Virus record (IMG/VR): IMGVR_UViG_3300046820_002180
Span: 95,821-159,820 of that record
DNA length: 64,000 nucleotides
Direction: 5' to 3' (one strand)
Origin: a virus
Taxonomy: Duplodnaviria; Heunggongvirae; Uroviricota; Caudoviricetes
In this document: positions 1-64,000 of the stretch, one piece after another
Layout: every line of letters starts with the position of its first letter
Position numbering within the stretch: position 1 is the stretch's first letter
The notes under the pieces: generated by a model
What the model was told of the DNA's origin: nothing
The model's input: only the letters and a program-made list of their open reading frames with translations
Databases searched by the model: none
Program-made: the position numbers and the translations under genes

Positions 1-1167
1 AACCTTACAGTTATCGAAAGTTCAAAAATCGGTATTTTAGGTGCTGGCGAAGGAAGTACACCAAATTTTGGGTTAATGTTGAATCTATTAGATATAAATC
101 ACGAAGAGTTTTTTGAAGAAACAAAATCAACAATTAAAGAGGGTTTAAATTTTACAAATTGGACATTAGATAATAGACAACCAAAACATCTATTTAGTGA
201 TTTTAAAAACAAAAAAAATATTTATTCAAAAGCTTTTCATTTTGACGGTAGATTAGTAGGTCAATATTTTAAAAAAATATCAATTGAAAGAGGTGTTAAT
301 TTTATCGACGATGAGGTTGAAAGTATTGAAGAAAATAATAATAATATACACACCATAAAATTAAAAAATAGTAACGAAATTAATAAAATTGATTTTGTAT
401 TTGATTGCAGTGGATTTTCTCGAATTGTAATTGACAAAGTTTTTAATGAGAAATGGGTAAGTTATTCTGAATACCTTTCATTAAATAAAGCCATAGGTTA
501 TTTCTTACCTCAAAATAAACAATTTGAGTTTAAAGATAAAACATATACTGAATTAGTTTCAATGAATTCAGGATGGATGTGGCAAATCCCATTGCAACAT
601 AGATGGGGATGCGGATATGTATTTAACGATTCATTCATAAGCGTAGAAGATGCAAAAAAAGAGGTTGAAAAATACGTTGGAAGTGAAATTACAATTCAAA
701 AGGTGTTTGAATTTAAACCGGGTAGATTCGAAAGAAGTTGGATTGGTAATAGTATATCTATTGGTTTATCGTATGGTTTTTTAGAACCATTAGAGGCAAC
801 ATCACTAATGTCGACAATTATGCAATTAAAGAAATTAATAGATATTAATTTTGATGAAAATCATAGTGATTCATACAATGAATTCTGTAAAAATGTAATG
901 GAACAAAATATGTATTTTATAAGGTTTCATTATTTGTGTGAGAGATTTGACACTCCGTTTTGGAAAAAATCTTTTTCTATGCCTATACCTGAAAAATTAA
1001 AAAATATATTAGACCCTAATAATTTTATGTCTTTAAAAACTAATACTGAAATTTTAAAAGAATTGGACTTAAAAGAAATTACTTACGAAACAATTATATT
1101 TGGAGTATACAATTATTCTGTAATTTTTAATAAAAATAAAAGGGAGATAAATGTAAAATTACTGTAA
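1..1167 (+). CDS. Flavin-dependent halogenase-like protein (tryptophan halogenase family), 5' end lies outside window
   Basis: Reading frame is open from nt 1 (NLTVIESSKIGILGAGEGST... upstream of listed Met at 76); contains WxWxIP-type motif GWMWQIPL followed by RWGCGYVF as in flavin-dependent Trp halogenases. Confidence 0.5.
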   Translation, partial: NLTVIESSKIGILGAGEGSTPNFGLMLNLLDINHEEFFEETKSTIKEGLNFTNWTLDNRQPKHLFSDFKNKKNIYSKAFHFDGRLVGQYFKKISIERGVNFIDDEVESIEENNNNIHTIKLKNSNEINKIDFVFDCSGFSRIVIDKVFNEKWVSYSEYLSLNKAIGYFLPQNKQFEFKDKTYTELVSMNSGWMWQIPLQHRWGCGYVFNDSFISVEDAKKEVEKYVGSEITIQKVFEFKPGRFERSWIGNSISIGLSYGFLEPLEATSLMSTIMQLKKLIDINFDENHSDSYNEFCKNVMEQNMYFIRFHYLCERFDTPFWKKSFSMPIPEKLKNILDPNNFMSLKTNTEILKELDLKEITYETIIFGVYNYSVIFNKNKREINVKLL

Positions 1168-1168
1168 T

Positions 1169-1822
1169 ATGGAAAAGTTATATTTTGACGAAACCACATA
1201 TATTTGGAAAATTAAATTAAATAAGTTGTCCGATAAAGACACATTGTTAAAAGAAGCTAATTTTGTTATAGAATCCCAACCAGATGTGAAAACCGATGGA
1301 TTTGGTTATAAAAAAGAATGGAACGGGGACTTAAATTTTTTAGGTAAAATAGACATCAAAACAAAAATGGATGAAATCGTTCAAATAGGAATTGACCATT
1401 GTAAGGATTTATATAGAGAAAATGACGTACTGTATAATAAAATTAACACCGACGCCTGGGTTAATGTTGTTCGTTCCATCAACCCCGTTCAACTACAATT
1501 TAAACACGAAGAACTGAGAGGGGTTGATAAATTTCACGTACACACAGATATAAACAAAGAAATGAAATCATTCATACCTCATTATACTTATGTTTACTAT
1601 ATTCAAATGCCAGATGTTATGAATGGTGAGGATGGGGTACTTTATTTTAAGGGAAAAAATAATAAAGAGTATTGGATTAGACCCGAAGAGGATGATTTGA
1701 TTATTATGGTTGCAGATATGCCACATAGTCCAAATAACGCACCAAATTCAACCGTCGATAGAATTGTAATTGCCGGAAACGTTGGGTTTGATTATATAAA
1801 AAAAGAAAAATCTTTAATATAA
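1169..1822 (+). CDS. 2OG-Fe(II) oxygenase-like protein
   Basis: HxD...H arrangement (FHVHTD ... MPHSPN) in a ~200 aa beta-rich protein; start 2 nt after upstream stop. Confidence 0.4.
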   Translation: MEKLYFDETTYIWKIKLNKLSDKDTLLKEANFVIESQPDVKTDGFGYKKEWNGDLNFLGKIDIKTKMDEIVQIGIDHCKDLYRENDVLYNKINTDAWVNVVRSINPVQLQFKHEELRGVDKFHVHTDINKEMKSFIPHYTYVYYIQMPDVMNGEDGVLYFKGKNNKEYWIRPEEDDLIIMVADMPHSPNNAPNSTVDRIVIAGNVGFDYIKKEKSLI

Positions 1823-1823
1823 A

Positions 1824-2393
1824 ATGTTCACAAAATACATTGAAAATTTTTTAACTTCTGATGAGTGCAAGTCAATAATAAAATTGGGGGAATCAATTGG
1901 ATTAATTGAAATGAAGTCATCACTTATAGTGAATGGAAAAGTAATGACTCAGAATGTTGAATACGGTGGTAATAAACGAATGGGCACTTATTTTACTAAC
2001 CAAATATTAGATACACCAATATTGAAAAGTTTAACTGATAAAATTATCACCTTATCAAATGAATTAAATCCATATAATGGAATCACGTATAATCGAATAC
2101 ACAATTATTCATTTAATAGATATGGTGAAGGGGATTTTTTGGATTGGCACCCCGATAGTCACGAAATTATAAATGGTGCAACAATAACCTATATAATTCA
2201 ATTGAACGACCAATATGAGGATGGAAATGTAAAATATATTGTAAATGAAATTGAACATTCAGTACCTAAAAAAGAAGGTAGTGTTTTCATTTTTGATTCA
2301 AATATTGTACATTCAGTAAAAGAAATAACAAGTGGAATTAGATATTCCATAAACGTATGGCCCTCCAAAGTAATTAGAAAATCCTTAATATAA
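1824..2393 (+). CDS. Prolyl 4-hydroxylase-like 2OG-Fe(II) oxygenase
   Basis: WHPDSH (HxD), distal HSV His and RYSINVW Arg motif typical of P4H-like 2OG oxygenases. Confidence 0.5.
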   Translation: MFTKYIENFLTSDECKSIIKLGESIGLIEMKSSLIVNGKVMTQNVEYGGNKRMGTYFTNQILDTPILKSLTDKIITLSNELNPYNGITYNRIHNYSFNRYGEGDFLDWHPDSHEIINGATITYIIQLNDQYEDGNVKYIVNEIEHSVPKKEGSVFIFDSNIVHSVKEITSGIRYSINVWPSKVIRKSLI

Positions 2394-3184
2394 TGTTAGT
2401 TGAAAATAAGTTTTTTTATTTGAGTTTACCAAGATGTGCATCAACAGCTTTTCACTATTCTTGTTTGGTTAATGATGTTAGAGTTCAAACACATAATGGT
2501 GAGTGGGAGTTAGCAAATTCGGATATTGATTTTAAATCGGTAGATAAAAAAGACTTAATGAACTACATCTATCACGGACACGAATCCTTAATTGATTTAC
2601 AAGGTAAATTTGGTAGAAATTACCCAATTATTGCAGTTAAGAGACAAAGACACGAAAGATTTTACTCATTATATAAACACGTTCTATTTGATTTAAAAAG
2701 AATGGGGTTTTTTAAGATTCATAAAAAGTTCTCTAAACTATCGTTAGATGAATTGTTCTTTTTTACAAAAGAAGATGTTGCAACTAAAAAACAAAGATGG
2801 GATAAAATTTGTGAATTTTTAATAGATTTGAAATTGATTGATGAAAAAATAGATATCTCGATAACATCAAAATTTAAAAAGTCTGAAGAAGAGTACTTCA
2901 AATCAAACACCAAAGGGTATGCAGTTAATATGATTGATATTTTATTAACTCCGTTATCTAATTGGACAAATAACGACCAAACAATAATTTGGTTTGACTT
3001 TAACGAATTAGATAAATTGGAAGAATGGGTATCGAATATTTTAGAAAAACCATTTGAACTTCATTCGGTTAATTCGAGTAAACATATGGAATGTGTAGTA
3101 ACCTTAGATGATGATTTTATAAAAAAATACAATAGTATTTATGATTATTACGACCTACCAAAATTAACCAAGACTTTAATATGA
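2393..3184 (+). CDS. Sulfotransferase-like protein
   Basis: N-terminal LSLPRCASTAF resembles the 5'-PSB loop (PKSGTT) and RQRHERFYSLY resembles the 3'-PB motif of sulfotransferases; start overlaps upstream stop (TAATG). Confidence 0.35.
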   Translation: MLVENKFFYLSLPRCASTAFHYSCLVNDVRVQTHNGEWELANSDIDFKSVDKKDLMNYIYHGHESLIDLQGKFGRNYPIIAVKRQRHERFYSLYKHVLFDLKRMGFFKIHKKFSKLSLDELFFFTKEDVATKKQRWDKICEFLIDLKLIDEKIDISITSKFKKSEEEYFKSNTKGYAVNMIDILLTPLSNWTNNDQTIIWFDFNELDKLEEWVSNILEKPFELHSVNSSKHMECVVTLDDDFIKKYNSIYDYYDLPKLTKTLI

Positions 3185-3468
3185 TAGATTACAAAGAAAT
3201 TTTTGAAGCTTGGAAAACATCATTTAACCCAACCCCTAAACAAGAGGAATTAGCGGGGAAAAGATTAAATGTTTGTTTGGGTTGTGAATATAGAAAAGAA
3301 GTTTTAAAGGGCGTAAAATGGTCAGCTTATTGTGGTGATTGCGGATGTCCTCTAAACAAAAAAGTCTTCTCAAAGAATTTTAATCCTTGTACTAAGGGTT
3401 ATTGGGAAGAAGTGGATTCAGATTATATAACACCTGTTAAAAATAAGAATAAGAGTACTTTAATTTAA
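3181..3468 (+). CDS. Small Cys-rich protein (putative zinc-binding)
   Basis: CLGC...YCGDCGC...C spacing; ATGA overlap with upstream gene. Confidence 0.45.
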   Translation: MIDYKEIFEAWKTSFNPTPKQEELAGKRLNVCLGCEYRKEVLKGVKWSAYCGDCGCPLNKKVFSKNFNPCTKGYWEEVDSDYITPVKNKNKSTLI

Positions 3469-3498
3469 TATATACATATATAATAAAAAAATAAACAT

Positions 3499-3506
3499 TA
3501 TAAATA
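3499..3506 (+). promoter_or_regulatory. TATAAATA box (T4-type late promoter-like) upstream of the 3560 gene
   Basis: Exact TATAAATA octamer in a 91-nt AT-rich intergenic gap, about 54 nt upstream of the ATG. Confidence 0.2.
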
Positions 3507-3559
3507 TCCTTTTCTAATAATATTTTTATAGATATATTTATTGTAAGGAAACAAAATTT

Positions 3560-5050
3560 ATGAAAGCAACTATAATTGGTAGTGACTTACTACAAACGGG
3601 AGACTCGGTGAAGTTTTTGGAAATAAACACAAACACCACAATTTACAATGAGGGTGCGGATTTGCTTGATTATACCTCATTATTCACGATTTTAGTTAGT
3701 AACAACATCACCGAATTCTACTTAATATGGACAGAAGGGGATGCTTATAAACCCTTAACTGAACAGTATAGATTTAAGAAAATACTAGAAGAAAAGTGTC
3801 AAGAGAATAATATGTCATTTACTGAATTTATTGTACCGGTTGGTTCAGTAACAGTACCATATATTGAAGATGATACACACAAGTTCATATTAAGACAATC
3901 CTTTGATACCACTGCGTTGGTTGATGAGACATATTGTGCCGATAAATTTGAATTTTTCTCATTAATGAGTGGGTCAACATATGTACCAAATACATATTTC
4001 ACATCCACCTCGTTAAATTTAGACACACTTAGTGATGTGGACTACACAACTATAACAAATCCAAATGTCTTAGTAAAACCAAGAAACCCAAGTTATAATC
4101 CAATGGATTATCCTGCTCTGTATACTGTTACAGGAAATACAGAATTATCAGATATAAAAAATGGTTTAGAAGAAAATCATTTAGTTCAGGAATTCATATT
4201 TTCAGAAGATAACTTAGTTCAAGGTAGATACTCAATCATAAGAAGTATTGATATTATTTACGGACCCGATTTGGACATTATCCATATGGGTGGGTACACA
4301 CAATCCACTATTTTACCGTTAACATTTACAGAAGATGAATTTGTTACAGGAACTAATAAGTTAAATCAAAAAAGTAGATACAAATATATTACTAAGGAAT
4401 TAGGTAACTACGCAAAGAATGATTATCACACTGATGATGATAGTGTTATATTAAAATATGACGGAACATTATTAGATGTTGATACAATAGAATTGGGTGA
4501 TTATGTTCGTTCAATTGATTACGTAGATTTAAATGATAACCACGCAGCTAAATTTGAGCAAAGTAAGATTGAAACATTTGGGTGGGATAGTACAGTTGCA
4601 CAAGACAACTCAACATTAATTCAAACCGGAACCACATTAAATGCAATGGTGTCTGCTGCTGTTGATACGATTTACATCAGAATAACATTATCTGATGGTA
4701 GAACTTGGACCGACGCACCATCAGCAACTTATTATATTGAGGAGAAAGACTCAATTTCAACCAAATTCGAAAAAGTCAATAAAATGTATGTTGGTGACAA
4801 ATTGGTAATCACAGACGCGAATACCAATCTATTAACAACTGTTGAAATTACTGGTTTGGAAATGGAACACGCACAAAAAACCATTTACAGTTTGGACTTT
4901 GAATCTTCGGATTTATTCTTAGTCGACATTGGTGACGGTGATTTCAGTGTGATGCACAACACTTGTTGGTGTCCTTGGAACTATTGTGGACATTGGTGTA
5001 ATAGTTGGTACTGTCCTAGTTGTTCAAATACACCTTTACCGAAATTATAA
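3560..5050 (+). CDS. Hypothetical 496-aa protein with C-terminal Hint/intein-like domain followed by a 29-aa Cys/Trp-rich tail
   Basis: Long ORF after an intergenic gap. Residues ~296-467 show intein-like blocks: SVILKYDGTLLDVDTIELGDYV resembles block A with Ser1, and IYSLDFE...DFSVMHN resembles blocks F/G ending in His-Asn. The +1 residue is Thr and the tail is TCWCPWNYCGHWCNSWYCPSCSNTPLPKL. Confidence 0.6.
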   Translation: MKATIIGSDLLQTGDSVKFLEINTNTTIYNEGADLLDYTSLFTILVSNNITEFYLIWTEGDAYKPLTEQYRFKKILEEKCQENNMSFTEFIVPVGSVTVPYIEDDTHKFILRQSFDTTALVDETYCADKFEFFSLMSGSTYVPNTYFTSTSLNLDTLSDVDYTTITNPNVLVKPRNPSYNPMDYPALYTVTGNTELSDIKNGLEENHLVQEFIFSEDNLVQGRYSIIRSIDIIYGPDLDIIHMGGYTQSTILPLTFTEDEFVTGTNKLNQKSRYKYITKELGNYAKNDYHTDDDSVILKYDGTLLDVDTIELGDYVRSIDYVDLNDNHAAKFEQSKIETFGWDSTVAQDNSTLIQTGTTLNAMVSAAVDTIYIRITLSDGRTWTDAPSATYYIEEKDSISTKFEKVNKMYVGDKLVITDANTNLLTTVEITGLEMEHAQKTIYSLDFESSDLFLVDIGDGDFSVMHNTCWCPWNYCGHWCNSWYCPSCSNTPLPKL

Positions 5051-5062
5051 AATTAAAATATT

Positions 5063-5206
5063 ATGGCACAAAAAGAAAGAATAGAAAGACCTGCACAAAC
5101 AATTAAAGCAATTGTTGCACCCATTTCAAGTGAGTTAAAAACAAAAGTAGCAACAGCATTTCAAGCAGTTGTAACGGCTATTAAAGTTAAGCACTTGGGG
5201 GAATAA
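5063..5206 (+). CDS. Small 47-aa ORF (MAQKERIERPAQTIKAIVAPISSELKTKVATAFQAVVTAIKVKHLGE)
   Basis: ATG-initiated ORF filling the 167-nt gap between the 3560 and 5218 genes; below the ORF-track size cutoff. Confidence 0.2.
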   Translation: MAQKERIERPAQTIKAIVAPISSELKTKVATAFQAVVTAIKVKHLGE

Positions 5207-5217
5207 GATAATGTTTT

Positions 5218-6039
5218 ATGAAGTTATTCACATATGGAGATAGTTGGACTGAGGGTGTTGGGGGTAATGTTGATGAGGAATTAACAACAGAAATTCCTGA
5301 GGAAAGAACTAACATAAGACAAAAATATTGTTGGCCGAAACACTTATCGGAACTACTTGAATGTGAAGTTAAAAATAACGGAGTTGGTGGGTTCTCGAAC
5401 AACTCAATATTCAATACAGTTTGCAATCAATTAAAAAATGAAATCATCACTCAAGATGATTTTGTTGTTATTATGTGGTCCTCATCCTTAAGAGACCAAT
5501 TACCATTTTTTCCAAATGAGAATAGTTTTCATATTTGGGGTCAAAGATATAAGAGTAAGCAACATCTTTTCAAATATATTTTCGATGGTGTTAGTGGAGA
5601 TAATGTAAACTATAATAGGGCGGAAAAAAATTTTAGAGATTACTACATTAGTAATTTATTTAATGACGCATACTATGACATAGTTAATCAAAACTACATA
5701 CTACATTTACAATTTATGTTTAAGGAATTGGGAATTAGATATGTTTTTTGTGACGCATTTGACACTATGATTAATAAAAACATTGATGTTCTGGTTGATA
5801 AAACTCATTTGATTGAGGGTGAAAGATATTGGGGTTATATAGATAAAACAATGGCTAATTTATTAATCGATACAAATAGAAAAGATGTTTGGGAGGATAA
5901 TAATCGATGGGTAGATACTACCGCAGGTAAACACCCAAGTAACAATGGTTATAAATTAATTGCGGAAGAATTATATAAATTCATAAACGAAGGTGATTTA
6001 CTAACTAATAATAAAAAGAAAAATTCATATCTACTATGA
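5218..6039 (+). CDS. SGNH/GDSL-family hydrolase (paralog 1 of 8)
   Basis: N-terminal block I YGDSWTEG, block II NNGVGGFSNNSIF, C-terminal block V GKHPSNNGYKLIAEEL. Confidence 0.55.
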   Translation: MKLFTYGDSWTEGVGGNVDEELTTEIPEERTNIRQKYCWPKHLSELLECEVKNNGVGGFSNNSIFNTVCNQLKNEIITQDDFVVIMWSSSLRDQLPFFPNENSFHIWGQRYKSKQHLFKYIFDGVSGDNVNYNRAEKNFRDYYISNLFNDAYYDIVNQNYILHLQFMFKELGIRYVFCDAFDTMINKNIDVLVDKTHLIEGERYWGYIDKTMANLLIDTNRKDVWEDNNRWVDTTAGKHPSNNGYKLIAEELYKFINEGDLLTNNKKKNSYLL

Positions 6040-6602
6040 ATTATAACATAAACAATAATTTTTGTGATAGAGAAACCGCTAAAGATATAATTGATTTTTG
6101 TCTTGAGTTCGGTGAACCATTTTCATACAAACCAACTGAAAAATGGGATTGTAGAAGAATGTACGATTCCAATTTTAAAGAAAGAATTATTAATTTATTA
6201 ACAACCAATTACAAAAATGGAGAGTTTAAATTATGGTTTGATTACTCAACATTTAATTTAAAAAATTTCAACATTAGTTTAACATCGTATTATGATGGTA
6301 GGTATCTTAATCTACATAAAGATAAGTCGAGTGAATTAACTACAGTTATTGTTCTTTCTGACGATTTTGAAGGAGGTCAATTTGTGTTAACCCAAGATGA
6401 AAATCCACCATATGACTTTGAGACTTTGGGTGGTTTAACTTTATGTGATTTAAAATTGGGTGATAGTATTTCATTCAACGGTTCTGAAACATATCACGGA
6501 GTTCTGCCGGTAACTAAGGGAATAAGATATGCATTGAATGTATGGATGACCGAAACAGATTTTGATTATCCGAGGGTTAAAAGTAATAAAACATTACTAT
6601 GA
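6036..6602 (+). CDS. Prolyl 4-hydroxylase-like 2OG-Fe(II) oxygenase
   Basis: LHKD (HxD), YHGV His and RYALNVW motif; ATGA overlap with upstream gene. Confidence 0.5.
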   Translation: MNYNINNNFCDRETAKDIIDFCLEFGEPFSYKPTEKWDCRRMYDSNFKERIINLLTTNYKNGEFKLWFDYSTFNLKNFNISLTSYYDGRYLNLHKDKSSELTTVIVLSDDFEGGQFVLTQDENPPYDFETLGGLTLCDLKLGDSISFNGSETYHGVLPVTKGIRYALNVWMTETDFDYPRVKSNKTLL

Positions 6603-7096
6603 GTGTATTAATCATCTCCTTACCAAGAACGGGTTCTACTTCATTGTTACACAAAATAGCAAAAGAGAAGAATTTAAAACCTTTGTTTGAACCATTTGAT
6701 GGTACTGGTAGAGTTAATTATAATGGAGAAAAAAATGTTGTGGTTAAAACAATAATATGTCATCATCATAGTAATTTAGAATTGTCTAAAGAGTTTGATG
6801 AGGTTATATTACTAACAAGAAAAAATGTAATAGAGTGTACAGAATCACACGCATATCAAACATACTTTTCAAAAAAGAAAAACTATAATTCAAATACTCC
6901 ATATGTTTATGAAGAGGTTCCTTCAGAAATATACGAATTATGTTATAACGACATTATAAAATGGAATAAGGAAATTGGTGAATTATCTGTCAAACTTAAT
7001 GTTCCAATAACTTACTATGAGGATATTTTCGATTTCAATAATGAAGGTAGATTAAGAAAAGGTAATAGAGATAAAACAATTAAGAAATTAATTTAA
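6599..7096 (+). CDS. Sulfotransferase-like protein
   Basis: N-terminal ISLPRTGSTSLLHKI matches the PAPS 5'-phosphosulfate binding loop; LTRKNVIECTESHAYQTYF resembles the 3'-PB motif. Confidence 0.45.
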   Translation: MSVLIISLPRTGSTSLLHKIAKEKNLKPLFEPFDGTGRVNYNGEKNVVVKTIICHHHSNLELSKEFDEVILLTRKNVIECTESHAYQTYFSKKKNYNSNTPYVYEEVPSEIYELCYNDIIKWNKEIGELSVKLNVPITYYEDIFDFNNEGRLRKGNRDKTIKKLI

Positions 7097-7099
7097 CAT

Positions 7100-8344
7100 A
7101 TGAAAATATTCGTTCATCATTATTATACTGATATGTTATTTCAAAAGTTCTTTCATAATGTTGAGAACAAAGAAATGGTTGAAGTAGATAACACTAATGG
7201 AGCAATTAGGGATGTCACATTTGAGTACGGAGGAAAGAACTTTGAAGTGTCATTTAATCCTGAAATAAATGATGATGAGGGGATTCATATAATTGATTTC
7301 TTTGGTGCACTTAGACAAAGAGGTCAAGATACTAATTTTGAAAACACTGAACATAGAGGTTCGGATTCTTTTGCTATGATTGAAAGAATGGCTGACCTCA
7401 TTCAAGATAAAAAGAATTGGGTGGTTTGTTTGTTTAGAACTGAAAAGATATTCATTAAGAACGACAATACAAAAGTAAAGACAGACGGAACAATACAAAT
7501 TGAAGAAATTGAAAATCAAATTCTCAGGTTATCGAATCATTTTATATTAACTGATAATATTTTCACCAACAAAATAGTATTAAGTAAACACCCAAACTTG
7601 TACAATCCATTCACTAATATTATTTTTCAATGGAATGAAATGATTAGTATTAGGTGGTTCTATGATTATAAAAATGTTAGTGATGTTATAGTTCCAAAAT
7701 ATAAAATGGGCTATTCGGTTAGAGCACATAAACCACTTAGGGTTAAAATTGCCGAGGAGTTAACACAAATCGAAGACATCTTCGTTTCCCAAACAAATGT
7801 AATTGAAAAGGATTCAGTACAACCAAAGTATAGAAAAATTGAAGGTGCTTACTTAAATGATTACGATTCTGAAATTGATTTTCAGAACTTAAGGATATTA
7901 ACAAACATAACTGTAGGTCTTGACTTTTTCTTGAGGATTTTACCAATGTCTAAAATTCAAATATGTGATGAATCTTGGGCCCACAATTCCGCCAACTACC
8001 ATAGTCAATATCTAAGTGAAAAGTCGTTGGGTTTAATTTTAGCTAACGTTCCTTTTGTTTCCACTCACTCATATCCATACGATTGTATTATGGATTTGAT
8101 TGGAATTAGAAAACATCCTTTTTATGATGAGTCCAAACAATACCAAGGGAACGCTAAACTATTTGCGGATTTTGTGAGAACATTCATTAGTGATTTTGAT
8201 AACAATTATCAACTATGTAAGGATTGGATTAAAGAATGTCACGACATTTTTATTGATAGATTACATAAAGAAAATTCAATGTTGGATATGATAGTTAATG
8301 GAGTTATAACTAACGAACCCATACCAAAACGACCATTACTATAA
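7100..8344 (+). CDS. Hypothetical protein
   Basis: 414-aa ORF inside the coupled operon; no motif recognised. Confidence 0.5.
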   Translation: MKIFVHHYYTDMLFQKFFHNVENKEMVEVDNTNGAIRDVTFEYGGKNFEVSFNPEINDDEGIHIIDFFGALRQRGQDTNFENTEHRGSDSFAMIERMADLIQDKKNWVVCLFRTEKIFIKNDNTKVKTDGTIQIEEIENQILRLSNHFILTDNIFTNKIVLSKHPNLYNPFTNIIFQWNEMISIRWFYDYKNVSDVIVPKYKMGYSVRAHKPLRVKIAEELTQIEDIFVSQTNVIEKDSVQPKYRKIEGAYLNDYDSEIDFQNLRILTNITVGLDFFLRILPMSKIQICDESWAHNSANYHSQYLSEKSLGLILANVPFVSTHSYPYDCIMDLIGIRKHPFYDESKQYQGNAKLFADFVRTFISDFDNNYQLCKDWIKECHDIFIDRLHKENSMLDMIVNGVITNEPIPKRPLL

Positions 8345-9042
8345 TGAGAATAGTATTCACATATCTACCAACCAGACTTAAAGAGATTACTGAAATTTAC
8401 TTAAAGTATTCAATTCAAAGTTTGAATATACAAGGTGAAGTTCCTATAATATATTCCGATATTGATTATTTTAAAAATTTAAACTTAATATATGATTGGG
8501 TTGAATTGTCCTTACCGGATAGATACCGAAAACCAACAATATGGTCATATCCTAAATTAAAAGTTCTATCTGAAATTCAGTTCCCTTTTATACATTTGGA
8601 TAATGATTTAGTAGTTGGGGACATTAAAAAATTATTAGATATCATTAAAAAGGATAAACTAAATTTATGTTACAAACATCCTCTATCGAGTTCACAAATC
8701 GAGGACTTTACTGAACTACATAAACTATATTCAAATACCTCGTTAGATTATACCGAATTAAATAACACCTCAATAATTGCGTCTCGTAACTTTAGAAATG
8801 TGAATAAAGCATATTCCGAAGTTTTGGAAATTATTGAAGAAAACTACGATTTTTTTAATAAACGTTATCACGGAATACCACCAATAACCTTAAACCAACA
8901 ATATTTAAATTTATACTTTGATGATATAAATTACCTATATAAACATAACCCATCGTTTGGTGAGTTATCGATGAACGGAGTTTGTCACATTGCGGATAAA
9001 AATAAAGTTAGTCATTTCAATAGAAACAAGAATTTAATATGA
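8344..9042 (+). CDS. Hypothetical protein
   Basis: 232-aa ORF whose start overlaps the upstream stop (TAATG). Confidence 0.5.
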   Translation: MRIVFTYLPTRLKEITEIYLKYSIQSLNIQGEVPIIYSDIDYFKNLNLIYDWVELSLPDRYRKPTIWSYPKLKVLSEIQFPFIHLDNDLVVGDIKKLLDIIKKDKLNLCYKHPLSSSQIEDFTELHKLYSNTSLDYTELNNTSIIASRNFRNVNKAYSEVLEIIEENYDFFNKRYHGIPPITLNQQYLNLYFDDINYLYKHNPSFGELSMNGVCHIADKNKVSHFNRNKNLI

Positions 9043-9812
9043 AATCAATGAAGTTTTGGACAAGTTCGGGGTTTGAGGTGGGTAACCATTCTTGGAGATT
9101 GGATGAACGTAGAAATAAAACACTCAACACATCAGGTTCCGATATTTCCGAAACGAATAACTACACATACAATGAAATGGGGTTCAGGGGAGATTCATTA
9201 TATAAGGATGGGTTTAGAATAATGTCAGTTGGTTGTTCCCACACTGAAGGTGTTGGGGTTAGTGATAATCAAACTTGGCCTTATTATTTCTCAAGACAGA
9301 TACAGAACGGGGTAGATTTAAATTTGGGGTTTGGTGGACGTAGTAACGATTACATTGCTAGATGTGTTATCACCTTAACTCAAAAGATAAGACCTAATTT
9401 GGTTAACTTAATGTACACTTATCCATCACGTAAAGAATATTACCGATATAATGGAGAGTTGGAACCATTTCATATGACTCCTTGGGGTTATTTTAAGGAA
9501 GATAGTGAAGGGAAGGAAGAGTACAAATCAATTGCAAGAATTACCCACGACGAGAACGATTTAATCAATTGGTACAAAAACCATCTTCTAATCACCAATT
9601 ATTTGGAGAATAGGAGCATCCCATATATATGGAACGGTTCTTTCCTGATGGATAACGAATATTCTGACAAATATCGGTTCGATGGTGACTACGGAGATTT
9701 CCGTGAATTCTCCATTGATGGTAAACACGCAACCCCAAAACACAACGAAGAATACTCCAAAAAACTACTTCAGTTTGTAAAATCCAATTTTTCCGATTAT
9801 TTACCTAAATAA
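9039..9812 (+). CDS. SGNH-family hydrolase-like protein (paralog 2) with N-terminal extension
   Basis: VGCSHTEGVG block I variant, NLGFGGRSNDYIA block II, DGKHATPKHNEEYSKKL block V. Confidence 0.45.
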   Translation: MKSMKFWTSSGFEVGNHSWRLDERRNKTLNTSGSDISETNNYTYNEMGFRGDSLYKDGFRIMSVGCSHTEGVGVSDNQTWPYYFSRQIQNGVDLNLGFGGRSNDYIARCVITLTQKIRPNLVNLMYTYPSRKEYYRYNGELEPFHMTPWGYFKEDSEGKEEYKSIARITHDENDLINWYKNHLLITNYLENRSIPYIWNGSFLMDNEYSDKYRFDGDYGDFREFSIDGKHATPKHNEEYSKKLLQFVKSNFSDYLPK

Positions 9813-9866
9813 ACGAAAGTCATAACCGACAAACAAAGTATTTATCTAAGTATAATAACATATTAG

Positions 9867-12800
9867 ATGAATATATTTGACGCACACATATCGGGTTCCC
9901 TGTCGGTATCCTCTTCGGCGGAAATACAGGGAGACTTAAGGGTACTTGGAATAATTAATGCAACCATTAGTGGTAACACCACAAGTGCAGATACCGCATC
10001 TTTTGCTCCGAGATATACCCTAACCTCAAGTTTTAATACTTTTACCTCATCGTACACGACCGGTTCTTTTACGGGTTCGTTTATTGGTGATGGTGCTAAT
10101 TTATATAATATCCCCGCTAGTGGGGTTACAGGATTAAATCTAAACAAAATCACAAGTGGTAGTGTTAGTGCGTCAATATCACCAGATAGAGGTTTAGAGG
10201 TTAATACCGATTTAAATGTTGCGGGTATTATTACTGCAAGAGAAATCCATACATCAATTGTTACTTCATCAGTTCTTTTTGAATCTGGCTCAACAATATT
10301 TGGTAACACTTTAGATGATACTCACCAAATTACAGGTTCGGCTAGTGTTACGGGTTCATTATCATTAAATGGACAACTTGTTGAAACAAATAGATTATCG
10401 GTTACCACATTCAATTCTTACACGTCAAGTATCAATCCAAGAATTGATGCGTTAGAAATCTCAACATCAAGTTTGAATGGTTTTACAAGTTCGATTAATA
10501 CAACAATCAAAAACAAATTAAATTCAGACGGTGTAATTTCTGGTTCCTCACAAGTTATCTATAGTGGATTAACAGGAATACCTTCAAGTATTGTTAGTGG
10601 GTCAGTACAAGTCAACATTACAGGAACAACAGGATACTCAACATTCAGTTCAAGTTTATCATCGAGTATTAATAGTTTATCAGCATCAATTGCAACAACC
10701 GATTCTAATCAAAATGGTAGATTAAATTCTATAGAAGGTGTAACAGGGTCTATTAGTTTACTTAACACCTATACAGGTAGTAACAACACAGTAATAGGAA
10801 CTTTACAAACTGCAACAAGTAGTTTGAACTCATATACAAGTAGTAACACTACAAATATAAATGCAATTCATACTGCAACTAGTTCATTAAATACATTTAC
10901 ATCAAGTGCTACAGGTAGATTAACATCCATTGAAGGCGTAACCGGTTCAATTGGTGCACTTAATACTTACACCGGTAGTAACAACACGGTTATTGGTACG
11001 TTACAAACATCCACAGGAAGTTTGAACACGTTTACTAGTTCACAAATTACTCATAATAATGCTGTTAACACATCAACTAGTTCATTAAATTCTTACACAT
11101 CAAGTGCATCGAATAGATTAGTTGCGTTGGAAACATCTACAGGAAGTTTGAACTCATATACAAGTAGTAACACTACAAATATAAACTCAATTCAAACTTC
11201 AACAGGAAGTTTGAATGCTTTTACATCAAGTGCGGGTGGAAGAATAACTTCATTAGAAAGTGCAAGTAGTAGTATTAGAAGTGACTTTAATAGTTTTACA
11301 AGTTCCAATAACACAGTTGAGACAACTCAGAACAGTAGACTAACGTCTATTGAAGGAGTTACAGGTTCGATATCAATTTTAAACACATATACAGGTTCAA
11401 ACAATACAGTAATAGGAACATTACAAACTGCGACGAGTAGTTTAAATACTTTTACATCGAGTGCTACAGGTAGACTAACATCACTTGAATCAGCAAGTTC
11501 TTCAATTAGAACAGATTTTAATTCATTTACGAGTTCTAATAATTCAATTGAGGCGACTCAGAATAGTAGACTAACATCACTTGAAACAACAACAGGTAGT
11601 TTAAATTCATATACAAGTAGTAACACTACAAATATAAACTCAATTCACACCGCAACTGCAAGCTTGAATTCATTCTCTTCAAGTGCTGGTGGTAGATTAA
11701 CTTCTATTGAGGGCGTAACCGGTTCAATTGCTGCGTTGAATACTTACACAGGTTCGAACAACACCTCAATCAATGCGTTGAATTCTTACACGAGTAGTAA
11801 CACTACTAATATTAATGCGATTCATACCGCAACAAGTAGTTTGAATAGTTTCACAAGCAGTGCTTCGGGTAGATTAACCGCGTTAGAAACTGCATCAAGT
11901 AGTTTAAATTCTTACACAAGTAGTAACACAACCGCAATTACTGCGTTGAATTCATTTACCACATCATTTAATACGGCATTTGGTTTAAGTGGTGCAAACG
12001 TCACCGTTAAAGGTAATTTAACCGTACAAGGTTCCACTACTCAAGTAGATTCAACAACTGTTAATATTGGTGATAATATTATTCAATTAAATGGTACAGG
12101 TGCAACTAATGCGGGTATCGTTGTAAGAGATGCAACATCACCAACACTTACTTCGGGTTCATTTCTTTGGGATTCAACAAACGATAAGTGGGTTGCTGGT
12201 CCGTTAGGTTCCGAAGATGAGGTTGTGTTAAAGACAGCATCACAAGCATTAACAAACAAAACAATTAGTGGAGGTTCTAACACGTTAACAAATATCGCTA
12301 ATGCTTCACTTACAAATAGTTCAATATCAATTGCGGGTACAAGTACATCATTAGGTGGTTCAATAACCGCAGCGACAATACTAACATCCACAGGTGTTTG
12401 GTCAGGTTCGGCTCAATTACCCGCAGGAGTTATAAGTGGTTCCGCTCAGGTAATTGCTAATTTACCCGCAGGAACGGTGTCAGGGTCATCACAAGTATTA
12501 AGTGGAACTGGCATTTGGTCGGGTTCTGCACAATTACCATCAGGAGTGGTATCAGGTTCGTCACAAATTACTTTCTTAAGTATTAGTAGTATACCAAGTG
12601 GTTTAGTGTCAGGTAGTTCACAGGTATTAGCAGGAACAACAATACATTCGGGTAGTTTCTTTAACGGAATTTCTGTTGTATCAGGCTCCGCACAGATTTC
12701 ATTTAATGGTATAACTGATAAACCGGCATTAGTGTCTGGTAGCTCACAAATTACTTTCTTAAGTATTAGTAGTATACCAAGTGGTTTAGTGTCAGGTAGT

Positions 12801-14705
12801 TCACAAATTACATTAACAAGTACACAAGTTACCAATGGTTTAGGATACACACCATATAACGCAACCAATCCAAATGGATATATTAGTTCATACACTGAAA
12901 CTGATACACTGGCGTCGGTAACCGCACGTGGGGCAAGTTCGTCCACACAAATTACTCTTTCGGGTAAGTTAAGAATGAGTTCTGATTTAGGTGTAGATGC
13001 AGGTAATGCATTATATTTTGGTAGGGAAGAATCTTTTGGTGGTTCTAATACAGGCGGTGACGATTATGGTTATATAACATTTGATAATAACAGTACAACT
13101 TATAGTGATGCTGGCGGTACTGAAAGGTCAGTACTTAGAATAGGTACATCTAATGATGGTGTAGGTAATGTGGAAGATAACTTAGCCCTTGAATCTACCG
13201 CCAACATATATTTAAATCCTGCAGGTGTCATATATCGTGGTAATAAAGCAACAAGATATACAATTTGGGATTCGGGTAACTTAACTAACCTTAATCAATT
13301 AACAAACGGACCTGGTTATATAACAGGAATTTCATTTGCAAACGTTTCATCTAAACCAACAACGATTAGTGGTTACGGAATTACGGATGCTATTACAACA
13401 AGTAATATTGGTTCACAATCTGTATCATACGCAACAACCGCAGGTTCACTAACCAGTATGAACATATCTCAGTTTACAAACAACTCTGGTTATTTAACAA
13501 GCGTAACAAATATTAGTGGTACTGCAGGTAGTGAAACTCTCGCAACCGTTACAGGAAGAGGTGCGAGCACAAGTACCGCAATTTCTATTAATAATACTTT
13601 GACGGTTACAAGTGGAAGGGTTATTGCCAGAACAGGTGGTGCGAATACCTATGGTATATTTTCTGGTTATGATAATAATAACCATATGATGACATTTAGA
13701 GCCGCGGTTTCGGGACCTACAGCAACACCAACTGTTACTGCTGGACACCAAACGACATTTATTGAATATGCCGAAGCGGGAGATGTAACAGGTTGGTTTT
13801 TTAAATCTTCATCTTCAACTAACTATGAAGAAATTGCTAGAATTACTAGAACTGGTATTAATTGGAACGGAAATACAGTTTATCACTCAGGTAATATACC
13901 TACGTGGAACCAAAATACCACAGGAACGGCATCTAACATTACTGCATATACAATTAATCAAAGTGTCGGTACCGGCAACTCCCCAACATTTGCTGGAGTA
14001 TCAGCATCACAAGTGGCAGCAACATCTACGGCAGATGCTACTGGATTATCACTTAGAAGTACCTCGGAAGTTTTAAGTGGTGAAGGATGGTGTACCGCAT
14101 TATATTGTTATAATAATAATGATGGTTTCTTAGTGGTAGGTAGAGATGCAAGTGCCAATGCTCGACCTGTTTTCCACGTAGGTGGTTTTAACAACGCAGG
14201 ACACGGAGGTTGGAGTGACGGAGATGCAATGGTTACTTTAGTTAGAATGGACGGAGTTAAAACCACGGGTAGTGCTAATTCATATAGAGGTTTATCTAAC
14301 TCATCATATTATTCTAATATTGTAAAAACAACATCAAGAACCGAGTTTAAAGATTCACAAGGAGCACACTATTTCAACGGCACATTAACGACCGGTGGTA
14401 ATATGACAGTTGGTGGTACGTTAACAGAAAACTCATCAATCCGATATAAGAAAGATATTGAAACCATTAGTTACGGTCTGGATAAAGTTTTACAATTAAG
14501 AGGTGTTACTTACGTTAAAAAAGAGAATAACGTTAAAGAAATGGGTGTTATTGCTGAAGAAATTGCCGAAATTTTACCTGATGTGGTACTTTACGATTCA
14601 GAAGGTAAAGTAGATTCCGTATCTTATGGTAGAATTACTGCAGTGTTAATCGAGGCGATAAAAGATTTGAAAAAAGAAATAAACGAATTAAAGAATAATG
14701 GCTAA
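9867..14705 (+). CDS. Tail fibre / tail spike protein with C-terminal intramolecular chaperone (peptidase S74-like) domain
   Basis: 1612-aa Ser/Thr/Gly/Asn-rich protein with long internal tandem repeats; C-terminal ~110 aa (SIRYKKDIETISYGLDKVLQLRGVTYVKK...GVIAEEIAEILPDVV...YGRITAVLIEAIKDLKKEINELK) matches the autoproteolytic chaperone domain of phage tail fibres/endosialidases. Confidence 0.75.
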   Translation: MNIFDAHISGSLSVSSSAEIQGDLRVLGIINATISGNTTSADTASFAPRYTLTSSFNTFTSSYTTGSFTGSFIGDGANLYNIPASGVTGLNLNKITSGSVSASISPDRGLEVNTDLNVAGIITAREIHTSIVTSSVLFESGSTIFGNTLDDTHQITGSASVTGSLSLNGQLVETNRLSVTTFNSYTSSINPRIDALEISTSSLNGFTSSINTTIKNKLNSDGVISGSSQVIYSGLTGIPSSIVSGSVQVNITGTTGYSTFSSSLSSSINSLSASIATTDSNQNGRLNSIEGVTGSISLLNTYTGSNNTVIGTLQTATSSLNSYTSSNTTNINAIHTATSSLNTFTSSATGRLTSIEGVTGSIGALNTYTGSNNTVIGTLQTSTGSLNTFTSSQITHNNAVNTSTSSLNSYTSSASNRLVALETSTGSLNSYTSSNTTNINSIQTSTGSLNAFTSSAGGRITSLESASSSIRSDFNSFTSSNNTVETTQNSRLTSIEGVTGSISILNTYTGSNNTVIGTLQTATSSLNTFTSSATGRLTSLESASSSIRTDFNSFTSSNNSIEATQNSRLTSLETTTGSLNSYTSSNTTNINSIHTATASLNSFSSSAGGRLTSIEGVTGSIAALNTYTGSNNTSINALNSYTSSNTTNINAIHTATSSLNSFTSSASGRLTALETASSSLNSYTSSNTTAITALNSFTTSFNTAFGLSGANVTVKGNLTVQGSTTQVDSTTVNIGDNIIQLNGTGATNAGIVVRDATSPTLTSGSFLWDSTNDKWVAGPLGSEDEVVLKTASQALTNKTISGGSNTLTNIANASLTNSSISIAGTSTSLGGSITAATILTSTGVWSGSAQLPAGVISGSAQVIANLPAGTVSGSSQVLSGTGIWSGSAQLPSGVVSGSSQITFLSISSIPSGLVSGSSQVLAGTTIHSGSFFNGISVVSGSAQISFNGITDKPALVSGSSQITFLSISSIPSGLVSGSSQITLTSTQVTNGLGYTPYNATNPNGYISSYTETDTLASVTARGASSSTQITLSGKLRMSSDLGVDAGNALYFGREESFGGSNTGGDDYGYITFDNNSTTYSDAGGTERSVLRIGTSNDGVGNVEDNLALESTANIYLNPAGVIYRGNKATRYTIWDSGNLTNLNQLTNGPGYITGISFANVSSKPTTISGYGITDAITTSNIGSQSVSYATTAGSLTSMNISQFTNNSGYLTSVTNISGTAGSETLATVTGRGASTSTAISINNTLTVTSGRVIARTGGANTYGIFSGYDNNNHMMTFRAAVSGPTATPTVTAGHQTTFIEYAEAGDVTGWFFKSSSSTNYEEIARITRTGINWNGNTVYHSGNIPTWNQNTTGTASNITAYTINQSVGTGNSPTFAGVSASQVAATSTADATGLSLRSTSEVLSGEGWCTALYCYNNNDGFLVVGRDASANARPVFHVGGFNNAGHGGWSDGDAMVTLVRMDGVKTTGSANSYRGLSNSSYYSNIVKTTSRTEFKDSQGAHYFNGTLTTGGNMTVGGTLTENSSIRYKKDIETISYGLDKVLQLRGVTYVKKENNVKEMGVIAEEIAEILPDVVLYDSEGKVDSVSYGRITAVLIEAIKDLKKEINELKNNG
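10700..11950 (+). repeat. In-frame tandem repeat region inside the tail fibre gene
   Basis: Repeated units (S/T)SLN(S/T)(Y/F)TSS..., RLTS(I/L)EGVTGSI..LNTYTGSNNTVIGTLQT(A/S)T recur many times at protein and nucleotide level. Confidence 0.6.
12561..12805 (+). repeat. Two exact 62-nt direct repeats (12561-12622 and 12744-12805) inside the tail fibre gene
   Basis: tcacaaattactttcttaagtattagtagtataccaagtggtttagtgtcaggtagttcaca occurs twice, encoding SQITFLSISSIPSGLVSGSSQ. Confidence 0.6.
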
Positions 14706-15126
14706 TTTTTTAGCAAATACGAGACCAGCACCTGGCGTTCAGTTGGGATTTTTTAGAGATAGGTATTATGGTGGAAACAATTATTTTCACTATAAAACAA
14801 ACATCAATATGAACAATATTATGTGCACTATTGAAGCTGTTGGTTATGCGTATGGTGCAAATCAAGCCATTAGAGCCGCTTGGAGTTTTTACGCTTACGC
14901 TGGTTCTAATTCAACAATACAAATCGGGACATCAAATGTTTACGGTGGTCTAAGTGCACACGGAGTTTACACATCATCAGATGGATATGTAGTTATAAGA
15001 GCAAACTGTGCATCGTACTTTAGTGGATGGATTCTTAATGCGTATTGTTTAAATCCAACAGGATATAATTTTGTAGTTAGTGTAACAGCTAGCGTTCAAA
15101 CAGATAATGCAGGAAACTACTACTAA
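14698..15126 (+). CDS. Tail-fibre-adjacent small protein, tandem paralog 1 of 3
   Basis: Start overlaps the tail fibre stop; shares EAVGY.YG...IR.AW.FY, (L/M)(S/T)AHGVY..SDGY.V.RA and NAY motifs with the next two ORFs. Confidence 0.55.
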   Translation: MANFLANTRPAPGVQLGFFRDRYYGGNNYFHYKTNINMNNIMCTIEAVGYAYGANQAIRAAWSFYAYAGSNSTIQIGTSNVYGGLSAHGVYTSSDGYVVIRANCASYFSGWILNAYCLNPTGYNFVVSVTASVQTDNAGNYY

Positions 15127-15563
15127 TGGCTAATTTACAAGGAACTGGAATATATCCTGAAAATGGTTACTTAGAACAACTTGGAATATATAATGTTGCC
15201 AATTTGTCGTCGGGAGGTGGTCAATATTATCATATGAAATTGAACATCACCCACCAATCGTATGTTATGATTATGATTGAAGCCATTGGATACAACTATG
15301 GAACATCAGCACCTATTAGATGTGCTTGGAATTTTTATTGTTACGACTATTTTTTCGGTAATGTTCAAAACTCAGCATATAATGGAATGACGGCACATAG
15401 TCATTATGTTGCCTCGGATAATAAAATTGTTATTGTGGGATATGCTAGTAGTTTATATTATTGCGGGTTTACGTTAAATGCGTACAATACCGCAGGAAAT
15501 GGTTATGGAACCATAACGTCCGTAGTATCTGCGGTTCAAACATCAGCGGCAACATATTATTAA
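15126..15563 (+). CDS. Tail-fibre-adjacent small protein, tandem paralog 2 of 3
   Basis: TAATGG overlap with paralog 1; same conserved motifs. Confidence 0.55.
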   Translation: MANLQGTGIYPENGYLEQLGIYNVANLSSGGGQYYHMKLNITHQSYVMIMIEAIGYNYGTSAPIRCAWNFYCYDYFFGNVQNSAYNGMTAHSHYVASDNKIVIVGYASSLYYCGFTLNAYNTAGNGYGTITSVVSAVQTSAATYY

Positions 15564-15566
15564 ACT

Positions 15567-16055
15567 ATGGCAATATTAACACCACCATTTAGAATAGGTT
15601 CAGTAAGTAGTTGGTACTTTCAACAAAAGTACATCTACACTTTTAATACCACTGCGGGTAGTCCATTGTATATTCATATGAAGACTAATTTAATTGGTGC
15701 AACAACATATAATATGTGGATGTTCGAAGCGGTTGGTTATAATTACGGAGTTGCAGCACCTATCAGATGTTCTTGGGGTTTTCACATTAGTACTGCAGGT
15801 ATGCCGTATACTAATGGTTTCCTTTACAATATAGGTTTGAGAAATCAGTACCCTGGTATGTCTGCGCACGGAGTTTATATTGCGTCTGATGGATATATTG
15901 TATTGAGAGCATATGCAAATGGTAGTAATTATTATAACGGATTTACATTGAATGCATACGCAACAAGAAGTGATGTAACCCAATCAAATGTAAGTATAAT
16001 CGCAGCCGTTCAAACAAGTGATAGTGGTAACTATTATGGAGGACCGGTACAATAA
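15567..16055 (+). CDS. Tail-fibre-adjacent small protein, tandem paralog 3 of 3
   Basis: Same conserved motifs (FEAVGYNYGVAAPIRCSWGF..., GMSAHGVYIASDGYIVLRAYA, GFTLNAYATR, AAVQTSDSGNYY). Confidence 0.55.
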   Translation: MAILTPPFRIGSVSSWYFQQKYIYTFNTTAGSPLYIHMKTNLIGATTYNMWMFEAVGYNYGVAAPIRCSWGFHISTAGMPYTNGFLYNIGLRNQYPGMSAHGVYIASDGYIVLRAYANGSNYYNGFTLNAYATRSDVTQSNVSIIAAVQTSDSGNYYGGPVQ

Positions 16056-16067
16056 AATTAAAAATAT

Positions 16068-16439
16068 ATGAGAAGATTTATTGATAATTTAGGAGTGTTT
16101 CATTTATTACTTGATGGTGAAACACCACAAGAAACTTGGACAGAGGTCATTGACCAATATAAAAGATATAGAGCACCAAATGGTGATATCCATACTATAT
16201 TATTCGATGCAGAACCTGAAGAAGACTGGGTTGAAGATAATATTGAATATATGCCGTACCCTGACCCTTCATATGTCCCACCATACGGTGCATTAAGAAA
16301 GATGAGTTATCCTGATTTAGGAGAACAATTGGATATGTTATGGCACGAAATAAATGAAAATGGTTCGATATCATCTTCAGGACAATGGTTTCAATCTATC
16401 AGTGATGTTAAAACTCAGTTTCCTAAGGACGAAGAATAA
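16068..16439 (+). CDS. Hypothetical acidic protein
   Basis: 123-aa ORF. Confidence 0.4.
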   Translation: MRRFIDNLGVFHLLLDGETPQETWTEVIDQYKRYRAPNGDIHTILFDAEPEEDWVEDNIEYMPYPDPSYVPPYGALRKMSYPDLGEQLDMLWHEINENGSISSSGQWFQSISDVKTQFPKDEE

Positions 16440-16441
16440 CA

Positions 16442-16470
16442 TTGACATTTATAAAAATTTTTAGTATAAT
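16442..16470 (+). promoter_or_regulatory. Consensus sigma70-type promoter TTGACA-N17-TATAAT, six nt upstream of the ATG (leaderless-type arrangement)
   Basis: TTGACA at 16442-16447, 17-nt spacer, TATAAT at 16465-16470, ATG at 16477. Confidence 0.5.
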
Positions 16471-16476
16471 TAATTT

Positions 16477-16944
16477 ATGGAAAAGATATCATTAAAATTA
16501 AAAGACGTACTTCAATTAGAAAGTGAAATTAACGGATTTACTAATCCTGAGACTGGTGAAAAATATTATGAAGGATTTATAAATCAAAAATTATCAATCA
16601 TCTTAAAATACGATTTGACTGAAACTACTAAATTTTTAGAAACTGAAAGAAAAAAAGTAGATGGATTGAGAGATGAATTAGTGACCAAATATGGTAAGAT
16701 GGACAATAATGGTAGAATTGTTGTTAATATGCATATTTTCGAAAAAGACGAAAATGGTGTCATTATCTCAAAAAAATTAAATCCCGATTACTTAGAATTT
16801 GAAAAGGAATACACCCAATTATTAGATAAAGAGATTGAGGTAGAATACCCCGAAATTACAAAAGAGGATTTAGTAAATGCAGGAAAAACAAAAGACAATT
16901 ACATAGTTTTATTCAGACTAATAAAAAATAAGGAGGTTAAATAA
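16477..16944 (+). CDS. Hypothetical protein
   Basis: 155-aa ORF directly downstream of the consensus promoter; its stop lies inside a bidirectional hairpin. Confidence 0.5.
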   Translation: MEKISLKLKDVLQLESEINGFTNPETGEKYYEGFINQKLSIILKYDLTETTKFLETERKKVDGLRDELVTKYGKMDNNGRIVVNMHIFEKDENGVIISKKLNPDYLEFEKEYTQLLDKEIEVEYPEITKEDLVNAGKTKDNYIVLFRLIKNKEVK

Positions 16945-16951
16945 CCTCCTT
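16930..16951. terminator. Bidirectional hairpin terminator between convergent genes
   Basis: AAGGAGGTT aaat AACCTCCTT inverted repeat overlapping the stops of the 16477..16944 (+) and 16937..18049 (-) genes. Confidence 0.45.
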
Positions 16952-18049
16952 TCTTATTTCTATCATCATATTACCAATTTGATATTCACCCACCTCATAG
17001 TAGGGTATCGACAACCTCAATTTATGTAAGGTTCTAATATCCATATCATCAAATGGTGCAGTTTCATAAATCATCACATCTACGTTATCTGTGAACGTAA
17101 ATTTCGACCTTAAATCATAACGGGTATTCTTCTGTTCATTTTCAATATAGTCCTCGGGAATTGTCCCTATTTCGATTTTATCGAAGAATGGTTCAATCTC
17201 CATAAAACGATTTCTATTGTTGGTGGTTAAACCCATTGTGAAGATTTTATACTTAAAGTTCTTCTCTTCCCAATATCTTAGTTCATTGAATGCTGAGAAT
17301 GGTATTCCCCACTTCCTAACAAAGTTTCTATTGGATGATACTTCGATGATTCTTCTATCAACTCTCATATCATCACTGAATCTTGAAGTCTGCGAAACAA
17401 AATGATAAACAATTGCAGAGTCACAAGTCTTTAGTTCATAACCTTTTAGTTTCGCACGAACCAAGAAATCGTCATCTTCACAGAAACACGGAACAAAACT
17501 AAACCCATCAAAACCACCCACATCATTAAACATCTTTTTAGTTCCGCTCATAAAGAATACTGCACCATCATATAGGTTCTTACTATCCTTCCACTGATTA
17601 ACGTAATTGTTGAAATGAAAATAATCAAAGTCATCAAAACTAGAACCTAAATTCAATAATACTTTACCTGGTCTTAAGTGACCTTTGAATATTGGAGGCT
17701 CTACTGTGGTGTAAGAGATGATAGTATTTGGATTCTCATCCAATAACGATTCTAAGTTCTCAAGAAAGTATTCACCTAAAATCATATCGTTATGAATCAA
17801 TACTAATTTATCAGTGTCAACTAACTTGATTCCTGCGTTATATGTGTCCGAGAATGTTATTCTATCATCATCGTGTATGAATGATAAGTTATCATCATTT
17901 AATGACTCTAACCACTCTTTCGTTCCATCACTTGAACCGCCACTACTAATTACAAATGGTGCTTCAGGATATAACAGACGAACCCTCTCATAACATTTTT
18001 TTGTTAGGTCTAATTTATTGTAGACCGCCATTACTAATGATATACTCAT
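16937..18049 (-). CDS. Glycosyltransferase family 2 protein
   Basis: N-terminal ISLVMAVYNKLDLTKKCYERV...SSGGSSDGTKEWL matches the GT2 Rossmann-like N-terminus; 370 aa. Confidence 0.55.
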   Translation of the reverse strand: MSISLVMAVYNKLDLTKKCYERVRLLYPEAPFVISSGGSSDGTKEWLESLNDDNLSFIHDDDRITFSDTYNAGIKLVDTDKLVLIHNDMILGEYFLENLESLLDENPNTIISYTTVEPPIFKGHLRPGKVLLNLGSSFDDFDYFHFNNYVNQWKDSKNLYDGAVFFMSGTKKMFNDVGGFDGFSFVPCFCEDDDFLVRAKLKGYELKTCDSAIVYHFVSQTSRFSDDMRVDRRIIEVSSNRNFVRKWGIPFSAFNELRYWEEKNFKYKIFTMGLTTNNRNRFMEIEPFFDKIEIGTIPEDYIENEQKNTRYDLRSKFTFTDNVDVMIYETAPFDDMDIRTLHKLRLSIPYYEVGEYQIGNMMIEIRKEVI

Positions 18050-18669
18050 CTTATTTTACTTATTACGTTCGACCAAGCAATTCCGTCTTCTCTAATAACA
18101 GGACTAAACTCAGCTTTTAATACCGTTTTTGATATATGTCCACCCATTTTCCAGTTTAACATTTGAAATGCTTGTTTAGGTCCTTTGTGAATTAAAAAAT
18201 TATCACCATACCATACTTTTAATTCTTCAGGTATAGGTCGATATGAATTTTTATGTATGAAGAATAAACAAGCAAACCCACCAATCAATTGATAAATTGG
18301 AGTTAATAAAAATCTACCCTTAGGTTCTGTCCAACACCCATCACCTAATCCAATGATACCCTTATCTTCAGTTATGCTATCGTGAATTTTATCAAGTAAA
18401 GACCAGTCAGTTGTTATGTCATCATTAAGAAACATTAACTTATCTTCTTTTGCAATTGAATAACCTTTATTCCAAGCGGGATTCACATATGTGTTTCTAC
18501 CTTCTTTAATGTAAACTAATTTTGGTATTTCTTCTTTTATGTGAATCTCATCATCATTTGTGTTATCAATCAAAATCAATTCACTAACTAAAGGATGTGA
18601 AGTAACTTCTTTAACTAGTTCAACAACACCATCAGGCACGAACATCGTCGGCATTATTACACTTATCAT
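18046..18669 (-). CDS. Glycosyltransferase-like protein (GT2-like)
   Basis: MISVIMPT...LILIDNTNDD N-terminus and internal DxD-like LNDDITTD; ATGA overlap with neighbour. Confidence 0.4.
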   Translation of the reverse strand: MISVIMPTMFVPDGVVELVKEVTSHPLVSELILIDNTNDDEIHIKEEIPKLVYIKEGRNTYVNPAWNKGYSIAKEDKLMFLNDDITTDWSLLDKIHDSITEDKGIIGLGDGCWTEPKGRFLLTPIYQLIGGFACLFFIHKNSYRPIPEELKVWYGDNFLIHKGPKQAFQMLNWKMGGHISKTVLKAEFSPVIREDGIAWSNVISKIR

Positions 18670-18672
18670 ATA

Positions 18673-19671
18673 TTATTTTTTATTTTTCCAAAATGAATAA
18701 ATTCCTTTATCTAACTCATAGAACGGCCAAACAAACCTTTCTCTTATAGGTTGTTGTTTTGCCCAATCCCACATCTTTGTTAGTCCCTCTTTTAAATCCG
18801 TTTTAAACTCAAAATCTAATAGGTCTATCGATTTTTGCCAAGTAGGTATTGAATGTTTAACTTCGTGTCTTTGTTCATAATATTGAACAGAACCACCACC
18901 AACAACTTCTCTTAATATTTCGTTAGCTTCATTGATTGAATATTCTTTGATACCACCAAGATTTATAATTTGTTTACTTGCTCTAATATCTTGAGACGCT
19001 TTCCATAATGGTCCAAGACTATCATCAATATAACTAAATGCTCTTGTTTGTGTACCATCACCAAAGATTGTCATCGGTTCACCAATCATATGTTGATACA
19101 TCCAAATACCCAATACGTTTCTATACTTGTCCCATATGTTTTGTTTAACTCCAAATACATTATGAGGACGAATGATACACCAATCTAATCCGTGTTGTTC
19201 ACCAGCAATTTGAATATCCATTTCACAACCATACTTAGCAACACCATATGGGTCAATAGGTTTAGGTACTTGAACCTCATCAAACATATTACCGTCTTGG
19301 TGACCATACACCGCTAACGTTGATGTAAACACTAAACGTTTAACATCGTGTTTGATACATTGTGTTATGATTCTCGATGTTGCAACTAAATTGTTTTGAT
19401 AGTTGTAAGTTCGAATGAATGGTGATAACCCTTCTGCTGCGTATGCTGCAAAGTGATAAACGTAATCAAACTTATGAACCTCGAAACAATTTTCAATTGG
19501 ATGTTCAACCAAATTCATTTGCCAAAACTCAACCTTTGGGTTTACATTTTCTTTGTAACCACCACTCAAATCATCCATACCGACTATGTGTACATCTGGA
19601 TGATTCTCAGCAATATAGTCTGCTAATCTTGACCCTAATAATCCTGCAACTCCTGTTATTAATATCTTCAT
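18673..19671 (-). CDS. NAD-dependent sugar-nucleotide epimerase/dehydratase (extended SDR)
   Basis: N-terminal ILITGVAGLLGSRLADYI Rossmann motif (GxxGxxG), catalytic YGVAKYGCE (YxxxK); 332 aa. Confidence 0.7.
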   Translation of the reverse strand: MKILITGVAGLLGSRLADYIAENHPDVHIVGMDDLSGGYKENVNPKVEFWQMNLVEHPIENCFEVHKFDYVYHFAAYAAEGLSPFIRTYNYQNNLVATSRIITQCIKHDVKRLVFTSTLAVYGHQDGNMFDEVQVPKPIDPYGVAKYGCEMDIQIAGEQHGLDWCIIRPHNVFGVKQNIWDKYRNVLGIWMYQHMIGEPMTIFGDGTQTRAFSYIDDSLGPLWKASQDIRASKQIINLGGIKEYSINEANEILREVVGGGSVQYYEQRHEVKHSIPTWQKSIDLLDFEFKTDLKEGLTKMWDWAKQQPIRERFVWPFYELDKGIYSFWKNKK

Positions 19672-19672
19672 T

Positions 19673-20293
19673 TTATAATGTTATGTAAAAGTTATTTTGT
19701 TTTTCTTGCCTTTCAATTTTTTTATGATGGATTATACAAAAATCTTCACTATCAGGTAACGAGGTAATTGTTTCGGCACCCATAATTCTTTCGTGAACAT
19801 TACCAAACCATTTTAAATTCTTCCTGAATATTCTACCCTGTTTATCGGGAAAGTTTATCCAACCCTTTTGGTTTACACTCCAACCCCACTTCCTTATGTG
19901 TTCATCAGTTATCCCATCAACTATGTTTATTCTTGATAGATAATATAAATCAACCTCAGGATTAGTTTCGAGTATCGGTTTAATGTTTAACATAAACATT
20001 TCACCAATCAACTCATCAGCATCCAATTGGAATATGTAATCACCTTTACAATAGTCAGATAATTTGTTCTTCCAATCTGCAAAGTTATTTCCAAAATCTA
20101 ATCCTCTCCAAGTCTGTACATTCGGTAATTTATTAAAATTTAACAAATATTCAAGTACTTCAGGAGAACCATTTTTCTCATCAAAAAGAATTACCACTTC
20201 ATCATTGATTCCTTTTTTCTCAATCAGGAAAGGTAACAATCTTTTGATTTCGTCTAATTCATTACAAACTGTAATTGCGTAACTTAATATCAT
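19673..20293 (-). CDS. Glycosyltransferase-like protein (GT2-like, DxD motif)
   Basis: LSYAITVCNELDEIKRLL N-terminus and QLDADELI DxD motif. Confidence 0.45.
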   Translation of the reverse strand: MILSYAITVCNELDEIKRLLPFLIEKKGINDEVVILFDEKNGSPEVLEYLLNFNKLPNVQTWRGLDFGNNFADWKNKLSDYCKGDYIFQLDADELIGEMFMLNIKPILETNPEVDLYYLSRINIVDGITDEHIRKWGWSVNQKGWINFPDKQGRIFRKNLKWFGNVHERIMGAETITSLPDSEDFCIIHHKKIERQEKQNNFYITL

Positions 20294-20296
20294 ATT

Positions 20297-20515
20297 TTAT
20301 GCTCTTTGATTAAATCCTCCGTTTATTCTTCTTGTTAGTTGATTCACAATGTCGTTATCAATTTCACGAGAAATTGTTTCAGAAAGTGCTCTCGATAATT
20401 CTGATACAATATCAGTATAATTGACACCATCATCCACTAATTCTGGTCTCCAATCTACACGTAACACTCTTGCCTTTTTAGGAATACCTCGAAAAAATTT
20501 AAATTCACTAACCAT
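20297..20515 (-). CDS. FKFF-motif small protein family member (start taken at internal Met MVSEFKFF)
   Basis: Listed ORF 20297..20557 carries an internal Met followed by SEFKFF, identical to the N-termini of six + strand small proteins; central motif NQLTRRINGGFNQ resembles their VTNRYIN.YNQF motif. Confidence 0.4.
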   Translation of the reverse strand: MVSEFKFFRGIPKKARVLRVDWRPELVDDGVNYTDIVSELSRALSETISREIDNDIVNQLTRRINGGFNQRA

Positions 20516-20771
20516 TTTGAATCTCCCTTGCAAATAATTTAAATGTTGAACCTTCATTACTTGTAAATGTTACATTACCATTGGGACTCGGTGATAAACG
20601 AATGGTACATTCATTAGGACCCGTGGCAAACACTGTAGGTTCATTATCACCAAATTGAAAACAAAACTCAACATTTTCAGGATAGTACGCCGCTCGACTT
20701 AATGTTAAAATTTGTGTCGGTTCTAAATCTGAAAATAAACTATTATTATCCCTTAAAAATTTAAACGACAT
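20508..20771 (-). CDS. Hypothetical protein
   Basis: 87-aa ORF in the minus-strand island; ATGA overlap with the upstream GT4 gene. Confidence 0.4.
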   Translation of the reverse strand: MSFKFLRDNNSLFSDLEPTQILTLSRAAYYPENVEFCFQFGDNEPTVFATGPNECTIRLSPSPNGNVTFTSNEGSTFKLFAREIQNG

Positions 20772-22018
20772 TACTTAATTTTTGTAAGTTTTGGTAAAAC
20801 CAAATTATGTTCTTTAGGTTGAACGGTATATGGTTTAATCAAATTCATAAACACATCTTTCATTTTTTCCATTGAGAACTTTTCTTTATTTTCTTCTCTT
20901 AGTGTTTCAGATTTTTCTTTGAATTTGTCATAATCATTTTTAACTAATCTTAACACTTCTGCGAACTCATTATAGTTTGCGGTAAACCATTTAGACCCTC
21001 TTAGTATAAAACTATCAGCAGCACTTTCGTGTACATCAGTTAATGAACCACCAATCATAATCGCTTTATCCATTGGTAAGAAATCTTTATGACCTGACCA
21101 GTTAGACGCTATGATTGGCTTTCCTGTCATTGAAAATTCTAATAGAGGTCTACCAAAACCTTCACCCTTTGTGATTGATACCATCGATTTAATCTTAGGA
21201 TGATTATACAATTCATTCATTTCTTGATTAGTTAATTCACCAAACAATAGATAAACGGATGGAGGATTATCATATCCTTTTGTTAACTCTTCAATCTTTC
21301 TTCTCATATTCTCACGTTCTTTAATTGAGAATGTTGCCGAAGAAGTCTTAAGTATAAGTGCAGGTTTATCTTCAATATCTTTGAATGATTCCATAAAACA
21401 TTTAATCATCATTCCCACATCCTTTCTATCTTGACCAAGTGAACCCTTTAACCAATGACCAACAAACAAGTACGCAAAATCTTCTTTGATATCCAAATCA
21501 ATACCATTATATTCATTATTGAATGTAGAAACATCAACACCTTCAAATAGAACTTCTATCGGTTTTTGTATCTTATGTTGTTTAATTAATTTTCCTGTGT
21601 TGTTTTCATTCTCATTGTATACAGTTGATAACAACACTTCTTTTGAGAACTTTGATGTCGTTATAACTAAATCCATTCTATTACAACCATCAATCCACTC
21701 TTTAGGTGCAACTGTAGTTTCGATTCCTGCAGTTATACCAACATTAAACTTACCTCTCCTTTCAAATTCATTAGGTACAGTTACTTGAACATAAAAATCA
21801 GAGGTAACACCGGCAGGGTTAATTATGTTAGATTCAATCCACATATGAAACTGATTATCTTTTTCTAACGCAGTCATCGGAGTTGACCCCCACATACAAC
21901 TATCTATCTTAATCTCAAACAAATCCATTTCATATAATGCTTGCAACAAATCTCTTGAATGTGCACCATATCCACTTCTTGTTTTTACAGGTCCTCTAAA
22001 TAATAAAAATGGTTTCAT
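20771..22018 (-). CDS. Glycosyltransferase family 4 (group 1)
   Basis: C-terminal ISITKGEGFGRPLLEFSMTGKPIIAS matches the GT4 E-x-F-G...E...G-x-P signature. Confidence 0.55.
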   Translation of the reverse strand: MKPFLLFRGPVKTRSGYGAHSRDLLQALYEMDLFEIKIDSCMWGSTPMTALEKDNQFHMWIESNIINPAGVTSDFYVQVTVPNEFERRGKFNVGITAGIETTVAPKEWIDGCNRMDLVITTSKFSKEVLLSTVYNENENNTGKLIKQHKIQKPIEVLFEGVDVSTFNNEYNGIDLDIKEDFAYLFVGHWLKGSLGQDRKDVGMMIKCFMESFKDIEDKPALILKTSSATFSIKERENMRRKIEELTKGYDNPPSVYLLFGELTNQEMNELYNHPKIKSMVSITKGEGFGRPLLEFSMTGKPIIASNWSGHKDFLPMDKAIMIGGSLTDVHESAADSFILRGSKWFTANYNEFAEVLRLVKNDYDKFKEKSETLREENKEKFSMEKMKDVFMNLIKPYTVQPKEHNLVLPKLTKIK

Positions 22019-22019
22019 A

Positions 22020-23375
22020 TTATACTATCTTATATAAGTCAAATCTTTTTCTTGGTTTATAGTTTTCAAAAACTCTTTCAATACCTTCAATCAATGAGTT
22101 ATTCATAATGTCTGAAGATAAATTCTCAATCATAAATTCTCTACCTAACAAACCTCTTCTTTTTCTCTCTTCCTTACCCCAAGAATAAACTGTGGCAATT
22201 TTATTTGCGACCTCATCATCATTAACTCTATCGTCAAAGATGTAAGGTGTGGGCACTGAACCATTTAAGTTAATTGCTGCCGGCCAAATAGGAAGAACCC
22301 ATTCACCGTGTAATGTTGAACCGTGCGTCTTCTTATCGTGTAGAGTACCAAATGTAATGTAGTCATCGGCACTATAATTAAATCCACATTGGTCTTGTAA
22401 ACCACCAGTCACATTTACAATGATTGGTGTACCTGCCATTAATGATTCTGCAGTTGTTAAACCAAACCCTTCGTTGTTTGCTATGTTAATGGTACAATCA
22501 ACAAGATTGTAAATTTCATTTAACTTATCTTGTTCTAATTTTAAACCTGTGAACTTAACATCATAAGGACACAACGCATCAATCACAGCAGGTAAATCAG
22601 TTCCGTTCTCATCAACAGCAGCTGTGTGCATTAATAATAAACATTTGTCCGATTGTTCTTTTGGTAATTTATCACAGAATAATTTATAAGAGTAGATTAC
22701 ATCCGATGGTTGTTTTCTTCTTATGTTTCTGTTGTTATAGAATAACACAAAATCATATTCCTTGTCACCAAACATTAGTTTTTTAATATCATCACTAACA
22801 TCATCTAAAGGTTTGAATACTTTTGGATTGATTCCGTGAGGTACATAACTAATTTGCCAATCTTCCAATGGTTTATGTGTAACCTCATCAATCATTTTAC
22901 CAACTCGATGAACAATACCATAAGTTTGTTTAGATATACAACCAACCCAATCACAACTCTCGTAGTAATCTCTGTTGTACTTTGGGTCAGGTAAATCATC
23001 CCAAATGTGATAATACAATATCGGAACTTGTTGTCTTATCTCGTGTTCATTATCATATAACCATTGCCAATAATGTGGGTCAGTAAAATGTAAGATTGCG
23101 TCTGGTTTTTCAATTGCTAATAATGTTCTTAAAATATTAATATCACCATAACCGTGGCTAGGATATATTTTAAGATTTGCATCTTCAATACCTGTTCTAT
23201 CTCTCACATCTTGATTTACATCCACCACTTTACCAAACTCAGGATGTTGAATTGCAGCACCCAACTGTACCCAATCGTACTTGTGAATTGTCCCCAACAC
23301 AAGTTCCCTTGACATAGTAGATATACCTGATGTCATTCTCAAATCATCAGATAATAATAATATCTTTTTTTTCAT
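22020..23375 (-). CDS. Glycosyltransferase family 4 (group 1)
   Basis: NIANNEGFGLTTAESLMAGTPIIVNVTGG matches the GT4 signature. Confidence 0.5.
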   Translation of the reverse strand: MKKKILLLSDDLRMTSGISTMSRELVLGTIHKYDWVQLGAAIQHPEFGKVVDVNQDVRDRTGIEDANLKIYPSHGYGDINILRTLLAIEKPDAILHFTDPHYWQWLYDNEHEIRQQVPILYYHIWDDLPDPKYNRDYYESCDWVGCISKQTYGIVHRVGKMIDEVTHKPLEDWQISYVPHGINPKVFKPLDDVSDDIKKLMFGDKEYDFVLFYNNRNIRRKQPSDVIYSYKLFCDKLPKEQSDKCLLLMHTAAVDENGTDLPAVIDALCPYDVKFTGLKLEQDKLNEIYNLVDCTINIANNEGFGLTTAESLMAGTPIIVNVTGGLQDQCGFNYSADDYITFGTLHDKKTHGSTLHGEWVLPIWPAAINLNGSVPTPYIFDDRVNDDEVANKIATVYSWGKEERKRRGLLGREFMIENLSSDIMNNSLIEGIERVFENYKPRKRFDLYKIV

Positions 23376-23378
23376 TAA

Positions 23379-23576
23379 TTAAAACTTTGAACCGCTAGAT
23401 GCTAACCCATTATGATTGTCAATCTTGTCTTTGAAATCTTCACTTTTAGTATATAAATCTAAAGACCTGTTTACGAGTTTTTGTAGGTTGATTGAACCAT
23501 CAATCGATTTAATTTTGAATTTTTTATAAACATCATCTAAAATGTTTACACTAGTTAATTTAACTTCAGCTTTCAT
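23379..23576 (-). CDS. Hypothetical small protein
   Basis: 65-aa ORF at the upstream end of the glycosyltransferase run. Confidence 0.35.
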   Translation of the reverse strand: MKAEVKLTSVNILDDVYKKFKIKSIDGSINLQKLVNRSLDLYTKSEDFKDKIDNHNGLASSGSKF

Positions 23577-23612
23577 ATTTGTATATAAATTTTTATATAT
23601 TATATAGATAAA

Positions 23613-23636
23613 AAATATCGGACAGAAGTCCGATAT
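23613..23636 (-). terminator. Rho-independent terminator hairpin (minus strand)
   Basis: AATATCGGAC agaa GTCCGATATT perfect 10-bp stem, followed on the minus strand by a T-rich run; lies just after the 23645..23833 (-) ORF. Confidence 0.5.
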
Positions 23637-23644
23637 TGTTAACT

Positions 23645-23833
23645 TTATTGAGGTTCTTCTGATGAATTAATCTCTCTTAACTTATTAGCAATTTCATTGA
23701 TAAGAGTACTTTGTTCTTCAGTGACAGGACCTAATTCGGTAGATGTAGTTTCTTCCGAAAAGTTTATTTGTACTTCAACCGGTAGAGGTGTGTTTTGTGG
23801 TTGAACATTTCTTTTTTTACATCCGCATCCCAT
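23645..23833 (-). CDS. Hypothetical small acidic protein
   Basis: 62-aa ORF with N-terminal MGCGCKK. Confidence 0.35.
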   Translation of the reverse strand: MGCGCKKRNVQPQNTPLPVEVQINFSEETTSTELGPVTEEQSTLINEIANKLREINSSEEPQ

Positions 23834-23848
23834 ATTGTTTTCTTTTTA

Positions 23849-23856
23849 TATAAATA
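23849..23856 (+). promoter_or_regulatory. TATAAATA box (T4-type late promoter-like) upstream of the 23930 gene
   Basis: Exact octamer in an AT-rich divergent intergenic region. Confidence 0.2.
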
Positions 23857-23929
23857 TTTTGGTTTATTGTTTTTTATTCACTATATTTTAATAAAATCTA
23901 ACAAAGATTTATTTAAAAATCAAGTGAAT

Positions 23930-24622
23930 ATGAAAATAGGTGTAACAGGGTGTTCACATAGTTCAAGAAATTACGGAGGAGAACCTTGGTGGTTTCATAT
24001 GGGTGAAACTCTAAATGCGGAAATTATTGATTCCTCATCGAGAGGAGGGTCAAATGAAGTTAATATTGAGAAAGTAAAATACATTATTGAAAACAATCCC
24101 GACTTAGATTTATTCGTTTTTCAATTAACTCACCCCGCTAGAACTATGATGGGAGCTTCGATGATTAAATCCGATGAAAGGGGATTACATTCACCATCAA
24201 ACGTGAACGGTGTTAAGTATTTTAACTTCACCACAATGAGGAATGAAAAGGCGTTTGAAACTGAATTTAGTAAATGGTACGATACTAATAAAGTTTTAGA
24301 TTTTATCTATCAACAATCCATAATTTCAAAATATAATCTCGAAATTAAGATTCTACATACAATATTGTTAGTACATCACATTTGTGAATCATATGGTAAA
24401 AAAGTGATATTCTTTAGTTGGTACGAGGACATCCATCAATTGGCTGAAAAATCAGGTTATTTGGAATTGATAAAAAAAATACGTATACTTTATGGTACAG
24501 TTGATGACTTCACAAAAAACAATAATGTACCACCAATAGCGAAGGACTCACATTTTGGAAATGAATCACAAAAAATAATATTCGATAATTTCATATACCC
24601 ACAACTTAAAAACTTAATTTAA
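23930..24622 (+). CDS. SGNH-family hydrolase-like protein (paralog 3); start taken at internal Met
   Basis: MKIGVTGCSHSS block I variant, SSRGGSNEVN, C-terminal KDSHFGNESQKIIFDNF block V-like; the listed ORF start at 23795 overlaps the divergent minus-strand gene. Confidence 0.4.
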   Translation: MKIGVTGCSHSSRNYGGEPWWFHMGETLNAEIIDSSSRGGSNEVNIEKVKYIIENNPDLDLFVFQLTHPARTMMGASMIKSDERGLHSPSNVNGVKYFNFTTMRNEKAFETEFSKWYDTNKVLDFIYQQSIISKYNLEIKILHTILLVHHICESYGKKVIFFSWYEDIHQLAEKSGYLELIKKIRILYGTVDDFTKNNNVPPIAKDSHFGNESQKIIFDNFIYPQLKNLI

Positions 24623-24623
24623 A

Positions 24624-25325
24624 ATGGAAAAAGACTTTAAACCAGTCAAAAGTGTTTACACATCTAACTTTGAGGCGATTAGAAACATTATGGATTTGTA
24701 CAAAATCGAAAGATTCGATTTGGATTGTACCTATTCGAAAGGTAATTTTTGGAAAGACTTACCAGGCCCAACATACAAAAGTGATTTATTCCCTGTAAAT
24801 GAGTCAGTTGTAGAGGCCGACTCTGAGAACTTACCATTTGAGAACAACTCAATGAAGAGTATTATGTACGACCCGCCATTCGTGGTTGCGGGAGCATCGT
24901 ATAAAGGTAATAAGGAAGGTAGCTCCATTATTGCGAAGAGATTTGAGGGTTACACAACATATAATGACTTGAAAGTCAATTACTTCAACACTTTAAAGGA
25001 ATTGTATAGAATTTGTGATAAAGGTGGATATGTGGTAATGAAATGTCAGGACACTGTATCAGGTGGTAAGAACCACTTCACCCATTGTTTAATTATGAAT
25101 ATGGCTTTACAGATTGGATTTTACCCGAGAGATATGTTTGTACTTACTTCCAATGTGAGAATCAATAGTTTTGGTACTAAATGGACTAAACAAGAACACG
25201 CCAGAAAATATCATAGTTACTTTTGGGTATTTGAAAAGGTAAAACCAAAAGTTAAGTACGATTTTATAAATGCGGTTGATAGTTTTATTGAACAGGATTC
25301 TGTGGAGTCCCAAGATACATTTTAA
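24624..25325 (+). CDS. Putative DNA N6-adenine/N4-cytosine methyltransferase (DPPF motif)
   Basis: SIMYDPPFVVAGASYK matches catalytic motif IV (D/N/S)PP(Y/F) of amino-methyltransferases. Confidence 0.4.
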   Translation: MEKDFKPVKSVYTSNFEAIRNIMDLYKIERFDLDCTYSKGNFWKDLPGPTYKSDLFPVNESVVEADSENLPFENNSMKSIMYDPPFVVAGASYKGNKEGSSIIAKRFEGYTTYNDLKVNYFNTLKELYRICDKGGYVVMKCQDTVSGGKNHFTHCLIMNMALQIGFYPRDMFVLTSNVRINSFGTKWTKQEHARKYHSYFWVFEKVKPKVKYDFINAVDSFIEQDSVESQDTF

Positions 25326-25644
25326 CTTTATCACCAATTTTGAAATTGGAACAGGTTCCTGATGGGAATTCGATTACGTGGTCACCGATACCCCTGTATC
25401 TTTTATCACAATCGTCCTCACAAGGTTGACAATCACGATGTATGTTACTTATTCTGTTTTTATTAACAAAAACAATATCAAGTGGTATTAGACACTTCTT
25501 CATCCAAAATGAATGTGTCCCCATACCCATTTTAAACACCATACACCCGTTTAGGGACTCTCTACCCATCATACCTCTTTGTAGTTCGTCTGGTTGGGAT
25601 AGATACTCTGCAGGAAATGTTTGGTTGTTAATTAAGACTGACAT
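25285..25644 (-). CDS. DUF192 (COG1430)-like protein
   Basis: RGMMGRESL...GMGTHSFWMKKCLIPLDIVFVNKN...IGDHVIEFPSGT...IGDKV pattern typical of DUF192. Confidence 0.45.
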   Translation of the reverse strand: MSVLINNQTFPAEYLSQPDELQRGMMGRESLNGCMVFKMGMGTHSFWMKKCLIPLDIVFVNKNRISNIHRDCQPCEDDCDKRYRGIGDHVIEFPSGTCSNFKIGDKVKMYLGTPQNPVQ

Positions 25645-25691
25645 ACCTATAATTATTTGGTTTTCTCAAAATAAATTCGTAATATTAAATT

Positions 25692-25910
25692 ATGGCAAGT
25701 ATTTTTAATAATTTTTTGGAATATAGGACATCCCAAGAGTTGGATACCTATTTGGTTGATAAGTTGGATAAGGAGACTGCACTCAAAATTATAGAACTCT
25801 CAATTGAGACTTTACAGGGTCAGGGTGCCTATACTTTGGCCGAGTCACACACATTGTACAAATGTTTAAATAAATTAAAAGAAGAAACTAAAAACGTAGA
25901 TAATGATTGA
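25692..25910 (+). CDS. Hypothetical small protein
   Basis: 72-aa ORF. Confidence 0.35.
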   Translation: MASIFNNFLEYRTSQELDTYLVDKLDKETALKIIELSIETLQGQGAYTLAESHTLYKCLNKLKEETKNVDND

Positions 25911-26196
25911 TTTAACGGCAGAAATGGAAAATTACAACAAGGTAAAAGACATTGTACTTGCGAAACTTGTTGACGAAGGTTTATTGGACCAAGATGATGC
26001 AGATGAATTTTCTGACAGATGTCAAGTTCTTGCATATAAAGGTAAATGGTTTAGTAAATGGTTTGATAAGAATATGAAGACCGAAACTAACAGCTCTGAT
26101 ACCTATTATATCCGTATGATTGAAATGAGAGAGAAGGAAGATGAGGTGGACCGATTATTAAGAAGAACAACAGGAAATTACGGTGATGATGATTAA
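25903..26196 (+). CDS. Hypothetical small acidic protein
   Basis: 97-aa ORF; start overlaps upstream stop. Confidence 0.4.
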   Translation: MIDLTAEMENYNKVKDIVLAKLVDEGLLDQDDADEFSDRCQVLAYKGKWFSKWFDKNMKTETNSSDTYYIRMIEMREKEDEVDRLLRRTTGNYGDDD

Positions 26197-26485
26197 AAAT
26201 TATCTTCTAATCTTATTTTTTCAAATTATGTTTAATATCTTCAAAGTTATGGAGATTAAGTACACATATGAAAACAAGATTAGAAGTTTATTACTTAATA
26301 GTGTTTGGACAAGTTTAGTGTCGTTAGGTGCAACATATTATTCCTTGGACAGTTTATTCAAAGGAGATTATCTCGGAGTAGTATTTTACATCATTGGGAG
26401 TATCATAGGTAAATGGTTTGCAATGGTACACTACGAAAAAACAAAAGAAAAACTAAAACCACTTTTCAAAAAGAAAGATGATTAA
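26183..26485 (+). CDS. Hypothetical membrane protein
   Basis: 100-aa ORF with two hydrophobic segments. Confidence 0.4.
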   Translation: MMMIKNYLLILFFQIMFNIFKVMEIKYTYENKIRSLLLNSVWTSLVSLGATYYSLDSLFKGDYLGVVFYIIGSIIGKWFAMVHYEKTKEKLKPLFKKKDD

Positions 26486-26684
26486 AGAACCAAAATACCT
26501 AACTGATTTTTTTATATATAAAAAGAAACATCATTGGTTTATGATACCAACAATTGTTTTCTTTTACAATAAAGAAACTTTTTTTGAGACCGGTATATCG
26601 ATGCCAGCGTGTGGTTTATCGTTTAGATGGTTAACATTTTTTATGGGTGTACAAATACAAAAAAATGCATACTACAAAAAATAA
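26478..26684 (+). CDS. Hypothetical small protein
   Basis: 68-aa ORF. Confidence 0.3.
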   Translation: MIKEPKYLTDFFIYKKKHHWFMIPTIVFFYNKETFFETGISMPACGLSFRWLTFFMGVQIQKNAYYKK

Positions 26685-27309
26685 GTTGTGGTGTTTTGGT
26701 GATAGCTATACACAAAGATATAACCCAAACGTCGATTGGTGTAAAAGTTACATCGATTATAAAGGTTATTTACCAAAAGTTTATTGTGATTTTTTAGGTG
26801 AAAAATTGGGGATTGAAAGTGAGAACTTAGGAGTTGGGGGATATGATAATTATTCTATTTTCGGAACCTTGTGTAATAACGTACATAGAATTAAAGAAAA
26901 TGATATTGTAATTATTGGTTGGTCGAGTGTGATTAGATTTAGACTTGCAGCTAAAGATGGTGATTGGGTGAAATTTGTACCTGGCACCGTAACGGATTAT
27001 CACATCACTCATCACACCGATATGTCAAGAAACACGATTGAGGAAATTTTTGTTAATAGAGACAATCCAATCTATTATAGAGAAGTCAATAATTGGATTC
27101 ATTTTATTAATCATACAATGAAGAAAAATAAAATAATTCATTGGACACCATTTGATGATAATGTTGATTTAAATGTACATAAGTTGTTAAAACTCGAGAC
27201 AATAAAAATGGATAGTAATAATATTGTTAATGATAATCACTATGGTGAGAATGCACATAAAACTCTTACCAATATATTTTTTGAATTACTAAAAGATAAA
27301 TTAATATGA
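26647..27309 (+). CDS. SGNH/GDSL-family hydrolase (paralog 4)
   Basis: KLWCFGDSYTQ block I, NLGVGGYDNYSIF block II, NDNHYGENAHKTLTNIF block V. Confidence 0.5.
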   Translation: MYKYKKMHTTKNKLWCFGDSYTQRYNPNVDWCKSYIDYKGYLPKVYCDFLGEKLGIESENLGVGGYDNYSIFGTLCNNVHRIKENDIVIIGWSSVIRFRLAAKDGDWVKFVPGTVTDYHITHHTDMSRNTIEEIFVNRDNPIYYREVNNWIHFINHTMKKNKIIHWTPFDDNVDLNVHKLLKLETIKMDSNNIVNDNHYGENAHKTLTNIFFELLKDKLI

Positions 27310-27671
27310 AAAATATAGCAATCAGACTTTCTATTGCAATAGTTGTAATAATGACTTTACTAATTATTACACTGAATAAACCGGACAATACACCTATAAA
27401 ATCTGATTCGGTTTGTAATGAAGATTCATTACGAAATGAAGTAATTAATTTACAAGGACAATTAGAACAACTAGAGGATGGTTTTGATAAAAAAGAGAGG
27501 AGATATGAAGACGTACTTTTTGAATACGAATATGGTTTAGATAGGATAAAAGAAACCCATCCATCGGCATATAAAGAATTTCATAGAATTATATCACACA
27601 AAGAAAGATACACCAATCAAGATAAAATTGAAAACGAAAAAAGATTAAAGATTTATGAACACACTAGATAG
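27306..27671 (+). CDS. Membrane-anchored coiled-coil protein
   Basis: N-terminal hydrophobic segment IAIRLSIAIVVIMTLLIITL followed by charged helical region. Confidence 0.45.
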   Translation: MKNIAIRLSIAIVVIMTLLIITLNKPDNTPIKSDSVCNEDSLRNEVINLQGQLEQLEDGFDKKERRYEDVLFEYEYGLDRIKETHPSAYKEFHRIISHKERYTNQDKIENEKRLKIYEHTR

Positions 27672-28749
27672 TAAGTATCAAGAATTATTACAAGACATTT
27701 TAGATAACGGTGTTGTTAAAACCGACAGAACAGGTACTGGTACTATATCAGTATTTGGTCGTCAAATAAGACATCGAATGTCACAAGGGTTTCCATTACT
27801 TACAACCAAGAAGATGGCTTGGAAGACAATGGTGACTGAGTTGATTTGGTTCTTAAGTGGAAGTACCAACATCAAGTATCTGGTAATGAATGGATGTAAC
27901 ATTTGGAATGGTGACGCATTTAAGAACTATACTAAAAAAATTAATGACGTTATTGATGGATATAAGTGTGGTGATATAATGGGAATGCAACCACACATAG
28001 AAGAGTGGTTTAGTGATTCAGATAAATTAACACCATTAACTCAAGAAGAGTTTATTGATAAAATAAAAATGAATGATGAGTTTGCCGAACATTGGGGTGA
28101 GTTAGGCCCAATATATGGTAAACAATGGAGAAGTTGGTTAAAAGTTGGTGAAGAGATTGACCAAATTCAAAACCTAATCGATGAACTTAAATCAAATCCT
28201 GATAGTAGAAGATTAATGGTATCTGCTTGGAATGTTGGTGAGTTAAACCATATGATTCTTCCTCCTTGTCATTATGGGTTTCAAGTATACACTAGAGAGT
28301 TAACAGGAGAAGAAAGATGGGATTTGTTAAAGAAGAAAGTTGGTGATGAAAGGTTTCAATTGATGGTTGATGATGTAGTTCCATTCGGTGGAGGGTTAAG
28401 TGAAGAATTACAAGCGTACAATATCCCAAAAAGAGCAATTTCATTAATGTGGAATCAACGTTCAGTGGACACATTTTTAGGACTACCATTCAATATAGCA
28501 TCATATGGTTTATTACTTATGATGATTGCGGATGAAATGAATATGGTACCCGATGAATTAATAGGGAATTTGGGAGATGTGCATTTATATAAGAACCACA
28601 TAGAACAAGCAAAAGAACAAATAAAGAGAGAACCATTTGATTTACCGACGGTACACGTTAGAGATGGTATATTTTCATTTGGGGGTCGGGATGTGATATT
28701 AGAGAATTACCAATCACACTCAACAATTAAAGCACCAATAAGTAATTAA
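27655..28749 (+). CDS. thyA: Thymidylate synthase (ThyA type) with insertions
   Basis: VKTDRTGTGTISVFG, RRLMVSAWNVGEL...LPPCH (active-site Cys), D..LGLPFNIASY and GDVHLYKNH motifs of ThyA. Confidence 0.85.
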   Translation: MNTLDSKYQELLQDILDNGVVKTDRTGTGTISVFGRQIRHRMSQGFPLLTTKKMAWKTMVTELIWFLSGSTNIKYLVMNGCNIWNGDAFKNYTKKINDVIDGYKCGDIMGMQPHIEEWFSDSDKLTPLTQEEFIDKIKMNDEFAEHWGELGPIYGKQWRSWLKVGEEIDQIQNLIDELKSNPDSRRLMVSAWNVGELNHMILPPCHYGFQVYTRELTGEERWDLLKKKVGDERFQLMVDDVVPFGGGLSEELQAYNIPKRAISLMWNQRSVDTFLGLPFNIASYGLLLMMIADEMNMVPDELIGNLGDVHLYKNHIEQAKEQIKREPFDLPTVHVRDGIFSFGGRDVILENYQSHSTIKAPISN

Positions 28750-28752
28750 AAT

Positions 28753-29295
28753 ATGAATAAAAAATTTAAAGAAATAATATGGTTAATAATTGTTTTAACC
28801 CTATTAACAATATCGGCGTTTAGTCAGAATCAATTTTCTGATTATGTAAATTATCAAAAGTCACTGGTTGATGGTGATTATGTTTATGTTATGGTTAAAG
28901 GTAAAACTGAAATAATAACTTTAACTGATAGTGCAAAATTAGACGCCTTCATTAGAGATTGGTTAGGTGTTAAGTATAGACTAGGTGGTCGAACAAAAAG
29001 TGGGATTGACTGTTCCCAATTCACTAAAAGATTATACCGTGATGTTTACGGATTAGAATTAAAAGATGTTGCATATAAACAATGGTCACAAACTAATAGA
29101 ATAACCAAGACTAATTTAATCATTGGTGATATCGTATTCTTTAATACTCGAATTAGCCCAAGTGGTTGGCATTGTGGAATTTACATTGGTAATGATAAAT
29201 TTGTCCACGCAGCAAATAAAGCTGAAGGTGTTAAGATTAGTAGTTTAAGTGAACCAAAATATAAAAAATCATATAAAGGAGCTGGAAGACTATGA
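28753..29295 (+). CDS. NlpC/P60-family peptidoglycan endopeptidase with N-terminal signal/anchor
   Basis: GIDCSQFTKRLY (catalytic Cys), GDIVFFN and WHCGIYIGNDKFVHA (His) motifs; hydrophobic N-terminus. Confidence 0.65.
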   Translation: MNKKFKEIIWLIIVLTLLTISAFSQNQFSDYVNYQKSLVDGDYVYVMVKGKTEIITLTDSAKLDAFIRDWLGVKYRLGGRTKSGIDCSQFTKRLYRDVYGLELKDVAYKQWSQTNRITKTNLIIGDIVFFNTRISPSGWHCGIYIGNDKFVHAANKAEGVKISSLSEPKYKKSYKGAGRL

Positions 29296-29543
29296 TAACA
29301 AGAGAAAAAATATCGGAAATTAATCCTGACGCAATTCTATGGGACGAGTTAGACTTGGCCATTATCGGTTTTACACAGGAAGGTAGGGCAGTCTATGATA
29401 TTAATAAACTGATATCCGAAACTCAAAGGATAAATGAGTTTACGTACGAAGATGCTTACGAATGGGTTGAATTCAACATACTAAATGCGTATGTTGGGGA
29501 GTACACACCGATTCACATATATCCGATAAACGAAGAAGATTAA
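29292..29543 (+). CDS. Hypothetical small acidic protein
   Basis: 83-aa ORF; ATGA overlap with upstream gene. Confidence 0.45.
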   Translation: MITREKISEINPDAILWDELDLAIIGFTQEGRAVYDINKLISETQRINEFTYEDAYEWVEFNILNAYVGEYTPIHIYPINEED

Positions 29544-29668
29544 CGTCCTTGACCTTTGTATCTTTTTGGTTTTTGGTCTTTTGGACCATAAGATTTACGA
29601 GCTTTACCTGTACTTTTCTTACCAAATGATACCTTCATTGATGTAGAACTTCCCTTAGACTTTGCCAT
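29540..29668 (-). CDS. Small lysine-rich 42-aa ORF (MAKSKGSSTSMKVSFGKKSTGKARKSYGPKDQKPKRYKGQGR)
   Basis: Minus-strand ORF filling the 200-nt gap between + strand genes; below the ORF-track cutoff. Confidence 0.3.
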   Translation of the reverse strand: MAKSKGSSTSMKVSFGKKSTGKARKSYGPKDQKPKRYKGQGR

Positions 29669-29745
29669 ATATATAAAAGTTTTTAAATAAATAGTGATAT
29701 TCCAGTTTTTTTCCTATATTTGAATTCTACTAATTATACACTTAT

Positions 29746-31632
29746 ATGAAAAAAGAAATTCTCGCTCAAAGATACTCTTTCACTGAAATTCACCCATACA
29801 GGGATTATTGTAAGCTTTCTGAAAAACCGAAAAACAACGCATTTAATACTTTCAAAGTAGATAATTGGGATTTCGACAGTGAATCTATGAATAATATATT
29901 CGTACGTTCATATAGTACTCATACAATTGAATTAGAGAATAAGTCGGAAATGAGAAAAAAGAACACTAAGTTTTTTTATTCTCCTGAATCTACCGGTATT
30001 AATGTACAATTAAATGGGTACTTCAAAAAAAACGGTGCATATTATACAAAAAATGATAGACAAATAAAACAACACTTTGGTAGAGCGTTCAGTTCTATTG
30101 AAACATATTATTACGAAAGGTCAATAGTTCAGAACGGGGATAAATTAACAATTAAAATGTATGCTCAAACAAAGAAGCGATTTGTAAATTGTAAGTACTT
30201 TAAAAAAGCAACGACCATCAATGGAATTTGTTTAAACTTAAAGACAGGTGATATCACAACATTTGATAAGGCGTACAATTCAAACGTAATGAAAGCCAGA
30301 AAGAATACTTTTGGTAATTTGTGGATGTCATTAGATTCTTTATTAACTCATTTTGGTGCTAGAGTAGATAAGTTTATTACTAATAACGATTTTAAAAGTT
30401 CAATAAAGATACAAAAAGAACTATCTGAAGAATTTAGTGATAAGGTTTTCTTTGAAACATTATACCATTTCTTCAATACCTTCCAAAACCATAAAACGAC
30501 AGAACCAAATTATGGTGTGAAAAGGGATTCTAACCAATGGATATATAACAATTTAATCGACTTGTTCGTGATGATTAAAGGTATTAAAACACCCGATAAT
30601 TACAGAAATTTAATTACGTTTTGTTACCCAACAAAACCCTTTCTTAAAAAGAACGATAATAAATTAGTTGCCGCAATATTAGATAGATTAGGAATTAAAT
30701 CTAAACAAACAATTAAACTTCTACATAAAAATCCCGATATTGATATTACAAGTCTATTCAGATTAAAAAGATATTTTGGTGAGGAGATGTTTAAGTACCT
30801 ATCAAATATTAATATTGATATTTTTTGTAAAAATATGTCAGATAAGACTATTTCACCTTACACTAATAATTTCTACAAAGAAAAGGTCACATACGATAAC
30901 ACGTTTTATTTAAATGATACCGAGAAATATAATCTAATTAAATTATTTAATGAGTATGCGACGGTAAATGAAAACAATCATCGAATGGATACCGTTTTAA
31001 ACAGTCAGTTAAATCAGATTGATGACCATTTTTTAATGATTAAAAAGTTGAGGGATTATTATCCTGATATGATGTTGAGAGCTAAGAATTGGAAAGAGTT
31101 TCATAATGAACACTTAGAATTATCACGTCTTGACAGATTGATAAAAAAGGGTAGTGTAATTGAATATGTCTTTGATGAGAAACTAATTTCAATGATAAAA
31201 GAACCAATTAAAGTTTGGGAATTAGATGGTATCTATCCAAGTATGGAAAAATATAGAATGTACTATCCTGTGCTATTGAAACAGGAAATGGAATATTCTG
31301 AGGAGGGTTCACATATGCATCATTGTGTCGCATCATACTCCAATAAAGAATTATCTATAATTGTATCATTAAGAGCCGACAGTACAGTAGGTAGTGAAAG
31401 AGTCACTAATGAGTTCGATGTTAGAGATAAGACTTGTACACAATCAAGATATTTCTGTAATCAAGTACCACCAGAACACTTTGAGGACGCCTTGGACGCA
31501 CTAAAAAGAAGAATTTCAAAATATAAGTATTCAATCAAGTCAATAGAAAAAAGAGTTATCCCATTAACTATCAATGGTATAGATGTTACAAAGACAACAC
31601 TTCCTACTGATGATGTGTTAGGATTATTTTAA
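29746..31632 (+). CDS. Large hypothetical protein, paralog A (628 aa)
   Basis: Shares KPFLKKNDNKLVAAILDRLGIKSKQTIKLL and other blocks with the next ORF; C-terminal HMHHCVASY. Confidence 0.55.
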   Translation: MKKEILAQRYSFTEIHPYRDYCKLSEKPKNNAFNTFKVDNWDFDSESMNNIFVRSYSTHTIELENKSEMRKKNTKFFYSPESTGINVQLNGYFKKNGAYYTKNDRQIKQHFGRAFSSIETYYYERSIVQNGDKLTIKMYAQTKKRFVNCKYFKKATTINGICLNLKTGDITTFDKAYNSNVMKARKNTFGNLWMSLDSLLTHFGARVDKFITNNDFKSSIKIQKELSEEFSDKVFFETLYHFFNTFQNHKTTEPNYGVKRDSNQWIYNNLIDLFVMIKGIKTPDNYRNLITFCYPTKPFLKKNDNKLVAAILDRLGIKSKQTIKLLHKNPDIDITSLFRLKRYFGEEMFKYLSNINIDIFCKNMSDKTISPYTNNFYKEKVTYDNTFYLNDTEKYNLIKLFNEYATVNENNHRMDTVLNSQLNQIDDHFLMIKKLRDYYPDMMLRAKNWKEFHNEHLELSRLDRLIKKGSVIEYVFDEKLISMIKEPIKVWELDGIYPSMEKYRMYYPVLLKQEMEYSEEGSHMHHCVASYSNKELSIIVSLRADSTVGSERVTNEFDVRDKTCTQSRYFCNQVPPEHFEDALDALKRRISKYKYSIKSIEKRVIPLTINGIDVTKTTLPTDDVLGLF

Positions 31633-31670
31633 CTACACAATGTAAATGTTATTCTCTACATTTTATGTAG

Positions 31671-33068
31671 ATGATAACACACGAACATTATTTTCAAGAA
31701 AAGGTAGAGAGAAATAAACAATCAAGTTCAACTTGTGAATTAAGACTCGGTTCTGATGATACCACATTAGTTTACTACGCGGACTTCTACATTAACTACA
31801 CCAGACTCGGTGATGGTAATAAATTAAGGTTTTGTCACGAATTAATAATCAATAAGGTAACAGGTGATATACAGGTAACTTATAGATTACAAAATGACCG
31901 CATAAAGAATGGTGAGGCTGTTAAATCAGTTTTAACAGTAAAAAAGAACAACTTCGATAAGTTGTGTGATTTAGTTGATAGGGGATTTTACTATGGTGAG
32001 AAAAGATTAAACTATTGGGGAGTCAAGTACAAAAGAATTACTGAGACCATCTTTACTCATATTAAAAATGAATTACTATTAAATGTAGATGATGAATTCA
32101 TTAAGAACAAAACTTACGATGAGAAAACCAAAATCAATCCTTTATTTGATTTGATTGTTGATTTTCATTTACACAAAAAGGGAATTAAATTTCACGATAA
32201 TGTTTATCTAAACATTATGGATGAGTACCCAAAAAAGAAATATCTTAAATTAAACGACAACAAGTTTTTACCATCAGTATTAGATTCATACGGCATTAAA
32301 TCAAAGTACTTGGTGGGAGCGTTATCCTCAAACAAATATGGTAAAGTTAATATCAAATGTCTAAGTTTTCTTTGTAAATTGTTTGGTGACAACTATATTG
32401 AATACATCAAACGATTTGATTGGTGGTCAGTATGTAATGTTCAAAATACACCAAGAAAAACATTCGTATGTAAGAATGATGCGGAAAAGGAATCAGTAAC
32501 AAAGGTTCTTGAGAAATGGATGTCAGATGATGATAGATTAGAAAGTCCCTTCAACGTTATTTACGATTTGTTTACCCTCAGACATTACTTAGAGGAAAGA
32601 GGATATGAATTAAAAATCAGGTTGAAGAAACCTGATGATATTGATTACTTAATAAGTGAATGGTCCTTACTTAAAAAACATTTGTCTCTTGGATATAAAT
32701 TAAAATATAATATACCAGATGATGTTGTTAACGCAATTGAAGAACCGATTGTTCTTGGTGATAATGTTTACATACCAAAAGTAATTTTATCTGAAGATGA
32801 TTTTATTCTCGAAGGAACATTGATGAAGAACTGTATGTCCAAACAATTTTTTCACGGAGCATTATACATTTACGTTGCATTATCATATGGTAGAAAAAGA
32901 ATTAATTTACAATATCGAAGAGGTTCATTCGTACAAGCATATGGAAAAGCAAATACACCGGTCAACAAAGAAATATTCGATGATGCAATGGGAATTTTAT
33001 GTGAACGTTTGAAAGAATATCCATATTTGGTGTGGAAAAAAGAGAAATACGAAATCATAACTAATTGA
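31671..33068 (+). CDS. Large hypothetical protein, paralog B (465 aa)
   Basis: KKKYLKLNDNKFLPSVLDSYGIKSKYLVGAL aligns with paralog A. Confidence 0.55.
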   Translation: MITHEHYFQEKVERNKQSSSTCELRLGSDDTTLVYYADFYINYTRLGDGNKLRFCHELIINKVTGDIQVTYRLQNDRIKNGEAVKSVLTVKKNNFDKLCDLVDRGFYYGEKRLNYWGVKYKRITETIFTHIKNELLLNVDDEFIKNKTYDEKTKINPLFDLIVDFHLHKKGIKFHDNVYLNIMDEYPKKKYLKLNDNKFLPSVLDSYGIKSKYLVGALSSNKYGKVNIKCLSFLCKLFGDNYIEYIKRFDWWSVCNVQNTPRKTFVCKNDAEKESVTKVLEKWMSDDDRLESPFNVIYDLFTLRHYLEERGYELKIRLKKPDDIDYLISEWSLLKKHLSLGYKLKYNIPDDVVNAIEEPIVLGDNVYIPKVILSEDDFILEGTLMKNCMSKQFFHGALYIYVALSYGRKRINLQYRRGSFVQAYGKANTPVNKEIFDDAMGILCERLKEYPYLVWKKEKYEIITN

Positions 33069-33132
33069 TTTATAGTTGGTTATATGATATATTAAAAAAG
33101 ATTTCAAAAAAATTTTCAATTTTATTTTTTTA

Positions 33133-33161
33133 TTGTTAGATTTGTTTAACTAAACTATAAC
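33133..33161 (+). promoter_or_regulatory. Sigma70-like promoter candidate TTGTTA-N17-TATAAC, 3 nt upstream of the ATG
   Basis: Hexamers with a 17-nt spacer immediately upstream of the methyltransferase start codon. Confidence 0.25.
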
Positions 33162-33164
33162 ACA

Positions 33165-34118
33165 ATGAAATACCTATCTGTCTGTAGTGGAATCGAAGCG
33201 GCAACTGTTGCTTGGTCACCACTTGGTTGGGAATGTAAAGGTGTATGTGACTTTGCAAAGTTCCCACAACAAGTTCTATCACATCACTACCCAAACACAC
33301 CTTTATTTACTGACATTACTAAACTCAACACGAATGAAACGTACAAAAAAACAAAATTCGACTTATTGGTCGGAGGAACGCCTTGTCAATCTTTTTCCGA
33401 TGCAGGACTCAACAAAGGAATGGATGATATCCGTGGTCAAATCGCCCTTAGCTATGGACAAATTCTTAAAGAAAAACGACCTAAGTGGTTCATTTGGGAA
33501 AATGTCGAAGGCGTTTTTAAAAGTCAACACAAAAAAGCCTTATGTGAAATCATCTCCTCTTTTACAGGAGTTGACTTCAGACCAGAAGACATCGAAAAAC
33601 AAGGGGTTGTCCAAGGGGAAAACTATTCAATCGCTTATAGGGTTTTCGACTCGCAATACTTCGGAGTTCCCCAACGACGCAAAAGAATCTATATTGTCGG
33701 ATATCGTGGAAAAGACTGGAGAGTCCCATTCTCAGTATTATTTGAAGAAGGATGTTTTGAAAGCGTTGAAGAAAAGAATAAACTCAAGAGGGATGAGTAC
33801 ACCAAAAATATTCTCGGACAAATTAAACTCGCTGGTACGGTAACCAAATCCTACGCAAGAACATTGGTTGATGGGTTTGGTAAAGTATCTACCTCAAACT
33901 ATTGGGTAGATGATAATGGTATCAGAACATTTACTGAAAGAGAACTAGAAAGATTACAAGGGTTTCCCGATGGTTATTTAGATTTTGAAATCAACGGGAA
34001 AAAACCAAGTTATTCTAATGTAAAAGGTGCTGTGGGTAATTCAATGACAGTTAATGTTATGTATTGGATTGGTCAAAGAATAAATTTTATTCACAATTAT
34101 TTGGAATCTTCAAAATAA
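33165..34118 (+). CDS. dcm: DNA (cytosine-5)-methyltransferase
   Basis: Motif I LSVCSGIEAA, motif IV GGTPCQSFSDAG (catalytic PCQ), motif VI ENV (WENVEGV), motif X GNSMTVNVM. Confidence 0.85.
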   Translation: MKYLSVCSGIEAATVAWSPLGWECKGVCDFAKFPQQVLSHHYPNTPLFTDITKLNTNETYKKTKFDLLVGGTPCQSFSDAGLNKGMDDIRGQIALSYGQILKEKRPKWFIWENVEGVFKSQHKKALCEIISSFTGVDFRPEDIEKQGVVQGENYSIAYRVFDSQYFGVPQRRKRIYIVGYRGKDWRVPFSVLFEEGCFESVEEKNKLKRDEYTKNILGQIKLAGTVTKSYARTLVDGFGKVSTSNYWVDDNGIRTFTERELERLQGFPDGYLDFEINGKKPSYSNVKGAVGNSMTVNVMYWIGQRINFIHNYLESSK

Positions 34119-34135
34119 TTTAATATATTTTTATT

Positions 34136-34402
34136 ATGAAAGCACTTACTTACGACCAAAGAACTCTTAACAAAGTATATGCAGAGTTAAGAAACAAAAA
34201 AGAAGACCTTAAAAGACAAGCTTCAGGTTTTCGTAAAGAATCTTTAAGATATCTTAAACTTGGAGATAACGAAAATTTTCAACTATCAAGTGAAGTTTCA
34301 CTTGGTCTTGGGATGGCGGTCAATGAGGTTGATGAGATAATTTACACATTGAAGAAAAGTTTTAAAAAGAAAACAAATGCAGCCAAAAGAATCAAAAAGT
34401 AA
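34136..34402 (+). CDS. Hypothetical small basic protein
   Basis: 88-aa ORF. Confidence 0.4.
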   Translation: MKALTYDQRTLNKVYAELRNKKEDLKRQASGFRKESLRYLKLGDNENFQLSSEVSLGLGMAVNEVDEIIYTLKKSFKKKTNAAKRIKK

Positions 34403-34521
34403 TTCACATTTTTGGATAAGTTTATTTAAGAGTGCGTTAAGATTAACCGCTTGTTGGTTTTTATTTAACGAGCAATTTGGTAACACTGCAATCCTATTAG
34501 GATTGGCGGAGATATTGGGAA

Positions 34522-34740
34522 TTGTTGAAGAGTTATAAAACAAATAGTATGATAGAATTTATTAAAAATAATCAAAAGAATATCACAATGGGTGGTGCAA
34601 TCGCTTTGTTGATTATCTGTTTCTTCCAACAAAAAGAATTAGCCAAATTAAGAGCTGAGAAAAATGTTAACATTGTTAAAGAAGTGGATTTAAAGAAAGC
34701 GGATTCATTAAAATCCATTTTGATAGAAACTAAAAAATAA
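34522..34740 (+). CDS. Hypothetical small membrane protein
   Basis: 72-aa ORF with one transmembrane segment. Confidence 0.35.
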   Translation: MLKSYKTNSMIEFIKNNQKNITMGGAIALLIICFFQQKELAKLRAEKNVNIVKEVDLKKADSLKSILIETKK

Positions 34741-34744
34741 TAGT

Positions 34745-35026
34745 ATGCCAGAATTTACAACCGAAATTGACATCGACCCGAGTGAATTTGTTGACTCTTG
34801 TAGTAAAAGAGAACTTACAAGATTAGTAGAAATCTTAGAAGAGGATGGACACATTGAACCACCCCAATCGAGTAAACAAAAAGGTACGGGTGTTCGCAGA
34901 CCAAACATTAACGACCAACGTTTTTGGGATAGTCTTGATAAGTTAGCTAAGTGTAGAGACCTTCTTACAGTTACTGAAGAACAATTTATTAATAACTTGG
35001 CAGATAGATTCAAATACTTGCGTTAA
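34745..35026 (+). CDS. Hypothetical small protein
   Basis: 93-aa ORF. Confidence 0.4.
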   Translation: MPEFTTEIDIDPSEFVDSCSKRELTRLVEILEEDGHIEPPQSSKQKGTGVRRPNINDQRFWDSLDKLAKCRDLLTVTEEQFINNLADRFKYLR

Positions 35027-35445
35027 TGTTATCGATTGAAAAGAAAAGACTTCTTATCAATTTAAACGAAGAAAAACTTTTTAATCTTCTTAAAACTAAG
35101 TTGATTCCTGATTTGGAAAAGACTGACCAGTATAATCCGACGGATGCATTTAGTACTCTTAGAAAAAAAGTCTATGAGTTAAAGTGTAGACGAGCGGATT
35201 ATTCTGATTTATTGATAGAAAAAATAAAATGGGATTCTCTTATTCAAAAGGGGTCTGTATATTATATTAACTCAACACCACAAGGTATTTTTTCATTTAA
35301 TCTAAAAAAGATTGAAGAACCTGAATGGGTTATTGGTATGATGCCAAAAACAACTGAATTTGAGAATACTAATAAGATACCCAAAGTCGTGGGGTATCTT
35401 GACATATATAAGGACGGTAACGACATTACAAATTTACTTATATAA
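35026..35445 (+). CDS. Hypothetical protein
   Basis: 139-aa ORF; start overlaps upstream stop. Confidence 0.4.
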   Translation: MLSIEKKRLLINLNEEKLFNLLKTKLIPDLEKTDQYNPTDAFSTLRKKVYELKCRRADYSDLLIEKIKWDSLIQKGSVYYINSTPQGIFSFNLKKIEEPEWVIGMMPKTTEFENTNKIPKVVGYLDIYKDGNDITNLLI

Positions 35446-36122
35446 TGAAGATTAAACATCCTTTAGTTAAAGGGAAAGTTAAAGAAATTAAACCAAAAAT
35501 TTATTGCGTATTAGTCGATGACGACTATGACAGAGCAATGTTATTTTGCCGTTATCAAGAATTTTATGAATCTCCATACAAAGAGTTTAGAGGTAAAAAA
35601 TTCAGTTGGATGGAGTATATGAGATTTTATAAAAGTGCTTGGAAGAAGAGGGTGTTCACATATCCTGAAGATTGGTCAGGTTATAACATCCCAAGTAATG
35701 TGGTGGAAAAGGGAATAGACACTTTTTATAAAGAAACCGAATACGACCATATTATGAACGACATTTATTTTTATTGTGCGAATGACTCGATGGAAAAGAA
35801 TAGTGGGACAAGATGTAATTGGTATCTAATTGGTGCTAGTAGTAAAGACCTGAAAACTTTGGACCACGAAATCGCACACGGATTATATTACACTAATAAA
35901 GAATATAAGAAGGAAGTTGAAAAACTTATCAATAAGATAAAACCATCACATTACGAAAAGTTAAAAAAGAAATTAACGAAGATGGGATATGTGGATGACA
36001 AGAAAATTATTGATGATGAGATTAATGCATTTATGTCAACCGGTTTATATAATGGATTGGACACCAAAGAACTAAAAAAATACGAAAAAGAATTTATTAG
36101 AAATTTTAAAAAATTCTTATAA
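35445..36122 (+). CDS. Hypothetical protein with HExxH motif (possible zinc metallopeptidase)
   Basis: LDHEIAHGLYY in a 225-aa ORF. Confidence 0.35.
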   Translation: MKIKHPLVKGKVKEIKPKIYCVLVDDDYDRAMLFCRYQEFYESPYKEFRGKKFSWMEYMRFYKSAWKKRVFTYPEDWSGYNIPSNVVEKGIDTFYKETEYDHIMNDIYFYCANDSMEKNSGTRCNWYLIGASSKDLKTLDHEIAHGLYYTNKEYKKEVEKLINKIKPSHYEKLKKKLTKMGYVDDKKIIDDEINAFMSTGLYNGLDTKELKKYEKEFIRNFKKFL

Positions 36123-36165
36123 AAATACAAATTTCGTTATATATATGTAATGTAAAAAGACATAT

Positions 36166-36582
36166 ATGATTGAAAAGTTTGAACCCTACCACCAACATCT
36201 TTTAATGAAGATTTGGATTAAGAATCCCCCTAAAGAGGTAGAAGTTTTAAATAAATGGTTTGTTGACTTAGTTCACAAAGTTAAGATGGAGGTTGTTGGG
36301 GGACCAACAAGTGTTTATGTAGATTATCCTGGTAATGAAGGTTTAACAGGTACAGTAACTTTAGCAACATCACATTCATCAATACACATTTGGGACCACC
36401 ACCAACCGGCAATGGCTCAATTTGACATTTACAGTTGTAAATGTTTCACATTACAAGACGTTATGGAACAGTTTGAACCTTGGGGAATCGTTGAAGCGGA
36501 GTGGGTTATGATTGATAGAAATAACTCACCAGCTATTATATCTGAAGGTAAATGGACACCGCAACCCGAACATATTGATTAA
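36166..36582 (+). CDS. S-adenosylmethionine decarboxylase proenzyme-like (SpeH/class 1 pyruvoyl type)
   Basis: GLTGTVTLATSHSSIHIWDHHQPAMAQFDIYSCK aligns with the AdoMetDC self-processing region (…ISESH.SIHTWPE…AIDLFTCG). Confidence 0.5.
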   Translation: MIEKFEPYHQHLLMKIWIKNPPKEVEVLNKWFVDLVHKVKMEVVGGPTSVYVDYPGNEGLTGTVTLATSHSSIHIWDHHQPAMAQFDIYSCKCFTLQDVMEQFEPWGIVEAEWVMIDRNNSPAIISEGKWTPQPEHID

Positions 36583-36636
36583 CAGTTTCTTTTTTTTAGA
36601 AATTATTAGTATATTTGAATTATTAATTAAAATACT

Positions 36637-37233
36637 ATGAAAGTTATTTTTTTAGACCACGACGGTGTTATATGTTTGGCAACCGAGTGGGGAGGTAGGG
36701 TTAAAAAACAACTTAAGGTAAAACGTAAGTTGAGTCAATCGGTATCATCTTTACCCGTTGATGTGAGATTTGATAATTTTAACAAGAAAGCTATTGAGGT
36801 ATTAAACGAAATACTTGAAGAAACGGGTGCGGAAATTGTTGTCTCATCCGATTGGAAGAAATGGGCTGATGTTAAAGAAATGGGAGAGTACTATGAATCA
36901 CAAGGAATCATAAAAAAACCAATAGGATTTACCAAGAGTGTATCTAATTGTACTTGTTATAATGAACACACATTTGCGTGGTCACCAAGATGGATGTTAG
37001 AACAGGAACGTTCAATCGAAATTACTCAATATCTACACGACCATCCTGAGATTACTCATTGGGTTGCCGTTGATGATTTAAATATGGGTATTCCACAAGT
37101 TCACGAATCGTGGGGGGATATGGAAATGGATTGGGGATTAAGTAATTTTGTACTAACACCTAAACGTATGGAAGGTATTAAGCAATCAGGTATTAAAGAG
37201 AAAATTTTAAACTACTTAACAGAAAACAAATGA
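36637..37233 (+). CDS. HAD-superfamily phosphatase-like protein
   Basis: N-terminal VIFLDHDGVI matches HAD motif I (DxDGx). Confidence 0.45.
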   Translation: MKVIFLDHDGVICLATEWGGRVKKQLKVKRKLSQSVSSLPVDVRFDNFNKKAIEVLNEILEETGAEIVVSSDWKKWADVKEMGEYYESQGIIKKPIGFTKSVSNCTCYNEHTFAWSPRWMLEQERSIEITQYLHDHPEITHWVAVDDLNMGIPQVHESWGDMEMDWGLSNFVLTPKRMEGIKQSGIKEKILNYLTENK

Positions 37234-37433
37234 TGGAAAGTTATTTAATTGGAATTGGTTGCAGTTTTGGATTGGCAGCAATCATCTCATTTTTTTGGGT
37301 GAGAGGTATTGATTATATGCAAAAGAATCACCCTGATTATAAAGGTGAAGATTTCTTAGATTGGAATATCGAGAAACCTGAAAAACCTAAACAACAACAT
37401 AAGAGAAATATGGATTCTCATTATGGGTATTAA
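37230..37433 (+). CDS. Small membrane protein
   Basis: 67-aa ORF with a hydrophobic N-terminal segment. Confidence 0.35.
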   Translation: MMESYLIGIGCSFGLAAIISFFWVRGIDYMQKNHPDYKGEDFLDWNIEKPEKPKQQHKRNMDSHYGY

Positions 37434-37460
37434 TTGTAATGTTTGCATATTTATATTATT

Positions 37461-39059
37461 ATGAAAAGAACATTACTTGAGGAGATTACAAGAATACATA
37501 CATTAACTTACGGAGTACTATCGGAAGATTTATTGGGTAAGGTAATGGAAGTAGCTTCAACTACAGGTACAACTCAAAACAACGCTGACCCAAAGAAAGC
37601 AGACACTGTGAAGGATGACCTGGCTAACTTCTATGAAACATTAGAGAAGGCGGCAGCCGGCGAAGGAATTACTCAACAAGAAAAAGGTTCAATATCATTT
37701 AAAAATGAAGTTGAATCGATGCAAATCGGTTTAAAATTATTAGGATACGAATTACCAAATTATGGTATTGATGGTTTATTTGGTCCTGAAACTGCAGCAG
37801 CAGTTCAAAAGTTTACAAATGATTATGTAACATCAGGTAGCACCAATACTCAATCAGGTAAAACAGTAAACGAAGCAGTAAACTTAACAAGTGCGGGTGG
37901 TGGTTCATTGATTGGTTATCCCGGTCAAGGTACTCATAGTGCTGAAGGATGGCCAAGTCATAACGCTTGGGACGTTGCAGCACCTGCAGGTACTGACGTT
38001 TATTCTATTTCAAATGGAACGGTTACGGGATTCGTTAAAGGTAGTGGTGGACTTAAAAAGGATGGTGTTAAAAAAATATATGGTGACCAAGTAAAAGTAC
38101 AAAGTTCTGACGGTAAACCAGATGTTTTCTACACACACATTGAAAGTAATGTAAAAAAAGGAGACCAAGTAAAAGAGGGTGATGTTATTGGTAAGATTAT
38201 GACATTGCCAGGTATGCCATCTCACGTTCACGTAGGTCTATCAAGTGGTAACTTAGCAGACTATGTAAATGGATTAACAAAGGCAACCGGTGGCTCAAAA
38301 GCGGCGGCGGGTGGTGGAAGTTCATTGAATATGGTTAAAGCTTCGAGGGAGATGTTACTTAAAATGATTGAACTTCTTAAACTTAAAAATATTACAAAAG
38401 AAGATATTGCAAAATTAAGTAATGCATCTATGAAAGGATTGAAAGGTGCAGTTGACTTAAAAGGTGTTGCAGCAACTGATTTTGAAAAAATGGCTAACAT
38501 CGTAATCGATAATTTGGAGGGTGGTTATTATCACCCTGATATGTTAGCTGACGGTAGAATCAAAGATTCAAGATACGGAGCATCGGGTGAGACTATGATG
38601 GGTATGGATAGAAAAACGGGTGGTTGGGAAACACAAGGTCCTGACGCTAGAGAGTTTTGGAGACTAATTGATGAAGCGGGTGCAAGAACTAATTGGAAAT
38701 ATGGATATATGGGTGGTCCTTTAGAATCAAAACTTAGAGAGTTGGTTCCTAAAATGATGAAACCATTATTCCAAAGATATATGGGAAGTTATATGTCTGA
38801 ACCTGCAAGAGCAATAGTTATGAGTGACCCAGGACTTACGTTTAATTTCGTATACGCTGTTTGGAATGGACCAGGTTGGTTCCAAAGATTCGCAAGAGTT
38901 ATGAATGAAAAAGTGGCTTCAGGAATTACCGACCCTAAAGAACTTTTAAATATTGCAGTTGAAACAAGAAAGAATTGGAGTTCTTCCAATAAGGCATCTA
39001 ACAGTCTAATTGCCCAAGGAGGTAGAAAGATTGAGAAGATTGTTAGCAGTATGGCTTAA
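37461..39059 (+). CDS. Multidomain peptidoglycan hydrolase: PG-binding domain + M23 endopeptidase + GH108-like muramidase (start at first ATG; the track uses an upstream TTG)
   Basis: GIDGLFGPETAAAVQKF (PG_binding_1-like), HNAWD...PSHVHVG (M23 HxxxD / HxH), EGGYYHPDMLADG resembles the GH108 EGGY..DP motif. Confidence 0.6.
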   Translation: MKRTLLEEITRIHTLTYGVLSEDLLGKVMEVASTTGTTQNNADPKKADTVKDDLANFYETLEKAAAGEGITQQEKGSISFKNEVESMQIGLKLLGYELPNYGIDGLFGPETAAAVQKFTNDYVTSGSTNTQSGKTVNEAVNLTSAGGGSLIGYPGQGTHSAEGWPSHNAWDVAAPAGTDVYSISNGTVTGFVKGSGGLKKDGVKKIYGDQVKVQSSDGKPDVFYTHIESNVKKGDQVKEGDVIGKIMTLPGMPSHVHVGLSSGNLADYVNGLTKATGGSKAAAGGGSSLNMVKASREMLLKMIELLKLKNITKEDIAKLSNASMKGLKGAVDLKGVAATDFEKMANIVIDNLEGGYYHPDMLADGRIKDSRYGASGETMMGMDRKTGGWETQGPDAREFWRLIDEAGARTNWKYGYMGGPLESKLRELVPKMMKPLFQRYMGSYMSEPARAIVMSDPGLTFNFVYAVWNGPGWFQRFARVMNEKVASGITDPKELLNIAVETRKNWSSSNKASNSLIAQGGRKIEKIVSSMA

Positions 39060-39087
39060 TCATTTTTTAATTTTTTTCAATATTGTT

Positions 39088-39116
39088 TTGGATTTATCAA
39101 ATATATTCTTATATTT
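39088..39116 (+). promoter_or_regulatory. Sigma70-like promoter candidate TTGGAT-N16/17-TATATT, about 6 nt upstream of the ATG
   Basis: Hexamers in the 62-nt gap before the 39122 gene, same geometry as the 16442 promoter. Confidence 0.3.
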
Positions 39117-39121
39117 GACTT

Positions 39122-39412
39122 ATGAACAATTTCGATTTAAGACACATAGGACAAGGTGACCACATTGGTGTGACCACGTCAAAACCTGTCGAATTAAGAA
39201 ACACAATACTTCTGACAGACAATACTGAAGACATAACGTTGGATGTTAAAATAACCGCGGACTTCAGTACGATACCTGAAAAGTACCACGAGGTTTTTTT
39301 AAATATGTTGACCTCAAAATACTATGGTAAGGTGTCATTCGGTGATAACCCATTCTCACAATGTTTACCACCTAAAGAGAAAAAATGGTGGCAATTTTGG
39401 AAAATTAAATAA
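39122..39412 (+). CDS. Hypothetical small protein
   Basis: 96-aa ORF. Confidence 0.4.
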   Translation: MNNFDLRHIGQGDHIGVTTSKPVELRNTILLTDNTEDITLDVKITADFSTIPEKYHEVFLNMLTSKYYGKVSFGDNPFSQCLPPKEKKWWQFWKIK

Positions 39413-39414
39413 CT

Positions 39415-39687
39415 ATGAAATTAGAAACTAAATTAAGAGGTGTTATTGTACTATTAGTATTAATCCTATTGTGGATGACGGTTATGTGGAATAACGACAT
39501 ATCAACCATTCAAGTACAAAAAACCACAATAGATAACCTCAACAACACAAAAGACAGTCTTTATGATGAGAATTTCATTAAATCTGTTGAGTTGGGTAGA
39601 CACGAATTAACCAGAGACTTTTTCTTCGAAAAACACAAAAACCTTCAACTCGAATACGAGAATTATCTTAATCACGAAACCGAATAA
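39415..39687 (+). CDS. Signal-anchor small protein (spanin/holin-region candidate)
   Basis: N-terminal GVIVLLVLILLWMTVMW hydrophobic segment; follows the peptidoglycan hydrolase. Confidence 0.35.
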   Translation: MKLETKLRGVIVLLVLILLWMTVMWNNDISTIQVQKTTIDNLNNTKDSLYDENFIKSVELGRHELTRDFFFEKHKNLQLEYENYLNHETE

Positions 39688-39689
39688 CT

Positions 39690-39836
39690 ATGTTTTTCTA
39701 CATTGGAATTGGTATGATTGTAGTAGGTCTATGGACGGCTTTTGAAATCTACAGAGCCCCTATGATGGATGAAAAAACCGGAAGAATCCTAAAACCGGGT
39801 AAAAAACTATCAGACCTATTCAAGAAAAAGAAATAA
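39690..39836 (+). CDS. Small 48-aa membrane protein (MFFYIGIGMIVVGLWTAFEIY...), holin-like candidate
   Basis: ATG-initiated ORF with one transmembrane segment and a basic C-terminus; below the track cutoff. Confidence 0.25.
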   Translation: MFFYIGIGMIVVGLWTAFEIYRAPMMDEKTGRILKPGKKLSDLFKKKK

Positions 39837-39909
39837 AGTTCCTATAGCTTTACTAATATAAAGAATTAAAGTACGTTTTGGTATATTTATAGAATAAAAC
39901 CAAAACATA

Positions 39910-41211
39910 ATGGAATTTTTAACTAAAGAATTTATATCTAAACTTATACTTGAAGAAGTTCAAAGTTATGAGTTATCGGAAATGGCCCTCAATGCAATGT
40001 GGGCACCCTCTGAATTACCTCAACAAATGACATTTAACGTGGATTCTATAAGAGGAATTCCTGTAAATGCTATTGATTCAAAGACAGGTGAGCAATTAGA
40101 ACCAGGTGTCATTAAGTCTCATACGGTGAGAACGGGCCCATTAGAACACAGATTAGTACCATTCCTTAATTTGGAAAATGGAAAACGAGAAACAAGATAT
40201 GTTGAGATTGATGGAAATGATAATGTAATCAATACATTTAAATTCCCACCAAGAACACCAAAGTATGGTACAAGTTACGAAGGTCCTGTAGATACTGAAG
40301 TAAAGGTTGACAAAAGAATTGATAAATTAGGTGCTAGACAAAAGAAATTCGGTTGGAATAAGGAAGATGAGGAACAAAGAGCTAAAGTAAAAGAGAGACT
40401 TGAGTTAAGTGCAAAAGATGCTAAAGCTAAGAGAACACTTGTAAACCCATTAATAAATGCGTTCTTTGGTCAAAAAAGTATAATAACACATTTGGATAAA
40501 TGTGGAATTCCTGAATTAAAAGGAGAATCTCAATTTACGGAACCAACATCAAACATTAATATTTTATCACCATATAGAAATAAAGAATCTATGTTTTGTG
40601 GACCTGAAATATATTTCAACTATCACACAGTTAGAGATGATAATGATATTCAAGATGCAATCGACAAAGTTCTTAATTTCAGAATGTCTTTAGAAACCGG
40701 TGCAAAACCAAAAGGACAAAGACCTGAACCAGGTAAAATGGTGAGAAATTATGCTGGTCAAGTTTATTCAGGTGGAAAGTGGGACCCACAACAAAGAGCA
40801 TATGATAAATCACAATTTGAATTAACACCAATTTATAAATTGTATAAACAAGCAGTTCAAAAAGGTGAAAAGGCTTTCAACGTTATTTCTGACTTAACGG
40901 TAATAGGAAATGTTACAGGTGATGTTTATAAATTAAATGCGATATTCACCGCAACAAATTCAGTTAGAACGATTCAACAAACATTTGCATCTAAAAGAGG
41001 AAATTTATTTGACCCAATTAGAGCGAGTGTAACATACCCACTTGGTGATATGAACCCAAATTCAATGAATTGTATTGAGAATGAGGACATATTCAAACAA
41101 TTATACTTAGAACTATTTCAAGAGTTAACTACTAAAATTTTAGAGGTTGAACCTGATGGTGTTCTTGAGAAATTATTATTTGAACCAAATGAGGTTACAA
41201 ACGTTGATTAA
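39910..41211 (+). CDS. Hypothetical 433-aa protein (possibly structural)
   Basis: Long ORF after an intergenic gap. Confidence 0.5.
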   Translation: MEFLTKEFISKLILEEVQSYELSEMALNAMWAPSELPQQMTFNVDSIRGIPVNAIDSKTGEQLEPGVIKSHTVRTGPLEHRLVPFLNLENGKRETRYVEIDGNDNVINTFKFPPRTPKYGTSYEGPVDTEVKVDKRIDKLGARQKKFGWNKEDEEQRAKVKERLELSAKDAKAKRTLVNPLINAFFGQKSIITHLDKCGIPELKGESQFTEPTSNINILSPYRNKESMFCGPEIYFNYHTVRDDNDIQDAIDKVLNFRMSLETGAKPKGQRPEPGKMVRNYAGQVYSGGKWDPQQRAYDKSQFELTPIYKLYKQAVQKGEKAFNVISDLTVIGNVTGDVYKLNAIFTATNSVRTIQQTFASKRGNLFDPIRASVTYPLGDMNPNSMNCIENEDIFKQLYLELFQELTTKILEVEPDGVLEKLLFEPNEVTNVD

Positions 41212-41241
41212 CATAATATAATAAAAAAAATACATATTAAA

Positions 41242-41484
41242 ATGGGAAAGAAAATAGCAATTACCGAATCACAACTTAAAAATGTTGTAAAATTAGTTGA
41301 AGACTATACTTGGGATGAAATGTTGAAAAACTACCAATCTAATAAAGAAAGTGAGGTTTCGATGTCTCGTGATGACGCATCTTTACTAACCAATTTAGCA
41401 ATTAGATGGTGTGAAGGAAAGGACAATCTACCTGATTGTAAACACGTTATGAAACTACACTCCAAACATCAATTATTTATGTAA
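41242..41484 (+). CDS. Hypothetical small protein
   Basis: 80-aa ORF followed by a strong terminator. Confidence 0.45.
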   Translation: MGKKIAITESQLKNVVKLVEDYTWDEMLKNYQSNKESEVSMSRDDASLLTNLAIRWCEGKDNLPDCKHVMKLHSKHQLFM

Positions 41485-41490
41485 AAAATT

Positions 41491-41519
41491 AACCTCACAA
41501 ATGTGAGGTTTTTTTTTGT
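41491..41519 (+). terminator. Rho-independent terminator
   Basis: AACCTCACA aat TGTGAGGTT followed by nine Ts. Confidence 0.7.
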
Positions 41520-41552
41520 TATTCAAGAATATATTTTATATTTGTATTTTAA

Positions 41553-41738
41553 ATGAATATTATGAAAAATACAAGTAAATTCCTCAAACTACTGTTAGTG
41601 ATGGCATCACCCGGATTGTTCATCATTTTTTACCCGAAAATCAATATGGATTTTGGATTGTTGATTTTTTTTGTTATATTTTTTACATCTGTTATTCACA
41701 CCTTTAATTTCATAAAAAATGATTTACGTATCAATTGA
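41553..41738 (+). CDS. Small membrane protein
   Basis: 61-aa ORF with two hydrophobic segments. Confidence 0.3.
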   Translation: MNIMKNTSKFLKLLLVMASPGLFIIFYPKINMDFGLLIFFVIFFTSVIHTFNFIKNDLRIN

Positions 41739-42387
41739 TATTGAGACATCCGGTCTTGACCACGAGAAACACAAAGTATTATCCATCGGTGCAATCATCG
41801 AAGATACTGAAAAGAAGTTACCATATGAAGAATGTCCCAAGTTCAATGCAATAGTCCTTCAAAACGAAATCACAGGTTCACCAAGAGCAATCACGATGAA
41901 CAAAGAAATCATTGCAATGATTGGTGAATATCTTGAAGGGACTAATGAGACTAGACATTTAATGAACACACATTCTGATTATAGTTTTTATGAGAAAGAA
42001 GATGTGATTAAAGAATTTTATTACTTCTTAGATAAGAATGGATTTGGCCACGGACTAACCAACAGTGGTGGTTATGCCGAAGTTGTTGATGGCGTAACCA
42101 GACCAATGATTAATGGTGGTACCAAACCAATCACATTAAATGTTGCGGGTAAAAACTTTGGAACGTTTGATAAACTATTTTTACAAGAACTTCCTTGGTG
42201 GCAAAAGTTAATTCGTACTCGTCAAAGAGTTTTGGACCCGGCAATCTTAATGGTCGATTGGGTAAACGATAAGTCATTACCAAACTTAACAGTTTGTAAA
42301 GAACGTGCGGGTGTTAAAGGTATTGTTACACATAATGCATTGGAAGATGCGTGGGATGTTATTGAAGTATTGAGAAGATGGTATTAA
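41719..42387 (+). CDS. DEDDh 3'-5' exonuclease (DnaQ-like)
   Basis: Exo I motif VSIDIETSGLD and Exo III motif HNALEDAWDV. Confidence 0.6.
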   Translation: MIYVSIDIETSGLDHEKHKVLSIGAIIEDTEKKLPYEECPKFNAIVLQNEITGSPRAITMNKEIIAMIGEYLEGTNETRHLMNTHSDYSFYEKEDVIKEFYYFLDKNGFGHGLTNSGGYAEVVDGVTRPMINGGTKPITLNVAGKNFGTFDKLFLQELPWWQKLIRTRQRVLDPAILMVDWVNDKSLPNLTVCKERAGVKGIVTHNALEDAWDVIEVLRRWY

Positions 42388-42974
42388 AAAGGTATTGGTA
42401 TGGGGATGGTGTTAGTGTTCTTGCTCCTTTAAAGAGTGGGACAAGATGGCTCTATGACTATACTAAACCATTAGCATTTTCAAAGTACGATTCGCACTGT
42501 GATTTAACAAAACATTACACGGGAAACGAGAAAACAAATTACTTTGTTTATAGAGACCCCGAGGAACATTTTATAACAGCATTTCATACTGAAGTCTTAA
42601 CATATTGTAGAGAACGTATTCTTGATGAATTGGATTTAAAACCTGTTATTGAAGTGTTTAAAAAAAACAAAGCGGAACATTGGTCTACAAATCTATGGAG
42701 CACTCTATCAAAAGAAATTACCCAAAGTAAAATAAAGTTTGAGTTTATAAATTTAAAAAATCTATCTACATTATTCGACGGGAAATTCCCATACAATAAA
42801 AAAGAGTATGATTTTGAATACAACAGAATTTATCTAACAAAAAAAGAATTGTTAGATAATTTAAAAAAGGAATACCCGAATGATTGGATATTCTTTAATG
42901 AAGTAATAAAGAAAGAAACAAGTACAATGAATAAAGTAATTTACCAATCAAAAAAAATGAATTATGGGTTGTGA
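42378..42974 (+). CDS. Sulfotransferase-like protein
   Basis: APLKSGTRWL resembles the 5'-PSB loop and VYRDPEEHFITAF the 3'-PB motif (RxPxDxxxSxxxF). Confidence 0.35.
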   Translation: MVLKRYWYGDGVSVLAPLKSGTRWLYDYTKPLAFSKYDSHCDLTKHYTGNEKTNYFVYRDPEEHFITAFHTEVLTYCRERILDELDLKPVIEVFKKNKAEHWSTNLWSTLSKEITQSKIKFEFINLKNLSTLFDGKFPYNKKEYDFEYNRIYLTKKELLDNLKKEYPNDWIFFNEVIKKETSTMNKVIYQSKKMNYGL

Positions 42975-43380
42975 TATTCACGGATTTATTGAGTATCGTA
43001 GTAAGGATGACAAAAGAGATGAACCACAATGGAATGCGGTTTCAGAAGAACTTAGTTTAGGTAGAAACTATAATTTATTTGGTTACTTAACTGATGGTCA
43101 AGTTAGATACAACCCTGAATTAGAATTTGGTGTGAGACCAAAAGGATTACCAAAAGGTAACCTAAGTTTTGAAGTTAGGGAAGCTAATGGGGATGATGAA
43201 TATAATCATTCACACTCTTGGTTATCATTGAATGAATATGAAATGTTAATTGAGGAGATGTTAAAGAATGAAGATGAGGATGTGTTTGTTGGGACCGATT
43301 ATCATCTTGTACTAGATATAATGAAATCATTGGATAATCGTGGTATGGTTCCTCGATTTGTCTTTTGGTTCGATAGTTAA
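42964..43380 (+). CDS. Hypothetical protein
   Basis: 138-aa ORF. Confidence 0.4.
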   Translation: MGCDIHGFIEYRSKDDKRDEPQWNAVSEELSLGRNYNLFGYLTDGQVRYNPELEFGVRPKGLPKGNLSFEVREANGDDEYNHSHSWLSLNEYEMLIEEMLKNEDEDVFVGTDYHLVLDIMKSLDNRGMVPRFVFWFDS

Positions 43381-43389
43381 AATTATTAT

Positions 43390-43710
43390 ATGTCATATAT
43401 TATTGGAAAGAAATGTATTAATTGTTTGGATACCAGTTGCGTATCTGTTTGTCCTGTCGATGCTATCAATGGACCAATCCATATTGATAGAATAGCTTCG
43501 GAGATTTCTACAATGTCGAAGGAGGAATTGTTCGGTAAACAATTATACATAAATCCTGACACTTGTATTGATTGTGGTGCTTGTGAACCTGAATGTCCTG
43601 TTGATGCAATATTCCCAACAGAAGAAGTTGCAGTTTCAATGGGGGACAAAGAATCGGTAATTACCAATTACGGATTTTATGGGATGACATATAAAAAATT
43701 CGAACAATAA
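43390..43710 (+). CDS. 2x[4Fe-4S] ferredoxin
   Basis: Two CxxCxxCxxxCP clusters ([18 protein letters not shown] and [16 protein letters not shown]). Confidence 0.7.
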
Positions 43711-43725
43711 TTTGGAAATTCCAAA
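43711..43725. promoter_or_regulatory. Palindrome TTTGGAAATTCCAAA (putative operator/promoter element), copy 1
   Basis: Palindrome with a single central base, directly after the ferredoxin stop and 35 nt upstream of the next ATG. Confidence 0.4.
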
Positions 43726-43759
43726 ATTATTTAATATATTTTAATAAAACTTACTAACT

Positions 43760-44158
43760 ATGAAAGACACTTTTAAAAAAGTTTTCTCTAAGAAAACATC
43801 TTCACCAATCTTTGTTGGTTTCGGAACGTTCGCAATTTTTACATTCATTGTATTTCCAGGACTAACGGCATCAAGTACAATTCTCAATATCTTATCAGGA
43901 GTACTTGGTTTGTTTAGTTTAATGTTTGTTTACTACTACATTAATATGGATAAGTTTGTTGATGGTTTAATGAATATCGAACCCGGAGAAACCGAACTTG
44001 ATTACATCAATCCTGACGAATTGAAACCAAAGAAAAAAAGAAACTCAAAACAATTCGATGGAGTTAAGACCGATGAACCTTTCGTGAAAACCAGAAAGAA
44101 AAACAAACCCGAGTTCCCAATGAAACCTCATCACTCAACAATAAATAAAACAAAATAA
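43760..44158 (+). CDS. Membrane protein with basic C-terminal tail
   Basis: Two hydrophobic segments, then a Lys-rich tail. Confidence 0.4.
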   Translation: MKDTFKKVFSKKTSSPIFVGFGTFAIFTFIVFPGLTASSTILNILSGVLGLFSLMFVYYYINMDKFVDGLMNIEPGETELDYINPDELKPKKKRNSKQFDGVKTDEPFVKTRKKNKPEFPMKPHHSTINKTK

Positions 44159-44159
44159 T

Positions 44160-45074
44160 ATGGCATTCGAATCGTTTGAAGAAAGGTATGCTCGCCAAAT
44201 GAAAGAGCGTGATGAAGAACAATTAAAAGCAAAATTAAAACTAAAAAAAATTATGAGAAACATTTTAATCGGAGTAGGATTATTTTTTACATTAACTTTT
44301 TTATTTTTCTCGTGTGAGAGAATCGACGCAGGACACGTAGGTGTAAAAGTTAACCAATATGGTGACAATAAAGGTGTTGATGACGTGGTAGCAGTTACAG
44401 GTATGGTGTTTTATAACCCATTCACAACTACAGTGTATGAATTTCCTACATTCATTCAACACAAAGAGTATAAAGGAGAGAATTCATTTGTTGTGAATAG
44501 TAAAGATGGTAGTGAATTCAGTGTCTCACCAATTATGAACTATTCAGTACAGAGAGAGAAAGTACCAGCTATTTTTAGTAAGTATCGTAGACCATTAGAG
44601 GACATCGAAGAAGGATTCTTAAAGACTGCTGTATACGATGCATTCAGATTGGCAACTAACAAGTATACCGCTGATGAGTTGATTAGTAACAGAGCAGTAT
44701 TTGAAATTGAAGTTCGTAGATTATTGGACGGTCAGCTATTAAAAGAGGGATTTGTAATTAATCAATTCACTTCTAATTTGATTTATCCTGAAACATTTAA
44801 GAAATCAATTGAAGCTAAGAACAACGCAGTTCAAGCGGCGTTAAGGGCTGAGAATGAAGTTAAAACTGCGGAAGCACAAGCAAAGATTAAAGTGGCAACC
44901 GCAGAGGGTAACGCTCAAGCAATGTTAACATCCGCAAAGGCTGAGGCGGAATCAAATAGAATGAAACAACAAACATTGACCCCATTGTTATTACAATTAG
45001 AGTACATTAATAAGTGGGATGGTAAGTTACCGGTATATGGAACAGTACCTCAAATGTTTAAAAATATTCAATAA
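44160..45074 (+). CDS. SPFH/band-7 (stomatin/HflKC-like) membrane protein
   Basis: N-terminal transmembrane segment followed by SPFH-like core and C-terminal Ala/Glu/Lys-rich coiled coil. Confidence 0.55.
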   Translation: MAFESFEERYARQMKERDEEQLKAKLKLKKIMRNILIGVGLFFTLTFLFFSCERIDAGHVGVKVNQYGDNKGVDDVVAVTGMVFYNPFTTTVYEFPTFIQHKEYKGENSFVVNSKDGSEFSVSPIMNYSVQREKVPAIFSKYRRPLEDIEEGFLKTAVYDAFRLATNKYTADELISNRAVFEIEVRRLLDGQLLKEGFVINQFTSNLIYPETFKKSIEAKNNAVQAALRAENEVKTAEAQAKIKVATAEGNAQAMLTSAKAEAESNRMKQQTLTPLLLQLEYINKWDGKLPVYGTVPQMFKNIQ

Positions 45075-45613
45075 TGAAATTTATTAAGACAGACATCGAT
45101 GGATGTTTTCTTATCACATACGAATCATTTCACGACGATAGAGGATTCTTCTCGGTACCGTACAATAAAGAAGACTTTAATCAAAATGTAGGTTATGATG
45201 TTGAGTTTGTTCAGGATAATATGTCATATTCTCATTATGGGACCATTAGAGGACTTCATTTTCAAAAGGGAGAGTATGAACAGGCTAAGTTAGTAACGTG
45301 TACACAAGGACGTGTTTTGGACGTTGTGGTGGATATTAGAAAGGACTCTTCAACCTATGGTGAGGTTGTTAAGGTGGAGTTGGGATGGTCTTTGAATAGA
45401 CAACTCTTCGTTCCAAGGGGATGTGCTCACGGATTCTCAGTATTGAGTACTAACGCAATCTTTCAATACAAGGTTGATAATCAATACAATAAGGAGTCTG
45501 AAGGTGGAATTGTTTATAACGATGAAACCCTAAAAATTGATTGGAAAGTACCAGATGGTCAAAAAAGAGTATCAGATAAGGATTTAGAATTACCAAGTTT
45601 TATATCTTTGTAG
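45074..45613 (+). CDS. rmlC: dTDP-4-dehydrorhamnose 3,5-epimerase (RmlC, cupin)
   Basis: FHDDRGFF, IRGLHFQ, AKLVTCTQGRVLDVVVDIRKDSSTYGE, FVPRGCAHGF motifs of RmlC. Confidence 0.65.
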   Translation: MKFIKTDIDGCFLITYESFHDDRGFFSVPYNKEDFNQNVGYDVEFVQDNMSYSHYGTIRGLHFQKGEYEQAKLVTCTQGRVLDVVVDIRKDSSTYGEVVKVELGWSLNRQLFVPRGCAHGFSVLSTNAIFQYKVDNQYNKESEGGIVYNDETLKIDWKVPDGQKRVSDKDLELPSFISL

Positions 45614-45626
45614 GGTATTTATAAAA

Positions 45627-46061
45627 ATGTATAATATGGAAGATAAAGAATATGTTGGTGATTTAATCTTACTACGAGGAGTACCTGGTTCAGGTAAAAC
45701 TACGGTTGGTGAGGTTATTTTGAGATGTGTAAGAGGTGATAATCCCGATGTTTTATCTGCGGATAACTTCTTTATGTCTGATAAAGGAATTTACAATTTC
45801 GATGGTTCAAAATTGAAAGAGGCACATAATGATTGTCTTTTGAAATGTGCTGAGAGAATGAAGAATGAGTTCAGTAGAATCGTTGTAGCGAATACATTCA
45901 CTGAAGAGTGGGAAATGGAGAAGTACTTTGAAATTGCTGAAAGATATAAATATCGTGTTCATACTCTTGTTGTGGAGAATCGTCACGGGGGTAATAATGT
46001 ACACGGCGTACCAGATGAAAAGGTCGAACAAATGAGAGACCGATTCAACGTTAAGTTATAA
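45627..46061 (+). CDS. P-loop kinase (polynucleotide-kinase/AAA_33-like)
   Basis: Walker A GVPGSGKTT in a 144-aa protein; sits next to a phosphoesterase and an RNA ligase. Confidence 0.5.
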   Translation: MYNMEDKEYVGDLILLRGVPGSGKTTVGEVILRCVRGDNPDVLSADNFFMSDKGIYNFDGSKLKEAHNDCLLKCAERMKNEFSRIVVANTFTEEWEMEKYFEIAERYKYRVHTLVVENRHGGNNVHGVPDEKVEQMRDRFNVKL

Positions 46062-46065
46062 TTTA

Positions 46066-46093
46066 ATCCCCGATTTTTCGGGGATTTTTTTTT
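46066..46093 (+). terminator. Rho-independent terminator
   Basis: ATCCCCGA tttt TCGGGGAT followed by a T8-9 run. Confidence 0.65.
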
Positions 46094-46149
46094 GATATTT
46101 TGTAATATCAATAATAATATGTATTTTTACGTAAAAGAACTTACTAACA

Positions 46150-46650
46150 ATGGGAACAAATTATTATCGAATTCCAACGGTGGAAGAGATGGAAAACAAA
46201 AAGACCAAACTAATTCGTAGTGTCACCAATTTAGACATATCACCATCTAACATTGAATGTGGATTTAGAGTTGCGGTTGACGACCAATGGGGTTCAGAAT
46301 CACCTTGGGATACATTTATTGACGGCACTAATATTCATTTAGGTAAACGAAGTAGTGGTTGGAAATTCTGTTGGAATTTTCACAACAACAAATACTACTC
46401 GAATAAAGAAGAACTACTTAAATTCATTCGAGATGGTCGTGTTGTTGATGAATATGGAGAAGAGTTAGATGTGAATGAGTTTATTGTGATGGCTCTTAAT
46501 TGGGGAGAACCTGATGGTTTGGTTGTTAATAAAGAGTATCGTAAACAAGAAAGAATAAAAGGTCACGGGTCATTTTGGACTGATAGTGAAAAATATGACG
46601 ATTTAATAATCGATGGACTTCGAGTAAGTACATCAACTGATTTTTGTTAA
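46150..46650 (+). CDS. Hypothetical protein
   Basis: 166-aa ORF between the kinase and the phosphoesterase. Confidence 0.45.
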   Translation: MGTNYYRIPTVEEMENKKTKLIRSVTNLDISPSNIECGFRVAVDDQWGSESPWDTFIDGTNIHLGKRSSGWKFCWNFHNNKYYSNKEELLKFIRDGRVVDEYGEELDVNEFIVMALNWGEPDGLVVNKEYRKQERIKGHGSFWTDSEKYDDLIIDGLRVSTSTDFC

Positions 46651-46654
46651 TAAG

Positions 46655-47308
46655 ATGATAAAGATAGAAAACGATGTAAAGGTTTGGATAACATCCGATA
46701 CACACTATAACCATAGTAATATATGTCGCGGAACTACCAAATGGAGAATGCCTGATGGTTCGATACCGATAGCACAAACAAGAGATTTTGAAACTATCGA
46801 TAAAATGAATTCCTCAATTGTAAACAACATCAATGAATTGGTAGGTCAAGATGATGTATTAATACATTTGGGTGATTGGTCGTTTGGTGGGTTTGAACAA
46901 ATAGAAGAATTTTACAATAGATTAATCTGTAAGAATATTCATTTAGTTTTGGGTAATCACGACCACCACATCGATAGAAATCGAGACGATATCCGTAATA
47001 AATTTCTAAGTGTTAATTGGTTTGAACAATTCTCATACCAAGGTGAAACAATAGAAATGTGCCACTATCCAATATCATCGTGGAATGGACTTCGTAAAGG
47101 ACGTGTTCATCTTCACGGACATTGTCATTTACCTAACCATAAAAAGTATAGTAATGGACGTAGAATGGATGTTGGTATGGATGGTAACCTTGAGTTCGCA
47201 CCATACGATTTGAAGAAGGTATTGAACGATATGAAGAAAAGAGAGATAGGTTCAGAACTTGGTGCCGATGACCATCACGTAGATGATATGTTAAACGTTG
47301 ACAGATGA
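46655..47308 (+). CDS. Calcineurin-like metallophosphoesterase
   Basis: WITSDTHYNH (DxH), HLGDWSFGG (GD) and VLGNHDHH (GNHD) motifs. Confidence 0.6.
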   Translation: MIKIENDVKVWITSDTHYNHSNICRGTTKWRMPDGSIPIAQTRDFETIDKMNSSIVNNINELVGQDDVLIHLGDWSFGGFEQIEEFYNRLICKNIHLVLGNHDHHIDRNRDDIRNKFLSVNWFEQFSYQGETIEMCHYPISSWNGLRKGRVHLHGHCHLPNHKKYSNGRRMDVGMDGNLEFAPYDLKKVLNDMKKREIGSELGADDHHVDDMLNVDR

Positions 47309-48501
47309 AATTAGAGACATTAGAAAAATATCACAAAGACGGGTTGTTACATAAACAGACTCACCCAACTCTCGATTTAACTATTTGGAATTATGGTCCA
47401 AGAGTTCAATACGAAAAGTTGTGGGACGATGTTACAATCCAATGTCGTGGATTGGTCACCAATTCAAAAGGTGATATTGTTGCACGACCTTTTAAGAAAT
47501 TCTTCAACTACGAAGAACATAAACCAGAAGATTTACCAAATGAAACTTTTGAGGTTTATGAAAAGATGGATGGTTCATTAGGTATTCTTTTCTATTACGA
47601 ATATGAATTGAGTGACGAGAAAAGATATAACATATGGTTTAATAACAATTATGAAACAGGTATGGAAAGGTTCTTTGACCCAAACAACTTACCTGATTTT
47701 GATAACCCATATTATGAACCAACACCAAAAACAAAAGGTGAGTGGATAATGGCAACTCGTGGTTCATTCACATCGTCACAATCTATTAAAGGAAAAGAAC
47801 TTTTAGATAGATATGATTTCGAGAGACTACATAAGGGTTACACATATTTGTTTGAGATAATTTACAAAGAGAATAGAATAGTATGTGAATATGATTATGA
47901 AGATATAGTTTTGTTAGGAATGATTGAAACAAAATCAGGAAATGAAGTTGATATTCGCAACAGTAATGAAGATATTCGTTTTCAAAATATGATTTCCAAT
48001 ATTGGATTTCGTGTTGTTATGTTATATAAAACTTGGGGAGAAGGATATGATTTGTTGAAGGAAGAAATATCAAATGATAGAGAGGGATATGTTGTTCGTT
48101 TCAAGAATGGTTTTCGTATGAAAATCAAAGGAGAAGAGTACAAACGACTTCATAGAATTTTAACCAATGTATCCAATCGTGACATATGGGAATATCTAAG
48201 AGCTGGTAAACCACTTGATGAAATATTAGATAAAGTACCGGACGAATTCTATGATTGGGTAAAGAGTGAAGAAAATAAATTTACACAAATGTTTAATATC
48301 ACAAAAACAATGGCGGAGTTAACATTTATGAAATTTATAAAACCTGAAATGTCTAGAAAGGAGTCTGCCCTAATTATAAAAGAACAAAAATTAGATTTAC
48401 AGTCACTCCTATTTAGGATGTTAGATAATAAAGATTACACGGATTTGATTTGGAAAAATCTTTATCCAAAATATTCAAAACCATTTAAAAAAGATGAATA
48501 A
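47305..48501 (+). CDS. RNA ligase (Rnl1-like nucleotidyltransferase)
   Basis: Motif I YEKMDGSL (KxDGSL, cf. T4 Rnl1 KEDGSL), motif IV REGYVVRF, motif V RMKIKGEEY. Confidence 0.6.
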   Translation: MKLETLEKYHKDGLLHKQTHPTLDLTIWNYGPRVQYEKLWDDVTIQCRGLVTNSKGDIVARPFKKFFNYEEHKPEDLPNETFEVYEKMDGSLGILFYYEYELSDEKRYNIWFNNNYETGMERFFDPNNLPDFDNPYYEPTPKTKGEWIMATRGSFTSSQSIKGKELLDRYDFERLHKGYTYLFEIIYKENRIVCEYDYEDIVLLGMIETKSGNEVDIRNSNEDIRFQNMISNIGFRVVMLYKTWGEGYDLLKEEISNDREGYVVRFKNGFRMKIKGEEYKRLHRILTNVSNRDIWEYLRAGKPLDEILDKVPDEFYDWVKSEENKFTQMFNITKTMAELTFMKFIKPEMSRKESALIIKEQKLDLQSLLFRMLDNKDYTDLIWKNLYPKYSKPFKKDE

Positions 48502-48982
48502 AAATAAAATTTACTTATATCTTGACGATGTAAGAACACCAACAGAAGGTGATTGGAAAGTAGTAAGAAACTATGATGAGTTTGTTACCCAAATAAGACT
48601 TAATGGTTTGGAAAACTATGAAGTTATATCATTGGACCACGACTTAGGTGAACTCTCAATGGTTGAATACTATACAAACGTAAAAAATAACTACACATTA
48701 AACTATGATAATATAGTTAATGAGAAAACAGGTTATGATTGTTGTAAGTGGTTAGTTGCTGAGAGTATGAATAAAAACATACCCTTACCACAGATATACA
48801 TCCACTCAGCAAACCCAATTGGTTCCGCAAATATGATGGGGTACATCAACAATTATTTTATGAATAGTAGATTACCTCAAACGTGTGTGAGAGTTCAAAT
48901 CCCACATACAATTGATGAGACGCATATGTTATCACCTGAAGCAAGAAAAGCTAAATGGGACAGAACAAATAACCTCAAATAA
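48494..48982 (+). CDS. Hypothetical protein
   Basis: 162-aa ORF; start overlaps upstream stop. Confidence 0.4.
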   Translation: MNKNKIYLYLDDVRTPTEGDWKVVRNYDEFVTQIRLNGLENYEVISLDHDLGELSMVEYYTNVKNNYTLNYDNIVNEKTGYDCCKWLVAESMNKNIPLPQIYIHSANPIGSANMMGYINNYFMNSRLPQTCVRVQIPHTIDETHMLSPEARKAKWDRTNNLK

Positions 48983-49033
48983 TTTGTTATTACAAAATAA
49001 AACCCCTATATTTTTATTAAAAACTTTTTAAAA

Positions 49034-50116
49034 ATGTCAAAGATAAAAGAACTTAAAACCGACACACAAAATGTCTTAAATTTAATAGATGTTTTAGAGT
49101 TGTTCAGTCCTGAAAAGAAATCAAAGTACACAGACACGTTACTAAGATTAATGAGAAACACCAGTTCATTAGATGAACACATACTTGAAATCAAAACATC
49201 ATTGATTAATAAATTTGATTTCATTCGAATGGAGGATTTGAATAATTTTTCTGACATTCAAGTTTTATTAATGTTTAGATTTCTTGACGCGTTCTTTAAT
49301 TTTGAAGATTTAAGAAGTTTTAGAAAGTTTTGTGAATATAACGAAAGAGGTTTAATTTCACAAAATGATTTAAGTAAGTATAAATCATTTGACGATGTTT
49401 TAAATCAATTGAGTACGGCTGAAATGAAAGTCACAACAAAACAGATGGAAACCCAAATAGTTAAATTAATGGACACTGACGAGTGGTTAATTGTTAGACC
49501 ATTAACATATTTGGCATCTAAAAAATACGGTTCAAATACAAAATGGTGCACAACGTCAGAAGGTAATCCTGAATATTTTATCAAGTACTCAACCAAAGGA
49601 GTGTTAATATATTGTATTAATAAAGTAACAGGATATAAAGTTGCAAGTTTTTATTCATTAGATAAAAATGACCCTGAGTTTTCTTTTTGGAATCAAAAAG
49701 ATAGTAGAATTGATTCATTAGATACTGAATTGACTGACGAGATTAGACTTTTGATTCAATCTGTTTCTAAAGACAAGAAAGCAAAAACAAATAGATTTTT
49801 ATTGTCCGATGAACAAAGGGTTATCGAAGATAAATTAATGAAAAATAATTCAGATTTATTCAAAGAACCATCTCTCATAGGAGAAGAGTTAAGAGAAGCC
49901 ATTTCAATGGAAGAACCATCTCCAATTATGGAAGAACCGGTTCAAGAAGAGAGACAAGATAGATTAAATCCTTTTAATCAAGCAATTGAAAGAAGAAATG
50001 AAGAGAGAAGAGTAAGAGAAAGAAGGTTGATGGGTGAATCAGAAGAAAGAAATGAAGAACGTCAGTATGAAGATAGAGAAAATCAACCTCAAACATTCCG
50101 TTCAGGCTCACTATAA
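49034..50116 (+). CDS. Hypothetical protein with C-terminal Glu/Arg-rich low-complexity tail
   Basis: 360-aa ORF; tail EERNEERRVRERR...EERNEERQYEDRE. Confidence 0.5.
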   Translation: MSKIKELKTDTQNVLNLIDVLELFSPEKKSKYTDTLLRLMRNTSSLDEHILEIKTSLINKFDFIRMEDLNNFSDIQVLLMFRFLDAFFNFEDLRSFRKFCEYNERGLISQNDLSKYKSFDDVLNQLSTAEMKVTTKQMETQIVKLMDTDEWLIVRPLTYLASKKYGSNTKWCTTSEGNPEYFIKYSTKGVLIYCINKVTGYKVASFYSLDKNDPEFSFWNQKDSRIDSLDTELTDEIRLLIQSVSKDKKAKTNRFLLSDEQRVIEDKLMKNNSDLFKEPSLIGEELREAISMEEPSPIMEEPVQEERQDRLNPFNQAIERRNEERRVRERRLMGESEERNEERQYEDRENQPQTFRSGSL

Positions 50117-50127
50117 ACAAATATATT

Positions 50128-50628
50128 ATGCAAGTTAAACAATACAAAGTACAATTAAAAGAAGGTATCTGTACTGATATCTTTGATTCACCACAAGCGG
50201 CAATGAAGAAGTTTGGTTCCAACCTCGCTAGACTCATTGAGTATGAATCAAAAGTTAAAAAAGAATTAAAGGCACCGACAGATATCGCACTTTTGATTTC
50301 TGCAAGAAGTGATGCTGATTTAGAAGTATCGGTTTCTTGTGGTTATGCGGTTATGTATAATTGTCCAAATAAAACAAAATTATATGAAGGAATGCCGTAT
50401 CTTGAGGTATCTGAGAATAGTGTTTTAGAGGGTACGGTTATAAGATTAGAAAGTTATTCTAAATCATTACATCACCATTGGAAAGGTCCTGGTTATAGAC
50501 CTGACAAAGAATGGAAATGGGCAATCTACCACAAAAACTCTAAAATAATTCCAAGAGAAGTTGCTGAAAAAAAATACAACAACTCACTCAACGGAACTCA
50601 AGGTGGTATTAGTTACATCAAATATTAA
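50128..50628 (+). CDS. Hypothetical protein
   Basis: 166-aa ORF. Confidence 0.45.
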   Translation: MQVKQYKVQLKEGICTDIFDSPQAAMKKFGSNLARLIEYESKVKKELKAPTDIALLISARSDADLEVSVSCGYAVMYNCPNKTKLYEGMPYLEVSENSVLEGTVIRLESYSKSLHHHWKGPGYRPDKEWKWAIYHKNSKIIPREVAEKKYNNSLNGTQGGISYIKY

Positions 50629-50649
50629 TTAATCATAAAAAACGAATGA

Positions 50650-51015
50650 ATGATTAGTCCTTACGTTTATCCGGGTATTAAACAAACATTATTACCTAAA
50701 AAGAAGAGAATCAAAAGAAGTCTTATTTCCCCTGAAAAAATTATGAGTATCGTTGCAGAACATTGTGGCGTGACTGTAACTGAAATTCTTTCAAGAGGAA
50801 GAAAAAGAGAAGTATGTGACGCAAGACACATATTTTGCGCAGTAATGAGAAAAGAATTTTCTTACCCTTTAAAAAGTATTGGTGAAATGGTTAGTGGTAG
50901 AGACCACACAACCGCAATTCATTCTATCCAAACCTTCAATGATAGGTACAAAAATGAAGACGGTTATAAAGAATTGGCCGATACAATCGTTGATGACGTT
51001 TTCCAAAGAATATAA
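50650..51015 (+). CDS. DnaA C-terminal (domain IV) DNA-binding domain-like protein
   Basis: VAEHCGVTVTEILSRGRKREVCDARHIFCAVMRKEFSYPLKSIGEMVSGRDHTTAIHSI matches the DnaA helix-turn-helix domain signature (sR.r.i..aR.iamyl...t..sl..iG..fggRdHtTV). Confidence 0.5.
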   Translation: MISPYVYPGIKQTLLPKKKRIKRSLISPEKIMSIVAEHCGVTVTEILSRGRKREVCDARHIFCAVMRKEFSYPLKSIGEMVSGRDHTTAIHSIQTFNDRYKNEDGYKELADTIVDDVFQRI

Positions 51016-51050
51016 AGAAATATCTTTTATATAAAAAATACTAGATATTT

Positions 51051-51066
51051 TTTGGAATATTCAAAA
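51051..51066. promoter_or_regulatory. Near-palindrome TTTGGAATATTCAAAA (copy 2 of the TTTGGAATATTCCAAA element) followed by TATTAT
   Basis: One mismatch from the perfect 16-mer; 20 nt upstream of the 51086 ATG, with TATTAT between. Confidence 0.4.
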
Positions 51067-51085
51067 ACATTATTATCTTTGTGAT

Positions 51086-51646
51086 ATGAAAACATTAATT
51101 ATACATCCAGAGGATGAGAGCACATCCTTCCTCGACATTGTCTACAAAGACGTTGTGGATAAAACTGTTGTGAAAGGTGGTATGTCTAAAATGGACGTAA
51201 TGAACCTCATCAATGACCACGACCGAGTTATGATGATGGGTCACGGAAGTCCCGGTGGTCTTTTCTCCGTTGGACAATTCAAATATTCTGGTTGGAGAAA
51301 CACAGGTTATATCATTGACCAACATTGTGTACCTCTTTTAAAAGAAAAGAAAGACAATGTCTTCATTTGGTGTAACGCCGATAAGTTTGTTAACTTATTT
51401 GGTTTGAAAGGTTTCTACTCCGGAATGTTCATCAGTGAAGTTGGTGAGGCACTATATTGTGGATTACCTAACACACCACAAAAAATTGTTGACGAATCTA
51501 ATTACGGTTTTGTTAATATCATATCAAAATATATTAATGAACCAACCAATATCATTTATGAAAATGTTCGAAAAGAATATGGTTTAATTGCCGAGAATAA
51601 TGATGTTGCTGAATACAATAATATGAGACTATATGCATCAGAATAA
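51086..51646 (+). CDS. Hypothetical protein
   Basis: 186-aa ORF. Confidence 0.45.
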   Translation: MKTLIIHPEDESTSFLDIVYKDVVDKTVVKGGMSKMDVMNLINDHDRVMMMGHGSPGGLFSVGQFKYSGWRNTGYIIDQHCVPLLKEKKDNVFIWCNADKFVNLFGLKGFYSGMFISEVGEALYCGLPNTPQKIVDESNYGFVNIISKYINEPTNIIYENVRKEYGLIAENNDVAEYNNMRLYASE

Positions 51647-51974
51647 ACTTGAATTTGAGGCTTTAGATAAGAGATTTAATAAGTACAAAATAAAAGTCAA
51701 AGGAAGTTCTAAGTTCTTAACCGAGGATAATAAACACTTTAGAATGTGTTTTGAATCCAAAAACGAATTAGGGTTAGATAACACTCTTTGGGTTTTAGAA
51801 ACTGATGTTGAGTTCATTGCTGATAATTTTGATGTATACAATTACGAGGCTTCTGAAATATTAACTCAGTGGTTCTCAAACAAATATAACGTCAAAGTTA
51901 GTACAGTTGGTCAACTGATACCCGAATATGTTAAACCATTATCTATTAACTTGATTGAAAATGTCACAGAATAA
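51633..51974 (+). CDS. Hypothetical protein
   Basis: 113-aa ORF. Confidence 0.4.
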   Translation: MHQNKLEFEALDKRFNKYKIKVKGSSKFLTEDNKHFRMCFESKNELGLDNTLWVLETDVEFIADNFDVYNYEASEILTQWFSNKYNVKVSTVGQLIPEYVKPLSINLIENVTE

Positions 51975-52170
51975 TACCCAAGACGAGAAAAACATCTATA
52001 AAAGACAAATGATTCAAATGTCTGAAGATGCTAAAAAAACAATCACATTAAAATCGGAAATGATTTTAAATTGTTCTAATGATTTCGAGTTAGGTAAGAT
52101 GGTTAGAATGTTATTATATGAAAAAATAAACGCGTGTGATGAACATATAAAACACGTTAATTCATTATGA
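51955..52170 (+). CDS. Hypothetical small protein
   Basis: 71-aa ORF. Confidence 0.35.
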   Translation: MKMSQNNTQDEKNIYKRQMIQMSEDAKKTITLKSEMILNCSNDFELGKMVRMLLYEKINACDEHIKHVNSL

Positions 52171-52445
52171 GTTATAAAACTTTTAAAGACATTGAATTTA
52201 CTCACGATAGAGACGGACAATATTCGATGTTGATGTTCGAAAATCAATGGGGAGTTAGTGTAACAAGGTCTTTTGCTTGTTCCTTAGGTGCTGAACAGGG
52301 TTTGTTTGAGTTAGTTACATTAGATGAAAATGCTAATGTGGTTTACAACACACCATTAGTGGGACCTATTGGTTTTTTAACTGAAGATGAGGTAACTGAA
52401 TTAATGATTGAAGTTCAAAATTTTCCAAAAAAACAAATAATATGA
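52167..52445 (+). CDS. Small protein, paralog of the 57065..57340 ORF
   Basis: Shares WGVSV, (F/Y)EL..(L/V)...(N/G)..(V/L)YNTP and EDEVTELMIEVQNF/TDVTDIMSIVQKF blocks. Confidence 0.45.
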   Translation: MSYKTFKDIEFTHDRDGQYSMLMFENQWGVSVTRSFACSLGAEQGLFELVTLDENANVVYNTPLVGPIGFLTEDEVTELMIEVQNFPKKQII

Positions 52446-52735
52446 CAAACGTAGAAACAACTGAGGATTTGTATTATCCAGCAGCACAAAACTTTTTAAA
52501 GAGATATGCAATTGATGCTAGTGACCACATCGTCGATATCATAGTTTCTGTGATGAGAACAAGAGATAAGGTAGGATTTCAAGGAGGTGACTTTGTACAA
52601 TCAGTAGTAAATAACGACTTAACAAACGCAGCCCTTAGAGCTGATAACGATTGTGTTAAACACTTGAAAACATTTGTTTTAGCTTTACGCAATTGTTACC
52701 CTGTTGAGGAGATGGCATTCCATAAAGTAGATTAA
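52442..52735 (+). CDS. Hypothetical small protein
   Basis: 97-aa ORF. Confidence 0.4.
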   Translation: MTNVETTEDLYYPAAQNFLKRYAIDASDHIVDIIVSVMRTRDKVGFQGGDFVQSVVNNDLTNAALRADNDCVKHLKTFVLALRNCYPVEEMAFHKVD

Positions 52736-52749
52736 AGATATATATTGTA

Positions 52750-53502
52750 ATGAGTAAATTGTGGACATTTGGATGTAGTTTTACCGCTGAATATGATTTT
52801 ACATCGTATTTGAAACCCGGTCAAAGTGATGAATCTGAGAATAATAATATCAGATATAGAAAATATCGCGGTGGTGAGGTAAGTGATGTGTGGCCCACAA
52901 TTGTTGCAAGAGAATTAGGATTAGAAAAAGAAAATATGGGATATCCTGGTTTTTCTAACTACAGAATATTCAACAGATTTTCCGCAAACTGCCAAAGAAT
53001 CCAAAAAGGTGATGTGGTAATTGTTGAATGGTCGAGAAAAGAGCGATTCGATATTGTCAATAAAAATATGGGTAGACACCATCAAATGGTATCTGTAATC
53101 CCATCTGAAGCCCATAGTCACGTACAATATGATTTGGAGGTTATGCAACAAATCTTGGTTAATCGAACAAATCCTATTTGGTGTGAAGAGATTTATTCCT
53201 TTATGAAATTAATAAAGGAATTAAGTCTTGCCAAGCAATTTGAATTGTATTTTTGGTCGGCAGATAAAGAGATAATTAACAAAGAAGATAACTCATTTAA
53301 GTACAAATACAATTGTTTAGTACCTGAAGCAAACACTGATATGACTAAGTTCCTTCGTGAGTACGGTGCACAAAGTTTTCACGAAGAGACCAATAGGATT
53401 TTACCAGATGATGAACATTATGGTGAAGTTGGTCATCGAGTAATGGCGGAAACGTTTCTTAGAGACATAAACAGATATAGAAACGGATATTATAATGAGT
53501 AA
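52750..53502 (+). CDS. SGNH-family hydrolase (paralog 5; tandem array member 1)
   Basis: MSKLWTFGCSFTAE block I (Cys replaces Asp), NMGYPGFSNYRIF block II, DDEHYGEVGHRVMAETF block V. Confidence 0.5.
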   Translation: MSKLWTFGCSFTAEYDFTSYLKPGQSDESENNNIRYRKYRGGEVSDVWPTIVARELGLEKENMGYPGFSNYRIFNRFSANCQRIQKGDVVIVEWSRKERFDIVNKNMGRHHQMVSVIPSEAHSHVQYDLEVMQQILVNRTNPIWCEEIYSFMKLIKELSLAKQFELYFWSADKEIINKEDNSFKYKYNCLVPEANTDMTKFLREYGAQSFHEETNRILPDDEHYGEVGHRVMAETFLRDINRYRNGYYNE

Positions 53503-54241
53503 GTTATGGACATTTGGTTGTAGTTACACCGCAGAATATCATCCGGTGAGTTCTATGAATGGTGATAAAAACAACTATATGTTATATCGAGATTGGTTGG
53601 GTGGAACGTTACCTGAAACTTGGCCACATAGATTAGGTAGAATGTTGGGTATGGAGGTTGAAAACAAAGGATTGGGTGGTAGTTCTAATGACCATATTTT
53701 TGGTGCGTTCTGTGATAGTTGTGAAATGATAAGTGAGGGCGATATTGTTGTGATTGGTTGGACACAACTTGCAAGATTTTGGATTGGTAGTTATGATGAA
53801 AAACAATCACCAAAATTTACCGCAGTACTTCCGAATCTCACAAAAAATAGCGACATCAATTCAACTCATATGTCGACAGAAACATTAGAATTTCTTTTAG
53901 TTGAGAGGATGAATCCGTTATATGTTAAAGAAATATATAGTAGACAAGGTGTAATTGAAGAACTCTCAAAACATAAAGGTTTTGAGATATTTTTTTGGTC
54001 GAGTGATAGTAAAATTATCTATGATGAACCAAAGGAATTTAAAAATAAAAAAAAATACCTTTGTTCCGATTCTGTTGATGGTGTGTTAACACATCTAATT
54101 AGAAAAAGAGGAGCGAAAACAGTTGAGATGGAAACAAAGGGAAAGATACCTGATTTACATTTTGGTGAAATAGGACATCAGGTTCAGGCGGAAGTTTTCT
54201 ACAAAGAAATCTCCACCAAAATAAAAAAGAGTTTATTATGA
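53495..54241 (+). CDS. SGNH-family hydrolase (paralog 6; tandem array member 2)
   Basis: MSKLWTFGCSYTAE, NKGLGGSSNDHIF, DLHFGEIGHQVQAEVF. Confidence 0.5.
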   Translation: MSKLWTFGCSYTAEYHPVSSMNGDKNNYMLYRDWLGGTLPETWPHRLGRMLGMEVENKGLGGSSNDHIFGAFCDSCEMISEGDIVVIGWTQLARFWIGSYDEKQSPKFTAVLPNLTKNSDINSTHMSTETLEFLLVERMNPLYVKEIYSRQGVIEELSKHKGFEIFFWSSDSKIIYDEPKEFKNKKKYLCSDSVDGVLTHLIRKRGAKTVEMETKGKIPDLHFGEIGHQVQAEVFYKEISTKIKKSLL

Positions 54242-54843
54242 TTAGAGTAATATGGGTATTTGGTAATAGTTTCAGTAATAGTAGTTGGGTAACTCTATTA
54301 GGTGTGAAATTAGGACACCAAGTTAAAAACTTATCAAAAGATAAAACCTGCAACTATCAAATCTTTGATGATTTTTGTAGTGTATGTGACTTGATTCATA
54401 GTGATGATATTGTTATAATTGGTTGGGGTAATGTTTCTAATTTTAGAACACCATTCAATGATGAATTTATTAGTTACGGTCCAAATGATTTAGGTGACGA
54501 ACATATCGACTCAACATATATTGAGAATGTGGTTAGAGATAGGTCATCTGAAAAATGGTGTGAACAGATTTATTACTATGAAAATATTTTAGATGAACTC
54601 GCGAAATCAAAGAGATATAATTTGTTTTTTTGGTCAAGTGATGAGGATAGGTTGATATATCCAGCAAGACCATCATTCAAAGCAAAAAGAAGTTACTTAT
54701 GTAATGAGTCAACAACTTGTTTGGTTAAGTATTTTGAAGAGAAAGGTGCAACTGTAATTGATAATAAGTTCGATGAGGTTGGAAATGAAATAGTTGCTGA
54801 TAAATTTTATAATGAAATAAACACGAGGATACATTCTTTATAA
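54238..54843 (+). CDS. SGNH-family hydrolase-like protein, possibly degenerate (paralog 7; tandem array member 3)
   Basis: VIWVFGNSFSN block I retained, but block V reads FDEVGNEIVADKF with no His. Confidence 0.4.
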   Translation: MIRVIWVFGNSFSNSSWVTLLGVKLGHQVKNLSKDKTCNYQIFDDFCSVCDLIHSDDIVIIGWGNVSNFRTPFNDEFISYGPNDLGDEHIDSTYIENVVRDRSSEKWCEQIYYYENILDELAKSKRYNLFFWSSDEDRLIYPARPSFKAKRSYLCNESTTCLVKYFEEKGATVIDNKFDEVGNEIVADKFYNEINTRIHSL

Positions 54844-55538
54844 TGAAACTGTGGATATTCGGAGATTCCTTTAGTCAGAAGTTCAGTGACTTCGACCAAA
54901 AACTTTACGACCCTATTGATTATAGGGTGAGATACCATATTTGGAAAGGGTACTCTCCGAAGTGTTATGGTGAGATTATATCGGATAAATTGGAATGTGA
55001 TTTGGAAATATTAGCATCTGCAGGAAACTCAAATGATGAAATATTCCATAGTTTTATTGAGGTGATGGACCAAATTCAATCTGGTGACATTGTAATAATC
55101 AATTGGACATATCCTAATAGATTTAGAATTGCAGACGATAATAACAAATTTGAGAAGATTATGATTCAAGCGGGTTGTAAATCACCCAATAGATTCGTGT
55201 CCGAAAAAAGTTTGGAGGAGATTGGTGTAAATCGTAATTTCTCAAGTATATATTATAAGGAGGTTTCTAACTACACCAAAATAATAAAAAAGACTTGTGG
55301 TGAAGACATCCTCTCAATATTTTGGTATTTTTCTAACTTGAACATAGAAAGAAAATTTGACCAAAATGTCATTAGTTTTTTTGAAAATGTGATTCCATTA
55401 CACGAATATGAAACACTCACAATCGAGACATTGGGTGTGATGGAAGATGGTCACTATTCAGAAGATGGACATAAGGATTTAGCTAACGATTTATATAAAA
55501 TAATCGATATATGGACTCAAACAAAACAGACAAAGTAG
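54843..55538 (+). CDS. SGNH/GDSL-family hydrolase (paralog 8; tandem array member 4)
   Basis: MKLWIFGDSFSQ block I, SAGNSNDEIF block II, EDGHYSEDGHKDLANDL block V. Confidence 0.5.
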   Translation: MKLWIFGDSFSQKFSDFDQKLYDPIDYRVRYHIWKGYSPKCYGEIISDKLECDLEILASAGNSNDEIFHSFIEVMDQIQSGDIVIINWTYPNRFRIADDNNKFEKIMIQAGCKSPNRFVSEKSLEEIGVNRNFSSIYYKEVSNYTKIIKKTCGEDILSIFWYFSNLNIERKFDQNVISFFENVIPLHEYETLTIETLGVMEDGHYSEDGHKDLANDLYKIIDIWTQTKQTK

Positions 55539-55683
55539 CAAGAATAATTGCACTTATTTTTGCACTAGCAATTGGTGGTTTAGTATTTTGGACCGGTGGT
55601 ACTATACTTTACTACATCATAAAATATTCATTCTTTTCATAGTATCTTTTGGAATTTTAAATTTTATTCCTTATATTTTTTCT

Positions 55684-56001
55684 ATGAGAAGTTTCAAATT
55701 TTTTTCAGGGAGAAGTACCGGATTAGATTTAGACTCTTCACCTAGTTGGATATACGATACTCAGGTCAATTTACAAGGATTGGACTACCAAATCTTGACG
55801 GGAGAGTTTCGAGGTATTCACCAATTTCTTAATGAATACCCTAATAATTTTATTGTGGTTGTTAAATCCATTACAGGTAATGGTAGAACACATACCGGCA
55901 CTACCGAATATGGTGATGGGTGGGGTTTTGATATCACATCAGATTTGATAACTATTGAATATTACAGTTTCACGGATTATGACGATATTAATAACACCTG
56001 A
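55684..56001 (+). CDS. FKFF-motif small protein family member (start at internal Met MRSFKFF)
   Basis: Internal Met followed by RSFKFF; NFIVVVKSITGNG resembles the family's central motif. Confidence 0.4.
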   Translation: MRSFKFFSGRSTGLDLDSSPSWIYDTQVNLQGLDYQILTGEFRGIHQFLNEYPNNFIVVVKSITGNGRTHTGTTEYGDGWGFDITSDLITIEYYSFTDYDDINNT

Positions 56002-56218
56002 TGAATTAGAAGAAGAGTTTAGGGAGAGTTGGAGAATGGGGTTTATACAACAACCTTCTATCGATTATGCGGATAACGCAATCTACGCTAATTTTGAAGG
56101 GAAACAGCATATCATATTCAGATTCAAGGACTTAGGTTGGGTAAACGATAACCGATTTAATTCTTATACCATTTCTTCGGGGTTGGCAGGAATTATGATT
56201 AATATTATTCGAAAATAA
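55955..56218 (+). CDS. Hypothetical small protein
   Basis: 87-aa ORF. Confidence 0.35.
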   Translation: MNITVSRIMTILITPDELEEEFRESWRMGFIQQPSIDYADNAIYANFEGKQHIIFRFKDLGWVNDNRFNSYTISSGLAGIMINIIRK

Positions 56219-56234
56219 TTTGGAATATTCCAAA
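56219..56234. promoter_or_regulatory. Perfect 16-bp palindrome TTTGGAATATTCCAAA followed by TATAAT (copy 3)
   Basis: Perfect palindrome in the 35-nt intergenic gap; TATAAT at 56237-56242, ATG at 56254. Confidence 0.45.
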
Positions 56235-56253
56235 AATATAATAACTTTACACT

Positions 56254-56496
56254 ATGTTATTCAAATACACAATTAGTTTGGAGGTTGAGGTTGAATTTGA
56301 AGCACCATTGTTAGGTGCTGACAACACTAAACACAAAAGAAAATATGTGGGTTCAATAGCAAAGAAAACTCTACAAGAAATGGTAAGTCTTAATAGTACC
56401 TCATTAATTGTAGATAGAAACATCGAAGAGGATAATTTTAACGGAACAATTAAAGGTCACGTGCATTTAGGTAAATCAGAAAAGAACAAATATTAA
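56254..56496 (+). CDS. Hypothetical small protein
   Basis: 80-aa ORF directly downstream of the palindrome/TATAAT. Confidence 0.4.
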   Translation: MLFKYTISLEVEVEFEAPLLGADNTKHKRKYVGSIAKKTLQEMVSLNSTSLIVDRNIEEDNFNGTIKGHVHLGKSEKNKY

Positions 56497-57068
56497 TGGT
56501 AAAACTATACGTCACCAAGTCTGATATTAATAACGTTGTGAGTCAAAAGAATTTCACAAAGGATAATCGTATTGGTAAGATTGGTGAATATATGGCCGCA
56601 CAATATTTGATGGATTATAAAGGTTTAGAATTTGTAAGAGAATCAGAAGAGAAGGGTGATTTAAAAAAATGGGATTTAGAATTAAAATATAAATCAAAAC
56701 CATTTAAGTACGAAATCAAAACTGATGTTTATATTATACCGGGTAAGTGGTTTAAACCACAAGGATGGGACAGAGAGATATGGATTGAGGGAAAGGATAC
56801 TGGAAATATATTCATAGAGTTTCATAGTAGAGGAGTTGATTCAGGAATAACAACCACAACTGCAGATGTGTGGATGAATTTCTTTTTTCACTTGGATGAG
56901 TTATGGTCAATACCCGTAACAAAACTCAGAGAGATAATATCAAACAATGAGTTTCCAATATCAGAAGAATCGGGAGATATAAACAGTCACACGATGGGGT
57001 ATCTGATACCGAGAGAAAAATATAGAGAACATTTTAAAGTAATTAAGTACCAAAAAATAATAGTATGA
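56496..57068 (+). CDS. PD-(D/E)xK nuclease-fold protein (YraN/restriction-endonuclease-like)
   Basis: IGKIGEYMAAQYL...GLEFV...WDLEL...YEIKTD matches the G..GE..A..YL / D / E.K core of PD-(D/E)xK nucleases. Confidence 0.4.
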   Translation: MVKLYVTKSDINNVVSQKNFTKDNRIGKIGEYMAAQYLMDYKGLEFVRESEEKGDLKKWDLELKYKSKPFKYEIKTDVYIIPGKWFKPQGWDREIWIEGKDTGNIFIEFHSRGVDSGITTTTADVWMNFFFHLDELWSIPVTKLREIISNNEFPISEESGDINSHTMGYLIPREKYREHFKVIKYQKIIV

Positions 57069-57340
57069 AAACATTTAATGATTTGGTTTTTAACCCTCAC
57101 CCAATAAATAATGGGGTAGTTAGTCGTCTTTATTTTGGGAATGGGTATGGTGTATCAGTAGTTAAACACGACTACTCATATGGTAATGAAAAGGATTTGT
57201 ATGAGTTGGCGGTTGTTAGTGAGGAAACCGGAGAAATTCTATATGACACACCAATAACCGAAGATGTTGTTGGTTGGTTAAGACCAACAGACGTCACAGA
57301 TATAATGTCGATAGTTCAAAAATTCGATACAAGAAAATAA
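57065..57340 (+). CDS. Small protein, paralog of the 52167..52445 ORF
   Basis: See 52167; 91 aa. Confidence 0.45.
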   Translation: MKTFNDLVFNPHPINNGVVSRLYFGNGYGVSVVKHDYSYGNEKDLYELAVVSEETGEILYDTPITEDVVGWLRPTDVTDIMSIVQKFDTRK

Positions 57341-57648
57341 TGTCAAGAAAAAAATTACAAAGAATAATAAAAGAGTGGAATGAAGCCACTTCACTAGAGG
57401 TATGGGAAGGAGTTAGAGATAATTTTTTCTTTGGGTTTCTTGGTGCAACAATCGTAGTGTTTATATCCACAAGAACTGATTTGATGGTTATGGTTGGTTA
57501 CTTGAGTTATTACTATATGTTAGGTAGAATACAAAATAGACCAAGATATGTAACAAGTTTAGGTAAGTTAATTGTGTTCCCAATCCCATCAGCGCTTGGG
57601 GCATTTACAGGATATAAACTTTCATACTTAATTGAATCATTAATTTAA
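57340..57648 (+). CDS. Small membrane protein (start at internal Met MSRKK)
   Basis: Three hydrophobic segments; the upstream part of the listed ORF overlaps the previous gene. Confidence 0.35.
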   Translation: MSRKKLQRIIKEWNEATSLEVWEGVRDNFFFGFLGATIVVFISTRTDLMVMVGYLSYYYMLGRIQNRPRYVTSLGKLIVFPIPSALGAFTGYKLSYLIESLI

Positions 57649-57660
57649 ATAAACAAAAAT

Positions 57661-57888
57661 ATGAATCAGAATTTAATTAAAATGTTACAGACATCGGCGG
57701 AAGCGGATAAAGCGAAAGCATTACTATCATTAGACCTTTTAGGTAATAAAGGTGTTGGTATTGGTGACCACACAACAAAAGACTTCTACAATAATGCGGA
57801 AGATGCTCTTAAAATGTTGATTGACGCCGATGATAGATTAGAGGCAATTGAAAAATATTTCACATCAACCGATAAAAGTGATAGATAA
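57661..57888 (+). CDS. Hypothetical small protein
   Basis: 75-aa ORF. Confidence 0.4.
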   Translation: MNQNLIKMLQTSAEADKAKALLSLDLLGNKGVGIGDHTTKDFYNNAEDALKMLIDADDRLEAIEKYFTSTDKSDR

Positions 57889-58522
57889 TATCGAAAAAAT
57901 TAAGCAGTTATTAAATTTCTCCGAAGTCGGAGATTTTTATATGCTTTATGTTTTCAAACGCAAGAAGGACCAACCTGAAGGTGAGAAAGATAATCATCAG
58001 TCAGTCAGGACAATAAAGACATATTGTGTTGATAGTATCTCATATCTCGATATGAGATATGATGAGATAAAACAACTATGTGAGGTGTTTAAGGCAAGAG
58101 CATACATTCATATTCAAAAACAAAATCACAAAGATGTTTCATTGGATATGTTAGCAACCTTAGCTGAAAGAATTAAGAACGGAGTACAAAATCAAAAAGG
58201 ATTATTTGATTCCGTTGTTGGTCAATTAAAAACACAAGAGAAGAGATGGATTGTTGATATTGATAATCCACAAGTCTCACCACTAATGGTTGCTCATATT
58301 GAATATGGTTGTGAACCAATTACTGTTGTTGAATATGACGAGGTAGGAATACCGGTTGGGTATAAGGTTGGACCGAAAGTAGAATCGATTATCCCAACAA
58401 AAAACGGACATCATTTAATCACCAAAAAATTTGATGTTATGAAATTCAAACAAGAGTACCCTGATGTTGACATTCAAAAAAAGAATCCAACTTTATTATA
58501 TTACCCAAACAGTTTAAATTAA
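57848..58522 (+). CDS. Hypothetical protein (true start may be the internal Met near 57942)
   Basis: 224-aa ORF overlapping the end of the previous ORF. Confidence 0.4.
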   Translation: MKNISHQPIKVIDNIEKIKQLLNFSEVGDFYMLYVFKRKKDQPEGEKDNHQSVRTIKTYCVDSISYLDMRYDEIKQLCEVFKARAYIHIQKQNHKDVSLDMLATLAERIKNGVQNQKGLFDSVVGQLKTQEKRWIVDIDNPQVSPLMVAHIEYGCEPITVVEYDEVGIPVGYKVGPKVESIIPTKNGHHLITKKFDVMKFKQEYPDVDIQKKNPTLLYYPNSLN

Positions 58523-58704
58523 AAAATTATGAAAAAGTTCAGTATAAGCGAAATGCTTATTTTAATCGTATGTGTAGTTTGTATTTTCGTGAGTGAATAC
58601 ATTTACTTAGTACAAAACAATCCATTGAAAGCTATTTTTATTGGATTATGGCCACCAACAATTTTAGGGTTGTTGAATTTTGTAAACATTAAAAGAAAAT
58701 AAAA

Positions 58705-59073
58705 ATGGAGAATTTAGATATTATAATTCTAACAACTGTTGTGTCTACCCTATTTTTAGTATTCGGTATTCTTGTGTACAAAGAATTTTCTAACGTAGAA
58801 AAGAACGGTTGGAAATATGACCCGAATGCTAAGAAGTATGGTAGAGAAGCTTTATTTGTTATTATGCAAAGGTTGTTTGATGAACAATCTATTCCTAAAA
58901 AAGAAAAGAAAATAATTTATAAATCGGTTAATAGAACTATAGCTGATATGGAATCTGACGGTATGTATTTTCCCGAAGAGATTAAGGAAAAATTAAAAGA
59001 GTACAGAGAAGAATTTCATTGTGAATATAGTGGATTACCATCACCAAAAGCATATGAACAAGTTAATAATTAA
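58705..59073 (+). CDS. Single-pass membrane protein
   Basis: N-terminal transmembrane segment IIILTTVVSTLFLVFGILVY. Confidence 0.4.
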   Translation: MENLDIIILTTVVSTLFLVFGILVYKEFSNVEKNGWKYDPNAKKYGREALFVIMQRLFDEQSIPKKEKKIIYKSVNRTIADMESDGMYFPEEIKEKLKEYREEFHCEYSGLPSPKAYEQVNN

Positions 59074-59472
59074 ATTTAAAAAAATCCTTCAAGAAATCTT
59101 GTTGGGTTTTAAAATTGCCGAAGAAAATAGGCACAAATCCCAATGGGGTAAGTGGTAAGAAATATGAAAAGATTATTCGCAACCTTTATTCAATATCGTT
59201 TCACCGACGTAGTGAATGGTAGACGAGTTAATTTATATCGATGTAAAGACGGTAGTTATTTTCTCGCACATTCAAAATTTGATTCATTATTTTTTTATGT
59301 AACATTATGAGATTAGATATAGAATTACTTTCAATGGATATCCACAGAGTGGGTAGAAGCTGGATTTCTTTTTTAGAAATCAATTACGGAAATCCTTTAT
59401 TCTACATTGAATGGGGACAAAAAAACAAAATACAAATTAGTTTTTTATTTGGATTAATTAAAAATTACTAAG

Positions 59473-59658
59473 ATGAAGAAATTAATTTGTAAAATATTCG
59501 GACACAAGTACACTTATAATTTTGGGTGGGCACCTAATCGTTGTAAGTGTAATAGATGTGGTATGAGTTGGAAAAGTGTAAAGAACCCAAACTACATTCC
59601 AAATAAAACATCCCCATTTGACGAACCGATAGAAATTTGGGTAGAAGATGGTAAGTGA
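59473..59658 (+). CDS. Small Cys-rich protein
   Basis: CKIFGH...CKCNRCGMSW. Confidence 0.35.
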   Translation: MKKLICKIFGHKYTYNFGWAPNRCKCNRCGMSWKSVKNPNYIPNKTSPFDEPIEIWVEDGK

Positions 59659-59878
59659 ATTTAAATTCTTCCAAAAAAACAAGTATAAAGATAGGTGTCG
59701 ATTAGGTGTCGGTTCATCTTTTATTTTCAAAGGAGATTATTGTACAGTAATCAATATGTTATATAATGGTTTTGGATATCGTAATCAATCACAACCAACT
59801 GTAGAATCATATATGACCTATCAATATTATTTACAAACCCCGTCTGCAGCTGGTAGACAATTAAATCGAAGATTATGA
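59648..59878 (+). CDS. FKFF-motif small protein family member
   Basis: N-terminal MVSEFKFFQK; central YCTVINMLYNGF. Confidence 0.45.
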   Translation: MVSEFKFFQKNKYKDRCRLGVGSSFIFKGDYCTVINMLYNGFGYRNQSQPTVESYMTYQYYLQTPSAAGRQLNRRL

Positions 59879-60012
59879 TAAAAAAGTTTATCAATTTATT
59901 AAGTGGTAGTTTCTGCAGAATATGTGGCAGACACTGCGGTTCAATTGGTAGTGGTGAATCAATCAATGGTATGTGTGAAAGATGTTATGAGAATGGTGGG
60001 GATGATGAGTAA
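59875..60012 (+). CDS. 45-aa zinc-ribbon-like ORF (MIKKFINLLSGSFCRICGRHCGS...MCERCYENGGDDE)
   Basis: CxxC...CxxC spacing; ATGA overlap with upstream stop; below the track cutoff. Confidence 0.25.
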   Translation: MIKKFINLLSGSFCRICGRHCGSIGSGESINGMCERCYENGGDDE

Positions 60013-60066
60013 ACTAAAAGTTTTGTAGTTTTTATTATAATATTTTTTTAGTATATTTTATATACG

Positions 60067-60351
60067 ATGAAAAAAATTATTTTATTACTAATGTTATTGG
60101 GAGTGATAACATCAGAAGCTAAACCTAAGTATCGTATCGAAACGTGGGTATATAATGGAACAACATATTATTTACCACAACAAAAAATATGGTACAGAAC
60201 AAATTACTTTCCCTTACCTTTCAAGATATGGAGTTCAGGAGCGTACCCCTTTCAACATAAAGAACAGGCTATGGGTATCATTCAGAACTGGAAAGATTCG
60301 CACCAAGAAAGAATAGATTTTAAAAGGTCAAAATATTATTTGGTGGATTGA
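60067..60351 (+). CDS. Secreted small protein (signal peptide)
   Basis: N-terminal MKKIILLLMLLGVITSEA signal-peptide-like sequence. Confidence 0.45.
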   Translation: MKKIILLLMLLGVITSEAKPKYRIETWVYNGTTYYLPQQKIWYRTNYFPLPFKIWSSGAYPFQHKEQAMGIIQNWKDSHQERIDFKRSKYYLVD

Positions 60352-60515
60352 TGAGAAATAGACAAGATGAGTTAATTTTGAGGGTTGAGAAACTTGAGAG
60401 AAGGTTGAGGGAATTGGAGGATAGGTTGAGGGATGATACAACTAGGTCAAGAGTTGCCGAACTTGAGAGGAGAGTAAGTAGAGCAATCGAACAAAAAAAT
60501 GTTACCGCAGAATAA
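60351..60515 (+). CDS. 54-aa coiled-coil ORF (MRNRQDELILRVEKLERRLRELEDRLRDD...)
   Basis: ATGA overlap with upstream stop; heptad-like RLR/LE repeats; below the track cutoff. Confidence 0.25.
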   Translation: MRNRQDELILRVEKLERRLRELEDRLRDDTTRSRVAELERRVSRAIEQKNVTAE

Positions 60516-60521
60516 TAGTTT

Positions 60522-60950
60522 ATGATTAAACCGTTCAAATTTTTTAAGGGTTATGTTTATAGTGATGAGTACACCTTTCAGGACACCCCTGAGGGTCATA
60601 TGAGTAGAAGAATGTTATATCACACAAACCGTGGTCAATATGATAGACTTCGTCACCCAAACAATGAGATGGAACGATACTTTTACGATAGGAACTTACG
60701 TCACGATAGATTAACGGAGGAGAGACGAGCGGATGTTACAAGATGGATTAATGAAGGAAGAGATTTAAATGATAACCCAATAAAATTATTCCAAACAACA
60801 ACGGTAACAAAAGTAAATCCGAAGTGGTGGATGAAGATTAAAATAGTTCTTCAAGAAAGTTGGTTATATGACCCAATTGGTGTGGTTGTTGTGAGTGCAT
60901 TGACAACCATTGTTACAATTATCGGAATTGCTAAATTGTTAGGAGCTTAA
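60522..60950 (+). CDS. FKFF-motif family member with C-terminal transmembrane segment
   Basis: N-terminal MIKPFKFFKG; C-terminal IGVVVVSALTTIVTIIGIAKLLGA. Confidence 0.45.
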   Translation: MIKPFKFFKGYVYSDEYTFQDTPEGHMSRRMLYHTNRGQYDRLRHPNNEMERYFYDRNLRHDRLTEERRADVTRWINEGRDLNDNPIKLFQTTTVTKVNPKWWMKIKIVLQESWLYDPIGVVVVSALTTIVTIIGIAKLLGA

Positions 60951-60959
60951 AATATTTTT

Positions 60960-61226
60960 ATGTCAAAGGCAAGAAAAGTTTCTTTATCTAAATCAATAAC
61001 GAATATCTTAGATGAAATGTCATTGGAATTAAGAATTCATACATCGTGTTGGTTTGCGTTAAATGATATGATTCACGATTCAGGTGCAAGAAAAGAATCA
61101 ATGTGGGATGAAACTAATCCAAGAGATGTTGAGTTGATGAAACTTTTAAGTGATAGAACCACAGAATTAACAGAAAGGATTTTGAACGATATTAAACAAT
61201 GGGAAGAAAACGGTAAACCTGAATAA
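60960..61226 (+). CDS. Hypothetical small protein
   Basis: 88-aa ORF. Confidence 0.4.
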   Translation: MSKARKVSLSKSITNILDEMSLELRIHTSCWFALNDMIHDSGARKESMWDETNPRDVELMKLLSDRTTELTERILNDIKQWEENGKPE

Positions 61227-61227
61227 G

Positions 61228-61554
61228 ATGTTAGAATTCAAATTCTTTAATAAAGCAATTGTTAAAGCTCACGATGGTGGATTGATTTATTGTGATGAAT
61301 TTTTTTATACGGTGAATAAAGAAGATATGATATCACCTCGGTTCAATAAAAAAATACCAAAGTATACTATTGTGACAAGATACATTCATAATAAATTTAA
61401 AAATAAGTTTAAACCTGACCACGAAGCGTTATGGTATTTTAGGTCCAAGGAAAACGCTTATTGGTTAATTGAACATTGGAAAAGACAAGACGAAATTGAG
61501 ATTGGAAAAAAATTTCATACCATTGCTGACCACACAATAACATTTAATCGATGA
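61228..61554 (+). CDS. FKFF-motif small protein family member
   Basis: N-terminal MLEFKFFNK; central YTIVTRYIHNKF. Confidence 0.45.
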   Translation: MLEFKFFNKAIVKAHDGGLIYCDEFFYTVNKEDMISPRFNKKIPKYTIVTRYIHNKFKNKFKPDHEALWYFRSKENAYWLIEHWKRQDEIEIGKKFHTIADHTITFNR

Positions 61555-62018
61555 ACATATTCTATTTGGATAAGAACCCCACAAGATGTGCAAGATACCA
61601 CAATGACAAACACGTTGTTAAGATGATACTTGAAACCGCACAACTATTGTGTGGTGTACATTGGGTAACCGGTTCGGAAGCACCATACAAACTATCTCAT
61701 AAGAATCATCCTTGTGCAATATGGACAAGAACCAACACAGAAAACTACAGATGGTTATGTATGTTGGGTATTCAACTATGTTGGGAGTATAAGCGTAGAT
61801 ATCTTAAAACACACAAATCATATGATATCATTCTATGGTGTTGTGATAACCCACCAAACATACCAGAAGGTAAGTTTACCGAACCACCACTAGCGATGCC
61901 TAATGAGTACAAAGAAATGTGTCACGTCCAATCCTACAGAAACTACTACAACTTTGCCAAGAGTTCATTTTCAAAGTGGAAGAATGGTGAGATTCCTGAA
62001 TGGTTTATTCCAATGTAA
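61551..62018 (+). CDS. Hypothetical protein
   Basis: 155-aa ORF; ATGA overlap. Confidence 0.4.
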   Translation: MNIFYLDKNPTRCARYHNDKHVVKMILETAQLLCGVHWVTGSEAPYKLSHKNHPCAIWTRTNTENYRWLCMLGIQLCWEYKRRYLKTHKSYDIILWCCDNPPNIPEGKFTEPPLAMPNEYKEMCHVQSYRNYYNFAKSSFSKWKNGEIPEWFIPM

Positions 62019-62509
62019 CAACTATGATAATAATTGATAACTTTTTGGAGGAGCCCGATAGGATTAGGGAAGATGCTCTTGAACTAACCTTTACCAAGGC
62101 ACAACCTGATTCAACCGGTTGGAAGGGATTTAGATGTCTATACACCAATATGCCGGGTGATGAGTTAACCGAATTGTTGCAGAATAAATTGGTTGAGTTG
62201 GGTTTCACTGACCCGTTTCTAAGATGTTACTTTCATTATACATTGAATGAGGATATGTCGAATACCATTCACACAGATGGGGTATTTGATTTCGCAGGTG
62301 TTCTATACCTAACACCAAACCCACCACCAAATTCAGGAACTGCATTTTATAATGACAATGATGAGGAGATAGATTACGTGGAGAATGTATATAATAGACT
62401 AACAATCTACCCATCAAATATACCACATTCAATAAAGGAATCATTCGGGGATAACATAACCAATGGAAGATTGGTCTACACCATATTTTTTAAAATAAAC
62501 TATAAATAA
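62000..62509 (+). CDS. 2OG-Fe(II) oxygenase-like protein
   Basis: IHTD (HxD), distal PHS His, GTAFYNDN. Confidence 0.4.
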   Translation: MVYSNVTTMIIIDNFLEEPDRIREDALELTFTKAQPDSTGWKGFRCLYTNMPGDELTELLQNKLVELGFTDPFLRCYFHYTLNEDMSNTIHTDGVFDFAGVLYLTPNPPPNSGTAFYNDNDEEIDYVENVYNRLTIYPSNIPHSIKESFGDNITNGRLVYTIFFKINYK

Positions 62510-62695
62510 ATGTCACAAAATACATTTAGAAAAACAATCATAGACAAACGTCTTGAAGAATTATCTGATAAGGTAAGAAGAGGAACACCAATCTCAATGA
62601 GTGAGGCGATTGAAGTGGTAGAATATCAAGAGATGTTAAAGAAAAACAAAATTACTTTAAAAGATAAGATTATTAATTTTTTTAAAATCAAATAA
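62510..62695 (+). CDS. Hypothetical small protein
   Basis: 61-aa ORF. Confidence 0.35.
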   Translation: MSQNTFRKTIIDKRLEELSDKVRRGTPISMSEAIEVVEYQEMLKKNKITLKDKIINFFKIK

Positions 62696-62696
62696 T

Positions 62697-63008
62697 ATGA
62701 AACTAGGAGAGTTTATCAAACAGTTCAGTCATAACAATATTGTTAGATTGGTACACAAAGATAAGGGTGGACATAAATGTGTGTTAGGGGATTGGAATGA
62801 TGTGTCAATGGACCACGAGATTCTAAAAGGTAAAGGTAAAAACCGTCACTACATTAACAATGAAGTATTGGGACTTACTGGTATATACTTTCAATCATAT
62901 AGTTGTAACTATCCTGAAGCAATCAACATTGTTATTGAGGAGTTGGAGAACCAACCAATGATTGACGAGACTGTAGATGAAACTGTTTACGAAGCCGAAG
63001 CAAATTAA
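62697..63008 (+). CDS. Hypothetical small protein
   Basis: 103-aa ORF. Confidence 0.4.
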   Translation: MKLGEFIKQFSHNNIVRLVHKDKGGHKCVLGDWNDVSMDHEILKGKGKNRHYINNEVLGLTGIYFQSYSCNYPEAINIVIEELENQPMIDETVDETVYEAEAN

Positions 63009-63014
63009 AATAAT

Positions 63015-63200
63015 ATGAAAAATTATATTAAAAGATTAAATTGGTCCGGATTTGTTCTTGTGTTAGCATTAACAGGTGCGGCATCATTTTCAAGAGACCA
63101 AGACCCATCATTACTTGTAAGTTTTTATGTGTGGATGATATTAGGGTTACCAATTTCTTTATTGGTTCTTTTTATCGGGATTAAACCAAAAGATAATTAA
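63015..63200 (+). CDS. Small membrane protein
   Basis: Two hydrophobic segments. Confidence 0.35.
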   Translation: MKNYIKRLNWSGFVLVLALTGAASFSRDQDPSLLVSFYVWMILGLPISLLVLFIGIKPKDN

Positions 63201-63207
63201 GTGCCAA

Positions 63208-63573
63208 ATGAAACCATTTAAGTTCTTTCAAAAGGATATAAAGAAAAGATGGTATTTGAGGAGTGACTACCTCGGTCAATTACAATGGATGTATAGACCG
63301 GTGGGTGTAGTATTCTATATGGAAAATAGATGGGATGGAAATTTTTATACCGAGGAAATGAAAACAATGACGGTGATAGTTACAAATAGATACATCAACT
63401 CATACAATCAATTTATGGAAATGAATAGAGATAAGATTATATTCGCATATGAATTTGTGGACAACACAAACATAGCTAATATGATACATTACAACGAAGA
63501 TAATTTTGATGATATGCCAAGGGACAGACCACTAATATTCAGAGGAGTAATAAGAGGTAATGAAAACATTTAA
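63208..63573 (+). CDS. FKFF-motif small protein family member
   Basis: N-terminal MKPFKFFQK; central TVIVTNRYINSYNQF. Confidence 0.45.
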   Translation: MKPFKFFQKDIKKRWYLRSDYLGQLQWMYRPVGVVFYMENRWDGNFYTEEMKTMTVIVTNRYINSYNQFMEMNRDKIIFAYEFVDNTNIANMIHYNEDNFDDMPRDRPLIFRGVIRGNENI

Positions 63574-63982
63574 GTTCTTTCAGAAAGAAGATTATTTTAT
63601 TCCGAGAGCAAGAAGAGGTGCGGGGAGAACCATCACTCAAGACCTTGTACCAATTCAACCATTGGTTCCAAGAACAAGGGAATGTGCGGTAATTGCAACA
63701 TCCATACAGGATTTTAATCATTGGAGAAATGGACTATTTGATAGGAGTCACGCTTTTATTGTAACCAATAGAGATTTCCTACATACCAATGGAGTTAGTG
63801 GTATTCCCACGAGATACAGAGCAATAACACGGATTGATGATTGTTATGGACTCACTTTTGATGATTATATAACAACGGATAGAATCCACGATATATTATC
63901 AAGCGGATATAATGAAACTATAGACCATATTCACCAACTAGTTGATGAGGTTAACTTACACACAAGAAATGATACCATTTAA
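63560..63982 (+). CDS. FKFF-motif small protein family member
   Basis: N-terminal MKTFKFFQK; central AFIVTNRDFLHTNGV. Confidence 0.45.
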   Translation: MKTFKFFQKEDYFIPRARRGAGRTITQDLVPIQPLVPRTRECAVIATSIQDFNHWRNGLFDRSHAFIVTNRDFLHTNGVSGIPTRYRAITRIDDCYGLTFDDYITTDRIHDILSSGYNETIDHIHQLVDEVNLHTRNDTI

Positions 63983-64000
63983 AAATAGGAAGGAAAGAAT

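Follow-up and report, generated by a model that had tools for sequence, protein, structure and literature searches.

A phage protein that joins an ATP-grasp ligase, a degenerate Hint domain and an exchangeable Cys-rich tail

In a large uncultured phage, a single gene fuses a ligase, a Hint domain of the C-terminal-cutting kind, and a Cys-rich tail with one lysine, and the phage therefore probably produces a small knotted peptide and sets it free by a hitherto unreported route. The gene lies in the window, which is the whole 64-kb stretch of phage DNA analysed, and its product is organised as follows:

3560..5050, plus strand: three-part open reading frame of 496 residues (ATP-grasp domain, Hint domain, Cys-rich tail)
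3560..4414, plus strand: circularly permuted ATP-grasp (acid–amine ligase) domain, residues 1–285, with the N-terminal E21-x-N23 Mg2+ motif
4427..4960, plus strand: degenerate Hint domain, residues ~290–467, in which the C-terminal cleavage residues alone are retained
4955..4960, plus strand: His466-Asn467, the predicted Asn-cyclisation site (cut after N467), recognised by conservation of HN
4961..5047, plus strand: 29-residue cargo tail TCWCPWNYCGHWCNSWYCPSCSNTPLPKL, with six Cys and one Lys (K495, 5042–5044)

In the mechanism favoured here, which is held tentatively and judged close to evenly balanced, the phage would make all three parts as one self-processing polypeptide: the ligase would act on the cargo, the Hint domain would cut, and the peptide would be released. 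The ligase would most likely work in cis on the cargo before its release, targeting either K495, the only side-chain amine, which would be acylated or ligated, or the C-terminal carboxylate of the cargo. Cyclisation of N467 to a succinimide would break the N467-T468 bond, and the six tail Cys would most likely form three disulfides when lysis takes the peptide out of its reducing cytoplasmic surroundings. The proposed accessory partners are a Zn-ribbon protein (3181..3468) and a protein of 47 residues (5063..5206).

If cleavage is confirmed, the protein would offer a natural example of a Hint domain stripped down to an "asparagine lyase" that acts at its C terminus and frees a short peptide from the enzyme that serves as its scaffold. 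Confirmation would also reveal a large and so far overlooked class of peptides from abundant uncultured aquatic phages, which evolve fast and are probably knotted by disulfides; hundreds of distinct tails have been recovered. For protein engineering, the practical yield would be a small domain that cleaves itself at the C terminus only, together with a natural library of knotted peptides. The intact ATP-grasp fusion, the obligatory Lys, and two conserved mini-genes further suggest chemistry beyond proteolysis, and such ligase-coupled chemistry might explain the islands of 2OG oxygenase, sulfotransferase-like and halogenase genes in large marine and freshwater phages.

The ligase domain and its family

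Assignment of the N-terminal domain to the ATP-grasp group rests on its fold, the E-x-N Mg2+ motif, and a conserved Lys and Arg. The E-x-N motif, the Lys, and the Arg are near-invariant across the family, and the domain, a carboxylate–amine ligase, looks catalytically competent. Membership of the families of GspS/YgiC/eukaryotic glutathione synthetase-type ligases, RimK, TTL, or LysX with LysW is not detectable at the sequence level. In fold, its neighbours are RimK, TTL, LysX/LysW and GspS, which join amines to carboxylates of proteins or peptides. Known ATP-grasp acid–amine ligases have not been described as fused to a Hint domain and cargo in the manner of the 3560..5050 protein.

Word indexing yielded 544 homologues of the whole protein, with 321 cluster representatives at 50% identity, and every one lies on a metagenomic contig or an IMG/VR viral contig, of up to 335 kb; the relatives of the window sit on contigs of 280–335 kb. 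Searches of 50,697 isolate phages (megablast, tblastn) returned inteins as the sole matches and no relatives, and therefore, no cultured model phage could be identified. A scan of GTDB genomes gave two MAG contigs only, probably mis-binned phage DNA. The protein has no match in Pfam, PHROGs, or NCBIfam scans, nor in a PDB sequence search with a shallow alignment, and a BFVD fold search found the full ATP-grasp/Hint/tail architecture in no viral protein (TMq <=0.29). The literature search found no description of ATP-grasp with Hint, or of Hint with Cys-rich cargo, in phages; the gene is, as an earlier sequence-only reading had held, phage-encoded and undescribed. The AlphaFold model used rests on a 136-sequence alignment, as one built from 22 close homologues reached a pLDDT of 47.6, too low for use.

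What the sequence-only reading observed at this gene is real, and its account of a Hint domain, a His-Asn end, a predicted C-terminal cut and a Cys-rich tail is supported. It overlooked, however, the 285-residue N-terminal ligase, the Lys in every tail, and the two conserved small partner genes, and two of its proposals, concerning Ser295 and the residue after Asn, are not supported by the results given below, while its central proposal, decoration of the tail, fails outside this lineage.

The Hint domain and its predicted cleavage site

Residues ~290–467 adopt the horseshoe-like Hint fold, and their homology to Hint domains is established. Comparison with bona fide Hint domains (hhalign) gives a probability of 98.8% (E 5e-17), and a PDB search with the family profile retrieves the KlbA intein (E 2.5e-9), PolII inteins (7e-5), and Hedgehog (4e-3). 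This significant match is one of the family profile; the single 3560..5050 sequence matches none of the Pfam Hint models, PF07591 included.

Conservation within the domain is concentrated at its C-terminal end. HN is kept in 465 of the 475 aligned family members, despite pairwise identity of ~21%, and the pair looks functional; in the 136-sequence alignment, H466 is found in 129 sequences and N467 in 134, and the F-block position D451 is occupied by Asp in 90 and His in 27. The residues of the N-terminal chemistry have, in contrast, drifted. Position 1 of the Hint domain is H290, in a column (H52/K18/G13/I9/S9/L9 of 136) that conserves no nucleophile; Ser295, once proposed as the block-A nucleophile, was read in the wrong register, as it aligns to Hint position 6, which is likewise not conserved. 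The column of the block-B His reads S55/A25/T19/C10 and holds no Thr-x-x-His, bearing out the reported absence of that residue. At the +1 position after HN (A28/S14/P13/Y12/V10/T7), Cys, Ser, or Thr is not conserved and Ala is commonest, and the suggestion that Thr acts as an acceptable +1 nucleophile accordingly fails. A preference for C-terminal cleavage over splicing would follow logically from the Hint residues that survive: with the position-1 nucleophile and block-B His lost and the F-block and His-Asn kept, the domain would act once only, as an asparagine lyase. Asn cyclisation that cleaves C-terminally without the N-terminal steps is established chemistry (PMC7765530).

With a dN/dS of 0.049, the Hint domain is the most constrained part of the protein. 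It sits between an enzyme and a variable tail, not between two halves of a host protein, and no intein-less allele with contiguous flanks was found. A true intein was rejected for want of the position-1 nucleophile, the block-B His, and the +1 nucleophile.

One close parallel lies with A-type BIL domains, as defined in the work of Amitai 2003 and Dassa 2004 summarised in PMC7765530, in which His-Asn is conserved within variable proteins (PMC7765530). The conserved His-Asn, non-nucleophilic +1 residue, and place beside variable regions are all shared. A-type BIL domains, however, keep an N-terminal Cys and are defined also by demonstrated autocleavage, whereas position 1 is not conserved here; moreover, BIL domains are bacterial and occur in secreted or surface proteins, whereas this Hint domain is phage-only, fused to ATP-grasp, and followed by a short Cys-rich cargo. 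Pretoxin-HINT proteins (PF07591) also share the overall plan of a conserved N-terminal part, a Hint domain, an exchangeable C-terminal cargo, and adjacent small genes, and their cargo is predicted to be freed by autoproteolysis, a logic that the 3560..5050 protein parallels. This Hint domain nonetheless falls below the PF07591 threshold, which only the extra Hint domains of relatives reach. Polymorphic toxins have a trafficking or secretion domain where the 3560..5050 protein has its ATP-grasp N terminus, and their cargo is an enzymatic toxin domain rather than a knot of 25–60 residues. Their immunity genes co-vary, whereas the small neighbour genes here are better conserved than the cargo. 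The C-terminal autoprocessing domain of Hedgehog (1at0) uses a Cys thioester to cleave at its N terminus and transfers cholesterol in doing so; the phage Hint domain has neither the N-terminal nucleophile nor the sterol-recognition region, and C-terminal cleavage is expected.

Exchangeable cargo and its lysine

The cargo after HN is modular and is repeatedly bounded by other self-cleaving modules. It may be a Cys-rich tail, either by itself or combined with a bona fide Hint domain or an S74 chaperone, and in other members it is one to three Hint domains or a stub of three to seven residues. The extra Hint domains of relatives match the Pfam models PT-HINT (2.6e-21) and Intein_splicing. As many relatives carry Hint domains and one Lys only, the ligase–Hint core evidently functions without a Cys-rich peptide.

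In the window, the 29-residue tail has the Cys framework CxCx4Cx3Cx4Cx2C and neither Asp nor Glu. With its six Cys, the cargo is a Cys-rich tail, as identified earlier. An even Cys count, seen in 293 of 299 Cys-containing tails, would fit disulfide pairing but could also stem from cytoplasmic Zn(Cys)4 or Zn2Cys6 sites. In composition, the tails abound in G, S, P, Y, N, and W, and charged residues are scarce; the abundance of aromatic residues led a metallothionein-like tail to be rejected. AlphaFold assigns the 29 residues a pLDDT <50. Tails diverge faster than the remainder of the protein, but their dN/dS (0.19–0.27) does not show positive selection, being relaxed rather than demonstrably diversifying.

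Lys makes up 3.4% of tail residues, and every one of the 269 short Cys-rich tails has at least one, 231 of them exactly one. The same residue follows the last HN in all 75 Hint-cargo proteins, 46 of which end exactly in HN-K. In S74 forms, it directly precedes the S74 cleavage Ser in seven of ten cases, where it would recreate the ...K C terminus of the plain tail forms. The ties between ligase and cargo are the fusion and this conserved Lys, and nothing further.

An ATP-grasp ligase, a variable ribosomal peptide, and tailoring enzymes are also the components of graspetide (microviridin-type) RiPPs. In graspetides, however, a separate precursor carries a leader that a protease removes, and the ATP-grasp enzyme cross-links Asp/Glu with Thr/Ser/Lys of the core, whereas here enzyme and peptide form one polypeptide with a self-cleaving domain between them. 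No Asp or Glu is present in 111 of the 269 tails, including that of the window, so that a product of general occurrence cannot consist of omega-ester or omega-amide macrocycles.

The possibility that no cleavage occurs is judged unlikely. The Hint domain would then be a structural or substrate-binding module, the tail a permanent Zn or disulfide knob, and HN a requirement for folding. Loss of the N-terminal catalytic apparatus, Cys spacings (CxxC, CPxC) and even numbers of Cys that fit Zn sites, a cytoplasmic protein with no evident signal peptide, and strong conservation over the entire protein are all consistent with this. HN and the F-block are nevertheless the best conserved parts of the domain, at odds with a merely structural role, and Cys counts of 6, 10, and 14 cannot be divided by four. 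Hypervariability and an abundance of aromatic residues also mark the tails, and a fixed structural knob is hard to reconcile with a cargo that is exchanged for a self-cleaving Hint domain, an S74 module, or a bare Lys.

Partner genes and the enzyme island

The gene stands at the head of an enzyme island or inside it, and in the window it is flanked by the following features:

76..1167, plus strand: Trp halogenase, cut by the window edge; start of the upstream part of the island (76..3184)
1169..1822 and 1824..2393, plus strand: 2OG oxygenases, upstream part
2393..3184, plus strand: P-loop-like 263-aa protein, upstream part
3181..3468, plus strand: 95-aa Cys-rich Zn-ribbon-like partner (CxxC...CxxCGCP...C)
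3499..3506, plus strand: T4-late-promoter-like box TATAAATA, assigned with low confidence and lying 54 nt before the ATG
5063..5206, plus strand: conserved 47-aa open reading frame directly downstream, with the C-terminal end ...AIKVKHLGE
5218..9042, plus strand: downstream part of the island, with an SGNH/GDSL-like protein, a 2OG oxygenase, a 165-aa protein, and two proteins of unknown function
6599..7096, plus strand: the 165-aa protein, weakly sulfotransferase-like

The Zn-ribbon-like partner adjoins the gene in 148 of 158 Cys-rich-tail loci, as against 11 of 78 Hint-only-cargo loci, and lies within 200 nt of it in 124 of 167 cases. Its sole database match is PHROG 13558, of unknown function, and it is absent from isolate phages. 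A small open reading frame occupies the position of the 47-aa gene in 237 of 240 loci, covering all three subfamilies, and the window-like and Hint-cargo groups of this protein match each other in hhalign (probability 94.5%, E 8e-8). Together with the ligase domain and the universal tail Lys, the two partner genes point to a ligase-coupled system and not to a plain precursor.

Decoration of the tail by the neighbouring enzymes, as the sequence-only reading had proposed, is improbable. The tail would be the core of a conotoxin-like precursor, with Trp brominated or chlorinated, Pro hydroxylated, and Tyr sulfated before release by the Hint domain. Conotoxin-type peptides share with the tail only Cys-richness with an even count and a W/Y/P-rich composition; they are built from signal peptide, propeptide, and mature toxin, with a defined Cys framework and Br-Trp, Hyp, and sulfo-Tyr modifications, and no signal peptide is evident in the 3560..5050 protein. 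Upstream synteny is preserved in relatives at >=60% identity, in the order halogenase, oxygenases, 263-aa protein, Zn-ribbon, and ligase–Hint gene, as this scheme would predict, and genes for 2OG oxygenases and stB-like proteins recur near the gene in distant subfamilies. Among 160 loci from the two distant subfamilies, however, the halogenase is found near the gene in a single one, and Trp content does not track its presence: close relatives with no halogenase within 10 kb still have three to four Trp. Conversely, 63 isolated cyanophages and pelagiphages have halogenase homologues but neither the ligase–Hint protein nor the Zn-ribbon partner, and for a comparable set of enzymes in a cyanophage, the published interpretation is that it modifies sugar or amino-acid metabolites or decorates polysaccharides (PMC7824862). 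An APS kinase immediately upstream in the close relative L081 is consistent with PAPS-dependent sulfation. Of the two neighbours once called sulfotransferase-like, the 165-aa family gives a weak Sulfotransfer_3 match in 5 of 12 members (best E 0.019) and the 263-aa family matches no sulfotransferase family. Neither the ATP-grasp domain nor the obligatory Lys is accounted for by such decoration.

Under the favoured mechanism of ligation followed by a Hint cut, a more specific and doubtful version is a single-turnover "ligate-then-release" machine, in which an amide would be built on the cargo Lys and the Hint domain would then free the conjugate. The acyl group could come from a small acid supplied by the tailoring enzymes, from the 47-aa partner, or from proteins with K-x-L-I ends, and what is freed would be a knotted peptide bearing the modification or, in HN-K forms, a lysine bearing it. 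If true, this would be a new way for viruses to make ribosomally templated natural products or to tag proteins.

A related and rather improbable alternative centres on the Lys itself and makes the Cys-rich peptide optional: the ATP-grasp domain would join a carboxylate to the post-HN Lys, as scaffold or tag, and the Hint domain would release the conjugate. The carboxylate could be an island-made small acid, the C terminus of the 47-aa protein, or the C termini of island proteins. The universal Lys, the HN-K ends, the near-constant small downstream gene, and the amine-to-carboxylate chemistry of the fold neighbours lend this proposal circumstantial support, as do the tails lacking Asp and Glu, in which an intramolecular graspetide-type link is impossible. 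The proteins of the downstream island (5218..9042) all end in K-x-[TS]-L-[IL], and this C-terminal motif is common to island proteins in all subfamilies. That it is a general trait of tight T4-like operons was rejected, as no K-x-L-I ends occur around the P-SSM2 halogenase and few occur in other parts of the 64-kb window. The motif becomes rarer, however, as the gap to the next gene widens (78% to 27%), making an mRNA-level cause possible, and the ends may thus reflect an mRNA-level coupling signal. Literature searches gave no precedent for a Lys-centred ligase–Hint tagging system, and we know of none.

A role as virion-associated host-range determinant, with the hypervariable knot as a receptor-binding tip brought to or ligated onto a tail fibre, is very unlikely: a 1612-aa fibre with an S74 chaperone 4.8 kb downstream of the gene, the S74 modules (typical of fibres and spikes) that end some family members, a variable tail suited to an arms race, and the late-promoter-like box are outweighed by the absence of fibre-like repeats and trimerisation motifs, a tail dN/dS <1, a PHROG search with no structural match, and an ATP-grasp enzyme that would be, to our knowledge, unprecedented as a fibre component.

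The box itself, TATAAATA, occurs only four times on the plus strand of the 64 kb. Exact copies lie upstream of the gene in 13 of 53 close and 9 of 54 distant unique loci, against an expectation of 1.6% per 150 nt.

Architecture and distribution of the protein

The gene at issue encodes an ATP-grasp domain, a Hint domain, and a Cys-rich tail, with the following features:

3560..5050, + strand: ATP-grasp–Hint–tail protein, 496 residues, C terminus ...GDGDFSVMHN-TCWCPWNYCGHWCNSWYCPSCSNTPLPKL
4955-4960, + strand: codons of H466-N467, the end of the Hint domain
4961-5047, + strand: 29-residue tail with 6 Cys, 4 Trp, 2 Tyr, 4 Pro, one Lys, and zero Asp/Glu

The sequence-only reading had counted the Cys, Trp, and Tyr of this tail correctly, with three Pro in place of the actual four. 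As a single sequence, the protein has zero matches in Pfam, PHROGs, and NCBIfam, and relatives are absent among 50,697 isolate phage records. Close metagenomic homologues number 544, and the family has 321 cluster representatives at 50% identity, all of metagenomic origin or on IMG/VR viral contigs, which reach 335 kb. A GTDB scan of 185,579 species genomes located the family on only two MAG contigs, one of which (248 kb) is probably phage DNA. A fold search of BFVD returned no viral protein with the combined ATP-grasp–Hint architecture (TMq ≤0.29), and we found no literature description of such a protein; the closest in working are A-type BIL domains or pretoxin-HINT cargo release.

The N-terminal domain had been overlooked in the sequence-only reading. 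Over residues 1-285, the protein matches ATP-grasp-fold acid-amine ligases (Foldseek match 3kak), and the N-terminal VKFLEINTN aligns weakly with the Mg2+ loop (E-x-N) found in biotin carboxylase and D-Ala-D-Ala ligase. The N-terminal position of this E-x-N-like loop implies circular permutation of the domain; eukaryotic glutathione synthetase is a circularly permuted ATP-grasp enzyme. With D9, E21, N23, T24, D104, R112, D122, Y125, K173, and R228 each at least 90% conserved across the family, the domain appears catalytically active.

Fold and register of the Hint domain

The Hint domain proposed from sequence is borne out by both comparisons that had been suggested as checks, a profile search of the C-terminal region and structure prediction. 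Against 23 bona fide Hint domains, hhalign gave a probability of 98.8% (E 5e-17) and an end-to-end alignment with HN on HN, and a sequence-only search with the family profile matched the KlbA intein at E 2.5e-9; the window protein's Hint domain does not reach the PT-HINT model threshold. The AlphaFold model (pLDDT 89, pTM 0.82) derives, like the column counts below, from an alignment of 136 sequences of 21-95% identity, and its 47 best Foldseek matches in the PDB are every one a Hint fold.

The D301-G302 pair falls on Hint positions 12-13 in both alignments, which places position 1 at H290 and assigns S295 to the 'T' in CFxxGT. The earlier assignment of S295 as a Ser nucleophile was thus an error of register, the position 1 column (H52/K18/G13...) being devoid of a nucleophile. 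Thr as a +1 nucleophile fares no better, as the column after N467 is variable (A28/S14/P13/Y12/V10/T7). The reported absence of a block-B His stands (S55/A25/T19/C10), as does the terminal His-Asn, which is found in 465 of 475 aligned members; within the 136, H466 is kept in 129, N467 in 134, and the F-block position D451 reads D90/H27. At 0.049, dN/dS is lowest in the Hint domain; it rises to 0.084 in the N-terminal domain and to 0.19-0.27 in the tail. Loss of position 1 and the block-B His, together with strong constraint on HN and the F-block, indicates that the N-terminal chemistry has decayed and that the residues for Asn cyclisation are retained. Identity as an intein was considered and rejected, none of three defining features (position-1 nucleophile, block-B His, and +1 nucleophile) being present.

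In Asn cyclisation, the driving residues are the His of blocks F and G and the terminal Asn, and cyclisation that is uncoupled from the first steps leads to C-terminal cleavage; A-type BIL domains possess a conserved His-Asn and are located in variable regions (PMC7765530). From the retained residues, we infer that the Hint domain would make a single cut, after N467.

Cargo and proposed mechanism

The segments following HN in the family fall into five classes. Most common are Cys-rich tails of 20-70 residues; in two further classes, a Cys-rich segment continues into either a bona fide Hint domain or an S74 intramolecular chaperone. The fourth class has between one and three bona fide Hint domains straight after HN, frequently with an HN|C junction, and the fifth consists of stubs of 3-7 residues. 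Pfam matches to the extra modules are PT-HINT (2.6e-21), Intein_splicing, and Peptidase_S74. The tandem cargo of one to three Hint domains occurs in proteins P0243, P0250-P0252, P0255, and P0265 and loci L083-L162; judged by their non-nucleophilic +1 residues, these domains are BIL-like rather than inteins.

The number of Cys is even in 293 of 299 tails (six in 190, eight in 67, ten in 11; also 4, 12, 14, and 16), and the six odd exceptions are large domains that are not Cys-rich. Even counts favour fully paired disulfides, and Zn(Cys)4 or Zn2Cys6 sites may be an alternative source of them. That the enzyme stays uncleaved and carries a metal-binding knob is, overall, an unlikely reading. AlphaFold leaves the tail unmodelled (pLDDT <50). 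Tail divergence exceeds that of the enzyme domains at all divergence levels, with tail dN/dS <1 throughout.

Lys makes up only 3.4% of tail residues; all 269 short Cys-rich tails contain at least one and 231 exactly one, and 111 of the 269 have neither Asp nor Glu. Each of the 75 Hint-cargo proteins carries Lys behind its last HN, with an exact HN-K end in 46, and most tandem-Hint relatives have exactly one, at the end. In the six Cys-rich-plus-Hint proteins, the Cys-rich part lacks Lys and KK follows the Hint domain, which looks as if inserted into a ...GGG|K tail. Lys immediately precedes the S74 cleavage Ser in 7 of 10 S74 forms, so that S74 cleavage would leave the same ...K terminus as in the plain forms.

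Tentatively, and at a little under an even chance, we read the window protein as a fusion that processes itself, in which an ATP-grasp ligase is joined to a Hint domain that cuts C-terminally in a single turnover and to a cargo carrying Lys. The window cargo would probably be a disulfide-rich 29-mer, freed after N467. Given the fusion, the universal Lys, the absence of further reactive groups, and the reactions carried out by the fold relatives, the ligase would act on the cargo Lys or C terminus. A new category of mechanism is plausible if ligase and Hint domain prove coupled.

Neighbouring genes and shared C-termini

Gene order is kept at ≥60% identity: halogenase, oxygenases, 263-aa protein, 95-aa Cys-rich protein, the gene, SGNH-like protein, oxygenase, and 165-aa protein. 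The window edge truncates the halogenase N-terminally (363 of 414 aa). In the 92%-identical relative L081, positions 1..7600, before the halogenase and corresponding to the region upstream of the window's left edge, encode an APS kinase, a carbamoyltransferase, a GT25 glycosyltransferase, a DUF6734 protein, and another 2OG oxygenase.

A conotoxin-like precursor multiply modified by these neighbours, as first proposed, ranks next and is likewise unlikely. Its pairing of enzymes to tail Trp, Pro, and Tyr is possible in the window lineage and lacks comparative support because the halogenase is rare near the gene in distant subfamilies, Trp is kept without it, and halogenase homologues occur in phages devoid of the protein. 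Across the 160 loci of the two distant subfamilies, a halogenase lies near the gene in one, an oxyB-like 2OG oxygenase in 93, and a stB-like (165-aa family) protein in 52. Close relatives without a halogenase within 10 kb retain 3-4 tail Trp, and the 63 isolate cyanophages and pelagiphage HTVC008M that carry halogenase homologues (30-36% identity) lack both the ATP-grasp–Hint protein and the 95-aa partner. Iyer and colleagues (2021; PMC7824862) describe a cyanophage cluster of carbamoyltransferases, halogenase, and 2OG oxygenases, which in their reading produces a halogenated amino-acid/sugar metabolite or decorates polysaccharide.

The 95-aa partner (3181..3468, +) has the conserved pattern W..NPT..Q..LA..R..C..C....C..CGCP..KK.FS...C..KW, and its homologues are absent from isolate phages. 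This CxxC...CxxCGCP...C protein adjoins the gene in 148/158 Cys-rich-tail loci versus 11/78 Hint-only-cargo loci. Possibly a Zn ribbon, it is reminiscent of LysW, partner of the ATP-grasp LysX. Two further elements flank the gene:

3499..3506, + strand: promoter-like box TATAAATA, the T4 late promoter consensus, 54 nt before the ATG
5063..5206, + strand: 47-aa ORF directly 3′ of the gene, sequence MAQKERIERPAQTIKAIVAPISSELKTKVATAFQAVVTAIKVKHLGE

The box sits within the operon's sole sizeable intergenic gap, and exact TATAAATA matches are over-represented upstream of the gene in relatives. A small ORF lies directly downstream in 237/240 loci, in all subfamilies, and hhalign finds the window-like and Hint-cargo versions homologous (probability 94.5%). 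The 47-aa ORF has no database matches and is better conserved than the gene, with 100% identity at some loci where the large protein shows 92-95%.

Almost all proteins of the enzyme island (76..9042) end in K-x-[TS]-L-[IL]-COOH, across 11 consecutive ORFs that include every enzyme listed in the sequence-only reading (VKLL, KSLI, KSLI, KTLI, STLI, SYLL, KTLL, KKLI, RPLL, and KNLI). Only five of the other ~83 window proteins share the ending:

23930..24622
26665..27309
35026..35445
53495..54241
57340..57648

Downstream of the gene, 54-67% of ORFs carry the ending in each of the three subfamilies, against 22% of those upstream of it in the two distant ones, where loci L083-L242 hold downstream arrays of such genes; around the halogenase of cyanophage P-SSM2, only 1 of 25 proteins has a comparable ending. 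Codons for the terminal residues vary. With 41-120 nt to the next gene, the frequency is still 46%; it drops as the gap widens. The shared C terminus could act at the protein level, for docking, as a ligation substrate, or as a degron, or at the mRNA level, as a signal for translational coupling. A tagging or scaffold system built around the lysine, with the island proteins taking part, is more doubtful than the readings already weighed, and a host-range tip on the virion is very improbable.

The window's other phage genes include those for an RnlA-like ligase/tail-fibre attachment protein, thymidylate synthase, and DNA methyltransferases, together with one for a 1612-aa fibre (9867..14705, +), presumably a long tail fibre. 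The fibre protein is Ser/Thr-rich, contains numerous ~35-residue repeats (SSLNSYTSSNTTNINxI...), and has a Peptidase_S74 intramolecular chaperone at its C terminus; its length differs between close relatives (1129 aa in L081). A minus-strand block (16937..23375, -), encoding a nucleotide-sugar epimerase and two glycosyltransferases, interrupts the plus-strand layout and coincides with a reversal of GC skew at 18-24 kb.

Follow-up and report, generated by a model that had tools for sequence, protein, structure and literature searches.

The window, that is, the whole 64-kb stretch of phage DNA analysed here, encodes a P-loop kinase, an orphan protein (unk166), a calcineurin-like metallophosphoesterase (MPE), an Rnl1-family RNA ligase and a cREC protein, with a terminator and a promoter lying between the kinase gene and the remaining genes (Table 1). 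All open reading frames (ORFs) named in a preliminary description of this DNA were present as described at the coordinates it gave, and its three domain assignments (kinase, metallophosphoesterase and Rnl1-like ligase) are correct; all three proteins matched Pfam families above the gathering thresholds. The ORF of no known family at 46150 and the terminator that it had placed among these genes were likewise confirmed. However, its count of three proteins was too low. The cREC gene at 48494-48982, which shares 8 nt with the end of the ligase gene, stop codon included, had been overlooked; with its product the module consists of at least four proteins. The MPE, Rnl1 and cREC genes are tightly packed and partly overlapping behind a conserved promoter, the 3' end of the MPE gene overlapping the ligase start by 4 nt. 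Judging from sequence, the locus probably constitutes a real RNA end-healing and sealing module, carried by an uncultivated phage whose host is probably a member of the Bacteroidota.

Table 1. Coordinates and assignments of the genes and signals of the locus, with associated genes in the window
Feature	Position	Strand	Assignment
P-loop kinase, 144 aa	45627..46061	+	Pfam AAA_33; predicted RNA 5'-OH kinase, polynucleotide-kinase-like, stand-alone
Intrinsic terminator	46065..46093	+	GC-rich 9-bp stem, 4-nt loop, T run
Promoter, Bacteroidota-type	46099..46129	+	-33 TTTG, 19-nt spacer, -7 TATTTTTA
Orphan unk166, 166 aa	46150..46650	+	Opens transcription unit
MPE, calcineurin-like binuclear metallophosphoesterase, 217 aa	46655..47308	+	Pfam Metallophos; predicted 2',3'-cyclic / 3'-(2'-)phosphate end-healing esterase
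Rnl1-family ATP-dependent RNA ligase, 398 aa	47305..48501	+	PF09511; predicted sealing enzyme
cREC, cyclic-phosphate processing receiver-like	48494..48982	+	PF20274; predicted 2',3'-cyclic phosphodiesterase
Orphan g49034, 360 aa, next to cREC	49034..50116	+	Possible associate
HAD_SAK_2 phosphatase, 'Swiss Army Knife' RNA-repair HAD	36637..37233	+	PF18143

Protein families of the locus

The kinase matched Pfam AAA_33 (E 7.6e-12; 46 bits, cut-off 27) and carries the Walker A sequence RGVPGSGKTT, in which G18-V-P-G-S-G-K24-T is invariant among homologues; both results bear out the Walker-A kinase (GVPGSGKTT) reported previously. Its structure model was nearest to T4 Pnk, the CthPnkp kinase and Pnkp1, with every nucleotide kinase ranking behind, and the predicted fold resembles polynucleotide kinases more than it does kinases of nucleotides or small molecules. 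The best PDB sequence match of the family profile was the tRNA-splicing RNA 5'-OH kinase of Mucorales (E 6e-5), which has been described previously (PMC11571804). Residues D46 (in L-S-A-D-x-F-F), R119 and R139 are invariant and are candidates for the general-base Asp that follows strand 2 and for the lid arginines, as putative counterparts of T4 D35 and R126, and A-N-T-F occurs where a D-x-T-N motif is usual. The N-terminal part of PHROG 8238 (737 positions) matched the kinase and its positions 428-518 matched the ligase; as this profile spans both, fused kinase-ligase proteins exist. When a large database was searched for such fusions, each of the best 120 homologues proved to be a stand-alone, generically named protein about 140 aa long.

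The ligase matched Pfam RNA_lig_T4_1 (PF09511; E 4.7e-17, 63 bits, gathering score 28.3) and phrog_562 (E 3.4e-66), while its score against the NCBIfam equivalog model TIGR02308 'T4 RnlA family' (62.1 bits) was far under the cut-off of 242.25. These matches place it in the Rnl1 family, yet not as an equivalog of T4 RnlA. A better match to DNA ligases had been raised as a possibility in the preliminary description; in the PDB sequence searches the ligase matched T4 Rnl1 only (E 4e-7), with no DNA ligase among the matches, and the Rnl1-like assignment stands. The motifs KMDGSL, EGYVV and MKIKG are present, and residues K87, E184, E260 and K273/K275 align with K99, E159, E227 and K240/K242 of T4 Rnl1. 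In motif I, K87-M-D-G-S-L aligns with T4 K99-E-D-G-S-L. All 16 homologues compared keep K87, D89, G90, S91 and L92, and likewise E184 (FEIIY), E260-G261 (EGYVV; T4 E227/G228) and K273/K275 (MKIK) of motifs III, IV and V, respectively. Motif I is followed by an insert, about 47 aa long, that is specific to the clade. The alignment to PHROG 562 reaches profile position 370 of 377, while the direct alignment to T4 Rnl1 ends at about residue 293. In T4 Rnl1, tRNA specificity is given by the C-terminal helical domain.

PHROG 562 is annotated as 'RNA ligase and tail fiber protein attachment catalyst', in keeping with a ligase homologue that acts mainly in tail-fibre attachment (the second activity of T4 gp63/Rnl1) among unrelated neighbours. 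This reading is extremely improbable, as every nucleotidyltransferase motif of the ligase is invariant, its synteny with kinase and cREC is conserved, and it sits among end-healing enzymes rather than morphogenesis genes; the window has its tail-fibre gene at 9867-14705.

The MPE matched Pfam Metallophos (E 2.9e-9; 38 bits, cut-off 21.5) and phrog_547 (E 1.9e-43), in agreement with the metallophosphoesterase with DxH, GD and GNHD motifs first noted here. These motifs take the form SDTHYNH (DxH), GDWSFGG (GD) and GNHDHH (GNHD), together with GHCH, and D15-x-H17, G73-D74, G100-N-H-D103, H137 and G155-H-x-H158 are invariant in 15 homologues. The only relative in the PDB was Aquifex aq_1665 (1xm7; family profile E 3e-9), and neither CthPnkp nor lambda phosphatase matched when every PDB chain was searched with the MPE sequence and with its profile at E values up to 1. 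By sequence, we place the MPE outside the CthPnkp/lambda-phosphatase clade. A precedent for its predicted activity is nonetheless given by CthPnkp and lambda phosphatase, binuclear metallophosphoesterases that cleave both 2',3'-cyclic phosphates and phosphomonoesters (PMC2190708).

The cREC protein matched PF20274 (E 2.1e-23; 83 bits, cut-off 27), with D11-D12, S46-x-D48-H-D50, T79-G80 and H104-S-A-N107 invariant, so that the receiver-type acidic residues are conserved. What the literature offers for cREC proteins is a predicted hydrolysis of 2',3'-cyclic phosphate (or 1''-2'' cyclic ADP-ribose phosphate) (PMC7824862, PMC9503650). The HAD phosphatase previously noted at 36637 was found and belongs specifically to HAD_SAK_2 (PF18143; E 3.4e-20); located 9 kb upstream, it is a possible second 3'-phosphatase.

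No matches to unk166 were found in Pfam, PHROG or NCBIfam; it is a widespread orphan with an invariant H-x-G-K-x-S-x-G-W-x-F signature and a confidently predicted fold without known relative. For g49034, Pfam gave no match apart from one weak hint and the PDB profile search was empty; its 935 homologues are all unannotated. In distant loci (L109-L140), homologues with 26-31% identity lie between kinase and MPE. The weak Pfam hint was to a PcfJ-like protein, which was rejected after hhalign comparison with the true PcfJ protein of the window (probability 0.2).

Gene neighbourhoods and transcription units

Among 55 distinct ligase homologues on viral contigs, a kinase was directly upstream in 53 and cREC downstream in 43, a grouping that therefore exceeds chance. 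The conserved core in relatives is kinase-Rnl1-cREC, found in a large clade of uncultivated phages, and this conserved synteny backs the RNA heal-and-seal role put forward earlier. In most relatives the kinase gene abuts the ligase gene and the unk166-MPE pair is located elsewhere, typically in the order HAD, M23 peptidase, unk166, MPE, with the HAD gene two genes upstream of the pair. MPE and unk166, with their own terminator and promoter, are a separate conserved unit, and an MPE gene between kinase and ligase was seen in the lineage of the window only. The order kinase, phosphatase, ligase, which had been likened to that of bacterial Pnkp, thus does occur here; however, it is a lineage-specific accident that relatives do not keep, and the resemblance is coincidental.

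The hairpin of this strong terminator begins 4 nt past the kinase stop codon, with a 9-bp stem (AATCCCCGA-TTTT-TCGGGGATT) at 46065-46086 followed by a T run. A homologous hairpin lies 65-85 nt upstream of unk166 in 29 of 48 distinct loci, whichever gene precedes it, and the stem changes among these hairpins are compensatory. It is absent from kinase-ligase junctions without the unk166-MPE insertion. A scar left by the splitting of an ancestral kinase-MPE-ligase operon was considered as the origin of the terminator and rejected, because junctions without the insertion also lack the hairpin; hairpin and promoter travel with unk166-MPE. Downstream of the terminator lie a -33 TTTG element (46099-46102) and the -7 box TATTTTTA (46122-46129; consensus TAnnTTTG). 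Across 16 aligned leaders the -7 box never varies at its T, A and TTT, and at least 90% have the final G. The extended motif, which we take to be a promoter by comparison with the published Bacteroidetes consensus, also precedes the plus-strand genes at 39087, 41515, 51051 and 56219. The layout of the window would have arisen when the terminator-promoter-unk166-MPE unit came to sit between kinase and ligase. As the inserted unit brings its own terminator and promoter, the kinase would end one transcript and (unk166)-MPE-Rnl1-cREC would form the next.

In the phage clade of the window, unk166 is predicted to be co-transcribed with MPE. Obligatory membership of unk166 in the module was rejected, as locus L085 carries a clean natural deletion in which the promoter drives MPE-Rnl1 directly, and unk166 is probably dispensable. 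It is unlikely that unk166, instead of being a passenger, contributes to RNA end healing as a partner of the module, be it a new enzyme or a specificity factor. Such a partner would handle the 2'-phosphate or target the phosphatase to broken tRNA in a module lacking sirtuin and KptA.

MPE is less firmly tied to RNA repair than kinase, ligase and cREC are to one another. In cultured-phage records the MPE family occurs 932 times, the ligase 371 times and cREC 116 times, and MPE is often found without ligase or cREC, for example among the DNA-replication genes of Cellulophaga phage phi17:2. In close relatives it is mostly far from the ligase (>200 kb away on one 298-kb contig). Of 58 distinct MPE homologues, 34 have a kinase within 6 kb (adjacent in 16), 13 an Rnl1 gene and 17 a cREC gene. 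In other phages MPE neighbours one or another of these three genes, with at least eight gene orders recorded, which supports a shared function.

Predicted RNA repair and alternative explanations

Taken together, sequence and synteny suggest that the module most likely mends tRNAs or other RNAs after their cleavage by defence nucleases of the host. Metal-independent host ribonucleases would leave 2',3'-cyclic-phosphate and 5'-OH ends. In the first step, cREC and/or the binuclear MPE would open the cyclic phosphate, and MPE, perhaps backed by HAD_SAK, would take off the phosphate that is left, producing a 2',3'-diol. The 144-aa kinase, as its fold and motifs suggest, would then phosphorylate the 5'-OH. 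Finally, Rnl1, with its fully conserved catalytic motifs, would be adenylylated on K87, transfer AMP to the 5'-phosphate and seal the nick. Three candidate phosphoesterases (cREC, MPE and HAD) are thus present, with overlapping predicted roles.

Alternatively, only kinase, Rnl1 and cREC may repair RNA, with cREC and HAD_SAK healing the 3' ends and MPE and unk166 forming an unrelated accessory unit. MPE could then be a phosphoesterase acting on, for example, nucleotide signals, dNTPs or DNA ends, and would merely have landed between kinase and ligase in this lineage. The separate terminator and promoter of unk166-MPE and its usual location elsewhere would fit this explanation, as would the distance between ligase and MPE on the 298-kb relative, the many phages with MPE and no Rnl1 (in phi17:2 it adjoins DNA polymerase and primase), the RNA-repair HAD encoded in the window and the position of MPE outside the CthPnkp/lambda-phosphatase clade. 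However, the MPE of distant phages lies recurrently by the same kinase family, cREC or Rnl1, a linkage independent of gene order that is hard to explain without shared function. The four families are also adjacent in rV5-like E. coli phages, the MPE and ligase genes overlap in the window, and MPE-Rnl1 directly follows the promoter in L085. We therefore consider an unrelated MPE rather unlikely.

A role in the phage's own nucleic-acid metabolism (RNA processing or splicing, or DNA-end healing) instead of counter-defence is very unlikely. T4 Pnk, active on both DNA and RNA ends, offers a precedent for it, and the genes near the module in the window have mixed auxiliary functions. In contrast, the characterised Rnl1-family member seals tRNA anticodon-loop breaks, and no tRNA gene, Rfam family or intron was found within the 64-kb window. 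Furthermore, the cREC and HAD_SAK families are known from RNA-repair or ADP-ribose contexts only (PMC7824862, PMC9503650).

Weighing against the counter-defence reading, the 64-kb window contains neither tRNA genes nor genes related to anticodon nucleases. RNA-cleaving defences are common and include anticodon nucleases, HEPN toxins, Cas13, and retron or PARIS-type effectors; to our knowledge, T4 Pnkp/Rnl1 is the only counter-measure to them that has been studied biochemically. The locus shows that a kinase-Rnl1-cREC core, with MPE optional, is kept throughout a very large uncultivated phage clade with probable Bacteroidota hosts, and the same gene set occurs in tractable rV5-like coliphages. 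It offers a compact protein set for testing the predicted cREC activity and the resolution of cyclic phosphates without a sirtuin, KptA or 2H enzyme.

Comparison with known systems

Modules of this type were predicted by Iyer et al. (2021, 2022; PMC7824862, PMC9503650). A neighbourhood of T4-like ligase, cREC and kinase, occasionally with a calcineurin-like phosphoesterase, is known (PMC9503650), and in some jumbo phages HAD phosphatases are replaced by calcineurin-like ones (PMC7824862). With these precedents, and with magaca, a cultured E. coli phage (Vequintavirus), having the four families side by side, the arrangement is not unusual, contrary to what had been suggested. By itself the locus is a further instance of a module type predicted by comparative genomics, not a new principle.

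The nearest described system is a sirtuin-linked neighbourhood for RNA repair found in rV5-like (Vequintavirus) and Mydo-like phages (Iyer, Burroughs, Anantharaman and Aravind 2022; PMC9503650), which has the kinase, MPE, Rnl1 and cREC families in common with the window. Profile matches to magaca were obtained for the kinase (magaca_79, E 2.7e-44), MPE (magaca_80, 2e-23), Rnl1 (magaca_78, 1e-22) and cREC (magaca_77, 4e-5). As in the window, cREC follows the ligase in magaca. There, kinase and MPE are transcribed divergently from the ligase, whereas all genes of the window are co-directional. The rV5/Mydo neighbourhood also contains a sirtuin and MazG; domain scans of the ORFs within the 64-kb window found neither these (sirtuin/SIR2, MazG) nor KptA, 2H, Nudix, Macro or RtcB. 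The window in turn adds an orphan ORF as well as a terminator and a promoter inside the module, and its host is probably a member of the Bacteroidota rather than a Proteobacterium.

The T4 pathway, directed against the PrrC anticodon nuclease, differs in several respects. In T4 PseT (Pnkp) the kinase is fused to a HAD (DxDxT) phosphatase, whereas the window has a stand-alone kinase and an adjacent binuclear metallophosphoesterase, and adds cREC. The T4 PseT and RnlA genes are not adjacent, and the window ligase shares only about 25-30% identity with RnlA across the aligned core and scores under the equivalog threshold. CthPnkp of the Clostridium thermocellum Pnkp-Hen1 system is a single polypeptide, whereas in the window the three functions fall to separate ORFs, interrupted by an extra ORF and a terminator, and the MPE has no detectable match to the CthPnkp phosphatase domain in sequence-level comparison. 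Both Pnkp-Hen1 and Pnkp1-Rnl-Hen1 (Capnocytophaga) include Hen1; Pfam scans of the window, covering ORFs from about 80 aa upwards, found no Hen1-like or RNA methyltransferase domain. The window ligase is of the Rnl1 type and not a Pnkp ligase domain, and the gene order of the window is not conserved in its relatives.

At the protein level, the closest cultured relatives are Flavobacterium phage vB_FspM_immuto and Cellulophaga phages phi17:2 and phi4:1, whose Bacteroidota hosts agree with the promoter type of the window. These phages encode homologues of MPE (48% identity in immuto and 41% in the Cellulophaga phages) and cREC (62% and 36%), annotated generically or as hypothetical. In the stretches examined, no kinase or Rnl1 lies by their MPE or cREC, and the phi17:2 MPE sits among replication genes.

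Genes and enzyme identities of the repair locus

The window is AT rich (G+C content of approximately 32%) and densely coding, mostly on the + strand, and its sole reference-phage match is a weak DNA-level match to Flavobacterium phage immuto. All ORFs named in a preliminary description of a split RNA-repair module were recovered with identical boundaries, and the assignments of a P-loop kinase, a calcineurin-like metallophosphoesterase (MPE), and an Rnl1-like ligase were upheld by HMM matches above the Pfam gathering scores. The terminator and the single orphan ORF (unk166) reported between the kinase and the MPE and ligase genes are both present, and the HAD phosphatase noted elsewhere was confirmed, specifically as an RNA-repair HAD. 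The three genes proposed to form the module therefore stand, but the count does not, as a gene encoding a "cyclic-phosphate processing receiver" (cREC) protein had been overlooked. Domain scans of the window detected no sirtuin, MazG, KptA, 2H, Nudix, Macro, RtcB, or Hen1 domains; likewise, no tRNA genes or Rfam families were found in the window.

Features of the repair locus and its surroundings (window coordinates unless stated otherwise)
Feature	Coordinates	Strand	Description
AdoMet-decarboxylase-like protein	36166-36582		Auxiliary gene near module
"Swiss Army Knife" RNA-repair HAD	36637		PF18143
Extended promoter-like motif (-33/-7 type)	39087-39117, 41515-41544, 46099-46129, 51051-51081, 56219-56249	+	
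RNase T/DnaQ-like exonuclease	41719-42387		Auxiliary gene near module
2x[4Fe-4S] ferredoxin	43390-43710		Auxiliary gene near module
Kinase	45627-46061		AAA_33 P-loop protein, above Pfam gathering score
Intrinsic terminator	Begins 4 nt past kinase stop codon		Canonical; 9-bp stem and T run
Interval with unk166 missing in L085	46061-46655 (L085 counterpart, 5926-6001)		In L085, terminator-promoter-MPE start junction
unk166	46150-46650		No Pfam, PHROGs, or NCBIfam match
MPE	46655-47308		Calcineurin-like metallophosphoesterase, above Pfam gathering score; 4-nt overlap with ligase start
Rnl1 ligase	47305-48501		RNA_lig_T4_1, above Pfam gathering score
cREC protein	48494-48982		PF20274, E 2e-23; 8-nt overlap with ligase stop codon
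Orphan protein, 360 aa	49034-50116		Adjoins cREC, downstream
DnaA C-terminal HTH-like protein	50650-51015		Auxiliary gene near module
denV-like pyrimidine-dimer glycosylase	61551-62018		Auxiliary gene near module

The only solved relatives of the ligase detected by sequence were T4 Rnl1 entries (E 4e-7). No DNA ligase was among its solved-structure sequence matches, and a replicative DNA ligase, raised earlier as the alternative, was not the better match. Ligase residues K87, E184, E260, and K273/K275 align with T4 K99, E159, E227, and K240/K242, and all 16 homologues compared keep these catalytic residues and motif Ia unchanged. The protein scored well under the NCBIfam T4 RnlA equivalog cutoff, yet over the Pfam threshold, and judged by sequence it is a divergent member of the Rnl1 family. 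An insert of approximately 47 aa, YELSDEKRYNIWFNNNYETGMERFFDPNNLPDFDNPYYEPTPKTK, located between motifs I and Ia (residues ~99 to 145; window 47599-47740), is present in most close relatives and absent from six more distant ligase homologues. The metal-binding motifs of the MPE are all invariant among the aligned homologues, as are the receiver-type acidic residues of cREC. As the only solved relative of the MPE by sequence is the uncharacterized Aquifex aq_1665, its sequence argues against assignment to the lambda-phosphatase/CthPnkp type. The kinase also matches the PADLOC model CARF4--CARF_PDDEXK_AAA (E 1e-13), indicating that this kinase-type domain occurs fused to CARF/PD-(D/E)xK in candidate CRISPR-associated defense proteins.

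Two conserved units meeting at the kinase-ligase junction

Viral loci centered on the ligase, the MPE, and unk166 (80 each) were collected and de-duplicated. The kinase gene lies directly upstream of 53 of 55 distinct ligase genes and cREC directly downstream of 43 of 55; the conserved core is thus kinase-Rnl1-cREC. Kinase-ligase gaps in relatives range from 0 to 743 nt, without a strong terminator, and the MPE is found between the two genes only in near-identical relatives of the window. The Pnkp-like kinase-phosphatase-ligase order noted previously is therefore a coincidence.

In most relatives of the clade, unk166 is instead paired with the MPE (the next recognizable downstream gene in 57 of 78 loci), and the pair follows an RNA-repair HAD and an M23 peptidase gene, well away from the ligase; a 298-kb contig has >200 kb between the two. 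A denV-like pyrimidine-dimer glycosylase gene is often found directly 5' of unk166 in relatives. A terminator hairpin, whose stem shows compensatory changes across unk166 loci, and a conserved leader precede unk166 in 29 of 48 distinct loci, irrespective of the upstream gene. Within this leader, TTTG and TAnnTTTG are separated by a 19-nt spacer, as in the promoter consensus of Bacteroidetes. An extended form (TTTGG-AATATC-AAAAA...TAnnTTTG) recurs in + strand intergenic gaps of the window, and the copy at 46099 has a strong terminator before it. These recurring sequences are probably the signature of a single temporal class of phage transcripts and suggest that the host belongs to Bacteroidota. 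As hairpin and leader accompany unk166 whatever lies upstream, and kinase-ligase junctions elsewhere lack a strong terminator, the split is secondary: a terminator-promoter-unk166-MPE unit came to sit within the kinase-ligase junction.

The slot itself is variable. In a near-identical phage (L085, IMGVR_UViG_3300032287_002121), unk166 is precisely missing, and the terminator and promoter join directly onto the start codon of the MPE gene. L085 also has no counterpart of the SPFH gene (window 44160-45074), and these differences represent natural presence/absence variation of accessory genes. In another close relative, whose ligase is 100% identical (L161, IMGVR_UViG_3300043447_000408), an additional short ORF (6495-6929) predicted to encode transmembrane helices separates unk166 from the MPE. 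Together with gaps of 350 to 2,200 nt at this junction in other relatives, this identifies it as an insertion hot spot. The orphan unk166 is dispensable. Its predicted new fold and its place at the head of the operon are worth keeping in view, as is the finding that two conserved units were combined to give this layout.

Predicted repair pathway and neighboring genes

The analysis shows which family each protein belongs to, how the genes are packed, and their synteny, whereas every enzymatic activity, the RNA acted upon, and the nuclease being countered are inferred. Host metal-independent RNases generate 2',3'-cyclic-phosphate and 5'-OH ends. The cREC protein and/or the binuclear MPE would open the cyclic phosphate and then strip the remaining phosphate, to which the HAD phosphatase may contribute; should cREC leave a 2'-phosphate, the MPE or HAD would have to remove it. 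The kinase would phosphorylate the 5' end, and Rnl1 would seal the nick via a K87-AMP intermediate. Opening of the cyclic phosphate by cREC is a published prediction (PMC7824862, PMC9503650), and the MPE step has a precedent in CthPnkp and lambda phosphatase, which act both as cyclic phosphodiesterases and as monoesterases (PMC2190708).

Of the 58 distinct MPE homologues, 34 are encoded within 6 kb of a member of the same kinase family (16 right next to it), 13 are accompanied by Rnl1, and 17 by cREC. The order of these genes varies, with at least eight arrangements recorded, among them kinase-MPE, MPE-kinase-Rnl1, MPE-cREC-kinase-Rnl1, and cREC-MPE-Rnl1. These many orders, the adjacency of the genes in Escherichia phage magaca, and the 4-nt overlap with the ligase gene make a role of the MPE in 3'-end healing likely. 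However, this role is less secure than those of the other three proteins, as the MPE family is commoner in cultured phages (932 records, versus 371 for the ligase and 116 for cREC) and lies among replication genes in Cellulophaga phage phi17:2. Phage immuto (L250, MW353176.1, 5874-9027) also speaks against the role: a cluster of four tRNA genes (Cys, Ser, Glu, Gln) immediately precedes its MPE homologue, a cREC homologue annotated as "hypothetical protein" is located three genes downstream, and neither kinase nor ligase was found in the region inspected.

The orphan adjoining cREC has a conserved YG-x-NTKWC-containing core and an E- and R-rich tail; its 935 homologues are all unnamed. As homologues with 26 to 31% identity lie between the kinase and MPE in distant phages (L109-L140), it may be an unrecognized associate of the module. 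A PcfJ-like identity was rejected by comparison with the window's true PcfJ protein.

Five ORFs (26647-27309 and those at 52750, 53495, 54238, and 54843) all align, with 26 to 38% identity, to one and the same segment of a related contig, which indicates a paralogous family with four members in tandem (52750-55538); none contains a Pfam domain. The sole long minus-strand block (16937-23375) is a sugar modification cluster. Besides an NAD-dependent epimerase/dehydratase, it encodes glycosyltransferases of the GT2 (three) and GT1/GT4 (two) types, one of which matches the "GT4-conflict" family. A dTDP-4-dehydrorhamnose 3,5-epimerase gene (RmlC; 45074-45613) lies directly upstream of the kinase. 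The region 76-7096 encodes a tryptophan-halogenase-like flavoprotein (E 1.6e-68) and, after it, several proteins with 2OG-Fe(II) oxygenase domains, an auxiliary oxidative set unusual for a phage.

Comparison with known repair systems

The cREC family was defined by Iyer et al. in 2021, who reported its operon linkage to RNA ligases and observed that, in a few jumbo phages, calcineurin-like domains take the place of the HAD phosphatase (PMC7824862). Neighborhoods in phages V5 and Mydo unite a T4-like ligase and cREC with a nucleotide kinase, MazG, and a sirtuin, to which a calcineurin-like esterase is occasionally added, and cREC was still called uncharacterized in 2022 (Iyer et al., PMC9503650); its predicted chemistry is worth pursuing. 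The calcineurin-type arrangement, previously regarded as unusual, had thus already been described (PMC7824862, PMC9503650), and the present module is of the same kind as those of V5 and Mydo, but sirtuin-less and codirectional. In the cultured Vequintavirus magaca (L252, MN850612.1, 3871-6226), MPE, kinase, Rnl1, and cREC genes are adjacent and followed by two Sir2 genes; rV5-like coliphages possess homologues of all four. The "putative phosphoesterase" magaca_79 is a P-loop kinase homologue (profile E 2.7e-44) and the "hypothetical" magaca_77 a cREC homologue; by these profile assignments, the public annotation masks a complete kinase-MPE-Rnl1-cREC set. For the large uncultivated clade that carries the present module, Bacteroidota hosts are suggested both by its nearest cultured relatives and by the type of promoter. 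The module is predicted to work like T4 PseT and RnlA, but its architecture differs in lacking a kinase-fused HAD. It would likewise work like bacterial Pnkp, but is unfused, lacks Hen1, and, by sequence, has an MPE of another type than lambda phosphatase.

Follow-up and report, generated by a model that had tools for sequence, protein, structure and literature searches.

Eight open reading frames (ORFs) of an uncultured, AT-rich phage are confirmed here, on the basis of predicted structures, as paralogs that belong to the SGNH/GDSL hydrolase fold and make up part of a divergent branch of it lacking annotation. All eight were found in the ORF listing of the 64-kb stretch of DNA that was analyzed (the window) where a first-pass annotation had placed them, as separate ORFs of which four run head-to-tail.

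The eight paralogs and their predicted fold

All copies lie on the plus strand. A (5218..6039, 273 aa) is an A-type SGNH-like paralog with an inserted middle region, B (9039..9812, 257 aa) is a B-type SGNH-like paralog with an N-terminal extension of approximately 60 aa, and C (23930..24622, 230 aa) is a C-type SGNH-fold paralog. D (26647..27309), a dispersed member of the core family, is 220 aa long from the GTG at 26647 and 214 aa long if begun at the in-frame ATG at 26665, which start-codon context indicates is probably the true start. The core-family SGNH-fold paralogs E (52750..53502, 250 aa), F (53495..54241, 248 aa), and H (54843..55538, 231 aa), together with the degenerate paralog G (54238..54843, 201 aa), form the head-to-tail array E-F-G-H, in which neighboring genes overlap at their stop and start codons, by 8, 4, and 1 nt in turn. 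A promoter and terminator scan around this array found sites no more numerous than in shuffled sequence. Among 302 ORFs of at least 50 aa, the N-terminal pattern G[CDN]S[HFYWL][TS] occurs in exactly these eight and in one spurious antisense ORF, and a broad profile search of window ORFs yielded no ninth member.

D, E, F, G, and H are homologous to one another along their whole length (BLASTP 1e-16 to 1e-56, 25-38% identity), as in E against F (1.6e-56, 38% identity) and, both over the full length, D against F (5e-31) and D against H (7e-29); E also matches the A2 HMM at 3e-83. The relationship of A, B, and C to this core is more distant. The N-terminus of A matches the core family (1e-13 and 1.6e-14), a jackhmmer search with A converges on the core family, and A matches an array subfamily of ~210 aa at its N- and C-termini. 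B has more than 572 homologues, and its family aligns with the core family in hhalign over 171 columns (97.2%, E 4.4e-11). The broad jackhmmer scores of B (2e-33) and C (4e-12) carry some circularity, since the sequences searched included homologues of both; the membership of these two copies rests on hhalign and on the model of C.

AF2 structures were available for F and C, and the models, which are confident, predict a three-layer alpha/beta/alpha flavodoxin-like SGNH fold. In the F model, S10 follows strand 1, G61/G62 follow strand 2, and D220/H222 precede the last helix, which are the places of SGNH blocks I, II, and V; an extra beta-hairpin follows strand 3. The alignment register to RGAE and E. 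coli TAP puts S10 on the nucleophile (TAP Ser10), G62 on the block II Gly (TAP Gly44 and its RGAE counterpart), and H222 on the catalytic His (RGAE His195). Sequence comparisons were used here for register only, given a weak hhalign match between the core family and TAP (1ivn; probability 2.6%) and matches of the core profile to PDB sequences at E>0.1 only. Structural matches in BFVD included phage proteins labeled with an SGNH_hydrolase domain.

The first-pass annotation had named a lack of matches to SGNH profiles as grounds for refutation. At the level of sequence this is formally what was observed: with Lipase_GDSL, Lipase_GDSL_2, and DUF6071 alike, all eight copies stayed below the gathering score of Pfam, the best Lipase scores being 17-18 bits (cutoffs 23.6 and 32.9). 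The fold assignment is upheld by predicted structure only. Sub-threshold Pfam matches were seen for A (DUF6071, 1.2e-5, 25.6 bits with the cutoff at 27; Lipase_GDSL_2, 0.006) and E (DUF6071, 0.0015). DUF6071, the best Pfam match of A, is itself uncharacterized, and a literature search returned no paper mentioning it. When 40 family members were compared with Pfam, six matched Lipase_GDSL (best 6.8e-5) and three matched DUF6071, and the relative P0322 matched the whole Lipase_GDSL profile at 22.6 bits (cutoff 23.6). NCBIfam, PHROGs, and PADLOC gave nothing meaningful for the eight ORFs.

The proposed triad of F is Ser10/Asp220/His222, alongside Gly61-Gly62, Asn65, and Arg94. Over 217 family members, conservation is 100% for G8, 99% for S10, 98% for N65, 100% for D83, 94% for R94, 97% for D220, and 98% for H222, while G62 is Gly in 85% and otherwise Ala or Ser. 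The G-x-S motif of block I is present in all eight copies and in 99% of the 217 members. Its middle residue is Cys in four copies (B, C, E, and F), not in two as originally reported, Asp in A, D, and H, and Asn in G; family-wide, Cys is commoner than Asp (61% vs. 34%). The invariant Asn (N65) lies three residues past the block II Gly, forming a family-specific GGxxN. The Asn of the block III GxND motif is absent, with no conserved Asn after strand 3 in either possible register, and that position holds W-[S/T]-x-x-x-R-[F/Y]. Block V, initially given as D..H, is in fact D-x-H-[FY]-G-E-x-G-H, with its Asp at -2 (DxH) instead of -3 (DxxH). In order along each protein, the motifs read YGDSWTEG, GVGGFSN, and GKHPSNNGY in A; VGCSHTEG, GFGGRSND, and DGKHA in B; TGCSHSS, RGGSNE, and DSHFG in C; FGDSYT, GVGGYDN, and NDNHYGENAH in D; and FGDSFS, SAGNSN, and EDGHYSEDGH in H. 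E has FGCSFT in block I, GYPGFSN (with the Asn) in block II, and DDEHYGEVGH in block V. Block V of A and B reads GKH, without the Asp.

Age, selection, and distribution of the arrays

The E-H array is kept in related contigs (L001-L007) with dN/dS values of 0.03-0.22, indicating purifying selection, G included. E orthologues share 86-98% identity (dN/dS 0.03-0.06), G orthologues in the same contigs share 80-98% (0.06-0.18), and H orthologues have dN/dS values of 0.06-0.08; F is the fastest-evolving copy. A truncated N-terminus in the L001 orthologue of H was set aside as a gene-caller start artefact. D orthologues are 91-94% identical in L042-L045. Each paralog falls in a separate clade with orthologues in distant phage contigs, and the clade of H includes 15 distant loci. 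Judged from these comparisons, E-F-G-H is an old array and not a recent amplification. The description of the copies as free-standing and diversified was borne out, and recent identical duplication, named beforehand as a refuting result, is contradicted by the identities among D-H, the separate clades, and the dN/dS values.

G had been singled out earlier as a possible pseudo-enzyme for having lost the block V His. Both block V His residues and the block II glycines are in fact lost (block II reads SKDKTCN and block V DNKFDEVGN, while FGNSFS is kept in block I), and with its catalytic residues gone yet purifying selection acting on it, G is a candidate for such a role. Dead paralogs arose independently in arrays at least twice, as the G54238 type and as a 'GDN' type with a Ser to Asn change (L030-L032, L038, L039, and L041), and three SGNH-SGNH fusion proteins were found (P0322, P0330, and P0357).

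The family comprises 4,760 cluster representatives (50% identity, E<=1e-3), and its members have so far been seen almost only on viral or metagenomic contigs. At least two copies were present in 62 of 85 loci, one locus having eight, and arrays commonly consist of 2-5 genes on AT-rich viral contigs. A glycosyltransferase, carbamoyltransferase, or DUF5672 gene lies within 10 kb in 48 of 78 loci, a raw count made without a background control. In distant phages, SGNH arrays directly adjoin DUF5672, carbamoyltransferase, glycosyltransferase, epimerase, and 2OG-oxygenase genes, and four loci (L008, L011, L013, and L019) share a fixed order of three to four SGNH genes, DUF5672, carbamoyltransferase, and then 2OG oxygenases. 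These neighborhoods strengthen the link to tailoring genes that had been proposed from the window.

Among INPHARED phages, neither megablast of positions 50000-58000 nor tblastn of F and of B returned a match, and within that collection no cultured relative appears to carry SGNH-array genes; the window RNA ligase has only ~32-34% identical matches there, in actinophages. A scan of cellular genome contigs with a narrow pattern gave one match, on an Aquirufa MAG contig of 40% GC, which was rejected as an unreliable host clue. No paper on the SGNH-like family or on multi-copy phage SGNH arrays was found in the literature.

Genomic context and proposed function

Within the window, A sits in an oxygenase-rich plus-strand island (1169..7096), delineated with PHROGs and recurrent neighbor clusters, which contains 2OG-Fe(II) oxygenase-like genes (1169-1822, 1824-2393, and 6036-6602) and the clusters cl9 (2393-3184), cl5 (3560-5050), and cl8 (6599-7096), all on the plus strand. 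The components flanking A are those found beside SGNH arrays in distant phages. The island also encodes a Trp halogenase and a 496-aa protein with a Cys/Trp-rich tail. By eye, an HxD...H pattern in the C-terminal domain of P0303 suggested a 2OG oxygenase, an idea rejected when searches of the window and loci with BLAST, of Pfam, and of PDB sequences came back empty. C is divergently placed beside a minus-strand sugar-tailoring operon (16937..23375) in which Pfam identifies a GT2, an NAD-dependent epimerase/dehydratase, and two GT1/GT4 glycosyltransferases along with small ORFs, and gene clusters of this operon recur beside SGNH arrays in distant contigs. D lies upstream of a ThyA-like gene. 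The E-H array is beside RNA ligase, cREC_REC, and DnaA-C-like genes, in RNA-repair and small early-type surroundings. Since it is ~30 kb from the nearest tailoring genes of the window, its association with tailoring comes from other phages. Elsewhere the window encodes an M23 peptidase/PG-binding protein.

A Kyte-Doolittle scan detected no signal peptide or transmembrane segment in any of the eight paralogs and no polytopic membrane protein among the 29 ORFs neighboring them, and none of the eight, all single-domain proteins of 201-273 aa, is fused to a fibre, adaptor, or trimerisation domain. Because signal peptides, membrane segments, and fibre domains are missing from all eight, we infer an intracellular site of action during infection. 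Proteins without a signal peptide could nonetheless be packaged in the virion.

We give roughly even chances to the proposal that the eight are intracellular acyl-ester hydrolases or transferases serving the tailoring island of the phage, with E-H as a coupled operon containing G as a dead partner. The active copies would most likely be Ser-His(-Asp) acyl-enzyme catalysts in which the Ser of G-[C/D]-S attacks the ester, the His of D-x-H acts as general base, and the oxyanion is held by backbone NH groups, one from the Ser and one from the Gly of block II. The invariant Asn of GGxxN or the Arg of [S/T]xxxR might aid the oxyanion, replacing the missing block III Asn. Catalytic competence is not guaranteed, because the copies lack both the Asn of block III and the canonical DxxH spacing. 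Acting as esterases/deacylases or acyl-transferases, the paralogs would probably use sugar or other small-molecule intermediates of the tailoring island (glycosyltransferases, epimerase, and 2OG oxygenases, with carbamoyltransferase in relatives), separate paralogs serving separate substrates or positions. E-F-G-H would be translationally coupled, and dead G is probably a binding or scaffolding partner.

A bolder version, which we consider unlikely, makes the arrays obligate enzyme/pseudo-enzyme assemblies, that is, a multi-subunit SGNH machine acting on a glycan or peptide metabolite, either to process it or to proof-read its acylation or carbamoylation; the metabolite would be the product of an undescribed biosynthetic island common to AT-rich large phages. 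It is suggested by the repeated origin of dead paralogs, the translational coupling of array genes, and the occasional two-paralog fusions. If true, it would represent a new phage-encoded pathway instead of a redundant esterase set.

The first-pass annotation suggested a repertoire possibly related to host range. In this reading, virion-borne or released esterases would deacetylate varied host surface polysaccharides as fibre SGNH domains do. Diversified paralogs would suit varied receptors, and B lies 55 nt upstream of a plus-strand tail-fibre gene (9867..14705, 1612 aa, with a C-terminal Peptidase_S74 chaperone domain in Pfam). Nevertheless, no positive evidence emerged for this role, and we regard it as improbable: the paralogs are free of fibre fusions and of signal or membrane segments, the E-H array is found among RNA-repair and early-type genes, arrays in other phages belong to biosynthetic gene sets and not to structural modules, and free bacterial esterases rank above fibre esterases in structural comparisons.

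Takeover of the host envelope or lipids has a rather small probability. Here, deacylation from the cytoplasmic side or at lysis would target peptidoglycan O-acetyl groups, LPS/lipid A acyl chains, phospholipids, or acyl-CoA/ACP, to assist lysis, prevent superinfection, or divert metabolism. Structural matches do include the peptidoglycan O-acetylesterase Ape1, acyloxyacyl hydrolase, lysophospholipases, and thioesterase-type GDSL enzymes, and the M23 peptidase/PG-binding protein of the window fits such a role. However, peptidoglycan and LPS are extracytoplasmic and the paralogs have no export signals, linkage to lysis genes is absent, and the consistent linkage to glycosyltransferase, carbamoyltransferase, and oxygenase genes seen elsewhere among phages suggests that the phage itself makes the substrate.

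Less credible still is RiPP-like peptide tailoring, with the SGNH paralogs as leader-peptide or ester hydrolases comparable to the esterase-like CgnD of crocagin biosynthesis. In clusters of the crocagin type, a hydrolase and a dioxygenase occur together with a carbamoyltransferase or glycosyltransferase (PMC10070186), and the island of the window has the Trp halogenase, several 2OG oxygenases, and the 496-aa protein. Yet CgnD is no closer a match than ordinary carbohydrate esterases, neither a precursor peptide nor a CgnB/E-like binding protein was found, and the sugar epimerase/dehydratase and several glycosyltransferases favor a glycan. Finally, the notion that there is no real family, only chance motifs, non-coding ORFs, recent amplification, or an assembly artefact, could appeal to the failure of curated profiles to recognize any of the ORFs but is refuted, to a negligible residual probability, by highly significant mutual similarity, confident SGNH-fold models, thousands of homologues, paralogs that are just 25-38% identical, and orthologues under purifying selection in independent assemblies.

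Relation to known SGNH proteins and significance

Free bacterial SGNH esterases (Nostoc alr1529, 1vjg; B. thetaiotaomicron 3bzw; CE2/CE3 acetyl-xylan esterases; rhamnogalacturonan acetylesterase, 1deo; E. coli TAP, 1ivn) share with the phage paralogs a single-domain size, an N-terminal nucleophile motif (G-x-S) that follows strand 1, the Gly of block II, and a C-terminal catalytic His followed by a G-H/Y-x-x-x-A helix. In contrast, the phage paralogs are only 9-20% identical to them, fall below every Pfam/NCBIfam threshold, and differ in the prevalence of Cys within G-[C/D]-S, the GGxxN Asn, W-[S/T]-x-x-x-R-[F/Y] in place of GxND, D-x-H, the extra beta-hairpin, their multi-copy occurrence, and their almost exclusively viral or metagenomic distribution. 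SGNH O-acyltransferases (compared here were PatB, the OatA C-domain, WssI/AlgX, and SsfX3) of the PatB/OatA/AlgX type are extracytoplasmic and need a membrane MBOAT/AT3 partner, whereas the eight copies have no export signal and no membrane protein is encoded nearby.

SGNH deacetylases of phage tail fibres and tailspikes, such as G7C gp63.1 (4qnl) and those of Acinetobacter and Pectobacterium phages, are single domains in large trimeric structural proteins. The window presents instead eight free-standing proteins of 200-273 aa with no fibre module, and its own fibre (9867-14705) has only Peptidase_S74 and coiled-coil matches in Pfam, with no SGNH domain. The generalization that phage SGNH domains are fibre-fused was too strong as stated, given that NanS-p of Stx phages and prophages is a phage-encoded, non-fibre sialate O-acetylesterase that belongs to the SGNH superfamily and has variants of the block motifs (PMC10462455). 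NanS-p differs from the present family in being a 645-aa protein (DUF1737, SASA, and a C-terminal region) encoded by one gene per phage, compared with eight in 64 kb, and neither DUF1737 nor SASA (PF03629) matched the eight copies at E<=1.

Taken together, the original observation is confirmed and its interpretation partly supported, and the finding at present is a well-supported annotation, not a new mechanism. The family goes unrecognized by Pfam, NCBIfam, and PHROGs and is "hypothetical" everywhere; it now has an SGNH-fold assignment and a defined set of variant motifs, and its repeated tandem expansion is unusual for phages. Arrays beside glycosyltransferase, carbamoyltransferase, and 2OG-oxygenase genes suggest that infection by uncultured AT-rich large phages involves the synthesis or remodeling of an acylated product. 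Identification of the substrate could yield esterases with new specificities as well as a natural case of enzyme/pseudo-enzyme pairing, and would account for a sizeable group of "dark" genes in AT-rich phage genomes.

Eight paralogs and a large uncultured family

The first-pass annotation had claimed an eight-member SGNH/GDSL paralog family that included a four-gene tandem array, and ORF calls, BLASTP, HMM searches, hhalign and a motif scan confirmed all eight ORFs with small corrections. Four of them, E (52750-53502), F (53495-54241), G (54238-54843) and H (54843-55538), form the array on the plus strand, with stop-start overlaps of 8, 4 and 1 nt at successive junctions that indicate translational coupling. 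The other four ORFs are dispersed: A (5218-6039), B (9039-9812), C (23930-24622) and D (26647-27309). Searched with a broad profile and scanned for the block I motif, the window yielded exactly these eight ORFs and no ninth copy.

Kinship among the copies is graded. D, E, F, G and H are mutually homologous end to end (all-against-all BLASTP, E = 1e-16 to 1e-56, 25-38% identity), and an HMM built from these five core copies, searched against all window ORFs of at least 50 aa, recovered A (1.6e-14) and no other convincing match. Similarity of A to the core copies is confined by BLASTP to its first ~95 residues (1e-13); a jackhmmer search with A converges on the core family, and A also resembles, at both its N- and C-termini, a ~210-aa subfamily from arrays of other phages. 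By BLASTP, B is marginally similar to the other copies, and C has no significant similarity to the other seven. Both were linked to the core via family alignments made from public homologues, in which hhalign joined the B family to the core family with 97.2% probability (E = 4.4e-11) over 171 columns spanning block II through the C-terminal His block, and the C family with 85% (E = 6.4e-6) over 63 columns.

An exhaustive profile search recovered 4,760 cluster representatives (50% identity) at E <= 1e-3, of which 313 passed E <= 1e-30; almost all are free-standing and 200-270 aa long. An IMG/VR scan returned 173 relatives on contigs of up to 335 kb. GC content is 26.5-34% in the 85 loci fetched from metagenomes and IMG/VR; two or more SGNH-like ORFs lie within ~20 kb in 62 of them, and one locus has eight. 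Neither F nor B gave a tblastn match among 50,697 deposited phage genomes, indicating that these include no sequenced isolate of the lineage. A search of 185,579 species genomes, using a narrow pattern, returned a single match, a 22-kb, 40% GC contig of an Aquirufa sp. MAG (JBMSJH010000004.1) with adjacent SGNH-like ORFs at 23-856 and 853-1623, which may derive from a prophage or from a phage contig binned in error, or may hold a cellular homologue.

Conserved residues and profile recognition

The match to curated SGNH profiles that the original assignment would lead one to expect was not reached at the sequence level, as no copy exceeded any Pfam threshold. The best scores of the eight were 25.6 bits for DUF6071 (cutoff 27), ~18 for Lipase_GDSL_2 (32.9) and ~17 for Lipase_GDSL (23.6); in a Pfam scan of 40 family members these profiles touched 3, 3 and 6 proteins, respectively. 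PHROGs, NCBIfam and PADLOC gave no match for the eight ORFs, and public copies are all annotated "hypothetical protein." Closest among the viral structures in BFVD are free-standing proteins of 180-300 aa from uncultured Caudovirales, a few of which already carry the label SGNH_hydrolase domain-containing.

Conservation across 217 family members (F numbering) is strong in block I (G8, 100%; S10, the nucleophile position, 99%), block II (G62, 85%; N65, three residues past the block II Gly, 98%) and block V (D220, 97%; H222, 98%; H228 in the block V helix, 85%). D83 (100%) and W89, R94, W168, E213 and T214 (each at least 94%) are family-specific. Position 9 is Cys in 61% and Asp in 34%, so that GCS, initially read as the minority form, is the family-wide norm. 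In the model of F, S10 directly follows strand 1, G61/G62 follow strand 2 and D220/H222 precede the last helix; in this modelled fold the conserved residues occupy the places of SGNH blocks I, II and V. S10, G62 and H222 align with the catalytic Ser, block II Gly and catalytic His of rhamnogalacturonan acetylesterase and of E. coli TAP (sequence verified before use), both alignments being low-scoring. Block III GxND is absent from the family and W-[S/T]-x-x-x-R-[F/Y] stands in its place, its Arg also being present in A, B and C; N65 or R94 may complete the oxyanion hole. The block V Asp is at -2 from the His, whereas the canonical spacing is -3 (DxxH).

Array age, selection and degenerate copies

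The array order (250/248/201/231 aa) is kept in independent metagenome assemblies, with array-gene identities to the window of 91-98% in L006 and L007, 78-98% in L004 and L005 and 70-86% in L001-L003. Pairwise dN/dS between the window genes and their orthologues (E, 0.03-0.06; F, 0.10-0.22; G, 0.06-0.18; H, 0.06-0.08) indicates purifying selection on all four, His-less G included. Neighbour-joining places every window paralog in a separate clade together with copies from distant contigs (15 loci for H, 18 for D and 6 for G), and the duplications are therefore far older than this phage. Recent amplification as an artefact is excluded by these same clades. F has evolved much faster than its array neighbours: compared with L004 (5864-6610) it has 78% aa and 82% nt identity, where E, G and H have 93-98% and 94-96%, which marks either a hot spot of local divergence or replacement of the gene.

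G retains the Ser but neither the block II glycines, nor R94, nor either histidine, a degenerate state kept in 7/7 related contigs. A second dead class arose by independent loss, with Ser replaced by Asn (GDN) in L030 (2500-3171), L031 (9998-10669), L032 (9989-10675), L038 (1358-2041), L039 (8772-9455) and L041 (9373-10086); these copies sit within SGNH arrays of three to five genes on viral contigs of another lineage, and some have also exchanged the block V His for Asn. Furthermore, three cluster representatives (P0322, P0330 and P0357; 504-577 aa) are SGNH-SGNH fusions of a divergent N-terminal SGNH-like domain with a core-type domain. Together, the two dead classes and the fusions hint, speculatively, that the paralogs act together physically.

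Genomic neighborhood and proposed role

Clustering of the family's neighbours across 78 loci ranked a GT1-like glycosyltransferase (23), a 2OG oxygenase (22), a 500-aa protein (21), a carbamoyltransferase (19), GT4 (17) and DUF5672 (16) highest, and a glycosyltransferase, carbamoyltransferase or DUF5672 gene lies within 10 kb in 48 of the 78 (raw count). In L008, L011, L013 and L019 the order is fixed, from epimerase/glycosyltransferase through three to four SGNH genes, DUF5672, carbamoyltransferase, the 500-aa protein and 2OG oxygenases to a 263-aa protein, and this tailoring island (about 8.5-20 kb of each locus) also holds two small ORFs. These distant AT-rich viral contigs have the island in common with window positions 1169-7096, where the same components flank A and the carbamoyltransferase and DUF5672 genes are missing. 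Two island proteins had no match in Pfam or PHROG searches: a 496-aa protein (3560-5050), kept beside SGNH genes in 21 loci, with a Cys/Trp-rich C-terminal tail, CWCPWNYCGHWCNSWYCPSCS, and the 263-aa protein (2393-3184), conserved in 18 loci, whose N-terminal FYLSLPRCASTAF we take to be reminiscent of a sulfotransferase PAPS-binding loop.

The window also encodes several 2OG-Fe(II) oxygenase-like proteins and a Trp halogenase, whose ORF (1-1167) is already open at the first window position and covers profile positions 148-414 only, so that the gene is truncated by the edge of the window. Over the whole window GC skew is positive, with one exception at ~16.9-23.4 kb that coincides with the single minus-strand glycosyltransferase operon (GT2, epimerase/dehydratase and two GT1/GT4 glycosyltransferases). 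No tRNA genes were found in 1-64000. Just 3′ of D, near two DNA methylases (24624-25325 and 33165-34118), a 364-aa thymidylate-synthase homologue (27655-28749) spans the full 266-position Pfam profile, implying ~100 aa of inserted sequence; its product could be a nucleotide hydroxymethylase instead of ThyA. The E-H array has moved ~45 kb from the island and now lies beside an RNA ligase/cREC_REC/DnaA-C-like region. The RNA-repair-like module directly 5′ of the array region (45627-48982) comprises a T4 Rnl1-type RNA ligase (47305-48501) and a cREC_REC cyclic-phosphate receiver domain (48494-48982), both Pfam matches; syntenic genes of L001 and L002 suggest that an AAA_33 kinase and a metallophosphatase also belong to it.

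All eight proteins lack hydrophobic segments and fusion to fibre modules, no neighbouring ORF encodes a polytopic membrane protein, and the 1612-aa tail fibre beside B lacks an SGNH domain. Given the absence of hydrophobic segments and fibre fusions and the association with the island, we favour the paralogs being intracellular esterases or acyl-transferases that act on tailoring-island products, a role based on genomic association, with activity predicted. Peptide tailoring by the island is an alternative of low probability, in which the paralogs would serve like CgnD, an SGNH-like hydrolase found alongside a dioxygenase and a carbamoyltransferase in a peptide pathway (PMC10070186).

Modelling suggests that the proteins fold like and, by prediction, work like SGNH esterases, from which they differ in lacking the block III Asn and in falling below profile thresholds. 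Known phage SGNH proteins are fibre-embedded deacetylases or NanS-p, a 645-aa non-fibre protein (PMC10462455), whereas those of the window are small, free-standing, multi-copy and array-forming. As an annotation of a family that is both large and dark, the result is solid and useful, and the family's genomic behaviour is in part unusual.
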